Source: Clostridia bacterium (GTDB taxonomy: Bacteria > Bacillota > Clostridia > Monoglobales > Firm-18). From it: a DNA stretch of 64,000 nt. The stretch lies in assembly GCA_045654805.1 (NCBI GenBank), contig JAZOOD010000060.1, forward strand, positions 10,491-74,490, written 5' to 3'. Shown here piece by piece: positions 1 to 64,000 of this stretch (the first letter of the stretch is position 1; every line of letters starts with the position of its first letter). The position numbers and the translations under genes are program-made. Under the pieces are notes generated by a model, which worked only from the letters and a program-made list of their open reading frames with translations, was not told where the DNA came from and searched no databases.

Positions 1-285
1 TTAACGGAAAAATGTGTAAACACACTGCTCAATATTATATAAATTACAAAAAACAAAATATAACTTTTAGGTCTATATATGTAATCTAATCTACAAATAA
101 TAATATTGAGTAAACTTAAAAAAATAGTTAAAATCCCTACCAGTAAATTCATATTGCTTTTTATTTTCTCCACATATGTGTCTCCTTTCGGCAACATTAG
201 ACAAAATATATATCATAATATTATACATGATTGAATTATAACACATTAACAAAGGAATTACAATGTTTTACAGGTAACAGTACAT

Positions 286-319
286 AAAAAGGCTCACAAT
301 CTGACGATTGTGAGCCTTT
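286..319 (-). terminator. Rho-independent terminator downstream of tuf
   Basis: Stem GGCTCACAATC (291-301) pairs with GATTGTGAGCC (306-316) around a 4-nt loop. The A-run at 286-290 on + gives a U-run on the minus transcript. It lies about 40 nt after the tuf stop. Confidence 0.8.
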
Positions 320-356
320 GACAAGCTAATTATTTATATAATTTTAAGAGTTAAAA

Positions 357-1559
357 TTATTCGTTGATAGCTGTAACAACGCCTGAACCTACTGTTCTAC
401 CACCTTCACGGATAGCGAAACGAAGACCTTCTTCGATAGCGATAGGAGTGATAAGTTCAACATCCATAGTGATGTTATCACCAGGCATACACATTTCTGT
501 GCCAGCTGGAAGATTAACTACACCTGTAACGTCTGTTGTTCTGAAATAGAACTGTGGACGATAGTTGTTGAAGAATGGTGTATGACGACCACCTTCATCC
601 TTTGTTAGAACGTAAACTTCACCCTTGAATTTTGTGTGAGGGTTGATTGAACCAGGGGCTGAAAGAACCTGACCTCTTTCGATTTCAGTTCTCTGAACAC
701 CACGAAGAAGAGCACCGATGTTATCACCAGCTTCAGCACTGTCAAGAAGTTTTCTGAACATTTCGATACCTGTAACAACAACTTTTCTGCTTTCGTCTGT
801 AAGACCAACGATTTCAACTTCGTCATTAACTTTAAGTGTACCTCTTTCTACTCTACCTGTAGCAACTGTACCACGACCTGTGATAGAGAAGATATCTTCG
901 ATAGGCATCAAGAATGGCTGGTCAGCCATACGGTCTGGAGTTGGGATATATTCGTCAACTGCAGCCATAAGGTCCATAATGCACTTGTAAGCTGGATCGT
1001 TTACATCGTTAGATGCACATTCAATAACACCAAGAGCTGAACCTGAAACGATAGGTGTATCATCACCTGGGAATTCATATTCGTTAAGAAGTTCTCTAAT
1101 TTCCATTTCAACAAGTTCCAAAAGTTCTGGATCGTCAACCTGGTCAGCTTTATTCATAAATACAACGATGTAAGGAACACCAACCTGTCTTGAAAGAAGG
1201 ATATGTTCTCTTGTCTGAGGCATTGGGCCGTCAGCAGCAGATACAACCAAGATAGCACCATCCATCTGAGCAGCACCTGTAATCATGTTCTTAACATAGT
1301 CAGCATGTCCTGGGCAGTCAACGTGAGCGTAGTGACGGTTGTCTGTTTCATATTCAACGTGAGCTGTAGAGATTGTGATACCTCTTTCTCTTTCTTCAGG
1401 AGCCTTATCGATATTAGCGTAATCTGTAAATTCAGCCTGTCCGTTTAGAGCCAATACCTTTGTGATAGCTGCTGTAAGAGTTGTCTTACCATGGTCAACG
1501 TGACCGATTGTACCGATATTAACGTGCGGTTTAGTTCTTTCGTATTTAGCTTTTGCCAT
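357..1559 (-). CDS. tuf: Elongation factor Tu
   Basis: 400-aa ORF starting [28 protein letters not shown], with DCPGH and NKAD GTPase motifs. It is full length, and the RBS AGGGAGGAA lies upstream of the ATG. Confidence 0.99.
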
Positions 1560-1637
1560 TTTAAATTCCTCCCTTTATTTTAAAAATACTAATTAAGGTT
1601 ATTATACTAAATAATTTGCAATAATGCAAGCATAAAA

Positions 1638-3716
1638 TTAATTTTTAGCTTTTGAGTTAATAATTTCGTCCTGAATGTTCTTTGGAACTTCGTCATAGTG
1701 GCTTGGCTGCATTGTATACTGACCACGGCCCTGAGTTTTTGAACGAAGGTCTGTTGCATAACCGAACATTTTTTCAAGTGGAACGAAAGATGAAATAGCG
1801 ATTGCACCGTTACGTGTTTCCTGACCCTGAATCTGACCACGACGTGAGCTCAAATCACCCATAACGTCGCCAAGATATTCATCAGGAACAACGATGTCAA
1901 CCTGCATAATAGGTTCCTTCAAAACAGGGTCTGCCTTACGACAAGCCTCCTTGAAAGCCATAGATGCAGCACTCTTACACGCCATTTCAGATGAGTCAAC
2001 TTCGAGGTATGAACCGTCAACAAGAGAAACTTTGGAGTCTACAACATTGTAGCCTGCAAGTACACCTGTAAGTGAAGCACTCTGGATACCCGCATCAACA
2101 GCCGGAATGTATTCCTTAGGGATAGCACCGCCGACAATCTTGTTTTCGAACACATAACCTGCACCCGGTTCAAGTGGTTCAACCTCGATAACAACGTGAC
2201 CGTACTGCCCTTTACCACCAGACTGACGAGCGTATTTATGGTCAACCTTAACAGGCTTTCTGATAGCTTCTCTATATGAAACCTGAGGAGCACCTACGTT
2301 AGCCTCAACCTTAAATTCTCTCTGTAGACGGTCAACAATAATTTCAAGATGAAGCTCACCCATACCTGCGATAATTGTCTGACCTGTTTCTTCGTCTGTA
2401 TATGTCTTGAATGTTGGGTCTTCTTCAGCAAGTTTAGCCAAAGCGATACCCATTTTTTCCTGACCTGCTTTAGTCTTAGGCTCGATAGCTACTGAAATAA
2501 CCGGTTCTGGGAATTCCATAGATTCCAAGATAATTGGAGCTTTTTCATCACAAAGAGTATCACCTGTTGTAGTATTCTTGATACCTACGCAGGCAGCGAT
2601 ATCACCTGAGTAAACGATATCAATATCTTCTCTATGGTTAGCATGCATCTGCAAAATTCTACCGATTCTTTCTTTATTAGACTTTGTTGAGTTGTAAACA
2701 TATGAGCCACTTGTCAAAGTACCGGAATATACTCTAAAGAAGCAAAGCTTACCAACAAATGGGTCTGTAGCAATCTTAAATGCAAGAGCACTGAAAGGCT
2801 CTTCATCAGAAGCGTGACGGCAGTCAGCCTCTTCTGTATCAGGGTTAATACCCTCGATAGCAGGAATATCAAGTGGAGAAGGCATATAGTCGATAACTGC
2901 GTCCAAAAGCTTCTGTACACCTCTGTTACGATAAGCTGTACCGCAAAGTACAGGAGTAATAGCAAGGCTGATTGTAGCAGCACGAAGACCCTTCTTAAGT
3001 TCTTCGATTGTCAACTCTTCACCTTCAAGATATTTCATCATTAATTCTTCATCGTTTTCAGCAATAGCTTCAACTAATTCAGAACGGTACATTTCAGCCT
3101 TTTCCAACATATCTGCAGGAACGTCAACAACATCAATGTCCATACCCTTATCATCATTATAGATGTAAGCTTTCATTTCAAGCAAGTCGATAAGACCCTT
3201 GAAGTCGTCTTCAGCACCGATAGGAAGCTGAATCGGAATAGCATTACATTTCAAACGATCTTTCATCATATCAACTACGTTATAGAAGTCAGCACCCATA
3301 ATATCCATTTTGTTTACAAATGCCATACGTGGTACCTTGTAGTTGTCAGCCTGACGCCATACAGTTTCAGACTGTGGTTCAACACCACCCTTAGCACAGA
3401 ATACAGTAACAGAACCGTCCAATACACGTAGTGAACGTTCAACTTCAACTGTAAAGTCAACGTGTCCAGGGGTATCGATAATATTAATTCTGTGATTCAA
3501 CCAACGGCAAGTTGTAGCAGCTGATGTGATAGTAATACCACGTTCCTGCTCCTGAACCATCCAGTCCATTGTTGCTGTACCGTCATGTGTATCACCGATT
3601 TTATGGTTAATACCTGTATAATATAGGATACGCTCAGTAGTTGTTGTTTTACCAGCATCGATATGAGCCATGATACCTATATTTCTGGTTTTTTCAAGAG
3701 AAAACTCTCTACCCAA
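1638..3716 (-). CDS. fusA: Elongation factor G
   Basis: 692 aa with [17 protein letters not shown] and NKMD motifs. TTG start preceded by GAAGGAGGAAA. Canonical position between rpsG and tuf. Confidence 0.98.
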
Positions 3717-3784
3717 TTTTTTTCCTCCTTCCTCATCTTATGGAGTTAAATTTTTATAGTGCAGGGCAAATAAACCCTGTGTAA

Positions 3785-4255
3785 TTACCAACGGTAATGA
3801 GCAAAAGCTTTGTTAGCTTCAGCCATTTTGTGAGTATCTTCGCGTTTCTTAACTGCGCCACCCATACCATTAACAGCATCGATGATTTCAGCAGCCAATC
3901 TTTCGCTCATTGTTCTTTCACTTCTCGCACGAGAATATGTTGTCAACCAACGAAGTCCCAATGTCTGACGTCTTTCAGGACGAACCTCCATAGGAACCTG
4001 ATAGTTAGCACCACCAACACGGCGAGCTTTAACTTCAAGTAATGGCATAATGTTGTTCATAGCTTCTTCAAAAGCCTCAACAGGGTCTTTTGATGTCTTT
4101 TCCTTTACGATATCAAACGCATCATAAACGATTTTCTGAGCAACACCCTTCTTACCATCAAGCATAATATTGTTGATTAGACGTGTAACAACCTTGTTTC
4201 CGTAAAGTGGATCAGGCAATACGTCTCTCTTTGGAACAAAACCTCTTCTTGGCAC
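3785..4255 (-). CDS. rpsG: 30S ribosomal protein S7
   Basis: The ORF track starts at 4273, but that ATG lies inside the RBS AAGGAGGGAAGG. The GTG at 4255 gives the canonical (M)[18 protein letters not shown]-terminus. Confidence 0.97.
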
Positions 4256-4413
4256 TTTCCTTCCCTCCTTCATAAATAAATGAAATCACAGGTACTCGCA
4301 AGATAAATTGCGTCAGCGCGCATTTCAGGATATATATATAAATATACCACGGTGAAAACGCACCATTTTTGTGATTTGTTTCGTACACCATGGTACGAGA
4401 TTTTCCTTAAAAA

Positions 4414-4833
4414 TTACTTACCTTCTTTCGGTCTCTTAGCACCGTACAAGCTACGGCTCTGACGACGTGCAGCAACACCTGCAGCATCCAGAGTACCACG
4501 GATAATATGGTATCTAACACCGGGAAGGTCCTTAACTCTACCGCCACGAATCAAAACAACGCTATGTTCCTGAATGTTATGACCCACACCCGGAATGTAA
4601 GCAGAAACCTCGATACCATTTGTAAGACGAACTCTGGCAATTTTACGAAGAGCTGAGTTAGGCTTTTTAGGTGTCATAGTTTTAACTACTGTACAAACGC
4701 CTCTCTTTTGTGGAGAACTGTGATTTGTAGCTTTTTTTCTCAAAGAGTTAAAACCCTTTAGTAAGGCAGGAGCTGTAGACTTTTTAACAGAAGTCGCACG
4801 ACCTGTTCTTACAAGCTGATTAAATGTTGGCAA
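4414..4833 (-). CDS. rpsL: 30S ribosomal protein S12
   Basis: 139 aa starting [12 protein letters not shown], with ...[10 protein letters not shown]... TTG start preceded by AGGAGGTGA. Confidence 0.98.
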
Positions 4834-4905
4834 TTACTTTCACCTCCTGTTTATAATTTAAAACATATAATGAACCCATGGCAAGTATAATTTACCACAG
4901 GAGCA

Positions 4906-5148
4906 CTAACCAATTATTGCAGCAACCGCTGCAGGAACATCAATTTTGCACGCGTTTCCAAGTTGTTTCATAGAATCAACAAACTCAATTTCAACGCCGT
5001 TTACATTGCATAAATCTACGATTTTGCCGTAAATATCAGGTGCTACATCCTTAGCCAGGAACACCTTTTTTGCGGTGTGTTCTTCAATCGAACGTCGAAC
5101 TTGTTTAAGCCCTACCACCTTTTGGGAATTTTGTAAATTATCTAACAT
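4906..5148 (-). CDS. L7Ae-family ribosome-associated protein (YbxF-like)
   Basis: 80 aa in the conserved Firmicute position immediately upstream of rpsL. L7Ae-like sequence (VVGLKQVRRSIEEHTAKKVFLAKD...). Confidence 0.85.
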   Translation of the reverse strand: MLDNLQNSQKVVGLKQVRRSIEEHTAKKVFLAKDVAPDIYGKIVDLCNVNGVEIEFVDSMKQLGNACKIDVPAAVAAIIG

Positions 5149-5166
5149 TATTCCACAGCCTCCAAT

Positions 5167-5195
5167 ATATTATCACAATATGTAAAATATGTCAA
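5167..5195 (-). promoter_or_regulatory. Sigma-A type promoter for the L7Ae-rpsL-rpsG-fusA-tuf transcription unit
   Basis: On the minus strand, TTGACA (5195-5190), a 17-nt spacer, then TAATAT (5172-5167). It lies about 20 nt upstream of the L7Ae-like start. Confidence 0.7.
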
Positions 5196-5312
5196 GTATT
5201 TTTTGTGTTTTTAGATTATCCAATTAAAAATATTACAGATTATTACAACAACAAAATAATTTCTATTAACTAAAAGGAATGATTGAAAAAATGCCTCTGT
5301 AAGGTATCATAG

Positions 5313-6056
5313 TTACTTCCTTAATTTCCTGCAATATTGTGTGCAGAGCTTGTCTGTACATTCCGAACATCTAAGTGCCATATTACTATTTTCCCAAAAC
5401 CTTTCCGGATATGTAAATACACATATTTCCCAAACGGTCCATATAAGGAATGAGAATATTACAAGGGTCCATGAATAAAAACTGTTTACAGAAATAATCG
5501 ACAAAAACATCATTAAATGGTCCCAATTAAATATTCTGCAGGTTGTACAGCATTTGTTTTTCATTATGAGCCTGAAGGGACACCAAATGAGAACGCATAT
5601 TAAATCGCAAACATAAAAGAATGTTGATAACAGTATCATTATCCCTGTATCTATTATTCCTGTCAAATGTAATATGCTAATTACTATGGTAAGCAAAATC
5701 CATATTACCATAACCTTGTATGCTGACGAGGTTGTGTCTTTGATGTATTGCTTCAGGTTCTTATAATTAATCTTCTCTTTTATTGGTCTGAAAAGTGATT
5801 GAAATACCTTTTGTGAACCTATGGATATATGTGCCTTTACAGGTATGAGTTGTAATATCATATCCCACATCCATATTATCCATAACAGATGTAAAGGCGA
5901 AAATTCCTTAAAGAAATTCCACCCGTCTGTAATATCAAATTTTTCTCTGTCAAATATGTATATCAAAATCGCAATAAGGAATACGATAATTCTCCCCATA
6001 AGCCTTATAAAATAAATCCCTCTTGTTTTTGATATTGGCTCTTTTGTTTGTTGCAT
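5313..6056 (-). CDS. Multi-pass membrane protein with Cys-rich motifs, function unknown
   Basis: 247 aa with several hydrophobic helices. It carries the motifs CCTTC and CSECTDKLCTQYC. No family recognised. Confidence 0.7.
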   Translation of the reverse strand: MQQTKEPISKTRGIYFIRLMGRIIVFLIAILIYIFDREKFDITDGWNFFKEFSPLHLLWIIWMWDMILQLIPVKAHISIGSQKVFQSLFRPIKEKINYKNLKQYIKDTTSSAYKVMVIWILLTIVISILHLTGIIDTGIMILLSTFFYVCDLICVLIWCPFRLIMKNKCCTTCRIFNWDHLMMFLSIISVNSFYSWTLVIFSFLIWTVWEICVFTYPERFWENSNMALRCSECTDKLCTQYCRKLRK

Positions 6057-6463
6057 TTGTTATATGTTCTCCGTTTCGTCAAATTTATTTCCTTCTATTT
6101 TAAAAATGCATATTATTTACTTTTTTATCAGGTAATCTCTGATATCCTTGGCGGTCAACTGACAGAAAATCAACCAACCGCTGACTTTTAAGGAAATCGT
6201 GAATTTGGAACTATTTTACTTTGATTATTATACTATAATATACCCATAAAGTCAATAAATGAGGAGGATTGATATAATAGGAAAATAATTAAAATTGATG
6301 AGAAAAAATGTAACGTTTAGAAATATTATTCAGTAACTTGCACTTTAACTATTGCATATTATATTGCAGAAAGCTTTTATAAAATATTTCCATCAAAACA
6401 AAATATTTGCGAGGATACTTCTTCTCGATATATTCTATACGCTATTATAAAGGGGTAGATATT

Positions 6464-6634
6464 ATGAATTTATGTCAGCTTACCGCTTCTATAACTGCAA
6501 CTGCTAATGCAATTTCAAGCAGATTAAGCATTGAAGAAACAACATTGCTTGCCACCATTCTTGTGCAATTAGGCGATACATTGGCAACAATCGCAACACA
6601 AAGAACAATATGTGAGGCAAAAAACAATAAATGA
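6464..6634 (+). CDS. Small Ala/Thr-rich hypothetical protein
   Basis: The track ORF starts at a TTG at 6407. The ATG at 6464 is preceded by AAAGGGG. Product is MNLCQLTASITATANAISSRLSIEETTLLATILVQLGDTLATIATQRTICEAKNNK. The LLA.I..QLGDTLATIA motif resembles small clostridial ORFs, from memory only. Confidence 0.55.
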   Translation: MNLCQLTASITATANAISSRLSIEETTLLATILVQLGDTLATIATQRTICEAKNNK

Positions 6635-6639
6635 AAAAA

Positions 6640-7314
6640 TTAATTTACGGGAAATAGGGTAAGTTTATTGTTTTTATCACACACTCCTAAATATATCTCT
6701 TTTGCATTTTTATATTTTTGTTTCTTTAATTGTTTGTCAAGCCACACTAAATCAAGTCCAATCCTTTTTAGATTTTCGTGTAATATGCGTCCGTCCATAA
6801 TAATTTCCGTGCATATTTCCTCTTTGTCAGGAGTGATATTCATATCTTCGGGTGTAAGCGGTCTTTTTTTGCTTTTCGGCAAAATTGTAATTCTGCCGTT
6901 ATACTCAAAAACAGCAGTTTGTATATCGTTTATGTTGAAATATCCCTCTTGACGGCACAAAACCATAAATTCCGAAAGCTCAAGTTTTGCCTTTTTCATA
7001 TTTTTTCGATACAATTTGCCGTTATCCATAACGATGGTTGGTGTTCCGTTGATATACTTACGGGTTTTAGGGAATTTGTGAGCAAGTATTGTAAGTCCAA
7101 GTGCAACCACACCATAAACTATCATTGCAACAAGCGGTTTCCAGGGCGATTCCAATTCTGTTGCAAGCTCAGCCGCTATTGATCCAATCGTTATACCTGT
7201 GATATAATCAAAGAAATCAAGTTGTGCCATCTGCTTGTGTCCCATTATTTTTGCAATAACAAACAATGACACTGCTGATAGTAGCGAAGTTAAAACAACC
7301 TTAATTAATTCCAA
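6640..7314 (-). CDS. DUF421 / YetF-family membrane protein
   Basis: 224 aa. The N-terminus has three helices (IAKIMGHKQMAQLDFFDYITGITIGSIAAELA), and the soluble C-terminal domain is typical of YetF/YdfS-like proteins. Confidence 0.8.
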   Translation of the reverse strand: MELIKVVLTSLLSAVSLFVIAKIMGHKQMAQLDFFDYITGITIGSIAAELATELESPWKPLVAMIVYGVVALGLTILAHKFPKTRKYINGTPTIVMDNGKLYRKNMKKAKLELSEFMVLCRQEGYFNINDIQTAVFEYNGRITILPKSKKRPLTPEDMNITPDKEEICTEIIMDGRILHENLKRIGLDLVWLDKQLKKQKYKNAKEIYLGVCDKNNKLTLFPVN

Positions 7315-7409
7315 TTAAAAATCACTTCCTTTTTTCTTTATTATGCGTTTACGGTTGAACATTTATTACAACATACTTGGTTTTCAATAAAAACACTTAA
7401 CTCCACATA

Positions 7410-7446
7410 AAAAATAAACGGAACTGAAATTCAGTTCCGCCTTTTT
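7410..7446 (-). terminator. Rho-independent terminator downstream of glycerate kinase
   Basis: CGGAACTGA (7419-7427) pairs with TCAGTTCCG (7431-7439). The minus-strand transcript continues with TTTATTTTTT. Confidence 0.8.
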
Positions 7447-7511
7447 ACAAATATCATATGTATTGTTTATTAAACAATTATATATCCCTTTTATCTTTTC
7501 ATACTGTCACA

Positions 7512-8651
7512 CTAAGAACAAGCTTTTATCAACCCAAACACTTGTTTGGCTGTATCTTTTAGATTTTTATATGTATTATTACTATCCATTGCCTCCTGCA
7601 ACGAACACGGCGTCTTTAAAATGGAGAAGAATGCATCAATACCGTGTTCATTACAAATTACCGCATCTTCCGTCACACATCCCGAAAAAGCAATTACAGG
7701 CTTTTTATATTTTTTTGCAAGTTTTGCTACTCCAACAGGTGCTTTTCCCATATATGATTGTCCATCCAGCCGACCCTCACCTGTAACAACAATATCAGCA
7801 TTTTTTATATAGTTTTCAAGTTCAGTTTCTTTAATCACTAAATCAATACCGGGCTCAAGTGTTGCATTTAAATATGACAAAAATGCAAAACCCATACCTC
7901 CTGCAGCACCTGCTCCGGAGATATTCATTTCAGAATATGGCTTTACCATTTTTGTTAAATGGGCATAATTTTCAAGCCACATATCCATATCCTTAATCAT
8001 TTCCGGAGATGCTCCCTTTTGGGGACCGTAAATTGCACTGCACCCATTTTCACCACACAGAGGATTTTTCACATCACAGGCAACACAGAAAGTACATTCT
8101 TTTAGTTCCTCAACAGCTTTATCTATCTTTATTTCTAAAATTGACTTAAGCCCCTTTGCACCAAAAGGCACCTGATTTCCGCAATTATCTAAAAATTCAA
8201 AGCCTAATGCCTGGAGCATACCTACTCCTCCGTCATTAGTTGCACTGCCGCCTATTCCCACAATAAACTTACGGCATCCCTTTGAAATTGCATCCAAAAT
8301 AAGCTCTCCAACGCCAAATGTAGTTGTATTCAACGGATTTCGTTCATCTTCTTTTATAAGTGTAATCCCTGCTGCAGCGGACATTTCTATAACAGCCGTA
8401 TTTGTGCGTGGAATAATTCCGTAACTGCTCTTTATTAGCTTTCCTAAAGGATTATGAACAGTAACCTCCACCATTTTGCCGTTATTTACGGATATAACAG
8501 CATCAACAGTACCCTCGCCACCATCAGCAATAGGAATTACAGTTGTTTGAGCATCAGGATAAATACACATTATCCCCTCCGCTACTGCCTCTCCTGCCCG
8601 AAAAGTAGAAAGACTACCTTTAAATGAATCTATTGCTATTGTCACATTCAT
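7512..8651 (-). CDS. glxK: Glycerate kinase
   Basis: 379 aa starting MNVTIAIDSFKGSLS, with ...GGSATNDGGVGMLQALG... Full-length glycerate kinase family. Confidence 0.93.
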   Translation of the reverse strand: MNVTIAIDSFKGSLSTFRAGEAVAEGIMCIYPDAQTTVIPIADGGEGTVDAVISVNNGKMVEVTVHNPLGKLIKSSYGIIPRTNTAVIEMSAAAGITLIKEDERNPLNTTTFGVGELILDAISKGCRKFIVGIGGSATNDGGVGMLQALGFEFLDNCGNQVPFGAKGLKSILEIKIDKAVEELKECTFCVACDVKNPLCGENGCSAIYGPQKGASPEMIKDMDMWLENYAHLTKMVKPYSEMNISGAGAAGGMGFAFLSYLNATLEPGIDLVIKETELENYIKNADIVVTGEGRLDGQSYMGKAPVGVAKLAKKYKKPVIAFSGCVTEDAVICNEHGIDAFFSILKTPCSLQEAMDSNNTYKNLKDTAKQVFGLIKACS

Positions 8652-8860
8652 ACATTTTCCTCTGTTTCATAAATATATTTATTAAAATCCTATTATAAAA
8701 AAACTTCGGTACCCAAATCACCTTCAACGTTAAGTTTTTCTAATTTTCTTCTCAGCATATAGATTACGCATACTGTATTTACCCATCGTATAATCTTCAC
8801 CTGAATATATTCCTTATGGGAACGTACCTCATAACGCGAATAGTGACTTGAATACAATTC

Positions 8861-8889
8861 ATTCTATCATAAAACAAAACAAATATCAA
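8861..8889 (-). promoter_or_regulatory. Sigma-A type promoter upstream of glycerate kinase (implies a long leader)
   Basis: On the minus strand, TTGATA (8889-8884), a 17-nt spacer, then TAGAAT (8866-8861) with TG two nt upstream. It predicts a 5' UTR of roughly 200 nt. Confidence 0.6.
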
Positions 8890-8903
8890 CTGTAATGAGC
8901 AGT

Positions 8904-8930
8904 AAAAAAGACCCACCTGAGGCGGGTCTT
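8904..8930 (-). terminator. Rho-independent terminator of the Cys-rich protein gene
   Basis: AGACCC(A)CC pairs with GG(C)GGGTCT. The minus-strand transcript continues TTTTTT directly after the stem. It lies 8 nt after the stop at 8938. Confidence 0.8.
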
Positions 8931-8937
8931 AAAACAT

Positions 8938-9738
8938 TTACTTACAGCAGCAATCGTCCTCAAATTCCCCACGCTGCGGAGGGAAAAATTCGTCCATAGG
9001 GAAGCGAAGTGAATTAAAGAGTTCGCAAGGATTTTGCTCTGTTGCAGCAGTACATTCCTTAGTTGGGATACAGAAGTCTATCGCCGGTATTAAAAGCTGA
9101 ACATTACGTTCTATTTTAATAATAGTAAATATACCCAGTGTCACTAATATTTTACGTTCATTTGAAGGAACAACCAATTGGTTATTAAAGCATCCGCAAA
9201 TAGAATCAGGAATACTGGATACATCACAACAACAGCAACAACATTTTTCATTAGCGTCAACAATTCTTGCTGACAAGGCTATAGGATCCACCACTTCGAC
9301 TACTGCTTTAGGCAAGTTGTTTTTCTTCCACATAACAGGCATTTGATTACCGGGATTATATGACGAAGAAAAGGTTTTTGAGGTACCCTCCGAACCGAAT
9401 AAGATAACTTTTTTATCATACGTTGCAAGTCCTTCTACCTGAGTAGGCTGACCAACACCGCGGAATACATCAAGAATAACCTTAAAGAAATACTTAATAT
9501 CTACTGTGAAAAAGCCCTTGTTAAACGGTACCGGCTCTAAATCCGTAAAAACCCATATAACCTCTGCACTTCTTACCTTAACGTTGATTGCCTGGTCTAC
9601 AATACACTGACCCTCTTCAGTTAAAATAACCTGCAAATCCTCGAGACAGTCTTTTTCCTTACAGGAATCATACACTTGGTCGGTATGGATACATACGCCG
9701 TCTTTAAAATCGCAGTTAGGTCTTGTAACCTCATTCAT
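8938..9738 (-). CDS. Cysteine-rich hypothetical protein (19 Cys, CCCCCC run, C-terminal CCCK)
   Basis: 266 aa with RBS GGGAGG 8 nt before the ATG and its own terminator. No signal peptide or TM segment seen. The hexa-Cys run is encoded at 9226-9243. Confidence 0.75.
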   Translation of the reverse strand: MNEVTRPNCDFKDGVCIHTDQVYDSCKEKDCLEDLQVILTEEGQCIVDQAINVKVRSAEVIWVFTDLEPVPFNKGFFTVDIKYFFKVILDVFRGVGQPTQVEGLATYDKKVILFGSEGTSKTFSSSYNPGNQMPVMWKKNNLPKAVVEVVDPIALSARIVDANEKCCCCCCDVSSIPDSICGCFNNQLVVPSNERKILVTLGIFTIIKIERNVQLLIPAIDFCIPTKECTAATEQNPCELFNSLRFPMDEFFPPQRGEFEDDCCCK

Positions 9739-9835
9739 AGCATTAACCTCCCATATAAGTATTGAATATATAATTTAAAGCTCAATATATAATATGAGAT
9801 AAAATAAAAAATGCTACAAATACATATTTGCATAG

Positions 9836-9868
9836 CAAAAACCGCTGATAAAAACTATCAGCGGTATT
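9836..9868 (-). terminator. Rho-independent terminator downstream of rpmB
   Basis: CCGCTGATA pairs with TATCAGCGG (9842-9864). The minus transcript continues TTTTTGC. Confidence 0.8.
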
Positions 9869-9898
9869 ATGTGTCAGTATTAATATTTAACATCAATA

Positions 9899-10132
9899 TT
9901 ATTCAGCAGCAACTATTGCCTCTGCTGATACAGGAGCAGCACTACCGTAGTTACGTTCTACCTTACCGGAACGCAAGCAACGTGTACATACATAAACCTT
10001 TTTATGTTCACCGTTAACTATGGCTCTAACTCTTTTGATGTTTGGCTTCCACATTCTATTGCTTCTTCTGTGTGAATGGCTGACTTTTATACCAAAAGCT
10101 ACACCCTTACCACAAACTTCACACTTTGCCAT
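9899..10132 (-). CDS. rpmB: 50S ribosomal protein L28 (Zn-ribbon form, extended C-terminus)
   Basis: MAKCEVCGKGVAFGIKVSHSHRRSNRMWKPNIKRVRA...VCTRCLRSGKVER. The start is taken at the ATG preceded by AAGGAGGTG (10132), not the upstream ATG at 10141. Confidence 0.93.
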   Translation of the reverse strand: MAKCEVCGKGVAFGIKVSHSHRRSNRMWKPNIKRVRAIVNGEHKKVYVCTRCLRSGKVERNYGSAAPVSAEAIVAAE

Positions 10133-10201
10133 GCTTCGCACCTCCTTATATAATCACAAAACAATTAACACATTTTCTCAAAATTTTATACAGCGTCTTA
10201 T

Positions 10202-10230
10202 ATTATAACAAACTTTTTCCAACTTTGCAA
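10202..10230 (-). promoter_or_regulatory. Sigma-A type promoter of rpmB
   Basis: On the minus strand, TTGCAA (10230-10225), a 17-nt spacer, then TATAAT (10207-10202). Confidence 0.7.
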
Positions 10231-10238
10231 GTACTTTA

Positions 10239-10772
10239 TTAAATTTTTTTTGAACGAAGTGAAAAAAATTTGAAAATATACCCAAAAAGTGCAAAAGCAC
10301 AGGATATAATAATTATTATTGCTATAACGCTTTTCATTGTTTCATTTAAAACAGAATAAAATAAAGTGACAAATGTAACTGCAATATAAAATATGATTGT
10401 AGCAATTTTACCACACCAATTAGATGACACCACATAATCCTTCTTTTTGTAAAGAGCAATGCCACCTATTAATAAAAGTACATCCTTTATAATAAGGAAA
10501 GCAAACAGATACCACATTATAGGATAGTTTTTGATTGCCAGACAAAATACCGTCATAACCTGTGTAAGCTTATCTGCCAAAGGGTCCAGTATTTTACCCA
10601 AATTGGTAATCATATTAAATTTTCTTGCAATAAATCCATCACAGCAATCCGTAATACCTGATATTACGAGTAATATGCCCGCAGTAAAAAAGTCATCACA
10701 CACAACGAACTCATATGTAAATATCGGCACCAGAATAATCCTCAAAATGGACAATAAATTTGGAATATTCAA
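10239..10772 (-). CDS. pgsA: CDP-diacylglycerol--glycerol-3-phosphate 3-phosphatidyltransferase
   Basis: 177 aa membrane protein with the CDP-alcohol phosphatidyltransferase motif DGFIARKFNMITNLGKILDPLADK. Confidence 0.88.
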   Translation of the reverse strand: MNIPNLLSILRIILVPIFTYEFVVCDDFFTAGILLVISGITDCCDGFIARKFNMITNLGKILDPLADKLTQVMTVFCLAIKNYPIMWYLFAFLIIKDVLLLIGGIALYKKKDYVVSSNWCGKIATIIFYIAVTFVTLFYSVLNETMKSVIAIIIIISCAFALFGYIFKFFSLRSKKI

Positions 10773-10784
10773 AAAAGCACTTCC

Positions 10785-11759
10785 TTAAATTGACAAAATT
10801 TTTGATAGTTCTATCAAATCTTCTCTTGGCTTGCTTTCCATTGAAAGAGCTTCAAATATGTCTATGTCATATATTTCACTGTTTTTAACACCAATAACCC
10901 TGTTACCTATACCGTCCTTAAGAAGCTGAACAGCACGGCAACCCATTTCGCTGGCACGGGTACGGTCTAAAACAGTAGGACTTCCTCCTCTTTGCAGATA
11001 ACCAAGAATAGTAGTTCTAGTTTCAATACCGGTTTCCTCTTGCACACTCTTTTCAAGGTCAGCCACATCGGTTTTAACCCCTTCGGCAAGAATAATAATA
11101 AAGTGTTTCTTATTTCTATTACGACCTTGTTCAATTGGTTTTAGGATATCGTTTTCAAAATCAATTTCCTTTTCAGGAATCAAAATAGCCTCTGCACCTG
11201 ATGCAATACCAACATTAAGTGCAATATTACCGGAATTTCTTCCCATAACTTTTATAATGTTACAACGGCTATGACTGTTGGCAGTATCTCTGATTTTGTC
11301 AACTGCTTCCATAGCTGTGTTTATCGCCGTATCAAAGCCAATTGTATATTCCGTATATGCAAGGTCATTATCTATTGTACCGGGAATACCGATTGTAGGC
11401 AATCCCTCTGCGCATAAATCCCTTGCACCGCGGAAGGAACCGTCGCCGCCTATAACTACCATACCGTCTATACCAAAGTATCCTGCCTCATTAATACCAC
11501 GACGCACGCCCTCTATTTCTTTAAATTCCCTACTTCTGGCAGTTTTAAGTATTGTACCGCCTCGCTGCATAGTATCGGAAACATAACGAGCATCCATTTC
11601 AAAAATGTCACCGTGCAATAAACCTTCATATCCATTTTTAATACCCATTACACGGATGCCATAAAACTTTGCCGCACGTACAACCGCACGGATAGCCGCA
11701 TTCATACCCGGTGCATCACCACCGCTGGTCAATACTCCTATACAATGTACCTTTGACAT
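10785..11759 (-). CDS. pfkA: ATP-dependent 6-phosphofructokinase
   Basis: MSKVHCIGVLTSGGDAPGMNAAIRAVVR... and ...IGGDGS...PGTIDND. The start is taken at the ATG after GGGGG (11759); the track ORF begins at 11777. Confidence 0.96.
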   Translation of the reverse strand: MSKVHCIGVLTSGGDAPGMNAAIRAVVRAAKFYGIRVMGIKNGYEGLLHGDIFEMDARYVSDTMQRGGTILKTARSREFKEIEGVRRGINEAGYFGIDGMVVIGGDGSFRGARDLCAEGLPTIGIPGTIDNDLAYTEYTIGFDTAINTAMEAVDKIRDTANSHSRCNIIKVMGRNSGNIALNVGIASGAEAILIPEKEIDFENDILKPIEQGRNRNKKHFIIILAEGVKTDVADLEKSVQEETGIETRTTILGYLQRGGSPTVLDRTRASEMGCRAVQLLKDGIGNRVIGVKNSEIYDIDIFEALSMESKPREDLIELSKILSI

Positions 11760-11778
11760 ATTAAAACCCCCAATCAAA

Positions 11779-11961
11779 CTAAAATGTCATATCAATCAAA
11801 ACACCGTGAGCTTGTTCCACTTCTGTAGAAGGAACAAGAATATCGAATTTATTTTCACTTGCAGCACATATTATTTTAACCAAAATGTGCTTGCTTCTCA
11901 AAGCATCGCACAAATTTTCAGACATTTGTCTGTCCTGTGCTGTATAAACAACAGTCCACAT
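11779..11961 (-). CDS. Small hypothetical protein (possibly DUF2007-like) between dnaE and pfkA
   Basis: About 60 aa from the ATG at 11961, preceded by GGAGG. Product starts MWTVVYTAQDRQMSENLCDALRSKHILVKII... The stop lies 1 nt before the upstream ATG of the pfkA ORF (11777) and 17 nt before the pfkA start called here (11759). The family call is tentative. Confidence 0.5.
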   Translation of the reverse strand: MWTVVYTAQDRQMSENLCDALRSKHILVKIICAASENKFDILVPSTEVEQAHGVLIDMTF

Positions 11962-12111
11962 ACTACCTCCAAAATATTTGCCGGACCGGGAAACGAAAAT
12001 CACCCCAGTCTCTTATTATATGGTCAGGGACCATATTTACACATCATTTCTATTTTACAACAAAAATTGATAAAAATCAATAGGTATTTTACCATATTTG
12101 TAAACGACACT

Positions 12112-15100
12112 TTACTTTACAATGAATTGGCAATCATCACCAAAATTGTGTTTAAGATGCTTTTCCAGTGCGGGTACCGGTTCTATCCACAAGCTTTTAT
12201 CTGCCTCATAATATTTATTTTCAGCCTCTACATATAAGTATACCGGAATGTCTCCGGAATAAATCTTGAGAAGTTCCTTTACCATATCTATTTTATCTTC
12301 TTTACCAGCAGGAATTTTGATATATGCCTTTTTATAAGAATGCATCTTAAGTGCCCTGATACTGTCTACCAATATTTTAGGTGTACTCTCCTCGTCGCCA
12401 TCAACCTTGCCGCTGATGCATATTTTACTGCCCTCGGATATAAGCTTTTCGTATGTATTAAATGTTGCAGGAAAGACAACAAGCTCAATACTGCCGGTTA
12501 AATCTTCAAACTCTACAAAAGCCATTTGAGAATTATTTTTAGTTAACTTTGTTTTATAGGATGTAACCAATCCGCCTATTTTGACATCCTGTCCGTCCTT
12601 TACACTACCTTCCCCGCTACCGTCAAAGGAATTAATTATATCGGAAATCGTAACATTGGAACATTTTTCAATAATATCAAAATACTCATCCAAAGGATGA
12701 CCCGAAAGATATACTCCCATTGCCTCTTTTTCAACACGTAATATATATTCTTTTGAAAATGGATTTACATTAGGTAAATCATCCTCAATCATATCCGATT
12801 CCCCAAGAAAACTGACCTGACCGGAAAAATTGTATCTTGCAGATGAGGAAGTTTCATCAACTACTTGTTCATAACAAGCAAGATATTGAGCACGGCTTCC
12901 CTTACCTACCCTGTCAAAGGCACCCGCCTTAATCAAATATTCCAATGCTCTTTTGTTAACACCGTCATCACTATTATTCAAACAAAATTCTCTTAACGTA
13001 GTATAACCCTTACCGCGGTTTTTAATGATATTTGACACAAAGTTCCTTCCTACATTTTTAACAGCGGACATACCATACCTTATATTATTTCCTGAAGGTG
13101 TAAAATCCGCATAGCTTTCATTAACATCAACAGGCAATAGCTTTATACCCATTTTAGGTAATTGCATAATGTATTCATTAAGTTTAGAAGTATTATTCAT
13201 TTGTGATGACATCAAAGCAGCCATAAATTCCACTTTATAGAATGTCTTAAGATATGCAGTCTGATAAGCAACTACCGCATAAGCCGCCGCATGGGATTTA
13301 TTAAAGGCATATTTGCCAAAATCCGCCATTTCGTTAAAGATTGATTCAGCAACCTCCTCGGAAACACCATTCTTCACAGCACCGCATACCTCATCGTCAC
13401 CATATATAAAAGCGTTCTTTTCCTTTAAGATAACCTCAGGTTTCTTCTTGCCCATAGCCTTACGCAAAACATCTGCTCTGCCAAGGGAATAGCCTGCAAG
13501 TGTCTGTACTATTTGCATAACCTGTTCCTGATACACGATACATCCATAGGTAGATTCAAGAATAGGCTTCAGTAAAGGATGTTTGTATGTGATTTTACTA
13601 TGATTATTCTTATTTTCTATATACCTTGGTATAGAATCCGCAGGTCCCGGTCTGTAAAGTGCAATACCTGCAATAACATCCTCCATACATCCGGGCTTTA
13701 ATTCCCTCATAAAATTCTTCATACCGGCACTTTCAAGCTGGAATACACCGTCTGTATTACCTGAGGAAATAAGGGCATAAACCTCTTTTTTAGACATATC
13801 AATTTTATTGATGTCAATTTCTATGCCTTTACACATTTTAATATTATTTATTGCATTTTTTATAACTGTAAGGTTGCGAAGTCCCAAAAAGTCCATCTTT
13901 AAAAGACCAAGTTCTTCCAAAGTAGTCATTACATACTGTGTAACAGGCTGTTCATCGGATAATGCCAGCGGAACATAATCACTTACCTCGTGGTGTGTAA
14001 TAACTACACCTGCAGCGTGAGTTGAAGCATGTCTCGGCAATCCCTCAAGTTCTCTTGCAATATCTATCATTTCTCTAACCTGTGGGCTGGATTCATATTT
14101 TTCCCTTAGTTTCTGATTATCCGCAAGTGCTTTGTCAATAGTCTGCCCCGGTGTGGCAGGAATCATCTTAGCAACAACATCTACGTCCGCATAGGGAATG
14201 TTTATAACCCTTCCTACATCACGTATTACAGAACGTGCTGACAATGTACCGAAAGTTATAATCTGAGCAACGTTGTTATTACCGTACTTTTCACGTACAT
14301 AATTTATAACCTCACCGCGTCTTTCGATACAAAAGTCCATATCAATATCAGGCATTGTTATACGGGAAGGATTCAAAAATCTTTCAAAAATCAAACTATA
14401 TTTAATAGGGTCAATAGTTGTAATATCGAGGCAGTATGAAACAAGGCTGCCCGCCGCACTGCCTCTACCTGGACCAACATATATACCGCTTGTTTTAGCG
14501 TATTTAATAAAATCCCATACAATAAGAAAATAGTCGGTAAAACCCATATTATTTATAACACCAAGTTCATATTCCAGACGTGGCAAATGCTGGGTATAAT
14601 TTTCATACCTTTCTTTTAGTCCCTGTATGCAAAGCTTTCTTAGAAATTCAAAATGGTCAACACCGTCAGGAAGCTTGAATAACGGCAGATGATAGTTACC
14701 AAACTCCAACTCCACATTACACATATCGGCAATTTTTACCGTATTTTCAACTGCCTGAGGAAGTGTTTTAAAAAGTTGTGCCATTTCATCAGATGATTTT
14801 AAATACATCTCATCTGTTTCAAATTTCATTCTGTCGGTTTCAGATTCCTTTTTGCCCATTTGAATACACATAAGAATATCCTGATACCTTGCATCTCTTT
14901 TACTTACATAATGTACGTCATTAGTTGCAACAACACCTACGCCCAATTCCCTGGCAAAGTTAATAAGATGAGTATTAACCTGCATTTCTTCCTTTATACC
15001 GTGGTTTTGCAATTCAAGGAAGAAATTTTCCTTTCCAAAAATACTTATATATTCCTGAACAAGTAGTCTTGCACTATCTATATCATTATTTAAAATTGCC

Positions 15101-15534
15101 TGAGGTATTTCTCCCGCCACGCAGGCAGAAAGACATATTAACCCTTCACTGTACTGTCTTAGGGTGCTTTTGTCGATACGTGGTTTTACATAGTATCCAT
15201 CTATGTGAGCTATACTTACCAGCTTTACAAGATTTTTATAACCTGTATTATTTTTTGCAAGCAATATCAAATGATAACGCTTGGTATCATAAGGATGTTC
15301 CTTCTCATACAAGGTACGTGGGGAAACATACATTTCGCAACCGATAATTGGCTTAATACCGTTTTTTTTAGCCTCTTTATAAAAATCAACAACACCGTAC
15401 ATTACACCATGGTCAGTAATGGCAAGGGCAGACTGGTTATGCCTTTTTGCCTCTTCTATTAACTTTTCAATCCTGCAGGCACCGTCCAAAAGACTATACG
15501 CAGTATGTGTATGAAGATGTACAAAATCCGCCAT
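12112..15534 (-). CDS. dnaE: DNA polymerase III alpha subunit (DnaE type)
   Basis: About 1140 aa with PHP domain start MADFVHLHTHTAYSLLDG. The start is at the ATG after AGGAGG (15534); the track ORF begins at 15579. Confidence 0.97.
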   Translation of the reverse strand: MADFVHLHTHTAYSLLDGACRIEKLIEEAKRHNQSALAITDHGVMYGVVDFYKEAKKNGIKPIIGCEMYVSPRTLYEKEHPYDTKRYHLILLAKNNTGYKNLVKLVSIAHIDGYYVKPRIDKSTLRQYSEGLICLSACVAGEIPQAILNNDIDSARLLVQEYISIFGKENFFLELQNHGIKEEMQVNTHLINFARELGVGVVATNDVHYVSKRDARYQDILMCIQMGKKESETDRMKFETDEMYLKSSDEMAQLFKTLPQAVENTVKIADMCNVELEFGNYHLPLFKLPDGVDHFEFLRKLCIQGLKERYENYTQHLPRLEYELGVINNMGFTDYFLIVWDFIKYAKTSGIYVGPGRGSAAGSLVSYCLDITTIDPIKYSLIFERFLNPSRITMPDIDMDFCIERRGEVINYVREKYGNNNVAQIITFGTLSARSVIRDVGRVINIPYADVDVVAKMIPATPGQTIDKALADNQKLREKYESSPQVREMIDIARELEGLPRHASTHAAGVVITHHEVSDYVPLALSDEQPVTQYVMTTLEELGLLKMDFLGLRNLTVIKNAINNIKMCKGIEIDINKIDMSKKEVYALISSGNTDGVFQLESAGMKNFMRELKPGCMEDVIAGIALYRPGPADSIPRYIENKNNHSKITYKHPLLKPILESTYGCIVYQEQVMQIVQTLAGYSLGRADVLRKAMGKKKPEVILKEKNAFIYGDDEVCGAVKNGVSEEVAESIFNEMADFGKYAFNKSHAAAYAVVAYQTAYLKTFYKVEFMAALMSSQMNNTSKLNEYIMQLPKMGIKLLPVDVNESYADFTPSGNNIRYGMSAVKNVGRNFVSNIIKNRGKGYTTLREFCLNNSDDGVNKRALEYLIKAGAFDRVGKGSRAQYLACYEQVVDETSSSARYNFSGQVSFLGESDMIEDDLPNVNPFSKEYILRVEKEAMGVYLSGHPLDEYFDIIEKCSNVTISDIINSFDGSGEGSVKDGQDVKIGGLVTSYKTKLTKNNSQMAFVEFEDLTGSIELVVFPATFNTYEKLISEGSKICISGKVDGDEESTPKILVDSIRALKMHSYKKAYIKIPAGKEDKIDMVKELLKIYSGDIPVYLYVEAENKYYEADKSLWIEPVPALEKHLKHNFGDDCQFIVK

Positions 15535-15553
15535 ATTGACCTCCTGTGTAATT

Positions 15554-16432
15554 TTATTTTTCAAACTCTGCAAGTGCAAGCAATTTTCTCATTCTGTGGT
15601 TCACACCTGACTTTGATATACCTAACCTTTCTGCCATTTCCGAAAGTGGCATATCCAGATTTTCAAGCCTTAACTTTGCAACCTCTGCAAGCTCCGGAGA
15701 AATACTCTGCCACCCATGCTCCAAAACAATCTTTTTAATAGCATTTTGTTGTTTAAGTGCCGCACCAAACACCTTTGTGGCATTAGCCGCCTCAAAATTC
15801 GCCCGTCTGTTAACAGAATTACGCACATCACGTTCTATAACAACATTTACAAACTCCATCATCTTGCTGTGTGCACCTATTGAGGCAAGCAAATTTTCTA
15901 TCTGCTGGCTTTCTTTAATGTAAAAGACAAAATTCCCGTTACGGTTAATCATTTTAGGGTACAGTTCAAAGTATTCAAACACCTGACGCAAATCTTTTTC
16001 CAAAGAGAAATGGTTTGAAACCAGTTCTACGTGATATCCCTTTACAGGGTCTATCATACTTCCCCCGCCAAGGAAAACACCCCTTAAAATTGCAGATTTG
16101 CAACATTCATTACGCACTAATTCCCTGTCTATATGCAATGGTACTCCAACAAGTTTCATATCACGGAGAACCTTTATAACCTCTACACCATAAAGTGTGG
16201 CATAATAAACCCCTGCATCTGTAACATCTACATTAATTTTTATGTTATACAAAAAAAACATCAGATCATAAAATCTCTGTGCAACTATTGCATTTTCAGT
16301 ACGAAGCTTTATTTCGTTGCCTTTTATCGTAGCACCGTAGCATACCAATCCCACAAGCTCCGCCCGTGCACAGCACACATCAGTAATTTCGATCTGGCAT
16401 ATTTCACCCCTGACATCTGATGCAAAAGACAT
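15554..16432 (-). CDS. whiA: DNA-binding protein WhiA
   Basis: About 292 aa starting MSFASDVRGEI, with a C-terminal HTH (LSEMAERLGISKSGVNHRMRKL). ATG at 16432 lies 7 nt after AAGGAGG. Confidence 0.92.
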   Translation of the reverse strand: MSFASDVRGEICQIEITDVCCARAELVGLVCYGATIKGNEIKLRTENAIVAQRFYDLMFFLYNIKINVDVTDAGVYYATLYGVEVIKVLRDMKLVGVPLHIDRELVRNECCKSAILRGVFLGGGSMIDPVKGYHVELVSNHFSLEKDLRQVFEYFELYPKMINRNGNFVFYIKESQQIENLLASIGAHSKMMEFVNVVIERDVRNSVNRRANFEAANATKVFGAALKQQNAIKKIVLEHGWQSISPELAEVAKLRLENLDMPLSEMAERLGISKSGVNHRMRKLLALAEFEK

Positions 16433-16470
16433 ATCCACACCTCCTTACAACATATCATAATTATACAATA

Positions 16471-16510
16471 AAAAAAGGACAAAAACAAGTAATAAAACTG
16501 TTTTTGTCCA
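16471..16510 (-). terminator. Rho-independent terminator downstream of the amidohydrolase gene
   Basis: GGACAAAAACA (16478-16488) pairs with TGTTTTTGTCC (16499-16509). A U-run follows on the minus transcript. Confidence 0.75.
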
Positions 16511-16514
16511 AAGA

Positions 16515-17321
16515 TTATAAATCAAGTATTTTTATAGCATTTTTATGTGTAATCAAGTCCATATCTTCATCAGTTAAATCAAGTGTTTTCAATACATCAA
16601 ATGGTCCCGACTGACTTCCCCATGGTGAATCACTGCCATAGAGTATTTTATTTGCTCCGTGATTATTTATAATACGCGCAAGCTGGTCTTTTTTCACAAA
16701 ATCACAGGAATATGATATATCAAAGCTTATATTTGTACCAACAAGATATTTTTCCACGTCATCCCACATCTCAAAGCCACCAAGATGTGCAGCTATGAGA
16801 TACTTACCGCTGACATAATCCAACAATTTTTTCATTTTCTTAACGTCAGCAATATCTGATGAAGGAAATCCAACATCATCCCCTGAGTGAAACATTGTAT
16901 ATAACCCAAGTTTTTCCGCCTTTTCAACTATGCGGATAATCTCCGGACTATCTACATATACATTCTGATACTGGGGATGCAATTTAATCCCTTTAAATCC
17001 TCTTTTTGCAAGATTTTCCAGAACATTCTCCCAATCCTCCTGAAGTGGGTGCAAACTACCGAAGGATAAAATGTTCCCTGCTGTTATTTTCTCTGCATAA
17101 TCGTTTATTGAGGATGTCTGGGAAGGTTTAGTAGCTATGGGCATAACGATGCTCATATCAATACTGTTTTCATCCATTGACTTCTTCAAGCTATCCACCG
17201 TTCCCTCTGTATAGGAAATCGACTTTACGCCCCTTGCTCTATATACATTTTCCTTTAAAACCTCTAATGTTTTCGCCGCAATCTTAGGCGGAAACACGTG
17301 AGTATGAAAATCTATAATCAT
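16515..17321 (-). CDS. Amidohydrolase-family metal-dependent hydrolase
   Basis: MIIDFHTHVFPPKI... HxH start and TIM-barrel hydrolase pattern. ATG at 17321 follows GGTGA. Confidence 0.8.
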   Translation of the reverse strand: MIIDFHTHVFPPKIAAKTLEVLKENVYRARGVKSISYTEGTVDSLKKSMDENSIDMSIVMPIATKPSQTSSINDYAEKITAGNILSFGSLHPLQEDWENVLENLAKRGFKGIKLHPQYQNVYVDSPEIIRIVEKAEKLGLYTMFHSGDDVGFPSSDIADVKKMKKLLDYVSGKYLIAAHLGGFEMWDDVEKYLVGTNISFDISYSCDFVKKDQLARIINNHGANKILYGSDSPWGSQSGPFDVLKTLDLTDEDMDLITHKNAIKILDL

Positions 17322-17336
17322 ATTTCTCACCACTTA

Positions 17337-17876
17337 CTATTTCAAATATTTCCTTACATTTTTGTCATAGGCGTCAATAGAGCTTTGAATAACTCTTAAT
17401 GCTTCTTCCCTTCCGCATATTTCATCAACAACCGTAACCTTTTCTTCAAGCATTTTATATACTTCAAAGAAGTGCTTTATTTCATCAAACTGATGACGTG
17501 GAAGTTCAGAAATATCGTTATACATATTAAGCGACGGGTCAGTATATGGGATTGCTATAATCTTTTCGTCAGTTTCGTTATCATCAGTCATCTTTAACAC
17601 TCCAATAGGATAACAGTCCACTATTGTTAAAATATCCAACTCCTCCTGACATAAAACCAAAACGTCAAGCGGGTCACCATCTTCGGATAATGTGAGCGGA
17701 ATAAAACCATAATTCTGCGGATAATGAGTGGAAGTAAATAAAATTCTGTCAAGACGGATTAATCCCGTCTTTTTATCAAGCTCGTATTTTTTATGACACT
17801 TTTTAGGTATTTCTATAAGACACACAAAACGTTCCGGTGTTACCCTTTCCTTTTCAAAATCATGCCATGGATTCAT
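17337..17876 (-). CDS. ppa: Inorganic pyrophosphatase (family I)
   Basis: 179 aa with ...YELDKKTGLIRLDRILFTSTHYPQNYGFIP.T...DGDPLDVLVL... Confidence 0.93.
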   Translation of the reverse strand: MNPWHDFEKERVTPERFVCLIEIPKKCHKKYELDKKTGLIRLDRILFTSTHYPQNYGFIPLTLSEDGDPLDVLVLCQEELDILTIVDCYPIGVLKMTDDNETDEKIIAIPYTDPSLNMYNDISELPRHQFDEIKHFFEVYKMLEEKVTVVDEICGREEALRVIQSSIDAYDKNVRKYLK

Positions 17877-17905
17877 TACATAATACCCCCTAATTATTTT
17901 ATGGA

Positions 17906-17939
17906 CAAAAAATCCGACCTCTAAAAAGTCGGATTTTTA
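17906..17939 (-). terminator. Rho-independent terminator downstream of pnp
   Basis: AATCCGAC pairs with GTCGGATT, with flanking A/T runs. It lies 9 nt after the pnp stop. Confidence 0.8.
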
Positions 17940-17947
17940 ATTAATTT

Positions 17948-20032
17948 TTACTCAGCATCTTTTTTTGACAAGTTTATTCTTCCCTTGTCATCAATTTCGA
18001 TAACCTTAACTTTGATTTCATCGCCAATATTTACAACGTCTTCTACCTTTTCAACTCTCTTTTCATCAAGTTTGGAAATGTGTACAAGACCTTCCTTACC
18101 AGGCAATATTTCAACAAATGCACCAAACTGCATAATTCTTGTTACTGTGCCAACATACACTTCACCAGGTTCAGGTTCCTTAACAATACCTGTGATAATA
18201 TCCTTAGCAGCCTGAAGCGAAGGACCGTCAACAGACATAATCAACACTCTGCCGTCGTCATCAATGTCAATCTTAACACCTGTGTCAGCAATAATCTTCT
18301 GTATTGTCTTACCACCGCTACCGATAACATCTCTTATCTTTTCAGGGTCAATATACATTGTTTCCACACGCGGAGCATATGCTGAAAGTTCTGCCCTTGG
18401 AGCTTCAATAGCCTTAAGCAATACTTCGTCAATAATTTTAATACGTGCAGCCTTAGTCTTAGCAAAAGCTTCTCTGATTATTTCAGGTGTAAGACCGTCA
18501 ATTTTAAGGTCCATCTGAATAGCTGTAATACCGTCTTTAGTACCTGCTACTTTAAAGTCCATATCGCCGTGGAAGTCTTCAAGACCTTGGATATCAAGCA
18601 TTGTCATAAAGCTGTCGCCTTCATCTATAAGACCAACAGAAATACCTGCAACAGGAGCCTTTATAGGTACACCTGCATCCATAAGTGCCAATGTACTACC
18701 ACATACTGAGGCCTGAGATGTTGAGCCGTTTGAAGAAAGGACTTCTGACACCAATCTTATAGCGTATGGAAATTCGTCTTCTGACGGAATAACAGGTTCC
18801 AAAGCACGTTCAGCCAAAGCTCCGTGACCCACTTCACGTCTTCCCGGACCTCTTGATGGCTTAGTTTCGCCAACAGAATATGATGGGAAATTATAATGGT
18901 GGATGTATCTCTTGTTCTGTTCTGATTCATCAAGACCGTCAAGCTTCTGGGCATCTCCAAGAGCACCCAAAGTCGCAACTGTAAGAACCTGAGTCTGTCC
19001 TCTTGTAAACATACCTGAACCGTGAACACGTGGAAGCAATGCAACTTCTGCACTTAGCGGACGGATATCATCAATACCACGGCCGTCAACACGCTTATGT
19101 TCATCCTTAAGCCAGCTTCTTACGATATTTTTCTGCATTTTATAAAGTACCTCACCGATTTCGGTGTCGTAGTTTTCGTATTTTTCAGCCAATTCTTCTG
19201 CAAGCTTTTCTTCAACAACCAACATTCTTGCATCACGGATTTTCTTGTCGTCTGTATCAAGAGCGTGCTTGATATCATCGATAGCGATTCTTTCAACATC
19301 GTCATACAAATCGTGATTGATATCAAAAGCTTCATACTTAATCTTTTCTTTTTTGCCTACTGCATCTGCAATTTCATCAACAAAGTCACAAAGTTTTTTA
19401 ATTTCCTCATGAGCAAGCATAATTGCATCGTATACAACATCATCAGGAACTTCCTTAGCACCTGCTTCTATCATACAAACCTTCTGGCGAGTACCGGAAA
19501 CAGTCATATTAAGCTGACTTACTTCTCTCTGTGCAGCAGTAGGATTAATAACAAATTCACCGTCAACAATACCAACGAATACGCTTGCAACAGGGCCGTT
19601 GAAAGGAATGTCGGAAATTGCGATAGCAATAGCTGTACCCATCATTGCACCAAATTCAGGAAGATTGTCCTGTTCAACGCTCAAAACTGTAGAAACGATA
19701 GATACATCGTTACGCAAATCCTTAGGGAACAAAGGACGTATTGGTCTGTCAATAACACGGCTTGTAAGAATAGCCTTGTCAGAAGGCTTACCTTCTCTCT
19801 TTGTAAAACCGCCAGGGATTTTACCTACTGAATAAAGCTTTTCCTCGTAATCAACACTTAAAGGAAAAAAGTCTATACCATCACGAGGCTTGTCCGAAGC
19901 TGTTACATTTGTCATAACAACTGTGTCGCCGTATCTTACGATACAGGAACCATTGGAAAGTTGTGCCATTTTGCCTGTTTCTACAACAAGCTTTCTACCT
20001 GCAACGATAGTTTCAAACTGTCTGAATGCCAT
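17948..20032 (-). CDS. pnp: Polyribonucleotide nucleotidyltransferase (PNPase)
   Basis: About 694 aa with two RNase PH domains plus KH and S1 ([20 protein letters not shown]). ATG at 20032 lies 8 nt after GGAGG; the track TTG at 20047 lies inside the RBS. Confidence 0.97.
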
Positions 20033-20160
20033 TTTAAATTCCTCCAATTTTTTTATATTTTACGAGGTATTTTTTAGCACTTAATTTTATGTACCCTACA
20101 ACAGATACACATAATTAACTGCTAACCAACACCTCATTTTAAACTGTTTTAAAAGCAATC

Positions 20161-20191
20161 AAACGAGTGATACACAAAGTATCACCCGTTT
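20161..20191 (-). terminator. Hairpin between rpsO and pnp (rpsO terminator / pnp leader stem)
   Basis: On the minus strand, CGGGTGATAC-TTTGT-GTATCACTCG followed by TTTG. It lies 10 nt after the rpsO stop. Confidence 0.7.
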
Positions 20192-20200
20192 ATTGTTTAA

Positions 20201-20464
20201 CTATTTTCTCAAGTTACATTTAGCTACAATAGCTCTGTATCTTTCGATATCTTTTTTCATAAGATAGTTCAAAAGACCACGTCTTTGACCAACCATTTTC
20301 AAAAGACCTCTTCTTGAATGATGGTCCTTCTTGTTAATCTTAAGATGTTCGTTAAGATGGTTGATTCTTTCAGTAAGGATAGCAATCTGAACTTCAGGAG
20401 AACCTGTATCAGTTTCGTGCAATTTGTATTTTGCAATAATATCCTGCTTTACTTCTTTCAACAT
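20201..20464 (-). CDS. rpsO: 30S ribosomal protein S15
   Basis: 87 aa with ...[43 protein letters not shown]... Confidence 0.98.
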
Positions 20465-20551
20465 TGTGCATTCACCTCCACTTAATTATTACGCATAACC
20501 CGAGCATCAGGCGAGTGGAACTTTACCCCAAAACCCAGCATTAGCCATTAC

Positions 20552-20580
20552 ATTATACTACATATATTTTCATTTGTAAA
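20552..20580 (-). promoter_or_regulatory. Sigma-A type promoter of rpsO (overlaps the ribF 3' end)
   Basis: On the minus strand, TTTACA (20580-20575), a 17-nt spacer, then TATAAT (20557-20552). Confidence 0.55.
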
Positions 20581-21469
20581 TACTTTTTTCAAAAATTTTT
20601 AAAGTTTTATTTTTATCAATAATCAGCTGGCTTTTCAAGGCATCTGCCGACTCAAAGGTCATTATATCCCTTAACTTTTCAACAAAAGATATTGAAATCC
20701 TTTGTCCATACAAATCACCATTAAAATCAAAAAGATTTGTTTCCAATAAAATCCTGTTGTCATTAAATGTGGGCTTCCCGCCGTAATTAGTTATAGACGG
20801 ATACATTTTTTCATCATATTCGGTTATTGTAGCATACACACCTTCAAGAGGCATAATTCGGTTTTCGTCAACACAGATATTTGCGGTAGGAAAGCCTATT
20901 GTACGTCCTATGGCATTACCATACTCCACTGTACCGCTTACAGAAAAGTCGTAGCCAAGCATCTTTTTAGCCATTTTGAAATTGTTTTCCTCAATATATC
21001 CCCTGATTTTTGTACTGCTGACAATTTCGTCATCCTGGTAAACAGGAGGCACAATATCAAAAACAATTCCTTTTTCTCCACAGTATTCCTCTAAAATTTT
21101 TGTATTTCCTTCTCTTCCTTTTCCAAAGCGGAAATTAAACCCAACGGATATATACTTTGCAGTACTTATAAAAGTATCCAGAAAATTACGTGCGGACATT
21201 CCTTTAAAATCACCATCAAAACGCTGAATATAAAGATAATCAACACCTAATTCTTCAAAAATTTTGATACGTTGCTCCCAATCCGTAATATATCTTGCTC
21301 CAGACGGCAATACATCAAAAGTATATATACAGGCACTGCAATTATTATCTTTTGAATACGAAACAATATTTTCAATTAATTTTCTATGCCCTGTATGAAC
21401 ACCGTCAAATGCCCCGAGAGCAATAGCAAGTCCTTGCGGCAGAACCTCATTATTATTTAAAATCTTCAT
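20570..21469 (-). CDS. ribF: Bifunctional riboflavin kinase / FAD synthetase
   Basis: 299 aa with N-terminal FMN adenylyltransferase (GAFDGVHTGH) and a C-terminal riboflavin kinase domain. Confidence 0.93.
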   Translation of the reverse strand: MKILNNNEVLPQGLAIALGAFDGVHTGHRKLIENIVSYSKDNNCSACIYTFDVLPSGARYITDWEQRIKIFEELGVDYLYIQRFDGDFKGMSARNFLDTFISTAKYISVGFNFRFGKGREGNTKILEEYCGEKGIVFDIVPPVYQDDEIVSSTKIRGYIEENNFKMAKKMLGYDFSVSGTVEYGNAIGRTIGFPTANICVDENRIMPLEGVYATITEYDEKMYPSITNYGGKPTFNDNRILLETNLFDFNGDLYGQRISISFVEKLRDIMTFESADALKSQLIIDKNKTLKIFEKSIYK

Positions 21470-22332
21470 TAAAATTCACCAACATAAAACATTTTGACAA
21501 CCTTAAGCATACCATCATCCATACGTGAAAGACATAAAAATCTGTCTTCGTCGTCATATACTTTATATTCTACACCCTCTGTACCATTATACGGAATTGC
21601 ATTTCCATTCAAAACCTTGCTTAAAATATCACCGGTTACAGTGATTTTATCACAATCAAACAATTCATCAGGTGAAATAACATAATTCGCATAATTTTCA
21701 GATGTCAAGTCTTCTAACTTTACAGAATTACCAATTTCAAATACAGAACTTTGAGTACGTATAAGCTTTGTCATAGCTGCACCGCAACCAAGCACTTGTC
21801 CTATATCGTTACCCAATGTTCGGATATATGTACCCTTTGAGCATTTTACATCTATGGTAAAGTATTTATCCTTTACATCAAGTATATTTATTTCATATAT
21901 TTCAACATCACGAGGCTTACGTTCTATCTCTATTCCCTTGCGTGCAAGGTCACATAATTTTCTTCCACCAACCTTGATTGCAGAATACATAGGCGGAATC
22001 TGTTGTATTTTACCCTCAAAGCTTTTAATAGCCTGTATAATCTGCTCTTCGGAAACATTTACAGGGTGTTCTTTCAAAACTTCCCCGCTTATATCAAGAG
22101 TATCGGTTGTGACACCAAGCATAAATGTTGCGGTATATCTTTTATCCGACACCGTGAGCATATCAGCAACCTTAGTTCCCCTGTTTATACATATAGGCAA
22201 AACGCCTTCTGCATCAGGGTCGAGAGTTCCGGTGTGTCCCACCTTTTTTGTACCAACAATTCTGCGTACTCTGTTTACTACATCGTGAGAGGTCATTCCC
22301 GCAGGCTTGTAGATATTAATTATTCCATCCAT
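21469..22332 (-). CDS. truB: tRNA pseudouridine(55) synthase
   Basis: 287 aa starting MDGIINIYKPAGMTSHDVV, with ...GHTGTLDP. Confidence 0.95.
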   Translation of the reverse strand: MDGIINIYKPAGMTSHDVVNRVRRIVGTKKVGHTGTLDPDAEGVLPICINRGTKVADMLTVSDKRYTATFMLGVTTDTLDISGEVLKEHPVNVSEEQIIQAIKSFEGKIQQIPPMYSAIKVGGRKLCDLARKGIEIERKPRDVEIYEINILDVKDKYFTIDVKCSKGTYIRTLGNDIGQVLGCGAAMTKLIRTQSSVFEIGNSVKLEDLTSENYANYVISPDELFDCDKITVTGDILSKVLNGNAIPYNGTEGVEYKVYDDEDRFLCLSRMDDGMLKVVKMFYVGEF

Positions 22333-22335
22333 AAG

Positions 22336-23301
22336 CTATCTGATTCTGACCTCCAGTTTTATTCTTCTCTCAGTTTCGGTAATTAGTTTCCTCTTTACTT
22401 CCTCAAGACTACCCTTTACAGTACAGCCTGCAGCCCTTTCGTGACCACCACCGCCGAACTGCTGTGCAAGCTTAGCCGCATCAACAAGCTGAGAACGTAT
22501 ACTTACCTTTACAGTTTCACTATCAATTTCACGAAAACTCATAGAAACTATAGCACTTTCCAAAGAACGCGGGATATTAACAAGGCTACCTGCATCATCT
22601 TCTGTTGCTTTTAATCTTTTCATCTGCTTTTCCGTTATAGAAACAACAGCAATTCTGTCTTCATAGTAAGTTTCCATGGAATTGTAGGCAAGCCTTATAA
22701 GCTCTATTCTCTTTTTGCTGTTCATTTCAAAGAGATAGCTGTTAATAAAGGCATTATTTATGCCATACTGCAAAAGCTGTGCAGCAATGCTGTGAGTATG
22801 AGGCTTTGTATTGGAATATGCAAAGCCCCCGGTATCAGACACTATTGCAACATAGAGATTATTTACAATCTGTGTTGTAAGCTTTATGTTCATAAACTGT
22901 GCAAGTTCATATATAATCTCTCCTGTAGCTGCAGCCTCCGGATTAATATAATTATAAACTCCATATTTGTCATTGGTAATATGATGGTCTATATTAATTG
23001 TTTTTTCGCAGGAATCAAATGCCCTTACCCTTGTTCCCATACGTTGTTTATCTGCACAGTCTACTGAAATAACAAGGTCAGGTATAAAAGCATCGTTTTT
23101 ACATTCAACACCATCCAGTATTCTCAGTATTCTGTGCTCATAATCTCTTTCATCCAATATTACATCAGCTTTTTTTCCAAGCTCCTCAAGCATAAGCTTA
23201 AGTGCATAGCTTGACCCCAGGCAATCGCCATCAGCACTATAATGAGGAATAATGAGAATATTATCACTGCTTTTTATAGCATTACATATATCTGTAAACA
23301 T
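22336..23301 (-). CDS. nrnA: DHH/DHHA1 phosphoesterase (NrnA-like)
   Basis: 321 aa with the DHH motif (NIDHHITN) and GGGGH in the DHHA1 part. Conserved position between rbfA and truB. Confidence 0.85.
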   Translation of the reverse strand: MFTDICNAIKSSDNILIIPHYSADGDCLGSSYALKLMLEELGKKADVILDERDYEHRILRILDGVECKNDAFIPDLVISVDCADKQRMGTRVRAFDSCEKTINIDHHITNDKYGVYNYINPEAAATGEIIYELAQFMNIKLTTQIVNNLYVAIVSDTGGFAYSNTKPHTHSIAAQLLQYGINNAFINSYLFEMNSKKRIELIRLAYNSMETYYEDRIAVVSITEKQMKRLKATEDDAGSLVNIPRSLESAIVSMSFREIDSETVKVSIRSQLVDAAKLAQQFGGGGHERAAGCTVKGSLEEVKRKLITETERRIKLEVRIR

Positions 23302-23324
23302 TACACCATTCCCTTCTGCACAAA

Positions 23325-23666
23325 TTATTTGTTCATATCATTAAGCAACTTACTGATATGTGCGCCATGTTCAATGGAATTATCCAAGGTGAACAAAATT
23401 TCAGGTGTATATCTTAGGCCAAGTCTATGTGCAAGCTCCTTACGTACAAAGCCTGATGCATTTTTCAGTCCCTCGATTGCACCATTTTGTACAGCTTCGT
23501 CACCAAAAACGCTGACATATACCTTGCACCAACGCAAGTCCTTGGTTATATCAACAGACACAACACTGCAAAGCCCCTTTGTTACCCTTGGGTCTTTCAG
23601 TTCACGGATAATCGAGCTAATTTCCTTACGTGCCTCTTCATTTATTCTATCAATTCTATTTGCCAC
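23325..23666 (-). CDS. rbfA: Ribosome-binding factor A
   Basis: 113 aa with GTG start after AAGGGGGAA. Contains ...EISSIIRELKDPRV...VDITKDLRWCKVYVS. Confidence 0.93.
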   Translation of the reverse strand: MANRIDRINEEARKEISSIIRELKDPRVTKGLCSVVSVDITKDLRWCKVYVSVFGDEAVQNGAIEGLKNASGFVRKELAHRLGLRYTPEILFTLDNSIEHGAHISKLLNDMNK

Positions 23667-23678
23667 TACAATTCCCCC

Positions 23679-25937
23679 TTATCTTGGGATTTCCTCCATA
23701 ACGAAGCATTCAATTACGTCGCCTTCTTTAATATCGTTAAATCTTTCAATACCGATACCGCATTCGTAACCTGTAGGTACTTCCTTGGCATCGTCTTTAA
23801 ATCTCTTAAGTGAGTTCATTGTTCCCTCGTGTACTACGATACCGTCACGAACGATACGAACCTCACAGTTTCTTACAATCTTACCGTCTGTAACATAGCA
23901 TCCGCCGATAGTACCAACGCCGGAAATTTTGTATGTCTGACGGATTTCCGCATGACCGATAACACTTTCCTTAAATGTAGGTTCAAGCATACCCTTCATA
24001 GCTGCTTCAATTTCTTCAATAGCCTGATAAATAATTCTGTATAGTCTGATTTCAACATTCTGGCGTTCTGCAGACTCCATAGTAGCCGCAGACGGTCTTA
24101 CGTTAAATCCGACAATAATAGCATTTGAAGCAGAAGCAAGCATAATATCAGACTCACTGATTGTACCTGCACCGCCGTGGATAATATTTATTCTTACCTC
24201 ATCATTTGAAAGCTTAAGCAATGATTGCTTGATAGCTTCCACAGAGCCCATAACGTCAGCTTTTATAATAATATTAAGGTCCTTAATCTGACCCTGTTCA
24301 ATCTGTGTAAACAAAGCATCCAGTGATACAACCTGCTGAGTTGACTTGTTGTATTCGTCTTTAATCTTCTGTTTTCTCTGTTCTACAACTGCACGTGCCT
24401 TCTTTTCGTCAGTTACTGCGTAGAACAAGTCACCGCCTTCAGGAACTTCGCTAAGACCAAGGATTTCAACAGGCATACTCGGACCTGCTGCCTTAATTCT
24501 TCTTCCGCTATCATCTACCATAGCACGTACCTTACCTACTGCTGTACCTGCAACTACGATATCACCGACATTTAAGGTACCATTTTGTACCAATACAGTT
24601 GAAACAGGACCTCTGCCCTTGTCAAGCTTGGCTTCGATAACAGTACCCTTTGCCATTCTGTCAGGGTTAGCTTTAAGCTCCTTCATATCAGCAACTAAAA
24701 GCACCATTTCAAGCAATGTATCTATATTATCACCGCGAAGAGCTGAAATAGGTACACAAATTGTATCTCCACCCCATTCTTCGGGAACAAGACCGTGCTC
24801 TGTAAGCTGTTGCTTAACAAGGTCAGGATTAGCTGTTTCTTTATCAATTTTATTGATTGCAACAATAATGCTGACATTAGCTGCCTTCGCGTGGTTAATA
24901 GCCTCGATAGTCTGTGGCATAATACCATCATCTGCGGCAACAACCAAAATTGCAACATCAGTAACCTGTGCACCTCGCATACGCATAGCGGTAAATGCTT
25001 CGTGCCCCGGTGTATCAAGGAATGTAATATCCCTGTCGTTAATGTGTACTCTGTAAGCACCAATATGCTGTGTAATACCGCCCGCTTCTGTATCTATAAC
25101 GTGAGTACGTCTTATATAGTCAAGAGTCTTAGTCTTACCGTGGTCTACATGACCCATAATAACAACAACCGGCGGACGTGGTTGCAAGCTTTCTTCGTCG
25201 TCTTCAACGTCATTGAAAAGAATATCCTCATCTGTGACGATAACTTCCTTTTCAACAGTTGCGTTAAATTCCGATGCGATAAGTGAAGCAGTATCAAAAT
25301 CGATAAGCTGGCTTACAGATGCCATAATACCTAACATCATCAGGCATTTAACAACTTCGTTAGCAGGCTTACCCAATTTTTCAGCAAATTCGCCTACTGC
25401 AATTTCGTCGCCCATATATACAACAACATTTTCGGCAACTTCTTCCTTTTCTTTCTTTTCCTTAACAAGCTTTTCATTTTTATTTTCTATTTTATTGCTT
25501 GTTTTATTCTTTTTAATCTTCTGTTTTTTAGTTGTCTTGTTTGTATCTATGTTCTGAGGAACAAGCTCCTCAATTTTTTCAGTATCAAATTTTTCAAGGT
25601 CAACACTTACAGTTCTTGTATCAACATATCTTGATTTTTTCTGTATAGGTGTGTCATCGATAATTTCTTCAACACTTTCTTCCTGCTTCTCAACATTTTC
25701 GGATTTTTTAGCAGGTTTCTTCTTTTCGGGTTCGTTCTCTATATTTGCAAAGCCAAAATCTTCAACCTGATACTTTTGTGTAAAGTGTTCAAAAACAACG
25801 TCAAGCTCGTTTGATTCTATTGAGCTCTGGGCACTTTTTGCCTTGCTGCCGAAAGCCTGCAAAAGTTCCAGTACCTCATTTTTATCAACACCCAAATCCT
25901 TAGCTACGGCACTAATTTTTATTTTAACAGCTGCCAT
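23679..25937 (-). CDS. infB: Translation initiation factor IF-2
   Basis: 752 aa with a Lys/Glu-rich N-terminus and a GTPase core ([17 protein letters not shown]). Confidence 0.98.
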
Positions 25938-26259
25938 TTTCAGCCACCTCCGTCAAATTACTGTATTTGTTTTTTATAGACTGTGCAAACCCTCTATCTG
26001 TTATTGCAACAGCCACACAATTATCTACTCCTATGGATTTTCCTATATCATCACAATTGCCATAAAAAATATAATCTGTATTATATGATTTACATTTATC
26101 GGATATGCGTTTTTTAGTTCCTAAAGAGGCATCCTCCGATATTACAACAAGATGCGCTTCACCGTTCTTAATCCTTGCAATTACTGCGTCTGTACCGCTT
26201 GTAGCCTTACCGGCACGCTTTGCAAGTCCTAACATCCTGTACACTTTATTGTTTATCAA
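25924..26259 (-). CDS. ylxQ: L7Ae-family RNA-binding protein YlxQ
   Basis: 111 aa with ...[36 protein letters not shown]... Conserved position between ylxR and infB. The 3' end overlaps the infB start by 14 nt. Confidence 0.85.
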
Positions 26260-26536
26260 TATTTATGCACTCCTCATAAACTTCAGCAGACACATTGGTT
26301 TTAAGTCCCCGCTCAAGTCCTCTTACCTTTTGTGCCTTTTCTATACATTCAACATTATTGCAAACGTATGAGCCTCTGCCAGGTCTGTTGCCATCATAAT
26401 CCACGCCTACAACACCGTCGGAATAAAAAATCCTTATCATTTCGGATTTTGGTCTTACACTCCTGCAGGCAACGCACATTCTTTGGGGAACGTATCTGCC
26501 GTCAACATATATCTTTTTATGCTTCATCCTCTTCAT
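26246..26536 (-). CDS. ylxR: YlxR (DUF448) RNA-binding protein
   Basis: 96 aa with ...PQRMCVACRSVRPKSEMIRI...GRGSYVC... The exact start is uncertain because there are several in-frame Met codons. Confidence 0.85.
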   Translation of the reverse strand: MKRMKHKKIYVDGRYVPQRMCVACRSVRPKSEMIRIFYSDGVVGVDYDGNRPGRGSYVCNNVECIEKAQKVRGLERGLKTNVSAEVYEECINIDKQ

Positions 26537-27563
26537 CGCCCTCAGCTTTAATAATATCTATCTTCCAACCTGTGAGCTTAGCCGCAAGTCTTACATTCTG
26601 ACCTTCCTTACCGATTGCAAGTGAGAGTTGACTTGGTGAAACCGTAATTGTGCAAACTTTTTCTTCCTCATTTATCTTATAATCAAGCACCTTTGTAGGA
26701 GCTAAAGCAGCTGATACAAATTCACCGGGATTTTCACTATATTTTATAATATCGATTTTTTCGCCCATAAGTTCATCAACTATTGTCTGAACTCTTGCCC
26801 CCTTAGGGCCTACACAAGCACCAATGGGGTCAACGTTAGGGTCATTTGCCCATACGGCAATTTTACTTCTGGAGCCCGCTTCTCTTGCAACGGCCTTAAT
26901 TTCAACAACGCCGCTTGTGATTTCAGGAACCTCAAGTTCAAACAATTTCTTAACCAATCCGCTGTGTGTTCTTGAAATAATAACCTGCGGTCCCTTGGAC
27001 AATCTCTGTACATCTACAACATAAAGCTTTAATCTTTGTCCGGGTGTATAGTCGTCAGCCTCAACCTGTTCCTGTGGCATAAGCATTGCATCAGAATTTC
27101 CGATTCTTAGCATAACACTTTTCTTTTCAACCCGTTGTACCACACCTGATACAACATCATTAACTTTGTCGGCAAACTGATTATAGAACATTCCCCTTTC
27201 AGCTTCCCTGATACGCTGTGTAACAACCTGTCTTGCAGTTTGCGCAGCAATACGACCGAAAGTACGTGGTGCAGTAGGTATCTCAACAACATCACCCACT
27301 TGGTATTTAGGGTCAATTTTTGATGCTTCCTCAAGTGAAATCTGAATATCCTCGTCCTCAACCTCATCAACTACTGTCTTTTTAAGGCAAACATTCATAC
27401 CGCCGCTTGTTCTGTTAATTTCAACCCTTACATCAAGGTTTGCACCATAATTTCTCTTGTATGCGGAAACTAAAGCAGTTTCAAGGGCATCAATAAGTAT
27501 TTCCCGGCTGATTCCTTTTTCCTTTTCAAATTCTTCTAATAAAGTGATAAAATCTTCATTCAT
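26517..27563 (-). CDS. nusA: Transcription termination/antitermination factor NusA
   Basis: About 348 aa starting MNEDFITLLEEFEKEKGISREIL, with S1 and two KH domains. The start is ambiguous between the ATG at 27563 and the TTG at 27572. Confidence 0.96.
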   Translation of the reverse strand: MNEDFITLLEEFEKEKGISREILIDALETALVSAYKRNYGANLDVRVEINRTSGGMNVCLKKTVVDEVEDEDIQISLEEASKIDPKYQVGDVVEIPTAPRTFGRIAAQTARQVVTQRIREAERGMFYNQFADKVNDVVSGVVQRVEKKSVMLRIGNSDAMLMPQEQVEADDYTPGQRLKLYVVDVQRLSKGPQVIISRTHSGLVKKLFELEVPEITSGVVEIKAVAREAGSRSKIAVWANDPNVDPIGACVGPKGARVQTIVDELMGEKIDIIKYSENPGEFVSAALAPTKVLDYKINEEEKVCTITVSPSQLSLAIGKEGQNVRLAAKLTGWKIDIIKAEGDEEDEA

Positions 27564-27586
27564 TTTTTCCAAAATCCTCCCAATTA

Positions 27587-28048
27587 TTAAAACTCAAACA
27601 TTATATTAGCTTTCGCAATATTTTTCTTATCAATCTGAAACTGTTTATCTGCTGTCTGCACTGTAATTTCATTACGGTCTGCTGATACAAGCTCTCCCTC
27701 TATCTCCTTTGTTCCGTCAATATCCTTGTAAAGTTTTATCCTCACATTTTCGCCCATGGCTGCTTCAAAATGTTCTTCCTGACGTAAGCTTCTTTCAATG
27801 CCCGGTGAAGAAACCTCTAAAAAGTAGTTTGTCTGGATACAATCCTTTTCGTCCATAATTGTACTAAGCGCACGGCTTATAGTTTCACAATCGTCAACAT
27901 TTACCCCTTCATCACGGTCAATAAACAATCTTAAAAACCAATGCGGACCTTCTTTGGCGTATTCTACATCATAAATTTCATAACCTTCAGCATTTACAAC
28001 AGGTAAAGCCAAATCATAAGTAAGCTTTTCTATTTTTGACAATATCAC
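27587..28048 (-). CDS. rimP: Ribosome maturation factor RimP
   Basis: About 153 aa. GTG at 28048 lies 8 nt after GGAGG; the track TTG at 28054 is too close to the RBS. Confidence 0.9.
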   Translation of the reverse strand: MILSKIEKLTYDLALPVVNAEGYEIYDVEYAKEGPHWFLRLFIDRDEGVNVDDCETISRALSTIMDEKDCIQTNYFLEVSSPGIERSLRQEEHFEAAMGENVRIKLYKDIDGTKEIEGELVSADRNEITVQTADKQFQIDKKNIAKANIMFEF

Positions 28049-28075
28049 CGTCAAAACCTCCTTTCAAAGCGTCTT

Positions 28076-28106
28076 AACAATAAACAAAGAGTGGGATAAC
28101 CCACTC
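28076..28106 (-). promoter_or_regulatory. Terminator-like hairpin inside the rimP-nusA 5' leader (candidate attenuator)
   Basis: On the minus strand, GAGTGGG-TTAT-CCCACTC followed by TTTGTTTATTGTT. It lies between the predicted promoter (28137-28165) and the rimP RBS. Confidence 0.6.
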
Positions 28107-28136
28107 CTCGTCAACAATTATTCCTATGCTTTCTAT

Positions 28137-28165
28137 ATATTAACACAATTTTTTACCAAAATCAA
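28137..28165 (-). promoter_or_regulatory. Sigma-A type promoter of the rimP-nusA-infB operon
   Basis: On the minus strand, TTGATT (28165-28160), a 17-nt spacer, then TAATAT (28142-28137). Confidence 0.65.
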
Positions 28166-28214
28166 GTACTTTTTTGCTATTTATTATAAAGTAAGTTAAT
28201 TTTATTTAAATTCA

Positions 28215-28243
28215 TTGACTATTTTATGTATTTGTAGTAAAAT
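28215..28243 (+). promoter_or_regulatory. Sigma-A type promoter of the HAD / LtaS-like / valS operon
   Basis: TTGACT (28215-28220), a 17-nt spacer, then TAAAAT (28238-28243). It is divergent from the rimP promoter. Confidence 0.7.
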
Positions 28244-28283
28244 AGTATGATGTAAAAATATAAAATTGTCAGGAGAAATTAAT

Positions 28284-28931
28284 GTGAAATTATATATATT
28301 CGACTTGGACGGAACTTTGGTAAATTCGTTGAATTCGATTGCCTATTTTTCAAACAAAGCTCTTTCCAAATTCGGTTACGACAGCATACCTACAGAAAGG
28401 TACAAGACACTCATTGGCAATGGTGCAGCAATACTGGTAGAAAGAATGCTTGCGGAAGTTGGTGCCGATGAGAAAATGTTCGAACAGGTGTATAAGGAAT
28501 ACACCACTACATACGATAATGATTTTATGTACCTTACCGAGCCTTATGATGGAATAATTGATTTATTAAAAGAACTGAAAAACCGTGGATATAAAACAGC
28601 TATTGTTTCCAACAAGCCTCACAGTACAACAAAAAAAATAAGTGACAAGCTCTTCGGTAATTTAATAGATGTATGCTACGGTAAAAGGGACGGATACCCT
28701 GTAAAGCCTGACCCTGCATCTGTTAATGAAATTATTGACAAGTTAAGGGTTGATAAAAAAGAATGTGTATACTGCGGTGACACCATCGTTGATATGCAAA
28801 CGGGGCAAAACGCCGAAATATATACAGTAGGTGTCCTTTGGGGGTTTAGGGATATTGAAGAAATAAAAAGCGGTAATCCTCAAATGATTGTGTCCCACCC
28901 TATGGATATTTTAAAAACATGTGACCTGTAA
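28284..28931 (+). CDS. HAD-superfamily phosphatase (phosphoglycolate phosphatase-like)
   Basis: Motif I is IFDLDGTLVNS. GTG at 28284 lies 7 nt after AGGAG; the track TTG at 28266 precedes the RBS. Confidence 0.85.
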   Translation: MKLYIFDLDGTLVNSLNSIAYFSNKALSKFGYDSIPTERYKTLIGNGAAILVERMLAEVGADEKMFEQVYKEYTTTYDNDFMYLTEPYDGIIDLLKELKNRGYKTAIVSNKPHSTTKKISDKLFGNLIDVCYGKRDGYPVKPDPASVNEIIDKLRVDKKECVYCGDTIVDMQTGQNAEIYTVGVLWGFRDIEEIKSGNPQMIVSHPMDILKTCDL

Positions 28932-28941
28932 GGAGTTTAAA

Positions 28942-30825
28942 ATGCAAAAGTTCAGGATTTTTTTAAAAAATACAGTTGCACAAATTAAATTATTTTTTGA
29001 TGATAAGGGAAATTTCAGTCTTACAAGGTCCCTGATGCTGTTACTTGTACTTTCGTTATGGACCATTGTATTCCAGGTTGTATCACAAGGCTTTAATATA
29101 CTGCAGCTTTACTTACCTATTTTATTTTTCAACATTATACCAATATTTTTGTTAATGTGTGCCCTTTATTTTATAATAGGCAAAATATCAATTTCATATA
29201 TAATTACAAACTTGTTGCTTTCAATACTTTTGATAATTAATCATTTTAAAATCAAGTTCAGGGATGAGCCTCTGAAAACAGCAGACTTTTCACTGAGTAA
29301 TGAAGCAACAAATATAGTGCAAAACTACGATTTGTCCATAGATTTTACCATTTTTGTAATTATACTGTTCTGCACAGTTTCATTCTGGTTTGTAATAAAA
29401 AAGATAAGAAACAAAAGACCGGGACCGGTTATTTCGTTGGCAGGCATTGTAATTACATTAGCACTTGCTATGCTTTCTAACTACTCTATTTACAGCAATA
29501 CAAGTATTTATGATAATCTGCTTTCAAGTTTGGGACTGTTTCATGAATCAACAATAGTTTCCAGCAAAGGGTTGGTATATTCTCTTGCAAATGATGCAAA
29601 TACCACAAAGTACAAAGAGCCTGAAGGTTATTCAAAAGCCAGAGTGGATGAAATACTAAGCCACTATGAAGCTCCTGAATTGCCCGAAAGCGCACCTAAT
29701 GTAATTGCAGTAATGTGTGAGGCATATACAGACATTCAGGATTGGAAAAATGTATCATTTACTGAAAACCCTTACAGATATGCTAACTATTTAAAGAAAA
29801 AAGGTTGCTACGGTTCCATATTTGTCCCGGGTTTTGCAGGAGCAACAGCAGCTACGGAATTTGAATTTTTAACAGGTAATAATACATCCGCAATAAGTAC
29901 TACAATGCCCACTGCATACAAGACGCTTATTAATCGGAACACATACTCCATAGCAAGAATTTTTAAAGACATGGGATATGAGGCGGTATCTATGCATCCC
30001 GGTTATCCTTGGTTTTACAACAGACAAAACGTATATCTGAGAATGGGGTTTGATTCCTTCACCTCAAGAGATGACCTGGAAGGCGAAGTACCTAATGTAA
30101 AAACATATGCACTTGATACTGTGGCGTCTGATATGATTATAAAGGATTATAACAGACATCTTGCCGAAAATCCTGATATAGGATATTTCAACTTTCTTGT
30201 AACAATACAAAATCATGGTCCGTACGACAATAATAAATTATATTATGAGGAAGAATATATATCAAAAGAGTCCGGGCTTACTGACGAGGAATACTATATA
30301 ATTAACAATTATCTGGGCGGTATAAAGGCTGCAAACGAATTTATGAAAACCATATATGAATATATAAATACACTTGATAAACCAACGGTATTTATAATAT
30401 TCGGTGACCATCTTCCATACCTGGATTCAGAGGAAAAAATATTTGAAAAATTGGGTTTAGATATAGTTTCCAACACATATGATGCATATGAAAACAGATA
30501 TTCAACGGATTATATCATTGTGGGAAATAAGTCATTCCTTAAAAACACCCGCCCACAAATAAGAGGACGTCAGGAATTGATATCTTCAAACTATCTTTCA
30601 GTAAAATTGTTACAATATATGAATATGGAGCTTACTCCATTCCATTCCTTCCTGTACGATATGATGCAATATGCTCCAATAATCAGCAAACAGCATAACG
30701 GAACATCAGAAGGTTTTGGTGAAGAACTTCCCGACGAATTTAATGAAATGTTCAAAAATTATAAAATTTTACAATATTACAACATTAAAGACTATGAAAT
30801 ACAACAAAAAGGAGAAAACCAATGA
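28942..30825 (+). CDS. LTA synthase family protein (membrane-anchored sulfatase-fold enzyme)
   Basis: Five N-terminal TM helices followed by an extracellular sulfatase-like domain ([18 protein letters not shown]). ATG at 28942 follows AAGGAG. Confidence 0.85.
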
Positions 30826-33434
30826 GAAATTTAGACACAAAATATGATCCGAAACAGGTTGAGGACAAGCTGTACAAAGAATGGGTTGACAAAGGATATT
30901 TCCACGCAAAGCCAAATCCTGACAAAAAACCTTTTACAATAGTTATTCCTCCTCCAAACGTAACAGGCAAATTGCATATGGGCCACGCTCTTGATGAAAC
31001 ATTGCAGGATATACTTATCAGATACCACAGAATGAAGGGCGAGGAAGCCTTGTGGCTACCGGGTACCGACCACGCAGGTATCGCTACACAGATTAAGGTT
31101 GAGGAAGTTTTACGTAAAGAAGAAGGTCTTACAAGATACGACCTTGGTCGTGAAAAGTTCCTTGAAAGAGTATGGGAATGGAAACATCAGTACGGCAGTA
31201 ACATTATAAATCAGCTTAAAAAATTAGGCAGTTCATGTGACTGGGACAGAGAACGCTTTACAATGGACGAAAAATGTTCCAAAGCAGTACGAGAGGTTTT
31301 TGTTAACCTTTACAACAAAGGTTTGATTTATCAGGGCAACCGAATTATTAACTGGTGTCCTCATTGTACAACCGCACTTTCTGACGCAGAGGTTGAATAC
31401 GCAGACCAGCCGGGACACTTCTGGCACATTAAGTACCCAATCGTTGGCTCTGACGGATATGTTATAGTAGCTACAACACGTCCCGAAACAATGATGGGTG
31501 ATACTGCTGTTGCAGTAAATCCTGAAGATGAAAGATATAAGGATTTAATTGGCAAAACACTTATGCTCCCTCTTGTTAACAGGGAAATTCCTGTTATTGC
31601 AGACGAATATGTTGATAAAGACTTTGGAACAGGCTGTGTTAAAATTACACCTGCTCATGACCCTAATGACTTTGAAGTTGGTCTACGTCACAACCTTGAA
31701 CAGATTAAGGTTATGAATGACGATGCCACAATAAATTCCAACGGCGGTAAATATAACGGTATGGACAGATACGAGGCAAGAAAGGCTGTTATTAAGGACC
31801 TTGAAGAACTTGGCTTGTTGCATAAGGTTGAAGACCATTCACACAATGTTGGTCAGTGTTACCGTTGCGGTACAACTGTTGAACCAATGACTTCAAAACA
31901 GTGGTTTGTTAAAATGGAGCCATTGGCTGAGCCTGCTTTGGAAGTTGTTAAAAACGGTACTACAAAATTTGTTCCTGAAAGATTTACTAAAACATATACA
32001 AACTGGATGGAAAATGTACATGACTGGTGTATTTCACGTCAGCTATGGTGGGGACACAGAATCCCTGCGTTCTATTGTGATGAATGTGGTGAAACAACTG
32101 TATCCAAAACAGATATAGACATATGTCCAAAGTGTGGTGCCAAAGTGCATCAGGATAATGACGTACTTGACACTTGGTTTTCATCAGCACTATGGCCATT
32201 TGCTACACTTGGCTGGCCTGATAAAACAGAAGAACTTGATTACTTCTACCCAACAAGTGTATTGGTTACTGGTTATGATATCATCTTCTTCTGGGTTTCA
32301 CGAATGATATTCAGTGGTGTTGAACATATGGGCAAGAGTCCTTTTGACACAGTACTTATACACGGTATTGTACGTGACAGCCAGGGCAGAAAGATGAGTA
32401 AGTCATTGGGTAATGGTATAGACCCACTTGAGGTTATTGATAAATACGGTGCAGACGCTTTAAGATTCACACTTGCAACAGGTAACTCACCCGGTAATGA
32501 TATGCGATTCTATGACGAAAGAGTTGAAGCAAGCCGTAACTTTGCAAATAAGATATGGAACGCTTCACGTTTCGTACTTATGAATGCAGACGACAATGCA
32601 AGCGACGTATTGCCTACAAACTTAGAACTTGAGGATAAGTGGATTCTTTCAAAGCTTAACAAGCTTATTGAAAGAGTAACAGACAATCTTGACAAATACG
32701 AGCTTGGTATTGCGGTACAGAATTTGTATGACTTTATATGGGATGAATTCTGCGATTGGTACATTGAGCTTGTAAAACCAAGACTTGGAACAGATAAAAA
32801 CCCACAGAACGTACTTATTTATGTGCTTTCAAACATTTTAAAGCTGTTACATCCGTTTATGCCGTTTATTACAGAGGAAATTTACAGCTACTTACCAGTA
32901 ACTGACAAAAAGAGCATAATGATTTCCGACTGGAGTGTTGCAAAAGATGAACTCAACTTCCCTGTTGAAGAAGAAAATCTTGAAACAATTAAGGAAGCTA
33001 TCAAGGGCGTAAGAAATATGCGTTCTGAAATGGACGTTCCTCCATCAAAGAAAGCTAAACTTGTTATCGTTACTGAGGATGTTGAGCTTTTTGAACTTGG
33101 TACTGCATTCTACCTAAAACTTGCAGGTGCAAATGAAGTTGTAGTTTCCAAGGATAAGGGAGAAGTTCCTGAAAATGCAATTTCTGTAGTTGTAAATAAG
33201 GCGGAAATATTTATGCCACAGGATGACCTTATTGACAAAGCTAAGGAAATTGAAAGACTAAACGCTGAAAAGAAACGTCTTGAAGGTGAAATCAAACGCG
33301 TTGAAGGTAAGCTTTCAAACGAATCATTTGTTGCAAAGGCACCACAGGCGGTAGTTGACAAGGAAAAGGAAAAGGGCGAAATGTACCGCGAAATGTTGAA
33401 CAAAGTACTGGAAGGTCTTGAAAAATTAAAATGA
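30822..33434 (+). CDS. valS: Valine--tRNA ligase
   Basis: 870 aa with the HIGH motif (GKLHMGHA), KMSKS, and a C-terminal coiled coil. The start ATG overlaps the preceding stop (ATGA). Confidence 0.98.
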
Positions 33435-34669
33435 ACTACAGTGAAGCATTAGACTTTATTCATACAAGAAACAAATTTGGCATCAAGCTTGGTCTTGATG
33501 CCACAAGCAACTTGCTTGATAAAATAGGCAACCCTCATAAAAGGTTGAAATTTATCCATATAGCAGGTACTAACGGCAAGGGTTCTACTACTTCCTACAT
33601 TGCGGATATATTAATGTCAAAGGGATATAAGGTGGGCAAGTTTATATCACCGTATGTGTATTCCTTTACGGAACGTATACAGATAAACAATTGTGAAATT
33701 TCAGAAAACGACCTTGCAGAATGTGCAACTGTTGTACGAGATGCTATTGAAAAATACAACCTTACACCTACGGAGTTTGAAGTAGTTACCGCAATAGGAC
33801 TTTTATATTTTGAACGTCAAAATTGCGACTATGTATCCCTTGAAGTTGGTATGGGGGGAAGATTCGATGCAACCAATGTGATACCTGCACCGCTTGTTTC
33901 CGTTATTACCAGCATAAGTATTGACCATACGGAATACTTAGGTAATACAATAGCAGATATTGCCTTTGAAAAATGCGGAATTATCAAAACAGGTTCAAAT
34001 GTTATAGCATATGCGGACAATCCTACAGATGCTGTGAATGTAATTAAAAAAACAACCGCTGAAAAAAATGTGCCCCTTATAATACCTGATAAAAATGACA
34101 TTGTAATTTTACAACAAAGTATTGATGGTACTGATTTTGAATACAAAGGTGAAAAATACCACATAAATATGCTTGGAAAACATCAGGTTTACAATGCGGT
34201 AAGTGCTATTGAGGCAGCAAAGATATTAGGTGTTGAAAAAGAATATATTAAAAAAGGTCTTGAATATACAAAATTCCGCGGAAGAATGGAAATAGTAAGT
34301 AAAGACCCGGTTATAGTACAGGACGGTGCACATAATTATTCCGGAATTTTAGCTTTATACGATGCATTAAAAACATATTTTAATGATAAAAAAATAATTG
34401 TGGTTATGGCAATGCTCAAGGATAAAGAGTACGAAAAATGTATTAGCACAATAGCTCCTGTGGTGGATACATTTGTTGCAACTGAAGCCAACAATCCCCG
34501 AAAGGCAACTGCTGATGAAATTTCAATAACTGCAAAAAAATATATTAAAAACGTACATTCACAACCAGATGTAAATAAAGCTGTTGCATATGCAAAGTCA
34601 ATAAGCGATAACCACAGTATAATATGCGTATGCGGTTCGCTTTATCTGCTTGGGGACGTCAACATTTAA
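33431..34669 (+). CDS. folC: Folylpolyglutamate synthase / dihydrofolate synthase
   Basis: 412 aa with the P-loop [13 protein letters not shown] overlap with valS. This is the classic valS-folC linkage. Confidence 0.94.
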
Positions 34670-34688
34670 ACAGAAAGGACTTTTTAAA

Positions 34689-35996
34689 ATGAGATTTAAA
34701 AAAATACTACCGCAAATTATTACGGCAGCACTTTCGGTTGTAATGCTGATATATACCTTAATATCCACAAGAATTTCCGTAAGTACTTTTCCCTTTGAAC
34801 TATTGGAAAAGTTAGGAATTTACTACGGCGACACAGGATACGGAATTATAAACAGTGACATTTCACTGAACGGAAGCTATGAAGCGTTTGTATCATTTTT
34901 AAAAAAATTATCTGTAAATGGTATAATACACAGGCTGATACCCTTTATAATTCTTTCTGTTTTACTTGTTGTAGCTTTGGTTATCATATCAAAGGCAGCG
35001 TCAAAATCAAACTACAAATGGACTGTTTATTTGTGTGCAGTTTTATTACCCGTAGTATTTTGTGATTTTACAAATCTGGTATTTTTCAAAACGTTATATG
35101 CAAATCCTCTTATTCTCGTTCTTCTTATGTTAATCTGCGGAATATTGCTTATGATGTATAATAAAAATTCAGCGGGGATTACAGGAATAATAGCTGTTAG
35201 CGTTATAGCAATAATATACGGCCTTTTGGGAACTGTACAGGCAATAACTGCAATTATTATCGGAATAATAATTGGAAGACTTTCTAAAATATCCAAAAAT
35301 AAAATTTCAAAAATATTATCAATTGTTCTTGGTATTGTAATTATTGTACAAAGCCTATTGTTCAGTTTTAATTATAAAGCGTTTGATTACAAGCAAAATC
35401 TTTATAACTCTGTATTCTTCGGGGTATGCAAATATGATAGTGTTACAGAGCTAGGACTTGATAAAGAGCTTGATGACTTTAAAGAAGTCTATTACGGAAT
35501 GATGGAAAACGAGGCAGATTATGACCTTGAAAATAAGTTCTATAATAAAATGTCATATACAAAACTGATTAAGTATTATGCGACACATCCATCAACTGCC
35601 ATAAATGTAATTAATAATCAGGCAAAATCAGCGTTTTATAACGATTATGACTTTGGCTTTACCCCTTACAGCTCCGCAAAGAAGTTATATATACCTCTAA
35701 ACTTTATAATTTCTTTAGCTTTTACGGTAATATATATATCCATTGCAACTATAGTAGGAAAAAAATATAACACTATAAAACCTGTTACGGAATTTATGAT
35801 AGGTATTGCAGCTATGTGGTTTATGTCCCTTATTGCAACGGCAATATACTGCGGTAACTGTGATATAGCTCAAAATATGTACAATTTTAACATATTGTTT
35901 GATATTATGATAGTTTCCGGTTTGATTGGCGGTATAAGGGTTGTACTTCACAGACAGGATGAAAAGAAGGACGAATTCGGAATAACTCACGAATAA
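34689..35996 (+). CDS. Polytopic membrane protein, function unknown
   Basis: About 435 aa with many TM helices. ATG at 34689 follows GAAAGGA. No family recognised. Confidence 0.7.
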   Translation: MRFKKILPQIITAALSVVMLIYTLISTRISVSTFPFELLEKLGIYYGDTGYGIINSDISLNGSYEAFVSFLKKLSVNGIIHRLIPFIILSVLLVVALVIISKAASKSNYKWTVYLCAVLLPVVFCDFTNLVFFKTLYANPLILVLLMLICGILLMMYNKNSAGITGIIAVSVIAIIYGLLGTVQAITAIIIGIIIGRLSKISKNKISKILSIVLGIVIIVQSLLFSFNYKAFDYKQNLYNSVFFGVCKYDSVTELGLDKELDDFKEVYYGMMENEADYDLENKFYNKMSYTKLIKYYATHPSTAINVINNQAKSAFYNDYDFGFTPYSSAKKLYIPLNFIISLAFTVIYISIATIVGKKYNTIKPVTEFMIGIAAMWFMSLIATAIYCGNCDIAQNMYNFNILFDIMIVSGLIGGIRVVLHRQDEKKDEFGITHE

Positions 35997-36007
35997 AGGT
36001 AATTTAT

Positions 36008-36784
36008 ATGAGATTTTTAATTATAGGTGATATTGTAGGTAACAACGGCGTTGAGTATCTTCAACAGCACCTTGATTCCATAAGAAAATTAAATAAAATT
36101 GATTTTGTTATTGCAAATGCCGAAAACTCCACTCCCGTTGGGAAGGGTATAAACAAGGCTGTTGCACATATCCTTTACAACTGCGGGGTAGATGTTATAA
36201 CTATGGGAAACCATACATTTAACAATTACGAAATCAACAAACTATTTGACGAGGATTTTCCTATAGTACGTCCTGCCAATATGCCTCCGGAAACTGCCGG
36301 ACAGGGTTATGTGATAACAGACTTCTTCGGCACAAAAATAGCTGTCATAAATTTATTAGGTAGGGTATATATGGAGTGTATGGACTGTCCATTCCGTACC
36401 GCAGACAGTATAATTGAAAAAATCAAGGACGACACGGACATTATAATCGTAGACTTCCACGCTGAAGCAACCAGCGAAAAGAAAGCTATGGGCTTTTACC
36501 TTAACGGCAGAGTATCCGCAGTATTCGGTACACACACACACGTACAGACTTCAGATGAAAAAATACTTGACGGCGGTACTGCATATATAACCGACGTTGG
36601 TATGACAGGATGTCACGACAGCGTGCTTGGAGTGAAAAAGGATATTATAATTAAGCGCTTTTTAACCTCTATGCACCAAAGACATGAAATTCAGGACGGC
36701 CCGGCAACATTGGAAGGTATTATAATTGATATTGACGAATCTACAAGAAAAAGTAAATCAATAGAAAGAATACAAATAACATAA
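36008..36784 (+). CDS. ymdB: TIGR00282-family metallophosphoesterase YmdB
   Basis: 258 aa starting MRFLIIGDIVG, with ...ANAEN...GNH...DFHAEATSEK...GTHTHVQT. Confidence 0.9.
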   Translation: MRFLIIGDIVGNNGVEYLQQHLDSIRKLNKIDFVIANAENSTPVGKGINKAVAHILYNCGVDVITMGNHTFNNYEINKLFDEDFPIVRPANMPPETAGQGYVITDFFGTKIAVINLLGRVYMECMDCPFRTADSIIEKIKDDTDIIIVDFHAEATSEKKAMGFYLNGRVSAVFGTHTHVQTSDEKILDGGTAYITDVGMTGCHDSVLGVKKDIIIKRFLTSMHQRHEIQDGPATLEGIIIDIDESTRKSKSIERIQIT

Positions 36785-36787
36785 CAT

Positions 36788-36817
36788 AAAGGATGCTGTT
36801 AAACAGCATCCTTTTTT
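36788..36817. terminator. Bidirectional terminator between ymdB (+) and ykvI (-)
   Basis: GGATGCTGTT pairs with AACAGCATCC, with flanking A- and T-runs. It overlaps the last codons of the ykvI-like ORF. Confidence 0.8.
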
Positions 36818-37857
36818 GTTATATTCCAATGTATTATTACTGCCAAAATCACCGCAAAACCGAAGTAACCGCTAATTGGATACACAATGCCAATTAAATC
36901 TCCAAAACCAAACAGGCTGCAAATCCAGCCTACAAGAGCCATAATAACTATTAAATACCTTTTATACTTTCTAAACCATTGAAATTTTTGTTCAAAGTAA
37001 GCTATAACCCCGACCATACTCGAAAGGGATGTTCCAAACATTCCAAATAGTAATAAAACCGCATATACAACACCGAGTATATAGCTTATATTATATGCAA
37101 GCTCCAGCATAGGTAATTCGGTATGTGATATTTCAACATTTGCAAAAATGCCAAAAAGTACACACACCGCAATCAAAAGCATTATAACACTACCGACACC
37201 CATACCGGGTAACACGGTCTTTTTATCTATTTGCATAGCCATAGGTGCTATAATACCTATAGTACAAAATAAATTGTGTGAAGCATAAGTACAAGCAGAA
37301 AAAAACCAATTATGTAACAACACATTTTGTTCCTGTATATTGGTGTGAAAATTCAATTCAAAACCATATTGCCATAGGGTGATAATACCGATTGCTACTG
37401 CTCCAATAATCATTGCGGGTACAAGACGCGAAAGGGCAGATACCATACCTTTAACTCCACCCATAGAAACTATTGCAACCGTCACACAAAACAGACCGCA
37501 ACCTAAAAAATACGGTATTGAAAACATACGATTAAGCAATGCCCCTGCACCTGCAGACATAATTATTAATATACTGAACATAAAAAATGTAGTTACTGCA
37601 CCTACCAATGCCCTTAACCAAGGTATATCCTTCCATACTACAATCCTATCCATCTCGGTTATTCCTGTAAGGTGAATAAGCTTTACAAGTATCAAACCAA
37701 ACAAAAAATGCAGTAAAAATGTCAAAATCAGTCCCCAGATGCCATTAATACCAAAGGCACCGAAAAACTGCCATATTTCCTGTCCCGAAACAAAGCCGGC
37801 ACCCAAAAAGCAACCGGCATAAGTAAGTCCCAAAGACATTGTACCTATCTTCTTCAT
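36799..37857 (-). CDS. ykvI: YkvI-family membrane protein
   Basis: 352 aa with about 10 TM helices. The N-terminus is ...YAGCFLGAGFVSGQEIWQFFGAFG, typical of YkvI-like transporters. Confidence 0.75.
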   Translation of the reverse strand: MKKIGTMSLGLTYAGCFLGAGFVSGQEIWQFFGAFGINGIWGLILTFLLHFLFGLILVKLIHLTGITEMDRIVVWKDIPWLRALVGAVTTFFMFSILIIMSAGAGALLNRMFSIPYFLGCGLFCVTVAIVSMGGVKGMVSALSRLVPAMIIGAVAIGIITLWQYGFELNFHTNIQEQNVLLHNWFFSACTYASHNLFCTIGIIAPMAMQIDKKTVLPGMGVGSVIMLLIAVCVLFGIFANVEISHTELPMLELAYNISYILGVVYAVLLLFGMFGTSLSSMVGVIAYFEQKFQWFRKYKRYLIVIMALVGWICSLFGFGDLIGIVYPISGYFGFAVILAVIIHWNITKKDAV

Positions 37858-37867
37858 AAAAAACCTC

Positions 37868-38443
37868 TTAAATATTCTTCATCTGTGTTACGTCAACCAA
37901 ATCATCATCATAATTTTCAAGATAATCAAGCATTTCGTCAATGTCAGTGAATATTTCATACAAATTACTGCATTCGGACTTCATAAATTTTCCGTCTATT
38001 GCATCCTGCATCATTTTTTCCATACTGTCATAATAGCCGTTAATATTGAAAACAGCAATGGCTTTCTTATGTCTTGCAAGCTGTTTTAGTGTAAGTATTT
38101 CAAAAAATTCCTCAAATGTACCTATACCGCCGGGAGTCATAATAAAACAGTCTGCCCTATCTTCCATTATTTGCTTACGCTGACGCATAGTTTCGGTAGA
38201 AATCATTTCCGTACAATCTTCAAACAGCACACCATCCACATTAAAGAAAGAAGGTGCAACACCAATGATAGTGCCTTTTTTTTCATACATACCTCTTGCA
38301 ACTGCACCCATCAAACCCTGCGCGCCTGCACCATAAACAAGTCCGTGTCCGCGTTCTGCCATTCTTCGACCTAGTTCTTCTGTAACTTCTATATAATTTT
38401 TATCTATAAGGTCACTCGATGCCCCATATACACATATTGTCAT
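37868..38443 (-). CDS. LOG-family (TIGR00730) nucleotide phosphoribohydrolase
   Basis: 191 aa with the PGGIGTFEEFFE signature and a GxGxxG-like N-terminus. Confidence 0.88.
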   Translation of the reverse strand: MTICVYGASSDLIDKNYIEVTEELGRRMAERGHGLVYGAGAQGLMGAVARGMYEKKGTIIGVAPSFFNVDGVLFEDCTEMISTETMRQRKQIMEDRADCFIMTPGGIGTFEEFFEILTLKQLARHKKAIAVFNINGYYDSMEKMMQDAIDGKFMKSECSNLYEIFTDIDEMLDYLENYDDDLVDVTQMKNI

Positions 38444-38530
38444 AAAAAAAGCCTCCTTTTACGTAATATTATATTATACACATTACATAATAATTTTATC
38501 ACATAAAGATAAATTGGTCAACAAAACAAA

Positions 38531-38566
38531 GAGTGTAACAAAATTAAATTTAATTTTGTTACACTC
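38531..38566. terminator. Perfect 18-bp palindromic hairpin downstream of the XRE gene
   Basis: GAGTGTAACAAAATTAAA pairs with TTTAATTTTGTTACACTC. T-runs follow on both strands. Confidence 0.75.
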
Positions 38567-38592
38567 CTTTTATGGTTGAAGAAAAAAGTATA

Positions 38593-38835
38593 TTACTCGA
38601 TTTCCTGTTCAAGATTATCAAATTCAGTTGTAGAAAAAAATTCACCCAAAGTCATTCCAAGTCCATCACAAATAAGTTTAATTGTAAGTATCTGAGGATT
38701 TTTGCTCTTTCCATACAATATATTTTTCAACGATGAAGGCGGAAGTGCGGAAATTTCTGCCAAAGCATTTATCGTAAGATTATGCTCCTCACACAAAGTA
38801 AGAATCCTGTTTTTTATTTCATCAATTGTTTTCAT
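38593..38835 (-). CDS. XRE-family helix-turn-helix transcriptional regulator
   Basis: About 80 aa, MKTIDEIKNRILTLCEEHNLTINALAEISALPPSSLKNILYGKSKNP... ATG at 38835 lies 8 nt after AGGGAG. Confidence 0.85.
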   Translation of the reverse strand: MKTIDEIKNRILTLCEEHNLTINALAEISALPPSSLKNILYGKSKNPQILTIKLICDGLGMTLGEFFSTTEFDNLEQEIE

Positions 38836-38934
38836 TAAAATCACTCCCTATAAAAAGAGTAACCAAAAACACTTGACTTTATAGGCTATGTATGCTACTA
38901 TTAGGCTATCTGTAATACTTTTAAGGTGATAGCA

Positions 38935-39090
38935 TTGAATAAAGTGAAAGAAAATATAAACAAAATTTATCGTGCATCTGCAAGTTTAAACCTTTATTCA
39001 TCTATATGCAATCCTACAAAAGATAGAATAATAAATGAATTAATATCAATAAAATATATGATAGATGAATTGCTAAAAAAACTAAATTAA
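38935..39090 (+). CDS. Possible 51-aa ORF divergent from the XRE gene
   Basis: Not in the track because it is under 60 aa. TTG at 38935 lies 5 nt after AAGGTGA. Product is MNKVKENINKIYRASASLNLYSSICNPTKDRIINELISIKYMIDELLKKLN. The stop is followed directly by a hairpin terminator. Confidence 0.4.
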   Translation: MNKVKENINKIYRASASLNLYSSICNPTKDRIINELISIKYMIDELLKKLN

Positions 39091-39117
39091 AAGAGCATAG
39101 TTTTAAACTATGCTCTT
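39091..39117. terminator. Bidirectional terminator between the small ORF (+) and ftsK (-)
   Basis: AAGAGCATAG (39091-39100) pairs with CTATGCTCTT (39108-39117). Confidence 0.75.
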
Positions 39118-39123
39118 TCTACA

Positions 39124-41580
39124 TTACTCTTCCTCTTGAAAAGTAGTTTGTTCAGGTGCACTTACACCAAGGTCCATATTCATCATCATTTCATTCCATT
39201 GTGCCTTGGTAACCAAAACTTCTCTTGGTTTTGTACCGTCAAAAGGTCCGATAATTCCTCTTTCCTCCATCTGGTCTATAAGCCTTGCGGCACGCTGATA
39301 ACCCACCTTTAAGCGTCTTTGGTACATAGCAACGGAAGCCTGACCTGCCTCAATAGCCATTTCTACAGCCTGTGGCAATAATTCGTCAGCCTCTCCTCCT
39401 CTGTCCTCTGTAGCCTTAGGAGTATCACCTGCACGTTCAATCTTTTCTATAATATCTTCATCGTAATTTGCCTCATTTTGACCTTTGACAAATTCAACGA
39501 TTTTTTCTACTTCCTTATCGGTTACAAAGCACCCCTGTACACGTATTGGTTTTGATGTGCCGATAGGGAAGTAAAGCATATCACCTTTACCCAAAAGTTT
39601 TTCTGCACCGCCCATATCAAGTATGGTTTTACTATCCACAAACTGACGTACGGCAAATGCAATACGTGACGGAATATTAGCCTTAATAACACCTGTAATA
39701 ACGTCAACAGACGGTCTTTGTGTAGCAATTACAAGATGCATACCTGCCGCACGTGCCATCTGTGCAAGACGGCATATACTGTCCTCAACATCATTAGGTG
39801 CAACCATCATAAGGTCAGCCAACTCGTCTATGATAATAACAATTTGTGGCAATTCCTCGCTGTCATTTTCCTTTGCCCAGGCATTGTACCCCTTAAGGTC
39901 ACGTACATTGTTGTCAGCAAATAATTTATACCTGTTAGTCATTTCATTAACAGCCCACTGCAATGCACCAGCCGCCTTACGAGGGTCTGTAACAACGGGA
40001 ATAAGCAAATGAGGTATGCCGTTATATACACCAAGTTCAACTGCCTTAGGGTCTACCATTACGAGCTTAACCTCATTAGGTGTAGCCTTATAAAGAATAC
40101 TTGTAATAAGTGAATTAATACATACAGACTTACCTGAACCTGTTGAGCCCGCAATTAAAAGATGAGGCATTCTTGCAATATCCCCTACCACAGGATTACC
40201 CGCAATATCCTTACCCAAGGCAAAGGCTAGCTTACTTTTGAAATTAGCAAAGTCCGCTGTACCAATAACCTCTCGCATATAAACTGCACTCAAAACCTCA
40301 TTAGGTACTTCAATACCTATAGCGGTCTTACCGGGAATAGGCTCTATTCTGATACCCACCGCCGCAAGATTAAGTGCAATATCGTCTGCAAGATTTGTTA
40401 TTTTGGAAATCTTTACACCCTCGTTTGGTTGAAGTTCGTACCTTGTAATTGTAGGACCACGGCTGTAATCCACAATTCTTGCCTCAACACCAAAAGAATG
40501 AAGTGTTTCAATCAATTTCCTTGCAGTTCTCTGCAAAGCCTCCTCCGCCTGTTGTGACGGCTTTTCAGGCTCTTTTAATATCGAGAGTGACGGATATTTA
40601 TAGTCTATATGGTCATTTACAACAGCTATTTCCATTTGCTCAGGTTCCTCTTTTTTCCTCTTCTTAGGAAGTAAAGATACCTCTGTTGCAACTTCAATAG
40701 CCTGACTTATTGCTTCCTCATCATGTTCAGCAGTTGCCTGTACCTCATTTTGAGTGTTAAAACTCAAAAAGTCAAATTCATTACCGCTGTCAAAATCAAA
40801 AGGAGGCTTATCCGGCATATCTGCAACCGGATCATTTTCTATTGATTTTTTAGATTTCTTCTTACTGGGTTTATCGGGCAAATCAGCAAATTCCTTTTCA
40901 AAATCAAAAATCTGTTGTTTCAACTTCTTAAGTTCCTTTTGCATTTCCGGAGGCATTTTTTCAGGTACTTTTTTAACTTCTTCTTCCTCCATAGGCTCGT
41001 AATCCTTTGTAAACAAGTTGCGTAAGAATGTAATTACACCGCTTATGGAAATGTCAAAAACACATATAACAAGTATAAGTATCGCAGCAACAAGAACAAT
41101 TACACTACCCCAAAAGCTAAGCAGATTTTTCATAGGTATACCGATAATTCCTCCTATTACACCGCCACCAAGTCCCCCTGTACCGTTAAGCCACAGAGAC
41201 TTTATCATATCAACAATGCCCTCGTTTGCGGTAACCTGTTCAACTATGTGACAAAATACGCTCAGACATACAACGAGAACACTTGTAAGGATATATTTAA
41301 GCTTATATTCACCCAATTCCTTTTTAGCAATATAATGAATTGAACACGCAATTAATGCAAAGCATAAAATGTATGCCGTTCCTCCAAACAGACCAAGAAG
41401 CAAATTCTTGATAATTTCACCCACTACGCCTGTTATATCCGTAAACATACTTATGCCCACGAATATCCCTATTGCAATTATTATTATTGCAACAATATCG
41501 TAATTAACAACTTTTTTAGGCTTTGGACCCGGCTTTGATGAAGATGTTCTCTTCCTCTTCTTACTAACCTCTCGTGCCAT
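39124..41580 (-). CDS. ftsK: DNA translocase FtsK/SpoIIIE
   Basis: About 818 aa with N-terminal TM helices, a Pro/Lys/Glu linker, a motor domain with Walker A (GSTGSGKS), and a C-terminal gamma wHTH. ATG at 41580 lies 7 nt after AAGAGGAG. Confidence 0.95.
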
Positions 41581-41659
41581 ACGAAAACTCCTCTTATGTA
41601 ATATACTATTCAGCAAGAAATAGCATAAGCCAATGCCTATGCTATTCTTAAACTTTTAA

Positions 41660-42001
41660 TTAACCCGGAGGCCATTGTAATGAACGGCCGCCAAGCATAT
41701 GATAGTGCATATGGTCAACAGTTTGTCCCCCATTTACGCCTATATTGGTTACAATTCTATATCCATCTTCAGCAATACCTTCACTTTTTGCAATTTCAGC
41801 AGCAACCTTGAATATATGTCCTACTACTGCACAATTGTCATCATTTACTTCGTTAACGGAAGAAATGTGTTGTTTTGGTATAATCAAAATATGTGTAGGT
41901 GCCTGAGGGTCGATATCACGGAACGCAAATACCAAGTCATCCTCATAAACCTTTGTTGAAGGTATATCACCTGCTATAATTTTACAAAATAAGCAATCCA
42001 T
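41660..42001 (-). CDS. HIT-family (histidine triad) protein
   Basis: MDCLFCKIIAGDIPS... and the HMHYHMLGG triad. Confidence 0.92.
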   Translation of the reverse strand: MDCLFCKIIAGDIPSTKVYEDDLVFAFRDIDPQAPTHILIIPKQHISSVNEVNDDNCAVVGHIFKVAAEIAKSEGIAEDGYRIVTNIGVNGGQTVDHMHYHMLGGRSLQWPPG

Positions 42002-42014
42002 ATTTAACATCTCC

Positions 42015-44657
42015 CTATTTAACCTGAGATTCTATAATGTCCTCTACTGCAGCTAAAGCCTCTGCAACCTTAGTTGCATCCTTACCGCCACCTTGTGCCA
42101 TATCAGGCTTACCGCCGCCGGAACCTCCTGCAATCTTTGTAATTTCCTTAATAACATTACCTGCATGAACACCCTTTGCAAGAGCAGATTTTGTAGCCAT
42201 AGCGATAAACATAAGCTTACCCTCGTTGTTTGAAGCCAATACCGCAACTCCGCATTCCATTTTATCACGGATACTGTCGCAAAGTGTTCTCATATCATTA
42301 ACTGCAAGTCCGTCAACCTGTGATGTAACAATGTCAACACCTGCAACATTTTTACTGTTGTTCATTACGTCACCAAGCTTACTGTTTACAGCCTTTGCAT
42401 TAAGTTCTTCAAGCTTTTTCTTATCTGCCTTGGATTCTGCAACCAAAGCCTCTGCCTTTTTATCAATTTCGTTAAGCAAGTTTGTCTTTAGCGCCAAAGC
42501 TGTGCTTGCAATCAAGTCATCCTTTTCCTTAATGTAGTCCAAAACACCCTGACCTGTTACAGCCTCAATACGTCTTGTACCTGCAGCAACACCTGCTTCA
42601 GAAAGAAGCTTAAACAAGCCTGCCTGAGCAGTATTTGAAAGATGTGTACCGCCGCAGAATTCTACTGAATAGTCACCCATTGAAACTACACGTACTACAT
42701 CACCGTATTTTTCACCAAACTGAGCTTCCGCACCAAGCTTTTTAGCTTCTTCTATAGGGAGTTCCCTGACAATTACCGGCATAGCCTCTAAAATCGCATC
42801 ATTTACCTTCTTTTCAACCTCTTTAAGTTCAACATCCGTCATAGCCTCAAAGTGTGAAAAGTCAAAACGCAAATGGTCAGCAGTAACTTCTGAACCTGCC
42901 TGAGCTACGTGGTCACCCAAAACTTCTTTTAGAGCTTTATGAAGCAAATGAGTTGTACTGTGGTTTCTGCAAATTGCCATTCTATTCTTTTTGCAAACTG
43001 ACATTGTAACAACATCATCCACATTAAAGCTACCGCTCTCCACCTCTACAAAGTGCATATAAATACCGTTGCCGTTTTTCTTTGTATCAACAACCTTTGC
43101 ACAAGCATTAGCAGTAAAGATTTTACCCTTATCGCCTGCCTGACCGCCCATTTCAGCGTAAAAAGTTGTTTTATCAGTAACGACTATACCCTTTTCCCCT
43201 TCGTTAATTGAGGCACAAACTTCACCTTCTGTTGCAATATCTGTAACCTTTGCTTCAACCTCAAGGTTTTCATAACCAACAAATTCTGTTGCATCACTGT
43301 CGAAGCTGTAGCTGTCATTATCTTCCCAGCTAGAGCCGTCCTTACGAGCTTCTCTTGCAGTTTTCTTCTGTTTTGCAAGTTCAGCATCAAATCCTTCTCT
43401 GTCAACTTCGATGCCCTTTTCGTTACAGATTTCTATTGTAATATCAATAGGGAAGCCGTAAGTATCATTAAGCTTAAATGCCTTGTCACCGCTCAAAATC
43501 TTTTTGCCGTCTGCATTAAGCTGTGCAATATATTCATCAAGAATAGAAAGACCATTATCAATTGTTTTTGAAAATCTTTCTTCCTCTATCTTGATAATCT
43601 TTTTGATATATTCTCTCTTTTCGTCCAATTCAGGATATCCTGCCTTCGATTCATCAATAACAGTATCTGCTACTGTGTACAAAAATTCACCCTGAATATT
43701 AAGTAATTTGCCGTGACGTGCAGCACGTCTTAAAAGTCTTCTTAAAACATAACCTCTTCCTTCGTTTGATGGAATAACACCATCAGAAACCATCATAACA
43801 GTACTGCGGATATGGTCAGTAATAACACGTAGGGAAACGTCAACCTTTTCATCCTTTTTATATTCCACACCTGCAATTTTGGAGATATGTGACATTGTAT
43901 TCTGTACAGTATCTACCTCAAACAAGTTATTTACACCCTGCATAATGGCAGCAAGTCGCTCTAAACCCATACCTGTATCAATATTAGGGTTAGCAAGACG
44001 GTTATAGTTACCATCTTCATCCTTATCAAACTGTGTAAAAACAAGGTTCCATACTTCCATAAATCTGTCACAGTCACAACCAAGCTTACAATCCGGCTTA
44101 CCGCAGCTAAACTGCTCACCACGGTCTACGTGAATTTCAGAACAAGGTCCGCAAGGGCCTGTGCCGTGTTCCCAGAAGTTGTCTGCCTTACCCATTTTAA
44201 CAACACGGCTTGGGTCAACGCCAACTTCGTTAATCCAGATATCTTGAGCTTCATCATCTTCTTCATAAACAGTAATCCAAAGCTTGTCCGCCGGAATTCC
44301 CATTTCTTTAGTTAAAAATTCCCAACCCCAGTTTATAGCCTCATGTTTAAAATAATCACCAAATGAGAAGTTACCAAGCATTTCAAAGAAAGTACCGTGT
44401 CTTGCAGTTTTACCAACACATTCGATATCAGGAGTTCTGATACATTTCTGGCAGGTTGTAACCCTCTTTCTTGGAGGTACCTCCGCACCCGTAAACCATT
44501 TTTTCATAGGTGCCATACCTGAATTTATCAACAACAAGCTTGCGTCATTCTTTGGCACAAGTGAAAAACTACCTAATCTTAAACATCCCTTAGTTTCAAA
44601 AAAGCTAAGGAATTTTTCTCTTATTTCATTTAAACCTAAATTTTGCAAAACGTTCAC
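42015..44657 (-). CDS. alaS: Alanine--tRNA ligase
   Basis: 880 aa with ...NEIREKFLSFFETKG..., an editing domain (HSTTHLLH) and C-terminal DHHA1 (GGGGKPDMAQGGG). The exact start (GTG at 44657 or the TTG at 44648, nine nt downstream) is uncertain. Confidence 0.97.
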   Translation of the reverse strand: MNVLQNLGLNEIREKFLSFFETKGCLRLGSFSLVPKNDASLLLINSGMAPMKKWFTGAEVPPRKRVTTCQKCIRTPDIECVGKTARHGTFFEMLGNFSFGDYFKHEAINWGWEFLTKEMGIPADKLWITVYEEDDEAQDIWINEVGVDPSRVVKMGKADNFWEHGTGPCGPCSEIHVDRGEQFSCGKPDCKLGCDCDRFMEVWNLVFTQFDKDEDGNYNRLANPNIDTGMGLERLAAIMQGVNNLFEVDTVQNTMSHISKIAGVEYKKDEKVDVSLRVITDHIRSTVMMVSDGVIPSNEGRGYVLRRLLRRAARHGKLLNIQGEFLYTVADTVIDESKAGYPELDEKREYIKKIIKIEEERFSKTIDNGLSILDEYIAQLNADGKKILSGDKAFKLNDTYGFPIDITIEICNEKGIEVDREGFDAELAKQKKTAREARKDGSSWEDNDSYSFDSDATEFVGYENLEVEAKVTDIATEGEVCASINEGEKGIVVTDKTTFYAEMGGQAGDKGKIFTANACAKVVDTKKNGNGIYMHFVEVESGSFNVDDVVTMSVCKKNRMAICRNHSTTHLLHKALKEVLGDHVAQAGSEVTADHLRFDFSHFEAMTDVELKEVEKKVNDAILEAMPVIVRELPIEEAKKLGAEAQFGEKYGDVVRVVSMGDYSVEFCGGTHLSNTAQAGLFKLLSEAGVAAGTRRIEAVTGQGVLDYIKEKDDLIASTALALKTNLLNEIDKKAEALVAESKADKKKLEELNAKAVNSKLGDVMNNSKNVAGVDIVTSQVDGLAVNDMRTLCDSIRDKMECGVAVLASNNEGKLMFIAMATKSALAKGVHAGNVIKEITKIAGGSGGGKPDMAQGGGKDATKVAEALAAVEDIIESQVK

Positions 44658-44684
44658 ATCCTATATAAATACATTCTTATGATT

Positions 44685-44713
44685 ATTGTATTATTTTTTT
44701 ACCAAAAAGTCAA
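44685..44713 (-). promoter_or_regulatory. Sigma-A type promoter of alaS
   Basis: On the minus strand, TTGACT (44713-44708), a 17-nt spacer, then TACAAT (44690-44685). This leaves only about 20-30 nt of leader. Confidence 0.7.
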
Positions 44714-44729
44714 GTATTTAGCTATTAAA

Positions 44730-46115
44730 TCAATTATGTAAATATACCTTTTCCCTTGTCTGACAGGAGAAAATCAAAATTTGATTCTTCAAAGTTTTTA
44801 AATACTCCATTGCCTTTTCTAATCTTTCATCATCATAAAGAGCAAAGGCGTCATCAAGCACAACAGGCATATTATCGCCGATTAGGCTCACCAAAGCCAT
44901 ACGAAGTGAAAAATATATCTGGTCATATGTTCCGCTGCTTAAATATTCGCTTGTGACAAGCATATTATCTGCATTACGTACTGTTATTTTATAGTCCTCA
45001 TCTACCATAAAATCCACGTACTTTCCGTCAGTTATCTTTTTAAAGATACTGCACGCAATACCGTTAAGACGGGGAGCATAATCCATCTGCAATTGTTCAA
45101 ATGCTTGTCCCAGAGCACCCTTGGCATAATTCAAATCTGCAAGCGCCTTGTTGTATTTTTTAAGCTTTTGATTATATTCATCTATTTGTGAAACATCGGT
45201 GGAATCATACTGCTTTTGCAAAGTATCAAGTCTGCTTTCGTAAAATCCCACCTGCTTAGCCTGTTCTATAACAGTAGCGGTTTTTTTGCGGAATTTCATC
45301 GTAAATATTACACCCACAGCAACGAAAAGTGCAAGAAATATTATCAAAACTGCTTTAAATCCAAACACCGCAACAGAAATTGCCGACAAAACTGCAGGCA
45401 ACCATGCAAGTAAAAGATATTTTTGTGAAACTTTACCCAAATCCTGCTTTTCAAGATTTTTCAGATTTTCTTTACATTCTGTAATCTCATTCTGAATTTT
45501 TGTCCGCTCGGCATTTTTTAACACTAATTCATTAATTACAGCCTGAGTATAATTTATCTTACCCCTCGGACCGTTCAAATCCTTAATTGCACTGTCAAGA
45601 ATATTTACCGCATTGCGGTATGAATAATCCTCATCACTGCTTTGGCTAAGATTAATAAGCTTACTCTGTATTTCGGATGACTTACTTTCATCAATTTTAG
45701 CCGTAAGTTGTTTAATATAACAAGTGTTTTCAAAAGTATCACCGCTTATGCCAAACATAACTTCGCCCACATTATCAACGCTGTATTCAGCAATCCTTGC
45801 CCCGCTCAGTGCATTAAAAACATCTATCTTGTCATCGGTTTTACGCATACCGAAAGTTCGCTTGATTATGTATTCCGTTTCACCGCATTTTACGGTCATT
45901 TCACCGCCCATTGAGGTGTGTCCAAATGGCATATATTTTTTACGCTGATTAAATCTTAAGGAATTTACACCAAAAAGCATTACCCTTATAAATTCTGCAA
46001 TAGTTGATTTGCCACTTTCATTAGGCATAGCAATGACGTTCAATCCCTCGTTAAGCTGCACGCTCTTTCCCATAAGGCATCCAAAATGATTAATATATAT
46101 ACTTTTTATTATCAT
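44730..46115 (-). CDS. SbcC/YhaN-like ABC-type ATPase with a central transmembrane hairpin
   Basis: 461 aa with Walker A (MPNESGKST), an ABC signature (LSSGTYDQ) and Walker B (PVVLDDAF). Two hydrophobic helices lie at aa 233-273 (45297-45419). The start overlaps the stop of the upstream nuclease gene (ATGA). Confidence 0.8.
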   Translation of the reverse strand: MIIKSIYINHFGCLMGKSVQLNEGLNVIAMPNESGKSTIAEFIRVMLFGVNSLRFNQRKKYMPFGHTSMGGEMTVKCGETEYIIKRTFGMRKTDDKIDVFNALSGARIAEYSVDNVGEVMFGISGDTFENTCYIKQLTAKIDESKSSEIQSKLINLSQSSDEDYSYRNAVNILDSAIKDLNGPRGKINYTQAVINELVLKNAERTKIQNEITECKENLKNLEKQDLGKVSQKYLLLAWLPAVLSAISVAVFGFKAVLIIFLALFVAVGVIFTMKFRKKTATVIEQAKQVGFYESRLDTLQKQYDSTDVSQIDEYNQKLKKYNKALADLNYAKGALGQAFEQLQMDYAPRLNGIACSIFKKITDGKYVDFMVDEDYKITVRNADNMLVTSEYLSSGTYDQIYFSLRMALVSLIGDNMPVVLDDAFALYDDERLEKAMEYLKTLKNQILIFSCQTREKVYLHN

Positions 46116-47134
46116 TCTATACGCACCTTCTCTCCGCGAAGGGCAACAAGCCCATACTTTAATGCATCCTCATTAGCACAATTTTCAATAAACAAATTTT
46201 TAAGGGAATATCCATCATCAGAATATTCTTCGGCGTTATCCTCTACTTCAATGTAATAATATTCTTTTTCCAAAAAGTCCTTTATAAAACCGCAATCAAC
46301 AAAAGTATTTTTTGTACCCGTTAAAACTATGCGGTAAGCATTTTCCGTACCCGACAAAACTGAAACTGTTTTTTCTGCAATTTCAAGATTATCCTTTGCG
46401 TCGGATATATCCACCTCTGTACATATATACTGTCTGCTGCACAGTGGCACAAATCGGCAATTTGCATAACCCTTTCCTACCTCGGCAATAATTACACCCT
46501 TTTCACCACATTCATCAAAGGCTCTGCCCTCGGGAATACCGCAATATGCATATGTAGTTGCCCCCGCAACGTTAAAACCAGTATGTGAATGCGTGTGTCC
46601 TAATGCAACATAATCCATTTTGCTACCTTTTATATTATCCTCGCTTATTGGGTTATATGTGCTGTGGCTTGCTATATCGCCGTGTATAAGCAAAATATTT
46701 ATATTGTTTTCATCATCGGCACAAAAACCCTCTATGGTACATATATCACAGTGCTCTTCTTCAAAGCTGACACCATAAATGTCAACATTATCCATACTTA
46801 CCTTTTCAATATAATTATTAAATACATATACATTAGACGGAAAATTATACTTTAAACTATAATCGTGGTTACCAAGAACAACAAACACTTTTATATGATT
46901 GATTTTTTCAAGCTGTTGAGTCATAAAATCCAAGGTTCCCGCATCAGGATTGCTATTTTCAAACAAATCACCTGCAATGAGCATAGCATCAACATTTTCT
47001 TCATTGGCAAGATTGATTATATTTGTAAAAGTTTCCAAAAGCTCCCCCTTACGGCTTTGGGATTTTTTACCCATATTGAGCATAGGTGAACACAAATGTA
47101 AATCACCGGTATGCAATATCTTTATGCTGTCCAT
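46112..47134 (-). CDS. SbcD/YhaO-like metallophosphoesterase (DNA repair exonuclease family)
   Basis: 340 aa with calcineurin-like motifs (ILHTGDLHL, AGDLFE, GNHD, GHTH). Confidence 0.85.
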   Translation of the reverse strand: MDSIKILHTGDLHLCSPMLNMGKKSQSRKGELLETFTNIINLANEENVDAMLIAGDLFENSNPDAGTLDFMTQQLEKINHIKVFVVLGNHDYSLKYNFPSNVYVFNNYIEKVSMDNVDIYGVSFEEEHCDICTIEGFCADDENNINILLIHGDIASHSTYNPISEDNIKGSKMDYVALGHTHSHTGFNVAGATTYAYCGIPEGRAFDECGEKGVIIAEVGKGYANCRFVPLCSRQYICTEVDISDAKDNLEIAEKTVSVLSGTENAYRIVLTGTKNTFVDCGFIKDFLEKEYYYIEVEDNAEEYSDDGYSLKNLFIENCANEDALKYGLVALRGEKVRIE

Positions 47135-47188
47135 AAATTCACTTCCTTTTTAAAATAGCACCAGTCCGCAAACTGATGCTATTTAAAA

Positions 47189-48925
47189 TTATAATCCTGT
47201 ATCAGATGTAGGCAATTCAGTTATATCAGGCTGTTCATCATTTTCATTATCTTCCGTAACAGAATCGTCCGGTTCAGTAACAACAGGTACATCATCCGGC
47301 AAATTTGTATCGTCGGTAATATCCGTACTGCCATCTGCATCCCCGTCAGTATTTTCTCCACCCTCCGGCAATTCTGTGGCTTCTCCTGTACCCACAAGGA
47401 CAATTTTATTCATTGCAATATAAGTACTTTTGCCGATATGCTCACGTTTTTGCTCCACACCGTCTTTGTAATAAATCTTATAGGTACTTACAACTGCACC
47501 ATTTTGCCCGTTTTGCTTAACCTCTGTTGTACCAACAGGCAAATCCGGAGTTTCCTTTTGTACCTCCTTCTTTGCTATAGTTGAATTTGTAACACTTACA
47601 ACATCATATGTAAGAGATTTATCAACCTTTGTACCCATAATTTTTACTGTCAAATAACCACCGCTAGCATAAGCATCTATGCGTATGGGATAATTAGTAT
47701 CATTTTCAAAAATATAGTCCAAAGACCCGTAAACAACAGTAGCATCCTGACCAAGGGGAACATAAACAACTGTATAAGAATGATTTGTACGGGCAACAGT
47801 TTTAAGGTTAGCCCTTAACTGTGCACAGTATATGGTCGAGGAAACCTGACATATTCCTCCGCCAACACCTTCCTCTGTACCCTCGCCGGTATAAACAGTA
47901 GCATCAACAAATCCTCTGGCATATGTACGCGGACCTACTGCAGAATTATATGAAAATCTTTTACCGGGCATAATAATTGTACCGTTTACAAGTCTTGTAG
48001 CCAATGAAAGATTTTTTGTCCTGTTTACAAGCCTCATATCATATGCCGAAGTATATGTACCCAAAACATCCTGATAAAATTCTATATCAAGGTCCTCTGT
48101 CCTGATTTCAGGATATGACGGCTGTACATCCATTGTAAACACACCATTATTTTCATTATAAAGCTTGATAAACTTATCCTTATCCGCTTTAATACCTATA
48201 ACCTCCGGTATTATATAGGTGGATTCATCTTCATTAATTCCCACAGATGCATCCTTCGCCGGCCTGACAAGACGGTTGTAAAGCTCCATAGCAAACCCGT
48301 CATCTGATTTTTTTAAAATTATTGGAGTTACATTATCGTAAATATCATTTTCAGCATTTTCCAACACCTTATTCAATGTTTTCTCCACAGACAATAGCTC
48401 ATCAATTTTTGATGCATCTACATTGACAGATGTATAATCCGAATCAAATACAAACACGTTGTTTCCAGCTTCGCTTTCAGCACAAAAATGCAATAATCCT
48501 TCCTTTAAAGATTCATTATCCACATCAAGTGAAAACGGAACAGTTATTTTATCCTTATGTATAATTTTAGAGAAAACATTACCGGACTTTTCAAAAGCAT
48601 CCTTTGCTGTTTTATCAGCATCAACCTTAACCAAATCAAGTAATTCAATCTCATACACCTTATCCATATAGCTTACGGACACAGTTTTATTAAAATATTC
48701 TGCATTAAATTCCGTTTTTATCTTTTCTACTGCCTCATCAACAGTCAGTCCGCCTATATGCAGTGAATTAACGTAAACATTATCCGCCATAACTGTAGAA
48801 TGATAAAAATGCATAAATCCAAATATTCCGGCAAAAATAATCGCTACAGCCATAACCGCAATAATTATAACAGTCTTTAGTTTTAAATCTTTTCTCACCT
48901 TTCTGGCAGGTTTATCAGACATCAT
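47189..48925 (-). CDS. VanW-family protein with G5-like domain and acidic C-terminal tail
   Basis: 578 aa with an N-terminal TM anchor, a VanW core (GGGICQVSSTIY), a G5-like segment (TTEVKQNGQNGAVVSTYKIYYKDG) and an Asp/Glu/Thr-rich tail. Confidence 0.85.
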   Translation of the reverse strand: MMSDKPARKVRKDLKLKTVIIIAVMAVAIIFAGIFGFMHFYHSTVMADNVYVNSLHIGGLTVDEAVEKIKTEFNAEYFNKTVSVSYMDKVYEIELLDLVKVDADKTAKDAFEKSGNVFSKIIHKDKITVPFSLDVDNESLKEGLLHFCAESEAGNNVFVFDSDYTSVNVDASKIDELLSVEKTLNKVLENAENDIYDNVTPIILKKSDDGFAMELYNRLVRPAKDASVGINEDESTYIIPEVIGIKADKDKFIKLYNENNGVFTMDVQPSYPEIRTEDLDIEFYQDVLGTYTSAYDMRLVNRTKNLSLATRLVNGTIIMPGKRFSYNSAVGPRTYARGFVDATVYTGEGTEEGVGGGICQVSSTIYCAQLRANLKTVARTNHSYTVVYVPLGQDATVVYGSLDYIFENDTNYPIRIDAYASGGYLTVKIMGTKVDKSLTYDVVSVTNSTIAKKEVQKETPDLPVGTTEVKQNGQNGAVVSTYKIYYKDGVEQKREHIGKSTYIAMNKIVLVGTGEATELPEGGENTDGDADGSTDITDDTNLPDDVPVVTEPDDSVTEDNENDEQPDITELPTSDTGL

Positions 48926-49072
48926 TGCCCCTCCAAATCATATTTGAATATATTATATCAATATTTGTACTGCAAGTCAATGAATTATATTCGATTGGAT
49001 TATACAAATTATTCCTGATTTTATAATGATAAATTTGACTTTTTAATCAAATTGTGATAGTATCACCTTACT

Positions 49073-49510
49073 ATGTTTAATAAATATATGGATATTGCCA
49101 TTAACGAGGCAAAAAAAGCCCTTGACAGCGGGGAAATCCCTGTAGGGGCAGTTATAGTAAAAGATAATATTGTAATAGCAAAAGGACACAACACAAGAGA
49201 GGGCAAGCAGAATGTACTTGCGCACGCAGAGATTTCCGTAATAAACGAAGCGTGCAAAAGGATAGGAAATTGGAGACTGGAGGATTGTGATTTATATGTA
49301 ACCTTAGAGCCCTGTCCAATGTGTACAGGTGCCATTTTGCAATCCAGAATAAAAAATGTGTATTTTGGCGCATACAGTACCGATAACGGCTGTATGGGCA
49401 CGGTAATAAACCTGCCAAACCTGCTTAAAAACAATTCGTTAACAGTATATGGCGGTATTATGGAGAATGAATGCACAAAATTAATAAAAGATTTTTTTAA
49501 CAACAAATAA
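49073..49510 (+). CDS. tadA: tRNA adenosine(34) deaminase
   Basis: 145 aa with the CDA zinc motifs HAE and PCPMC. The antisense 156-aa ORF is rejected. Confidence 0.93.
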   Translation: MFNKYMDIAINEAKKALDSGEIPVGAVIVKDNIVIAKGHNTREGKQNVLAHAEISVINEACKRIGNWRLEDCDLYVTLEPCPMCTGAILQSRIKNVYFGAYSTDNGCMGTVINLPNLLKNNSLTVYGGIMENECTKLIKDFFNNK

Positions 49511-49529
49511 AGGACTATCATTTTAATAT

Positions 49530-49560
49530 GCACCCCAAAAGTGTTTAACTTTTGGGGTGC
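49530..49560. terminator. Bidirectional terminator between tadA (+) and the nucleotidyltransferase gene (-)
   Basis: GCACCCCAAAAG pairs with CTTTTGGGGTGC. Confidence 0.8.
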
Positions 49561-49582
49561 ATATCATATTAATATCACTTTT

Positions 49583-50410
49583 TTAATATATTTTTTTACT
49601 TGCAAGAGCCTGTCTTACAAGCTCAAGCTCTTCTTTATATGTCATTCCGTACCACTTTTCGTCAGTAGTGAGCATTTTAACCTCTATCATACCACGGCTT
49701 ATCATACTGTCGATAAGTCCTGGAAGGAAATACTCACCCTTAAGTGGATTTTCAAGATTATTCAAAAATTCTACGAAGCCCTTTTCAAGCTCCTCAAAAA
49801 TACTTGGCTGAAGCCCCCACATATTCATAGAAACCAAAGTATCTAAAGGTATGCCTGAATTTTTATCCAAAGCAGTATGTTCAGTAACCTTTGTAAGGAA
49901 ACCTCCCTCAGACTCACATACACCGCGGGAAACGGTACCGTTTTCACTAAGGGTATTACCCAGCTTAAAACCTACCATACAGGCAGGAGTACCTTCAAGT
50001 AAGGCATCAGCAAGAATTTTCATACTGTTTGTACCATAGTAGTCATCAGCATTAATAACTGCAAACGGAGTTGCAACCTTATCCTTTGCACACAAAAGTG
50101 CGTGTCCTGTACCCCATGGCTTTTCCCTTCCCTCGGGTACTGAAAAACCCTCAGGTAAATCATTAATATCCTGATAAGCGTATTCCGTCTTTATAATCTT
50201 TTCAGTTCTTTTGCCGATAGTATTACGGAAATCCTCCTCGTGTTCCTTCTTTATTATGTACACAACCTTGTTAAAGCCCGCATTTACTGCATCACTAACA
50301 GAATAGTCAAGAATAAACTCCCCATTTTCACCTACAGGCTGAAGCTGTTTAAGACCGCCAAAACGGCTCCCCATACCGGCTGCAAGAACTACAAGTGTTA
50401 AATCCTTCAT
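49583..50410 (-). CDS. NTP_transferase-family sugar-phosphate nucleotidyltransferase
   Basis: 275 aa with N-terminal LAAGMGSRFGG (GlmU/RmlA-like nucleotide-binding loop). RBS AAGGAG. Substrate not assignable. Confidence 0.8.
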   Translation of the reverse strand: MKDLTLVVLAAGMGSRFGGLKQLQPVGENGEFILDYSVSDAVNAGFNKVVYIIKKEHEEDFRNTIGKRTEKIIKTEYAYQDINDLPEGFSVPEGREKPWGTGHALLCAKDKVATPFAVINADDYYGTNSMKILADALLEGTPACMVGFKLGNTLSENGTVSRGVCESEGGFLTKVTEHTALDKNSGIPLDTLVSMNMWGLQPSIFEELEKGFVEFLNNLENPLKGEYFLPGLIDSMISRGMIEVKMLTTDEKWYGMTYKEELELVRQALASKKIY

Positions 50411-50678
50411 AAAATCAAACTCCTTATATTATGTTTTAGTTTAAAAGAATTTAAATATTAATATTTAAATGCAAAATATTAATATCATTATATCATACCT
50501 AATTTAAAAAGTATATATTTTTATCAAATTTTTCTTTGATATCAAATAATTTGGAGATTAGAATGTTAAAAAAATTGTGGCAAATTCGAAATATAATGAC
50601 CCGAATTAATTTTAACATAGTACAAAAGAATAACGGGAGGTTCTTCGGTAAATTTTAAAAATAATATTAAATAATATA

Positions 50679-50707
50679 TTGACTAAGAGCAATATTTGTT
50701 ATAAAAT
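50679..50707 (+). promoter_or_regulatory. Sigma-A type promoter of tRNA-Thr
   Basis: TTGACT (50679-50684), a 17-nt spacer, then TAAAAT (50702-50707). It lies about 40 nt upstream of the tRNA 5' end. Confidence 0.7.
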
Positions 50708-50747
50708 ATTAGAAGAAATCAAGACATTAAAAAGTTCTGCATATTAT

Positions 50748-50823
50748 GCTAGTGTGGCGCAGTTGGTAGCGCAATTGATTCGTAATCAATAGGCCGAGGG
50801 TTCAAGTCCCTTCACTAGCTCCA
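50748..50823 (+). tRNA. tRNA-Thr (anticodon CGU)
   Basis: Folded by hand. Acceptor stem GCTAGTG/CACTAGC, D stem GCGC/GCGC, anticodon stem ATTGA/TCAAT with loop TTCGTAA (U33, CGT, A37). 5-nt variable loop, T arm GAGGG-TTCAAGT-CCCTT, encoded CCA. 76 nt. Confidence 0.93.
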
Positions 50824-50827
50824 TAAG

Positions 50828-50862
50828 AAAAAGGTTATTCCCATTGGGAATAACCTTTTTTA
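50828..50862. terminator. Bidirectional terminator between tRNA-Thr (+) and the last gene of the surface-protein cluster (-)
   Basis: AAGGTTATTCCCA pairs with TGGGAATAACCTT (13 bp, 1-nt apex). A T-run follows on + and an A-run precedes it. Confidence 0.85.
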
Positions 50863-50865
50863 AAA

Positions 50866-52146
50866 CTAATTAATAGTGCCACTAGCATTTGCAACCAAAG
50901 GAATAGCTGATGTCAAACCATCAAATAAGAAAGCTTTATAATTCTTTCCATTAGCTGCAGATAACTCGCATGTCAATGTTCTGCAATCTCCAACAGTAGA
51001 AGGTGTTGATGATGTTTTAATCACAAAAGTACCGTCATTCTTCCACAAAGCTATTATTAAGCAAGGGTTTGCAACATTATTATTACCATATATATTAGCA
51101 GTAGCTGTAACACTGCCACTAGCAGCTGTTGCATTTAATTCAATACGTTCAGGGTCACCAGTCCATACAGTCGGAAAATTAGTATTATCCAAAAGTCTTA
51201 GTGAAATTTCATCAAAATATGTGTCATCATCGGTAGAAGATGCAGTTCCGATAAATAATTCCAATCTAGCATCATTGGTTGAAAAAGCTAGTGCATTCGT
51301 TGTTGTAGAAGTCCAAGTTCCTCCGCTCTGTTTATCAGAAACATCAGCATAGTAATATGAAACCTGTGTATTATCAAGGTAAGTAGCAACTTGTAGTTTA
51401 TCGGTATCTACATCATAGTGCCATCTTATTTCCCAAGTATACCATTTATCAGCATCCATCTCTACTGCCTTGGTCCAACCATTATCAAACATACCAGATA
51501 CAGTAGGATCACCTGTTACATAGCCTTTTCCGGAAGTTTCATTATAAGTATAGTTAATAGCCATACCATTAGCAGCTGAATGAAGCTGTCCTGCATCCAT
51601 CTTCTGAGATATTGTTCTAGGTGCAGCTTTAGTTTCCGCCGGAATATAAACCTCAGATTTAAAAGAAAGAACATTATCTGCTATAGAATTTGTTCCACCA
51701 GCAACAAGAGAAAAAGTTCCGGGTTTAACTGAATTTCTAAAAAGATAATACGAAATCGCGTAATACATATTGTTTGTATCACTAGCAGGTTTAACAGCTC
51801 CGGAAGCATACTCCATAGTAGCTAAAGTACCTGATCCCAAACCAGTAGTTCCAAAAGTGAAAATTTTACTATTAGCATTATGGTTACTATCCAAAATACC
51901 TTGTGGGTACTTGGTTGTATCTGTTTCCTCAACACCATTCACAGTATATTTTTTTGTAGTAGTATAGGAAAATAGATCACCAGCAGTTAATGCAGTAGAC
52001 TTATCAAAAGAATATAGCTGACCATCAAAAAGCCTAAAAGTCTTAACCGGCTCAGATGCAGCAGAAACATTGATACCTGCAAAACAACTGCATGACAAAA
52101 GTGTTGCCATTGCAACTGTGATTGCAATTAATCTTTTCAATTTCAT
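50866..52146 (-). CDS. Secreted protein, probable LamG/concanavalin-like jelly-roll, function unknown
   Basis: 426 aa with signal peptide MKLKRLIAITVAMATLLSCSCFAGINVSAAS (a possible lipobox LLSC). The central ...WYTWEIRWHYD...LELFIG...YFDEISL pattern suggests a lectin-like fold. RBS AGGGGG. No anchor module. Confidence 0.7.
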   Translation of the reverse strand: MKLKRLIAITVAMATLLSCSCFAGINVSAASEPVKTFRLFDGQLYSFDKSTALTAGDLFSYTTTKKYTVNGVEETDTTKYPQGILDSNHNANSKIFTFGTTGLGSGTLATMEYASGAVKPASDTNNMYYAISYYLFRNSVKPGTFSLVAGGTNSIADNVLSFKSEVYIPAETKAAPRTISQKMDAGQLHSAANGMAINYTYNETSGKGYVTGDPTVSGMFDNGWTKAVEMDADKWYTWEIRWHYDVDTDKLQVATYLDNTQVSYYYADVSDKQSGGTWTSTTTNALAFSTNDARLELFIGTASSTDDDTYFDEISLRLLDNTNFPTVWTGDPERIELNATAASGSVTATANIYGNNNVANPCLIIALWKNDGTFVIKTSSTPSTVGDCRTLTCELSAANGKNYKAFLFDGLTSAIPLVANASGTIN

Positions 52147-52419
52147 TATAAAATGACCCCCTTAAAATAATCGTTTTGTATAATTATAGCATTGAGCATT
52201 GTTATTTTCAATAGACAACTTGCACAAAAAACAAATACATTTTTTGCTATTTTAACAATTTTGTTACAATGTAATATGGTAATTTATACAAAAATCTGCT
52301 AATTATACATTAAAATGCAATTAAAATTCCTTGATTTTAGCTTTAATTGGTTGCGATATGATTAATAACCTCACGATATATAACAAAATCACAAATTTCG
52401 ACATAAATTTATATCGCTG

Positions 52420-52451
52420 AAAAAAGCGTACTGAAATCCTGTACGCTTTTT
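52420..52451 (-). terminator. Rho-independent terminator downstream of the 1531-aa SLH protein gene
   Basis: AGCGTAC pairs with GTACGCT, with flanking A/T runs. It lies about 80 nt after the stop at 52528. Confidence 0.7.
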
Positions 52452-52527
52452 CATATAAGTACGATACAATTTTACTCCCCGTTGATTTTGCCTTAATTTT
52501 AAGCGGGTTTCAACACTTTTGTCCTAA

Positions 52528-55500
52528 TTACTTCCAATCTTCCCACTTGTATTCATAACCTTCGTTGTCAAGCCAATAGTTGTGGGTAATTGTTGCTTCC
52601 AATACCGTTACATAGTACCATTTATCTTCATAAAGGTCGTTGTACGGATTGAACTTAAGTGATTTAACATAACTTTCCAGAGGCTTTCTGCCAAGGAGTT
52701 TATTTATAACTGTCATTACCTCTGCACGAGTGATGTTATTTTCAGGCTTATATGTCTTATCAGGATAACCTTCGATAAGTCCGATGTTTGTAAGTGCAAG
52801 AATTTCATCATAAGCCCAGTGACTTTCATCAAAGTCTGTAAATGGATTCTTGATATTATTTTTTTCAATTCCGGTGAATCTGAATATAAGCGCTGCAAAT
52901 TCTGCTCTGCTCAGGTTTCTTGTTGGTTTGAATTCGCCATCAGGATAACCGTTAACAATTTCTTTCTCAGCCATATACTCAATGTCACGAGTTGACCAGC
53001 GGTCAACATGAACATCGGGGAATACATCACCTGTTGGCACAAACGGTTTTTCGTATTGGTGGTTTGTAATACGGTACAGAATAGATGTGATTTCCTCACG
53101 AGTTATATCGCCTTCAGGCTGAACACTGCCATCAGGATAACCGTTAATATATCCTATATGTGTTGGATGTTCATTACCGAAAATATCCTTAGTATATTTT
53201 CTTGTCTTATCAATGGTTGTGGAACCGCCACCTCCTCCACCGCCACCGCCGGTGTGAACGGTCGTAGGAATTGTGTATTTGTAGATCCCAACTTGGCCAT
53301 AGACACCATGCCAGCATCCGGGCTTGTTAGGCACTTTACATTCAACACATTTTCCGCAAGAGCTATAATATACAGCTTTAACCGTTGTTGCTGTATCTAA
53401 AGATAGTTCTTCGCCATTATACGCAATACGTTTTGTGTTATCATTATCAGCCGGATTGCTTCCATCAAGGGTATAATACAGAATGATGTTTTCATCCGCA
53501 GGATAATCGTTTAAAAGTGTATATTTTGTTCCTTTCGGGAACTCAACATTTCCGCTTGCTTCAAGTGAAGTAGCAGGAACATCTAAGTGTACAAAGTCTA
53601 TTTTAAACAGACCGTCGCTACCCTCTACTTTACCATTTTCATCTTCGAGCCAAGCTATAATTGTAATATCGTCCATAAGTGCTGTAGGAATAATAGGACG
53701 TGTTACATCATAAACCGCTGTATTAGTGGTTATTGGCCGACCATCCGATTTCTTTGTATACGTGTAATAATAGTGGATGTCTGCTGTCTTGTTCTGTGAA
53801 AGCAACTTGATACCTTCAGCATAATCACCTGTACCGAGCAGGTGCGCACTGATTCTTTCAACATCATACGGATATGCAATATACACGCTGCCGTTTGCTG
53901 CACTACCTGACTCTATGATGTAGTAATGAATTGTATTTGCACTGACTCTGCCGGTATCTTCATTTAAGACATACGCCTTAAAGGACATAGTATGGGTAAT
54001 TGAACGTTCCTGTCCCGTATATCTGAAGTCTTTGGCATCACCATTCTGTCTGTACCAGATACTATATTCCTTATCTGCAGGTGCATCTTCGTTAAGGCTG
54101 ATTGTTGTTGTCTTGTTATCGCTTTCAAGATATGTACCTGAAGGCAAACTGATAACAGGTGCAAGAGGTACAAAGTTGTACACATAACTTACAACAGAAC
54201 TGTAATTACCATCCTTTTCATAACGAAGCTGCAATATTGTATCCTGTTTGAACAACAGCCCGTTTTGGTCAGTATAGTCTTTCCAATAACCTTCATTGTC
54301 AATTCGATACTGAATTTTACCACCACTGTTCAAGGAATAAAGCATTACCTTGAGAATGTTGTTATTATCATCAATCTTTATTTCTTCGTATGTCCCGGTC
54401 TCTTTATCTGCATAAGGAGGTGCAAGGACTGCGCTGTTAGATGTAGCGTATGTATATCTGTTCTTATCACTTTCTACACCGTCAAGTTCAGCAGAAATAT
54501 CTAATGTCACACTTCCGGAATTTACGCTTGTATTTAATAGTCCAAGTTGCTGGGTACATTCCTCATCACGGTATGCCATACCGGTACGGGTATCAATATA
54601 AAATCTCTCATCTTCTGAATTAATAAATTCATTTGCAAATCCGCCGATTTCATATTTTACAGTACTTCCTTTAACTGCATCAACAGGAACAACAGGCAAT
54701 TTACTTCCGCTTATTGTTGCTGAAGGGGCAGCCTTCGGGGCTTCGGGCGTGATAACATAAGAGAATATACCTACGTCACTTTTTACACCAAAACTATTTA
54801 CTGCAACAGCTTTTATAACAGTATTGCCCTTGATGTCAATAAACGAACTACCGTCATACAGATATGTTCCGTGTGTATTTGGAATAGGGTCAGGGCAAAG
54901 TCCACCATCATAGCTAATTGTGTAGTAAATATGCGTTCCCTGGGGAACGGGCATAAACTGAGTAGAATACTTTTCGCCACCAATTTCAAGCGTGTAGTGT
55001 CCCGGCACAAGTGTAGTAAGCGGTTTAACAGGTTTTACAGTTACAATGTCGTATGAGTGCTTAACAACACTTGAATAACTCTCATTGTCCTTTAATACTA
55101 CTGCAGTTACAACAGTATATTTAGTAATGTCTATGACTGCTGTATCTGATGTTTCATTTGCAAGGATACGGGTATTGCTCGTTATAGGATCAGTACCATC
55201 AAGAGTGTAGTAAAGTTTAAATCTATTTGACGTACTTTCTGTACTCTCAGGAGTATAAACAGTAATTTTGTTCGCGTTTGTAAACTGTGTGCTCTCCGGA
55301 GCAAATTCAGGCGGAAGAGGTTTGATTTTATATGTGAATGTGTAGGGGTCACCATATGTAACACTTCCGTCAGGATTTAATTTAACTGCTCTTGCAATTA
55401 TATCTGTATCTGCATCCAACTCAAGAACATCAGTGTAATTTTTCCACTGACCGTCACCGGTGTGATACTGCACGGTGTAATCAGGGTTGTTAGGTGTAAG

Positions 55501-57123
55501 TGTAACATTAACGCTTCCTTCATATACACCAGATGGATAGAATGCATCTACACCGAAATCGTCATAAAAGCTAAACAAGTAATAGTAAGAAACTTTATCA
55601 CTCCACTCGCCGTCAAAGTAGCTTATTGCACGAAGAGTAGTATCCTTGGCAAGAGTGATAGGTATTCCGGTGTATTCTATTCCATTTGTTTTCGGATCAC
55701 TTCCGTCTATGGTATAGAAAATCGTTGCGTTTTCAGTCTGAGTCGAGAGTCTTACGTCAATTTTTTCAGTATATTCGTTAGAAGCCTTGTCTGCTACCGG
55801 TGCAAGAGGTTTAATAGAAAAATAGTACACAGCAGGTTCACTGTATTCTTCAAGTTTTTTTGTAATCAGTCTGACAGTTCTGTTTTTATCAATCTTGATA
55901 ACAGGATTTTGTTTTGAAACAATAACCCAGCTTGTTTCCGGATCGTTACCGATTACTGGATTTTCTGCATCAAGATTTCCAAAGCTATAATATACCTCAC
56001 TGTCGTCTGCGATATTAGCGAAAACATTTTTATCCGAAACATACACATCACAGCTTGTAGAAAGACTGTTTATATCCGGCAATAATTTTTTCTCTGTAGA
56101 AGCATCAAACAAATATGGCCTATCTGGTAATATCTTATATTCGTATGTCACAGTGCTTGAGTACTTATTGTCAGATGCGCGATATGCACAAGTTTTAATT
56201 GTTGTATCAATAGTAATCTCAATAGGTCCTGTGTACGGAATTTTTGTGGAGCTTCCTGAAGGTTCACTTCCATCTGTTGTGTAATAGATAGGAAGATTGT
56301 TTTCCTGAGTGAGCTCTACAGTTACTTTTTCAATATAACTACCCGAAGTAGGTGTTGCCATAGGTGGAGTAGGTTTTGATTTATCTTTAATCAGAATGTG
56401 GTGATACCCACCATTTATTGCATTAAAACCAAATGTTTGATCTGAAAGTTCGTCAGACTGGTTCTTGGCAAAAAGTTCAAGGGTATATTCTTCGTCACCG
56501 CTGTCGATATCAATAAACACATCCGTACTACCTGTTTTCTTCGGAGTTAAAGAGAGTTTTGCAAGGTTATACCAAAGCTGACCATCCTCTTTTTGAGGAA
56601 CATAGCCACCGCTGTAAAAAACGGTTATATAAGCGGTTTTATATGTTTTTGTTCCTAATTTATAAGTGCCGCTGCCATGCTTGTGAATGTAATATCCAAT
56701 ATCTACCGGCAAATCCTCAATAGTATTATCACCAACATTTTCATCAGTATTTCCTGAATCACCAAAAATAGAATTCCGAACATAATAATCAATTGGAGTG
56801 TTGCTATCACCGCCTGCAAAATCAAAATAATCCGCATCAAAATAAATACGGAGCGTATAGCCGTTCATATCGTACTGTGGTTCTTTATGCGTGTTATTTT
56901 CATATGCTCCTTTGTTTGGATTGTCAACCGCAAAGTATATATCTGCATTTTCACCCATATATACAGTACTGTTATTCGTTGTTACCTGCGGATTTTCTCC
57001 CTGGGCATGCAGGTAAACAGAGCGCAGAGTCTTATCATCATCGGTTGCCGATATATTCATCGGAAATATCCCGATAAGCATAACAATACTTAATAATAGT
57101 GAAATGATTTTACTGCGTGTCAT
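52528..57123 (-). CDS. Giant S-layer-homology-anchored surface protein: cohesin-like N-domain, about 11 CHB_HEX_C-like repeats, poly-Gly linker, 3 SLH repeats
   Basis: 1531 aa with signal peptide MTRSKIISLLLSIVMLIGIFPMNISA. The motif (I/L)YYT.DGS.P...Y..PI......T.(K/R)A recurs about 11 times. G9 run at 53224-53250. The C-terminus has three FxD...W....I......G...GYPDG.F.P...ITRAE SLH units (about 52531-53220). Confidence 0.88.
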   Translation of the reverse strand: MTRSKIISLLLSIVMLIGIFPMNISATDDDKTLRSVYLHAQGENPQVTTNNSTVYMGENADIYFAVDNPNKGAYENNTHKEPQYDMNGYTLRIYFDADYFDFAGGDSNTPIDYYVRNSIFGDSGNTDENVGDNTIEDLPVDIGYYIHKHGSGTYKLGTKTYKTAYITVFYSGGYVPQKEDGQLWYNLAKLSLTPKKTGSTDVFIDIDSGDEEYTLELFAKNQSDELSDQTFGFNAINGGYHHILIKDKSKPTPPMATPTSGSYIEKVTVELTQENNLPIYYTTDGSEPSGSSTKIPYTGPIEITIDTTIKTCAYRASDNKYSSTVTYEYKILPDRPYLFDASTEKKLLPDINSLSTSCDVYVSDKNVFANIADDSEVYYSFGNLDAENPVIGNDPETSWVIVSKQNPVIKIDKNRTVRLITKKLEEYSEPAVYYFSIKPLAPVADKASNEYTEKIDVRLSTQTENATIFYTIDGSDPKTNGIEYTGIPITLAKDTTLRAISYFDGEWSDKVSYYYLFSFYDDFGVDAFYPSGVYEGSVNVTLTPNNPDYTVQYHTGDGQWKNYTDVLELDADTDIIARAVKLNPDGSVTYGDPYTFTYKIKPLPPEFAPESTQFTNANKITVYTPESTESTSNRFKLYYTLDGTDPITSNTRILANETSDTAVIDITKYTVVTAVVLKDNESYSSVVKHSYDIVTVKPVKPLTTLVPGHYTLEIGGEKYSTQFMPVPQGTHIYYTISYDGGLCPDPIPNTHGTYLYDGSSFIDIKGNTVIKAVAVNSFGVKSDVGIFSYVITPEAPKAAPSATISGSKLPVVPVDAVKGSTVKYEIGGFANEFINSEDERFYIDTRTGMAYRDEECTQQLGLLNTSVNSGSVTLDISAELDGVESDKNRYTYATSNSAVLAPPYADKETGTYEEIKIDDNNNILKVMLYSLNSGGKIQYRIDNEGYWKDYTDQNGLLFKQDTILQLRYEKDGNYSSVVSYVYNFVPLAPVISLPSGTYLESDNKTTTISLNEDAPADKEYSIWYRQNGDAKDFRYTGQERSITHTMSFKAYVLNEDTGRVSANTIHYYIIESGSAANGSVYIAYPYDVERISAHLLGTGDYAEGIKLLSQNKTADIHYYYTYTKKSDGRPITTNTAVYDVTRPIIPTALMDDITIIAWLEDENGKVEGSDGLFKIDFVHLDVPATSLEASGNVEFPKGTKYTLLNDYPADENIILYYTLDGSNPADNDNTKRIAYNGEELSLDTATTVKAVYYSSCGKCVECKVPNKPGCWHGVYGQVGIYKYTIPTTVHTGGGGGGGGGSTTIDKTRKYTKDIFGNEHPTHIGYINGYPDGSVQPEGDITREEITSILYRITNHQYEKPFVPTGDVFPDVHVDRWSTRDIEYMAEKEIVNGYPDGEFKPTRNLSRAEFAALIFRFTGIEKNNIKNPFTDFDESHWAYDEILALTNIGLIEGYPDKTYKPENNITRAEVMTVINKLLGRKPLESYVKSLKFNPYNDLYEDKWYYVTVLEATITHNYWLDNEGYEYKWEDWK
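53224..53250 (-). repeat. Nine consecutive Gly codons (linker before the SLH triad)
   Basis: The minus strand reads ggc ggt ggc ggt gga gga ggt ggc ggt. The codons are mixed, so it is not a pure homopolymer. Confidence 0.9.
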
Positions 57124-57149
57124 AAGTTATTTGCTCCTTCATTGTGTTC

Positions 57150-57276
57150 TCAAAAGAGGTTTATCACCTCTTTCAAAGCATACAACTCATTCAAAAACAA
57201 AAGTGGGGGGACAAATGATGCCGAACAAGTTGTATGTTTTGAAAGAGGGGGAAGCGATGCTTCCCGCCCCAAAAAA
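57150..57276 (-). promoter_or_regulatory. Intergenic RNA-structure region: terminator hairpin, 21-nt inverted repeat and a second terminator-like hairpin with mutually exclusive pairings
   Basis: T1 is GGGAAGC/GCTTCCC (57249-57265). The inverted-repeat arms are 57228-57248 and 57167-57187 (20/21 complementary, 40-nt spacer). T2 is AAGAGGT/ACCTCTT (57154-57172) followed by UUUUG, 25 nt before the RBS of the 1531-aa gene. The T2 5' arm lies inside the repeat arm. Confidence 0.55.
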
Positions 57277-57284
57277 GTATTTAA

Positions 57285-60200
57285 TTAGTTACCCCAAGAA
57301 ACAAGTACATAAGCTACGTCCTTAGAGTCAATTACACCATTACGATCAAGGTCGTATTTAGCATAATCGCTGTAAGCTGTTGTATCGTTTGTAGTACCGA
57401 AGTAAGAAACTACAGCAGAAAGGTCGTAAATGTTAATCTTGTTATCCTTAACAATATCACCTGCAAGGTATGTAACATTTACTGCACCTGTTTCCTTACC
57501 AACTTCAATAGTCTGCGCTTCATCTCTAACGTTGTTCCAGAATCTAAGAGTCTTATCTTCTGTCATTGTTACTGTGTAACGAGCTGTTCTGTATCCTGCG
57601 CCTGATACTGTTACTGTGTAAGCAGCATTGTAAGGAAGCTCTTTTGTAAAGTTATATGCTGTACCGTCAGTACCAAGAGCGATAGTTTCATTAACTGTTC
57701 CTCCAACGATTGTTACTGTCATATCCTGATATGCTTTAACGTTGTTTTCAACTGCATTCGGGAATGTGATGTCAATAGTAAGTTTTCTTGTTGGAACTGC
57801 GATTGTGATATCTTTAATTGTATCGTCAGAAACGTCAAATTCTCCAACTACAGTACCATCTTCAAGTACACCACCGGGAACGAATGTATCAACGACGCTA
57901 TCGAAGAGTTTTGTTGCGTGAGCAGCGTTTGTTATAATGTCGTTACCTTTATCGTCTTCAGTTGCTACTGCAAAGCTGAACTTACCATAACCTGTGAACT
58001 TAACCTGACCAATTGTGATGGTTTCGGCTGTATCTGTATCAACATCTGTTTTGCCATTATAATGGAATTCATAACGAACCTTGCTGTTATCAACAGGGTT
58101 GATTGCAACCTCATCATTAGATGCGATGATTGTAAAGTCGTTTTCGCCTTCAATCTGCTCAAGAGCAAATGTAAGGTCAACAGAGTTTAATCTGTTAATA
58201 ATCTTACCGGGAGCTGTAATGTTGATGTTGTAAACCATTTCGCCTTCTTTTTCAAGAGCCTTTTCGAATGTAACTGCGATTTCTTCAACAAATTTTTCTT
58301 TTTCAGCAACTCTGTAAGAACCACATGAATATGCAACTTGATATCCGTCGATTGTGGTTAATGTAATTTCTGCAGGAGCAGTTAACATTGAATCTGGAAC
58401 AATCTGGAATGTATCAACAGCTTCATCTACTACAAACGTATCAATACTGTTGTCGCCTTCGAATACATAGTTGGACTTGGTGGTATTGTTTCTTGTCCAG
58501 GTACCGAGAATGCTGATGTCACTGTCTTTAATTGTGATGGTTTTTTCGCCATAGTTGGAGTTCAGAACACCTGCTACAGCGCAATCAAGATCTACGTTTT
58601 CAATCACCACTTCCTGGCTGTAATCTACCTTTAAGCCGTAATTACAGTCGCTTACAGTAATATTCTTTACAGTAACGCGTACAGAACCTTTAGCAACCTG
58701 AACAAAACCATAACCGTAGTCTTTCGCAGTACAATCCTCAATTGTTACGTAGTATGCACCTTTGGATTCAACGGCATAACCGTTATAGCCTTTACCGTCA
58801 AAGTTTACGTTCTTGATTGTAACATCGGCTCTGTTCGTAAGCGTCATTTTACCGGTATAGGTTTTTTCTGCACCGTCAACAACAATGCTCTTATTGATTG
58901 TTACATCTTCTGTAACATCTGCAAGAATTATAATTGTGTCGCCTTCAGTAGCTGCTTTAACAGCATCACTGAATGTTGTATAAAGCTTACCATCCACAAG
59001 AGCAACAGATTTGTCTGTTTCTGGTGTTGTGCCTGCAGCCTGTGCAAAAACAACTTCATCATCAACAACTACAACTGTATCTCCTTTGCAATTCTCTTTT
59101 TTAACGTTCCAAAGAGTGTTTCCGCTTAAAGAGCCTGTAGCAAAGCCGTTAGCTGTTGTAGCATCGTCAATTGTGATATTTGTTTCCCCAGACATTAAGC
59201 TTGTGTCGATTTCTATAGCAGCCTTTCCGTCAACGGGAGTAGTTGCGTTAAAGGTTGTATTTACAAATTTAACACTATTCGCTGTAGATTCATGATAAAC
59301 CAAAACACTCTTACCTGCACTGTTGAAAGTACAATTATTAAATTCTACAACCTTTGCACTATAAGTCCATACATTGTATGCATCAGAAGATTCCTGAACA
59401 AATTCACAGTTGTTAAAGGTTTCTACATTTCCGTAAAGGAAAGGCTGACCAACAATTTTTACATTGTTATATGTCATAACATCAGAATGTTGAAAACCTT
59501 TATAATTGTCGTTTGTAAATTTAAGTGTAATACCATCAAATGTAAGGCTTGCGTTTGTTGCATAAGCACCGATAGGGCCAATTACAACATTTCTTGAACC
59601 CTTGATAGTTACATCCTTGCCGATAGAAGGCATAGTATATTCGCCATCTGCCAAAATTTCTATAGTATCACCGTCAACTGCTGCTGCAGCTGCTTTTGCA
59701 AATGTTGCATAGTATGTATCGCCGATTTTTGCAACAGCACCTTCAAGATATGGTGCACTTCCATTTACAGTAACCTTTCCCTGATGATCTGCTGAATCCT
59801 CATCAACCCAGACAATATTTTTACTGTCTGCTGCAACGCCAGAAATATCAACAGTATTTGTTGTAATTTCAGCACCCTTAACAGACTTCACCACAATGGC
59901 AGCTTTCTTAGCAGTCGTGAACTTAGCATTGGATACATTCAGAGTAACCTCTGCAACACTATCGTTGGAATACTGCTCATCAATCTTAATACCGCGTCCC
60001 GGAGTGTCTATAACAAGACCGTCAATGGTCACATTCTGACCTTCTGCCTGAATCCAGAGTGCATAGTAATCACCGGTACCATTGATTGTCACATTTTTCA
60101 TCTCGACATTCTTTCCGGTATTTGTCAAAGCTACTTCCTTGTCGAAGGTAACATTTTCGAACTGATAATTGCAGTTGGCAAAAATCAGGTCATTGATGTT

Positions 60201-60596
60201 CCAAGTAGCAGCTGAGTTGCCGGTGCTATTCATAGAACCATTTTTGATGATGATTATAGCATCGTCATTCTTTGCTCCAATAGAAGACATATAGGTAGTG
60301 GTAATGGTCATCTTATGATTATTTAAGTTAATGACGATAGACTCAGTATTCTCACCACCGAGTTTATACTCACCACTGCCGGGGGTCTGAGTTCCAAGAG
60401 AACTCATAAGAACATCAATATCATTTTCAAGGGTAATTGAGATATACTTTTCGTCGCTTGTCAAAGCATTCGCTAATGCTTCAGGCGTAGAAACATTGGT
60501 AGATTCAACATTTCCTTCAGCAAATACTGCTGTTCCCATTGTGCTCAATACCATTGCTACCGCAAGGATTGAAGCTAAAACTCTTTTAAGTTTCAC
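57285..60596 (-). CDS. Secreted multi-beta-helix protein with cohesin-like module, Ig-like/CarboxypepD_reg-like module and C-terminal dockerin
   Basis: 1103 aa with GTG start 7 nt after GGAAG and signal peptide MKLKRVLASILAVAMVLSTMGTAVFA. It has three parallel beta-helix-like units (about 58377-60509; repeated cap motif ..Y.TF..A..AA..GDTI.ILAD). The cohesin-like segment is about 57957-58295. The dockerin (57288-57467) reads GDIVKDNKINIYDLSAVVSYFG...YDLDRNGVIDSKDVAYVL. Confidence 0.88.
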   Translation of the reverse strand: MKLKRVLASILAVAMVLSTMGTAVFAEGNVESTNVSTPEALANALTSDEKYISITLENDIDVLMSSLGTQTPGSGEYKLGGENTESIVINLNNHKMTITTTYMSSIGAKNDDAIIIIKNGSMNSTGNSAATWNINDLIFANCNYQFENVTFDKEVALTNTGKNVEMKNVTINGTGDYYALWIQAEGQNVTIDGLVIDTPGRGIKIDEQYSNDSVAEVTLNVSNAKFTTAKKAAIVVKSVKGAEITTNTVDISGVAADSKNIVWVDEDSADHQGKVTVNGSAPYLEGAVAKIGDTYYATFAKAAAAAVDGDTIEILADGEYTMPSIGKDVTIKGSRNVVIGPIGAYATNASLTFDGITLKFTNDNYKGFQHSDVMTYNNVKIVGQPFLYGNVETFNNCEFVQESSDAYNVWTYSAKVVEFNNCTFNSAGKSVLVYHESTANSVKFVNTTFNATTPVDGKAAIEIDTSLMSGETNITIDDATTANGFATGSLSGNTLWNVKKENCKGDTVVVVDDEVVFAQAAGTTPETDKSVALVDGKLYTTFSDAVKAATEGDTIIILADVTEDVTINKSIVVDGAEKTYTGKMTLTNRADVTIKNVNFDGKGYNGYAVESKGAYYVTIEDCTAKDYGYGFVQVAKGSVRVTVKNITVSDCNYGLKVDYSQEVVIENVDLDCAVAGVLNSNYGEKTITIKDSDISILGTWTRNNTTKSNYVFEGDNSIDTFVVDEAVDTFQIVPDSMLTAPAEITLTTIDGYQVAYSCGSYRVAEKEKFVEEIAVTFEKALEKEGEMVYNINITAPGKIINRLNSVDLTFALEQIEGENDFTIIASNDEVAINPVDNSKVRYEFHYNGKTDVDTDTAETITIGQVKFTGYGKFSFAVATEDDKGNDIITNAAHATKLFDSVVDTFVPGGVLEDGTVVGEFDVSDDTIKDITIAVPTRKLTIDITFPNAVENNVKAYQDMTVTIVGGTVNETIALGTDGTAYNFTKELPYNAAYTVTVSGAGYRTARYTVTMTEDKTLRFWNNVRDEAQTIEVGKETGAVNVTYLAGDIVKDNKINIYDLSAVVSYFGTTNDTTAYSDYAKYDLDRNGVIDSKDVAYVLVSWGN

Positions 60597-60840
60597 AAGA
60601 AAACTTCCTTTCTTTATTAAATTTTACGAAATTACCGCTTTCGCCTGCGGGCAGAGATTTTAGTTCATTATTCCGGCGTTCCCTGCATCCAAACCGCAAA
60701 TAATGTGTTAATTTAATCCTCACCTCCAGAGTGCCTTTGTGGCAGTTGATAATTATAAAACAATTGATGGGCGGTGCTCTTATGAAAAGCAACTGCCACA
60801 CAAAGCACCGAGCAAGGAATTTGCCGCTCGCCGCCCCATA
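60597..60840 (-). promoter_or_regulatory. About 240-nt GC-enriched, highly structured 5' leader of the beta-helix/dockerin gene (unclassified, riboswitch-like)
   Basis: Three-way-junction-like fold at 60767-60839. The outer stem is ATGGG(G)CGG/CCGCCCAT, the hairpin is 60809-60830, and a third stem is GTGCT/AGCAC. A competing 18-bp helix forms between 60790-60808 and 60731-60748. A second stem-loop domain spans 60644-60700. Confidence 0.5.
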
Positions 60841-60867
60841 TATAATTAGTCAACGAATGTTGAATAA

Positions 60868-61107
60868 TTATCTGAAAAATCTACCTATAATTGGTATGTG
60901 CGATATATACAATCTTTTTAATTCGCTTTTCCAATAGTAATACTCATTGCCATCGCTACGATGCATTTCCATTTTTATATAGTCTCTCGCTTTCATAAAA
61001 GGAGCAATAACATTAAAATAGAAAGCCAAAACAACAAAAAATCCTATAATAACTACAAAAGCAAATATTAAGAATGTATCTTCCGTGTTGTCGTAGGTAT
61101 ATGCCAT
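60868..61107 (-). CDS. 79-aa single-pass membrane protein, translationally coupled to the upstream scaffoldin-like gene
   Basis: MAYTYDNTEDTFLIFAFVVIIGFFVVLAFYFNVIAPFMKARDY... The ATG lies 1 nt after the stop of the 61109-63127 gene. No family recognised. Confidence 0.55.
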   Translation of the reverse strand: MAYTYDNTEDTFLIFAFVVIIGFFVVLAFYFNVIAPFMKARDYIKMEMHRSDGNEYYYWKSELKRLYISHIPIIGRFFR

Positions 61108-61108
61108 A

Positions 61109-63127
61109 TTAGTTCATTAACGCCACCAATCTTGCACACATAACTGCAACTTCTGCACGAGTTGCATTTCCAAGTGGGTTAACATTACCGTCTGCACCCT
61201 GAATAATGCCAGCCTTAACCATAGAAGCCATTGCTGTTTTTGCGTAGTCAGAAATACTATCCTTATCTGCAAAAGCATCAAGAGATGTCAGGTCATCAGT
61301 TTCTGTAATATATCCTTTTGTGAGGAAAGCACGATATGCAAGAGTGATTAAATCCTGTCTTGTGATTGTGTTTTCCGGCATAAAGTTTTCACCGCTACCC
61401 TGAGCAATGCCACTGGCCTTTGCACTACCAATTGCATTGTAGTAATAGCTTGAAGCAGGTACATCGGCAAAGTTTTCAGTGAAAGCATCGCCTATTGACA
61501 ACATTCTTGTTAGTATAAGAATAAAGTCACCACGTTTAATGTTATTAGCAGGAGCATATTCTGTCTCACTTACACCACTGATAATGCCTTTATTCTTTAA
61601 TGTATAAATAGAATCTTTTGCCCAGCCATAATTTCCGAGATCAGTAAATGTTTCTGTTATTTCGGAAGGAGTAGTAGGTGTAGTGGGCGTTGTCGGGGTT
61701 GTGGGGGTAGTAGGTGTAGAACCACCACCGGCTCCACCGCCACCACCGGCGCCTCCTCCGCCTCCTGCACCTCCGCTGCCACCTTCAGCTGCAGCGGTTT
61801 TAGTATTGGCGGTAGCAGAAAATTCACTTGTGCCTATTTCGTTCTTTGCTGCAATCTTCACATAGTAAGTTGTGTTGTCTGAAAGACCTGTAATTTCCTT
61901 GCTTGTGCTACTTGCGTTTGTAATTTCTGCTGTTTTGTTAAGGTCAGAACTGCTTGTTCCGTATTTGATTGTATAGCCGGTTATTGCAGAACCGCCATTA
62001 TAGGGAGCTGACCAGCTAACCGTAATCTTTTTCTCACCGCCTGTTACGGTAGGCGCAGACATTTTTGCAGGAACAGTTTTGGTATCAGTATCCATTTCAC
62101 CGAAGATATCGTCGTAGTTATTTACTTTGGTATCTCTGTTAAAATCTGCACAATCATCATAACTGCCGTTCTTAATTTCTTCAAATGCAGTTTTATCTGC
62201 AGAATCAACCTTCCCATCCATATTAACATCGCCTGGAACGAAATCGGCATTTGTCAATTCAAGTACATCTTCAAATGTAACCCCGGTCTTTTTATATGTA
62301 ACGTAGCCGTTTCCTTTAAGTTCAACTGTATATGTAGCTCCATCAACAACAGTGTTTTCTACAATAAAAGTAGGCACTGATGAATTTGAATCATAATGAC
62401 CACCCTTTGTGTTAGAAACTGTATTGAGGACGGTGTTAATTGTTGAACCGGTTCTCTCGTTTGTAATCGTAAGGATAATTTTACTGTCAGAGTATCCGTC
62501 TCCATCTGAAACCTGAAAATCATCAATCTTATCCATTGTAAGTTTAACGGTAGCCGTTACACCTGCATTATCTTCGCTACTTGCAGTAGCATTTTCCTTT
62601 TCAGTTGCGTCACTTACTGTTTCAATATAACTATTTCCAATCTTCACATAGCTTCCTGCTGCACTGCTATTATCAAGACTAAGAGTTACACTGTCACCTG
62701 GATCACCTGCAAAAGTTATAATAAACAAATCTGTTTGTGCATCAGTAAGGATTAAACTTCCAAAGTTGTTAGTAACAATACTTGGAAGGATTTTCCCCGT
62801 GGTGTTTGCAAGTGCCGCATTAGGTGCAATATGTGCACACTTGGGTGGGTTGTTTTCACCCTGTAAAAAGTCAATGGATTTATATTTGAGGTCGCCATCG
62901 AATTTGAGTGCAGTTTGTACTGCGGTTACGCTACCGCCAGCACCTTTCACACTGACTTTAATCTTTGCTTCACCAAGAAGCGTTGTCTGGTCGTCCTGTG
63001 TAACATCCGTTAATATAATTTCTATATTATCCGCTTCCGCTGAGACGGGAATTGCCACTTGCGTCCCGAATACAAGCGAAACTGCAAGTATTATTGAGCC
63101 GACTTTCCTTAACCATTTGAAATACAT
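61109..63127 (-). CDS. SLH-anchored scaffoldin-like protein: cohesin-like module, internal dockerin, FN3, Gly/Pro-Thr linker, 3 SLH repeats
   Basis: About 672 aa from the ATG at 63127, 8 nt after GGAGGG (the track ORF starts at 63142). Signal peptide ...VAIPVSAEA. Modules: cohesin-like 62648-63034, dockerin 62102-62242 (GDVNMDGKVDSAD...ADFNRDTKVNNYDD), FN3 61799-62071, linker 61667-61798, SLH x3 61112-61654. Confidence 0.88.
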   Translation of the reverse strand: MYFKWLRKVGSIILAVSLVFGTQVAIPVSAEADNIEIILTDVTQDDQTTLLGEAKIKVSVKGAGGSVTAVQTALKFDGDLKYKSIDFLQGENNPPKCAHIAPNAALANTTGKILPSIVTNNFGSLILTDAQTDLFIITFAGDPGDSVTLSLDNSSAAGSYVKIGNSYIETVSDATEKENATASSEDNAGVTATVKLTMDKIDDFQVSDGDGYSDSKIILTITNERTGSTINTVLNTVSNTKGGHYDSNSSVPTFIVENTVVDGATYTVELKGNGYVTYKKTGVTFEDVLELTNADFVPGDVNMDGKVDSADKTAFEEIKNGSYDDCADFNRDTKVNNYDDIFGEMDTDTKTVPAKMSAPTVTGGEKKITVSWSAPYNGGSAITGYTIKYGTSSSDLNKTAEITNASSTSKEITGLSDNTTYYVKIAAKNEIGTSEFSATANTKTAAAEGGSGGAGGGGGAGGGGGAGGGSTPTTPTTPTTPTTPTTPSEITETFTDLGNYGWAKDSIYTLKNKGIISGVSETEYAPANNIKRGDFILILTRMLSIGDAFTENFADVPASSYYYNAIGSAKASGIAQGSGENFMPENTITRQDLITLAYRAFLTKGYITETDDLTSLDAFADKDSISDYAKTAMASMVKAGIIQGADGNVNPLGNATRAEVAVMCARLVALMN
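61667..61798 (-). repeat. Low-complexity linker coding repeat: (G/A/S)-rich run followed by (PTT)5
   Basis: Encodes AAAEGGSGGAGGGGGAGGGGGAGGGSTPTTPTTPTTPTTPTTPS. The DNA shows imperfect 9-nt (PTT) and 15-18-nt (GGGGGA) periodicity. Confidence 0.9.
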
Positions 63128-63234
63128 TTTTATTCCCTCCATTTTCTAAAATGTTTTATGTAAATAAAATTACATCTAAATAAGTTTTGCAAACATAAAG
63201 GCTTTCTGCTAAAAACTGTGATTTAATAATTTTA

Positions 63235-63474
63235 TCACTCTTCGCCACGAAGTATAGACAACAGTTTGTTTTTGGCCTTTTTGTTGTCTGTTTCCGGTTC
63301 TGCATCTACAAAACAGGAAATCACTTCGTTCCAATCCTCAATGGGAGCTAATCCACTTGGAACTCTTTCTTCTACTAAATTTGCCAACCTATTTTTCTTT
63401 TCTGCAGGCAAATCCTTTAATTCACTGTTCATATCGCATTTTGCCTGTATTTTAATTGCTTCGATCAACCTCAT
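63235..63474 (-). CDS. Small acidic hypothetical protein
   Basis: 79 aa with RBS AGGGAGAG before the ATG. No TM segment or motif recognised. It lies between the TetR gene and the surface-protein cluster. Confidence 0.55.
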   Translation of the reverse strand: MRLIEAIKIQAKCDMNSELKDLPAEKKNRLANLVEERVPSGLAPIEDWNEVISCFVDAEPETDNKKAKNKLLSILRGEE

Positions 63475-63509
63475 ATAATGTCTCTCCCTGTTAGTGTATT
63501 TGCTAATAA

Positions 63510-64000
63510 TTACTGTTGTATATCTATATCTATCTTTTCTACTATTCTCTCATATAGATTATCAAGCAACATTTGAGTCTTTTCTGCATCATCCCATATT
63601 ACATAATCTATTACAGAAGCAATTATTGAATAAACAAACACTTCCGCTTGATGATGTGAGCATCCAAAAATACCGATAATTTTTTCAGCATACTTTTCAT
63701 AAAGCAATCTGAAATCTTTCGATTTATCTCGCATTCGCTCTCCAAATACAGGGCTGGTTGTAATTTGGATTGCAATCCTCAGCTCATACTTGTATTTTTC
63801 TACCTCCAAAAGGAGCGTATCAAAATATTTTCGAACATCATGAGTATGATTGAGTGTGAATAAAAACAAAGCATCGACCACTTTAGATAGTCCATATTTT
63901 CCCGCACTGATCCAAATATCATCTTTGTTTTCAAACCAATGATACAAACTGCTTTGGGCAAGTTTCGTTTCTCTGCATAATTCCCCGATTGAAGCGTGTG
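63510..64000 (-). CDS. TetR/AcrR-family transcriptional regulator (5' end outside the window)
   Basis: The frame stays open to the window edge. The N-terminal part in the window reads ...ASIGELCRETKLAQSSLYHWFENKDDIW (TetR HTH). The C-terminal ligand domain is 63510-63947. Confidence 0.85.
   Translation of the reverse strand, partial: HASIGELCRETKLAQSSLYHWFENKDDIWISAGKYGLSKVVDALFLFTLNHTHDVRKYFDTLLLEVEKYKYELRIAIQITTSPVFGERMRDKSKDFRLLYEKYAEKIIGIFGCSHHQAEVFVYSIIASVIDYVIWDDAEKTQMLLDNLYERIVEKIDIDIQQ

Follow-up and report, generated by a model that had tools for sequence, protein, structure and literature searches.

In the type II cohesin-dockerin system of Clostridium (Acetivibrio) thermocellum, the Coh9-X-DocII trimodule of CipA is bound to the type II cohesins of SdbA, OlpB and Orf2p, which are SLH-anchored, a triple SLH being the standard non-covalent anchor to the secondary cell-wall polymer. 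By definition, a monovalent adaptor scaffoldin contains one cohesin and one dockerin, while an SLH-anchoring scaffoldin contains at least one cohesin together with SLH (PMC11557425). Non-cellulosomal sets of cohesins and dockerins have already been described (Peer et al., 2009, as cited in PMC6487960), 'scaffoldin-containing' non-cellulolytic microbes such as Lachnoclostridium sp. MSJ-17 form a described category (PMC11557425), and non-carbohydrate dockerin proteins are found in the rumen (PMC6487960). In addition, sequence-divergent cohesin families of human Ruminococcus were found by AlphaFold (PMC13463774). The kind of system to which the locus reported here belongs is therefore known, and a first-pass annotation of this DNA that termed it functionally undescribed went too far in this respect; the variant and the clade are not described in the literature searched, where the Ructibacterium/Congzhengia relatives are not mentioned alongside cohesin or dockerin.

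The locus resembles the C. thermocellum type II system in that its cohesin bearers carry SLH anchors, the Coh-X-Doc part of one of them (gene i) corresponds along its entire extent to CipA Coh9-X-DocII, the dockerin of its cargo (gene iii) matches CipA X-DocII by sequence, and the cohesin of its second anchored protein (gene iv) is nearest to type II cohesins, including that of SdbA. It differs in having no multi-cohesin primary scaffoldin, CBM3, type I dockerin enzymes or glycoside hydrolases, in the X-module found on each of its dockerins, that of the cargo included, and in cohesins that PF00963 does not detect. Like the non-cellulosomal sets, it has cohesins and dockerins without a fibrolytic enzyme complement. 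It is set apart from them by its organization as a conserved operon, in which a regulator and an array of exchangeable cargo accompany a defined pair of anchors. On balance, we favor the reading that the locus uses cohesins and dockerins in a non-cellulosomal way, to present adhesin-like, non-enzymatic proteins at the cell surface.

The window, that is, the whole 64,000-nucleotide stretch of DNA that was analysed, contains five minus-strand open reading frames whose annotated positions were all confirmed: gene i (61109..63127), gene ii (60868..61107), gene iii (57285..60596), gene iv (52528..57123) and gene v (50866..52146). The full reading frame of gene i is 61109-63142, and the annotated start at 63127 is preferred because homologues begin at MYFKW. 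A TetR-family regulator gene (63510..64000, minus strand), the N-terminal part of which is HTH-like, has a reading frame that is open to the end of the window and is cut there; its place directly upstream of gene i is conserved, and by tblastn it was found upstream of gene i in related loci (L004, 85%; L048, L013, L023, L001, and L027), the counterpart in L001 having a faint TetR_N match. The kept block consists of the TetR-family gene, gene i, sometimes gene ii, from zero to at least four X-Doc cargo genes, and gene iv, and it occurs in roughly 50 uncultured species of gut Clostridia (51 species loci) as well as in the cultured Ructibacterium gallinarum. Complete operons were recovered in independent look-ups. 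Of the 43 informative loci, 37 have an X-Doc gene as the immediate upstream neighbor of gene iv, and in the remaining six gene i adjoins gene iv.

The five-gene unit that had been proposed is therefore conserved for genes i and iv and for cargo of the gene iii type, and not for all of its members. Gene ii, which starts 1 nt past the stop of gene i, encodes a 79-aa single-TM protein with no family match in Pfam or NCBIfam; its homologues directly follow gene i in six of about 19 loci (L001, L004, L005, L018, L048, and L050), and it is an accessory member of the block. Gene v, for which related loci contain no homologue, has a signal-peptide-like N-terminus and its own promoter-like site; it was annotated as lectin-like, which no search supports (Pfam and NCBIfam included). 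DNA homology to the best-matching relatives stops at the stop codon of gene iv, and hence the neighborhood of the tRNA-Thr(CGT) that the genes were said to follow is not conserved; the tRNA itself is present (50748-50823), on the plus strand, opposite to genes i-v. Both gene v and the tRNA are outside the conserved block.

Gene i encodes a signal peptide followed by Coh-X-Doc-FN3-Gly/PT linker-3xSLH, and thus combines a monovalent adaptor and an SLH anchor in one protein, fitting both scaffoldin classes at once (PMC11557425), while gene iv fits the SLH-anchoring class. Its modules, all on the minus strand, are a cohesin-fold module (aa 36-185, 62588..63037), an Ig-like X-module (aa 186-300, 62243..62587) that the first-pass annotation missed, the internal dockerin that it recognized (aa 301-352, 62087..62242), an FN3 domain (61778..62086; Pfam fn3 E 3.5e-13, with titin/FN3 matches in the PDB), a Gly/PT linker (61664-61786) directly before the SLH triplet, and the triple SLH wall anchor (61112..61663; Pfam SLH E 4e-24 in three stretches, with the Sap SLH structures 3pyw and 6bt4 as PDB matches). 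In C. thermocellum, by comparison, Coh-X-Doc is not fused to its own SLH anchor, and to our knowledge a dockerin and an SLH anchor have not been described together in one scaffoldin. The cohesin module has no Pfam or PDB sequence match. The AF2 model of gene i (pLDDT 88.8), however, matches CipA Coh9-X-DocII (4fl4_C/3kcp_A) end to end by Foldseek (E 2.6e-9, ~330 columns) and also matches the single cohesins 2jh2 (TMt 0.69), 6kgd (0.64), 5lxv, 3ul4 and 5k39_A, and on the basis of this model the N-terminal domain is predicted to have a cohesin fold. In the same model the X-module superposes on that of CipA Coh9-X-DocII, and by hhalign (prob 96.9, E 1.5e-10) the X-Doc of gene i is homologous to its counterpart in the gene iii cassette. 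The dockerin, with loops GDVNMDGKVDSAD and ADFNRDTKVNNYD, is under the Pfam cut-off (Dockerin_1, 15.6 bits, E 0.019), although 8 of 22 homologues have a precomputed PF00404 match, a motif scan of 18 locus homologues found both Ca loops in 15 and a single loop in the remaining three, and the region is modelled as a dockerin (AF2 and Foldseek).

Gene iii encodes three beta-helix units, a domain designated D1, an X-module and a dockerin, and an identical 1103-aa protein is present in the representative protein library. Like those of genes i and iv, its N-terminus is signal-peptide-like, and the product would be a secreted cargo. The X-module and dockerin (57288..57896, minus strand) were identified by phmmer, profile and Pfam searches, the former being what was annotated as an Ig-like module, which hhalign and profile comparison show to be the same kind of X-module as that of gene i. 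The dockerin (about 57288-57476, loops GDIVKDNKINIYD and YDLDRNGVIDSKD) passes the Pfam Dockerin_1 cut-off (23.8 bits vs. 22.9, and 27.1 bits on the cassette), and the two dockerins that had been annotated in the locus are both upheld. This X-Doc matches the CipA X-DocII chain 2b59_B (phmmer, E 1.4e-5), and PDB matches of the cassette profile in the dockerin region are mainly type II X-dockerins (2b59_B, 3kcp_A, 5g5d_B, 5k39_B, 4u3s_B, and 4wi0_B). D1 (aa 761-900, 57897..58316, minus strand), which had been annotated as the third cohesin-like module and is at most a candidate for one, precedes X-Doc just as Coh does in gene i and occupies an equivalent position; it has no Pfam or PDB match in sequence and profile searches, while hhalign aligned it with the gene i cohesin at P 0.01 over 102 in-register columns (control, Coh of gene i vs. 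Coh of gene iv, P 0.85).

Pfam and NCBIfam searches of the five locus proteins gave no GH, CBM, protease or sortase domain, as had been reported, and Pfam revealed no enzyme in eight orthologous in-locus cargo proteins, which had only Dockerin, Beta_helix, GLUG and sub-threshold Ig-like (PEGA/CarboxypepD_reg) matches. The cargo cassette is present in more than 150 proteins and, in relatives, occurs in tandem arrays and separate loci, so that the locus is not the self-contained complex that had been proposed. It could then anchor a cellulosome- or amylosome-like machinery for polysaccharide degradation whose dockerin enzymes are encoded elsewhere in the genome, a reading that would also accommodate the CBM_X2 on one cassette protein, the 64-kb extent of the DNA analysed, and the precedent of whole Ruminococcus cellulosomes that were hidden by divergent cohesins (PMC13463774). 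We consider this unlikely, since Pfam domains of the GH, PL or CE kind are absent from all 120 cassette-family proteins listed (they have PF00404 and, rarely, CBM_X2, Flg_new or a Pectate_lyase_5 'adhesive' domain), although many cassette-family matches are contig fragments without N-termini and enzymes among them could therefore be overlooked. The eight enzyme-free cargo proteins, the lack of a multi-cohesin primary scaffoldin and of CBM3, and an X-module of the gene i type that is seen only in gene i orthologues also argue against it.

The payload of gene iii (aa 28-760, 58317..60515, minus strand) consists of three differing beta-helix units of ~240 aa each, which Pfam Beta_helix confirms and which are without a catalytic signature. 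Many lyases and hydrolases are right-handed beta-helices, while many repeated units in giant proteins are typical of fibrillar adhesins. More than 2000 cluster representatives contain the gene iii units, with up to 21 matched stretches and protein lengths reaching 7230 aa, and the units recur in giant proteins bearing BspA-type LRR; LRR_5 or the 'adhesive' domain Pectate_lyase_5 is present in relatives. Such right-handed beta-helix units in giant surface proteins are also a feature of the Gram-positive beta-helix fibrillar adhesins (Streptococcus pneumoniae PfbA, 3zpp; Pectate_lyase_5), to which the likeness is weak and below significance: the single weak PDB match of the beta-helix profiles is PfbA (3zpp_A, E 0.017), the Pectate_lyase_5 match is in a close relative, and adhesion is what we infer. 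The cargo also differs in its means of attachment, a dockerin; the deposited PfbA bears the name 'cell wall surface anchor family protein'. It is improbable that the cargo is instead an enzyme on display, such as a pectate-lyase-superfamily member that acts as a polysaccharide lyase or depolymerase and whose catalytic module would be novel: the Beta_helix matches and a relative with the same units and a Pect-lyase_RHGA_epim match (P0179) would fit this, but the likeness to a pectinesterase motif is at chance level (E = 1), there is no significant match to a catalytic family in Pfam, NCBIfam or PDB profiles, and both the nearest named relatives (a 'putative pectate lyase-like adhesive domain' and PfbA) and the number of units in giant proteins point to adhesins.

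Gene iv encodes a signal peptide, Coh, a CHB_HEX_C/Fn3_assoc stalk, poly-Gly and 3xSLH. In contrast to C. thermocellum, its anchoring cohesin is on a stalk of ~1000 aa (53251..56343, minus strand) made of Ig-like CHB_HEX_C_1/Fn3_assoc repeats, for which Pfam gave five stretches, an iterated HMM seven clear and one weak, and a motif scan one more at ~aa 1017; at least eight repeats are detectable, and there is space for the approximately 11 that were annotated. The poly-Gly (53224-53250) precedes the SLH anchor, the two together covering 52531..53250 on the minus strand (Pfam SLH E 1.3e-30, with Sap SLH matches in the PDB). The N-terminal module (aa 26-260 with insertions, 56344..57048, minus strand) has no Pfam, PDB-sequence or hhalign match, while its AF2 model (pLDDT 84.4) has cohesins as 26 of its 27 top Foldseek matches, mostly type II (1qzn, E 8.1e-5, TMt 0.61; 3ghp, 3fnk, 4fl4_K, 5k39_A, 2b59_A, and 2bm3), at modest E-values of about 1e-4 to 1e-3. 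It is accordingly modelled as a cohesin fold, the nearest structures of which are type II.

PF00963 matches none of the three segments annotated as cohesin-like, nor any of their homologues, and the cohesin calls for genes i and iv come from two AF2 models with Foldseek, sequence and profile searches having given no signal; the two anchored cohesin bearers that had been proposed are thus sustained by structure. The human Ruminococcus cohesins are similar in this respect, as their fold is kept, sequence models fail and structure prediction alone detects them (PMC13463774), whereas the present locus is in another lineage, has no enzyme cargo that was found, and uses SLH rather than the sortase-linked scaffoldins of Ruminococcus cellulosomes (PMC11557425). 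A further reading, in which wall or S-layer proteins have the cohesin-fold modules only as structural beta-sandwiches and the dockerins as Ca-binding stabilizers, with no docking, would agree with the missing sequence signal and the modest gene iv E-values. It is nevertheless very doubtful, given that one operon in ~50 species keeps cohesin folds together with X-Doc dyads and SLH anchors, that the Coh and X-Doc modules diverge together and faster than the SLH modules, and that the entire gene i trimodule matches that of CipA.

As a cohesin-dockerin system, the locus probably displays adhesins, and the binding partners and function can be proposed as follows. Gene iv would be a stalked anchoring scaffoldin with its N-terminal cohesin at a distance of tens of nanometres from the wall, and X-Doc cargo such as gene iii would plug into this cohesin in a Ca2+-dependent manner. 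The cargo genes, which are probably exchangeable and fast-evolving, could make such an adhesin tip modular and variable. Gene i would offer a second cohesin near the wall, and its X-Doc may dock to the cohesin of gene iv or of another gene i molecule, which would cross-link or extend the assembly; a dockerin tag on an SLH-anchored protein is hard to fit into the geometry of a simple stalk. The TetR-family gene suggests that the system may be regulated by a ligand. The cellulosome 'plug and socket' is seemingly reused in this uncultured gut Clostridia bacterium to hang enzyme-free beta-helix proteins on two wall-anchored proteins, the sockets of which, the cohesins, are too divergent for standard annotation.

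Five co-oriented minus-strand genes, first noticed in the first-pass annotation and borne out by the ORF listing, lie in the window, whose GC content is ~37% and whose ORFs are predominantly on the minus strand. Gene i (61109-63142, with the start placed at 63127 by homologues, MYFKW) encodes an SLH protein with an internal dockerin, and gene ii (60868-61107), which begins one base past the gene i stop, a 79-aa single-TM protein for which Pfam gave no match. Gene iii (57285-60596) encodes a beta-helix cargo protein of 1103 aa, gene iv (52528-57123) a stalked SLH protein of 1531 aa, and gene v (50866-52146) a secreted protein of 426 aa. The sole tRNA found by ARAGORN, tRNA-Thr(CGT), lies at 50748-50823 on the opposite strand, and the genes beyond it downstream are of the housekeeping type in a Pfam scan (NTP transferase, tadA-like deaminase, VanW, SbcCD-like, AlaRS, and FtsK). 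NCBIfam added nothing relevant on the five proteins. Promoter and terminator scans gave totals at background level, the sole notable promoter-like site being an 11/12 match with an extended -10 TG before gene v (52211-52183), the best of the region. Elsewhere in the window, six successive plus-strand ORFs occupy 28266-36784 within an otherwise minus-strand region, and the sign of the GC skew flips over the same interval.

The nature of the binding modules was most readily seen in structural models. In gene i, Pfam detects fn3, three SLH stretches and, below cut-off, Dockerin_1 (aa 303-344, 15.6 bits against 22.9). Its N-terminal part has 22 relatives among 5.8 billion proteins, the complete ones keeping the same architecture, and the AF2 model of aa 36-352 (pLDDT 88.8, pTM 0.83) has as its best PDB matches in Foldseek 4fl4_C and 3kcp_A, the Coh9-X-DocII segment of CipA, over ~330 columns at E 2.6e-9. 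Numerous single cohesins come next, the highest TM on target being 0.69 (2jh2), and they include those of C. perfringens (2jh2, 2vo8), C. acetobutylicum CohA2, R. flavefaciens ScaC, OlpA and type II cohesins, with 6kgd at TMt 0.64 and 5lxv, 3ul4, and 5k39_A at prob 1.00. As modelled, the gene i N-domain is a beta-sandwich superposable on solved cohesins, and because the model matches both CipA Coh9-X-DocII and isolated cohesins, the predicted architecture is cohesin, X-module, dockerin, FN3, Gly/PT linker, and 3 SLH. A PDB profile search with the alignment of this cohesin gave no match. By PDB sequence search, genes i and iv match FN3 and Sap-type SLH; in both, three tandem SLH motifs form one unit (three Pfam stretches each, with Sap SLH in the PDB), and judged from sequence both products, which carry export signals, are probably SLH-anchored wall proteins.

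The second anchored protein differs in its stalk. Pfam finds CHB_HEX_C_1/Fn3_assoc repeats and three SLH stretches in gene iv, and its N-domain, which has 28 relatives, gave an AF2 model with a pLDDT of 84.4. Cohesins, mostly type II, make up 26 of the top 27 Foldseek matches to this model (E 8e-5 to 5e-3), with TMt values of 0.32-0.64 overall and 0.48-0.64 for single-module targets, the type II neighbors being ScaB and ScaA of A. cellulolyticus and SdbA and its partners of C. thermocellum. On the model, this domain has a cohesin fold that carries insertions (235 aa compared with ~170), and gene iv would be an SLH-anchored bearer of a type II cohesin, the type being judged by structural neighbor alone and not by sequence phylogeny. 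A PDB profile search with the N-domain alignment gave no match.

The first-pass annotation had counted three cohesin-like modules, one each in genes i, iii, and iv. No segment of the five window proteins matches the cohesin model PF00963 at E<=1, nor does any of 57 scanned proteins with the terminal cassette of gene iii or of 26 homologues of the gene iv N-domain at E<=10; the modules of genes i and iv have cohesin folds by AF2 and Foldseek. In Ruminococcus, cohesins hidden from sequence models were likewise recovered by AlphaFold (PMC13463774). The count of three was too generous, with two modules having modelled cohesin folds. The third candidate, termed D1 (gene iii aa 761-900), has no PDB or Pfam match, and in hhalign it gives a weak in-register alignment with the gene i cohesin over 102 columns (P 0.01), compared to P 0.85 in the control of the gene i against the gene iv cohesin, for which no relation was detected although both are cohesin folds by model. 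Since two model-supported cohesins thus miss each other by profile, a profile negative for D1 carries little weight. D1 also precedes the X-module and dockerin of gene iii in the position that the cohesin holds in gene i.

The two dockerins with Ca loops, by comparison, are as first described. That of gene iii exceeds the Dockerin_1 cut-off of 22.9 bits (aa 1045-1097; 23.8 bits for the full-length protein, 27.1 for the cassette, the D1, X-module, and dockerin end shared by the cargo proteins), while that of gene i is below it, yet both loop motifs are present in each. A motif scan of gene i homologues in related loci, cargo-less loci included, found both loops in 15/18 and a single loop in 3/18. 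PF00404 matches 57/57 scanned cassette members and is precomputed for 8/22 gene i homologues. Against the PDB, phmmer matches gene iii to the CipA X-module and type II dockerin of C. thermocellum (2b59_B, E 1.4e-5), the alignment beginning within the X-module, and the dockerin region of the cassette profile hits mainly type II X-dockerin chains (2b59_B, 3kcp_A, 5g5d_B, 5k39_B, 4u3s_B, and 4wi0_B). The X-module/dockerin dyads (X-Doc) of genes i and iii are homologous (hhalign prob 96.9, E 1.5e-10), and in both genes an Ig-like X-module stands directly N-terminal to the dockerin, which is the arrangement of a type II X-Doc dyad.

Searching species-representative genomes with the gene iv N-domain gave 51 loci, almost all in gut or rumen MAGs labeled Clostridia, Oscillospiraceae or similar, the named carriers being Congzhengia sp., Candidatus Roslinia caecavium and the cultured Ructibacterium gallinarum DSM 107454 (locus L043). 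By domain-wise tblastn, a cassette-ending gene precedes the gene iv homologue by 200-300 bp in 37/43 loci with informative flanks, gene i directly adjoins gene iv in the remaining 6/43, and gene i is upstream in every locus with enough sequence. The full order in independent look-ups is TetR-like, gene i, an 81-aa gene, cargo, and gene iv, and the TetR-family gene, truncated where the window ends, is likewise conserved upstream; in L004, homology continues through it to the window end. An acidic 79-aa ORF between this gene and gene i (63235-63474) is kept (66%) solely in L004, the closest locus with upstream sequence. The conserved block that had been described as having five genes consists of the TetR-family gene, genes i and iv and, in most loci, cargo of the gene iii type, together with gene ii in some loci (6 of about 19), while gene v and the tRNA lie outside it.

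The cargo itself is variable, its beta-helix N-terminal part being poorly conserved while its size is kept at ~1000-1700 aa. Tandem cargo arrays reach at least four, with four cassette copies in L051 (blastn), and L053, where a second gene iv paralogue comes after four dockerin genes, is on the same contig as L001 (ERZ28760212 contig_4061), both loci being in one genome. An apparent fusion of a cargo X-Doc to gene iv in L030 was discarded as an artefact of a masked N run (~6100-6400) that removes the cargo stop codon. Cargo genes also stand alone among housekeeping genes in relatives, so the proposed self-contained nature of the locus does not hold. In one species the locus adjoins mobile-element genes, including an integrase (L001 1-3007, L057 1-6619, L058 1-4021), relaxase and MobC in L057 and L058, ArdA in L057, and a Tet(M)-like EF-G-family gene in L001. 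In the same species (L001 14654-20543; L057 16857-22076), gene iv is followed by a conserved 48-aa ORF and by genes for proteins of 466 aa (domainless), 646 aa (weak Big_5), and 604 aa (Flg_new and Cu_amine_oxidN1), none of which is found in the window; PMC11557425 lists Cu_amine_oxidN1 among the wall-binding modules of anchoring scaffoldins that lack SLH.

At the other end, DNA homology to the twelve best-matching relatives (L002-L021, L051) does not extend past the gene iv stop codon (52525-52528). Gene v, a 426-aa secreted orphan flanked by the conserved block on one side and tRNA-Thr on the other, matches nothing in Pfam, NCBIfam or the PDB, is without a tblastn hit in 58 related loci and without a relative in the metagenome scan, and none of these searches supports its initial description as lectin-like. 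Because it lacks a homologue, has its own promoter-like site, and lies beyond the point where homology ends, gene v and the tRNA are considered neighbors of the system rather than parts of it, and gene v may be a lineage-specific acquisition beside the tRNA.

What the cargo does must be sought in its payload, which in gene iii comprises three dissimilar units of ~240 aa each (58317-60515) with a Pfam Beta_helix match at aa 587-694. Each unit recurs in >2000 cluster representatives, some of them as long as 7230 aa and matched in as many as 21 stretches. This very large family has almost no Pfam coverage beyond the generic Beta_helix model. Relatives that share the units have nothing but BspA-type LRR, C-terminal dockerins or Beta_helix, and the Pfam "putative pectate lyase-like adhesive domain" occurs in a close homologue (80% identity across the cassette region). 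A PDB search with profiles of the third and second units gave just two matches, a weak one to the pneumococcal adhesin PfbA (E 0.017) and one at chance level to a pectinesterase (E 1). Eight orthologous in-locus cargo proteins contain, by Pfam, a dockerin with or without Beta_helix or GLUG, weak sub-threshold Ig-like PEGA/CarboxypepD_reg, and nothing else. No CAZymes were found in the locus (Pfam, NCBIfam) or in these eight proteins, and no GH, PL or CE domain among the 120 cassette-family proteins listed. The claim that the locus has no recognisable enzyme is hence upheld within the reach of Pfam, NCBIfam, and PDB profiles, and as far as sequence models can see the system appears enzyme-free. 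By analogy with fibrillar adhesin modules, which it resembles, the payload most likely mediates adhesion.

In mechanism and parts the system resembles complex cellulosomes, in which a type II cohesin/X-dockerin pair is likewise the anchoring module, and in the terms of PMC11557425 its parts correspond to SLH-anchoring and monovalent-adaptor scaffoldins. It differs in the features that define a cellulosome. A multi-cohesin primary scaffoldin is absent, with one cohesin per bearer and no extra copies in the 64-kb window, Pfam gave no significant CBM match in the locus, and dockerin-borne CAZymes are missing from the locus, the eight orthologous cargo proteins, and the 120 listed cassette proteins. 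Cohesin-dockerin sets outside cellulosomes are a known category whose function is not established (the "scaffoldin-containing" microbes of PMC11557425; PMC6487960), with such sets attributed in PMC6487960 to Peer et al. (2009), and the locus belongs with them. No paper in the literature searched pairs Ructibacterium or Congzhengia with cohesin or dockerin. The initial observation was largely right and its core interpretation stands; besides extending the block to five genes, reading three cohesins, and calling the locus self-contained, it overstated the novelty of kind.

The interaction modules diverge faster than the anchors, with mean pairwise distances of 0.44-0.50 for cohesin and X-Doc modules against 0.24-0.31 for SLH modules. 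When distance matrices of the gene i cohesin, the gene i X-Doc, the gene iv cohesin, and the cargo X-Doc were compared across nine loci, all four co-varied (r 0.68-0.88) and were weakly tied to SLH divergence. Partner assignment from this co-divergence was abandoned, the differences between pairings being too small and the number of loci too low. Locus L048 is a mosaic, its SLH modules and gene ii being 88-92% identical to those of the window and both cohesins 44% and the cargo X-Doc 40% identical, with cohesin and X-Doc modules at 38-55% overall against genes i, ii, and iv of the window. Such a pattern points to specificity alleles that diversify together or to modules replaced within a single locus. 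On sequence divergence, the general pattern similarly fits co-diversifying specificity sets or module exchange, and it leaves the pairing of plugs and sockets undecided.

Based on these features, gene iv would be a stalked anchoring scaffoldin that displays a type II-like cohesin far from the wall, and X-Doc cargo would dock there, because the two genes are adjacent, the cargo dockerin is similar to CipA DocII, and the gene iv cohesin has type II-like neighbors. Gene i would provide a second, wall-proximal socket, and its own X-Doc could plug into another cohesin and so cross-link or extend the assembly. Equally compatible is a wiring like that of CipA, in which cargo binds the gene i cohesin and the gene i X-Doc binds the gene iv cohesin, although gene i already has an SLH anchor of its own. 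A further reading, which is improbable, makes Coh-X-Doc the repeating unit of a cohesin-dockerin polymer. In that case gene i and, perhaps through D1-X-Doc, all cargo would bear both socket and plug and form head-to-tail chains that start at the tip of the gene iv stalk or link neighboring anchors, giving a non-covalent, exchangeable, pilus-like adhesive fiber or lattice. If true, such a polymer would represent a way of building surface appendages different from that of sortase pili, S-layers, and cellulosomes, and an entire gut Clostridia clade would have it in common.

Almost all that is understood of cohesin-dockerin assemblies concerns their role as organisers of enzymes for the breakdown of fiber or starch. 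The locus is a conserved and seemingly regulated operon in which the same plug and socket would serve without a visible enzyme. It recurs across dozens of gut Clostridia species that are uncultured and in one or more cultured relatives, and its cargo genes are fast-evolving, exchangeable, and adhesin-like. Sequence models have here once more missed whole cohesin families. As a cultured relative carries the locus, there is a clear experimental path. If the model holds, orthogonal cohesin/X-dockerin pairs would become available for protein engineering, and the system would offer a mechanism, open to testing, by which these little-known gut bacteria attach to particles, mucus or other cells and vary their surface.
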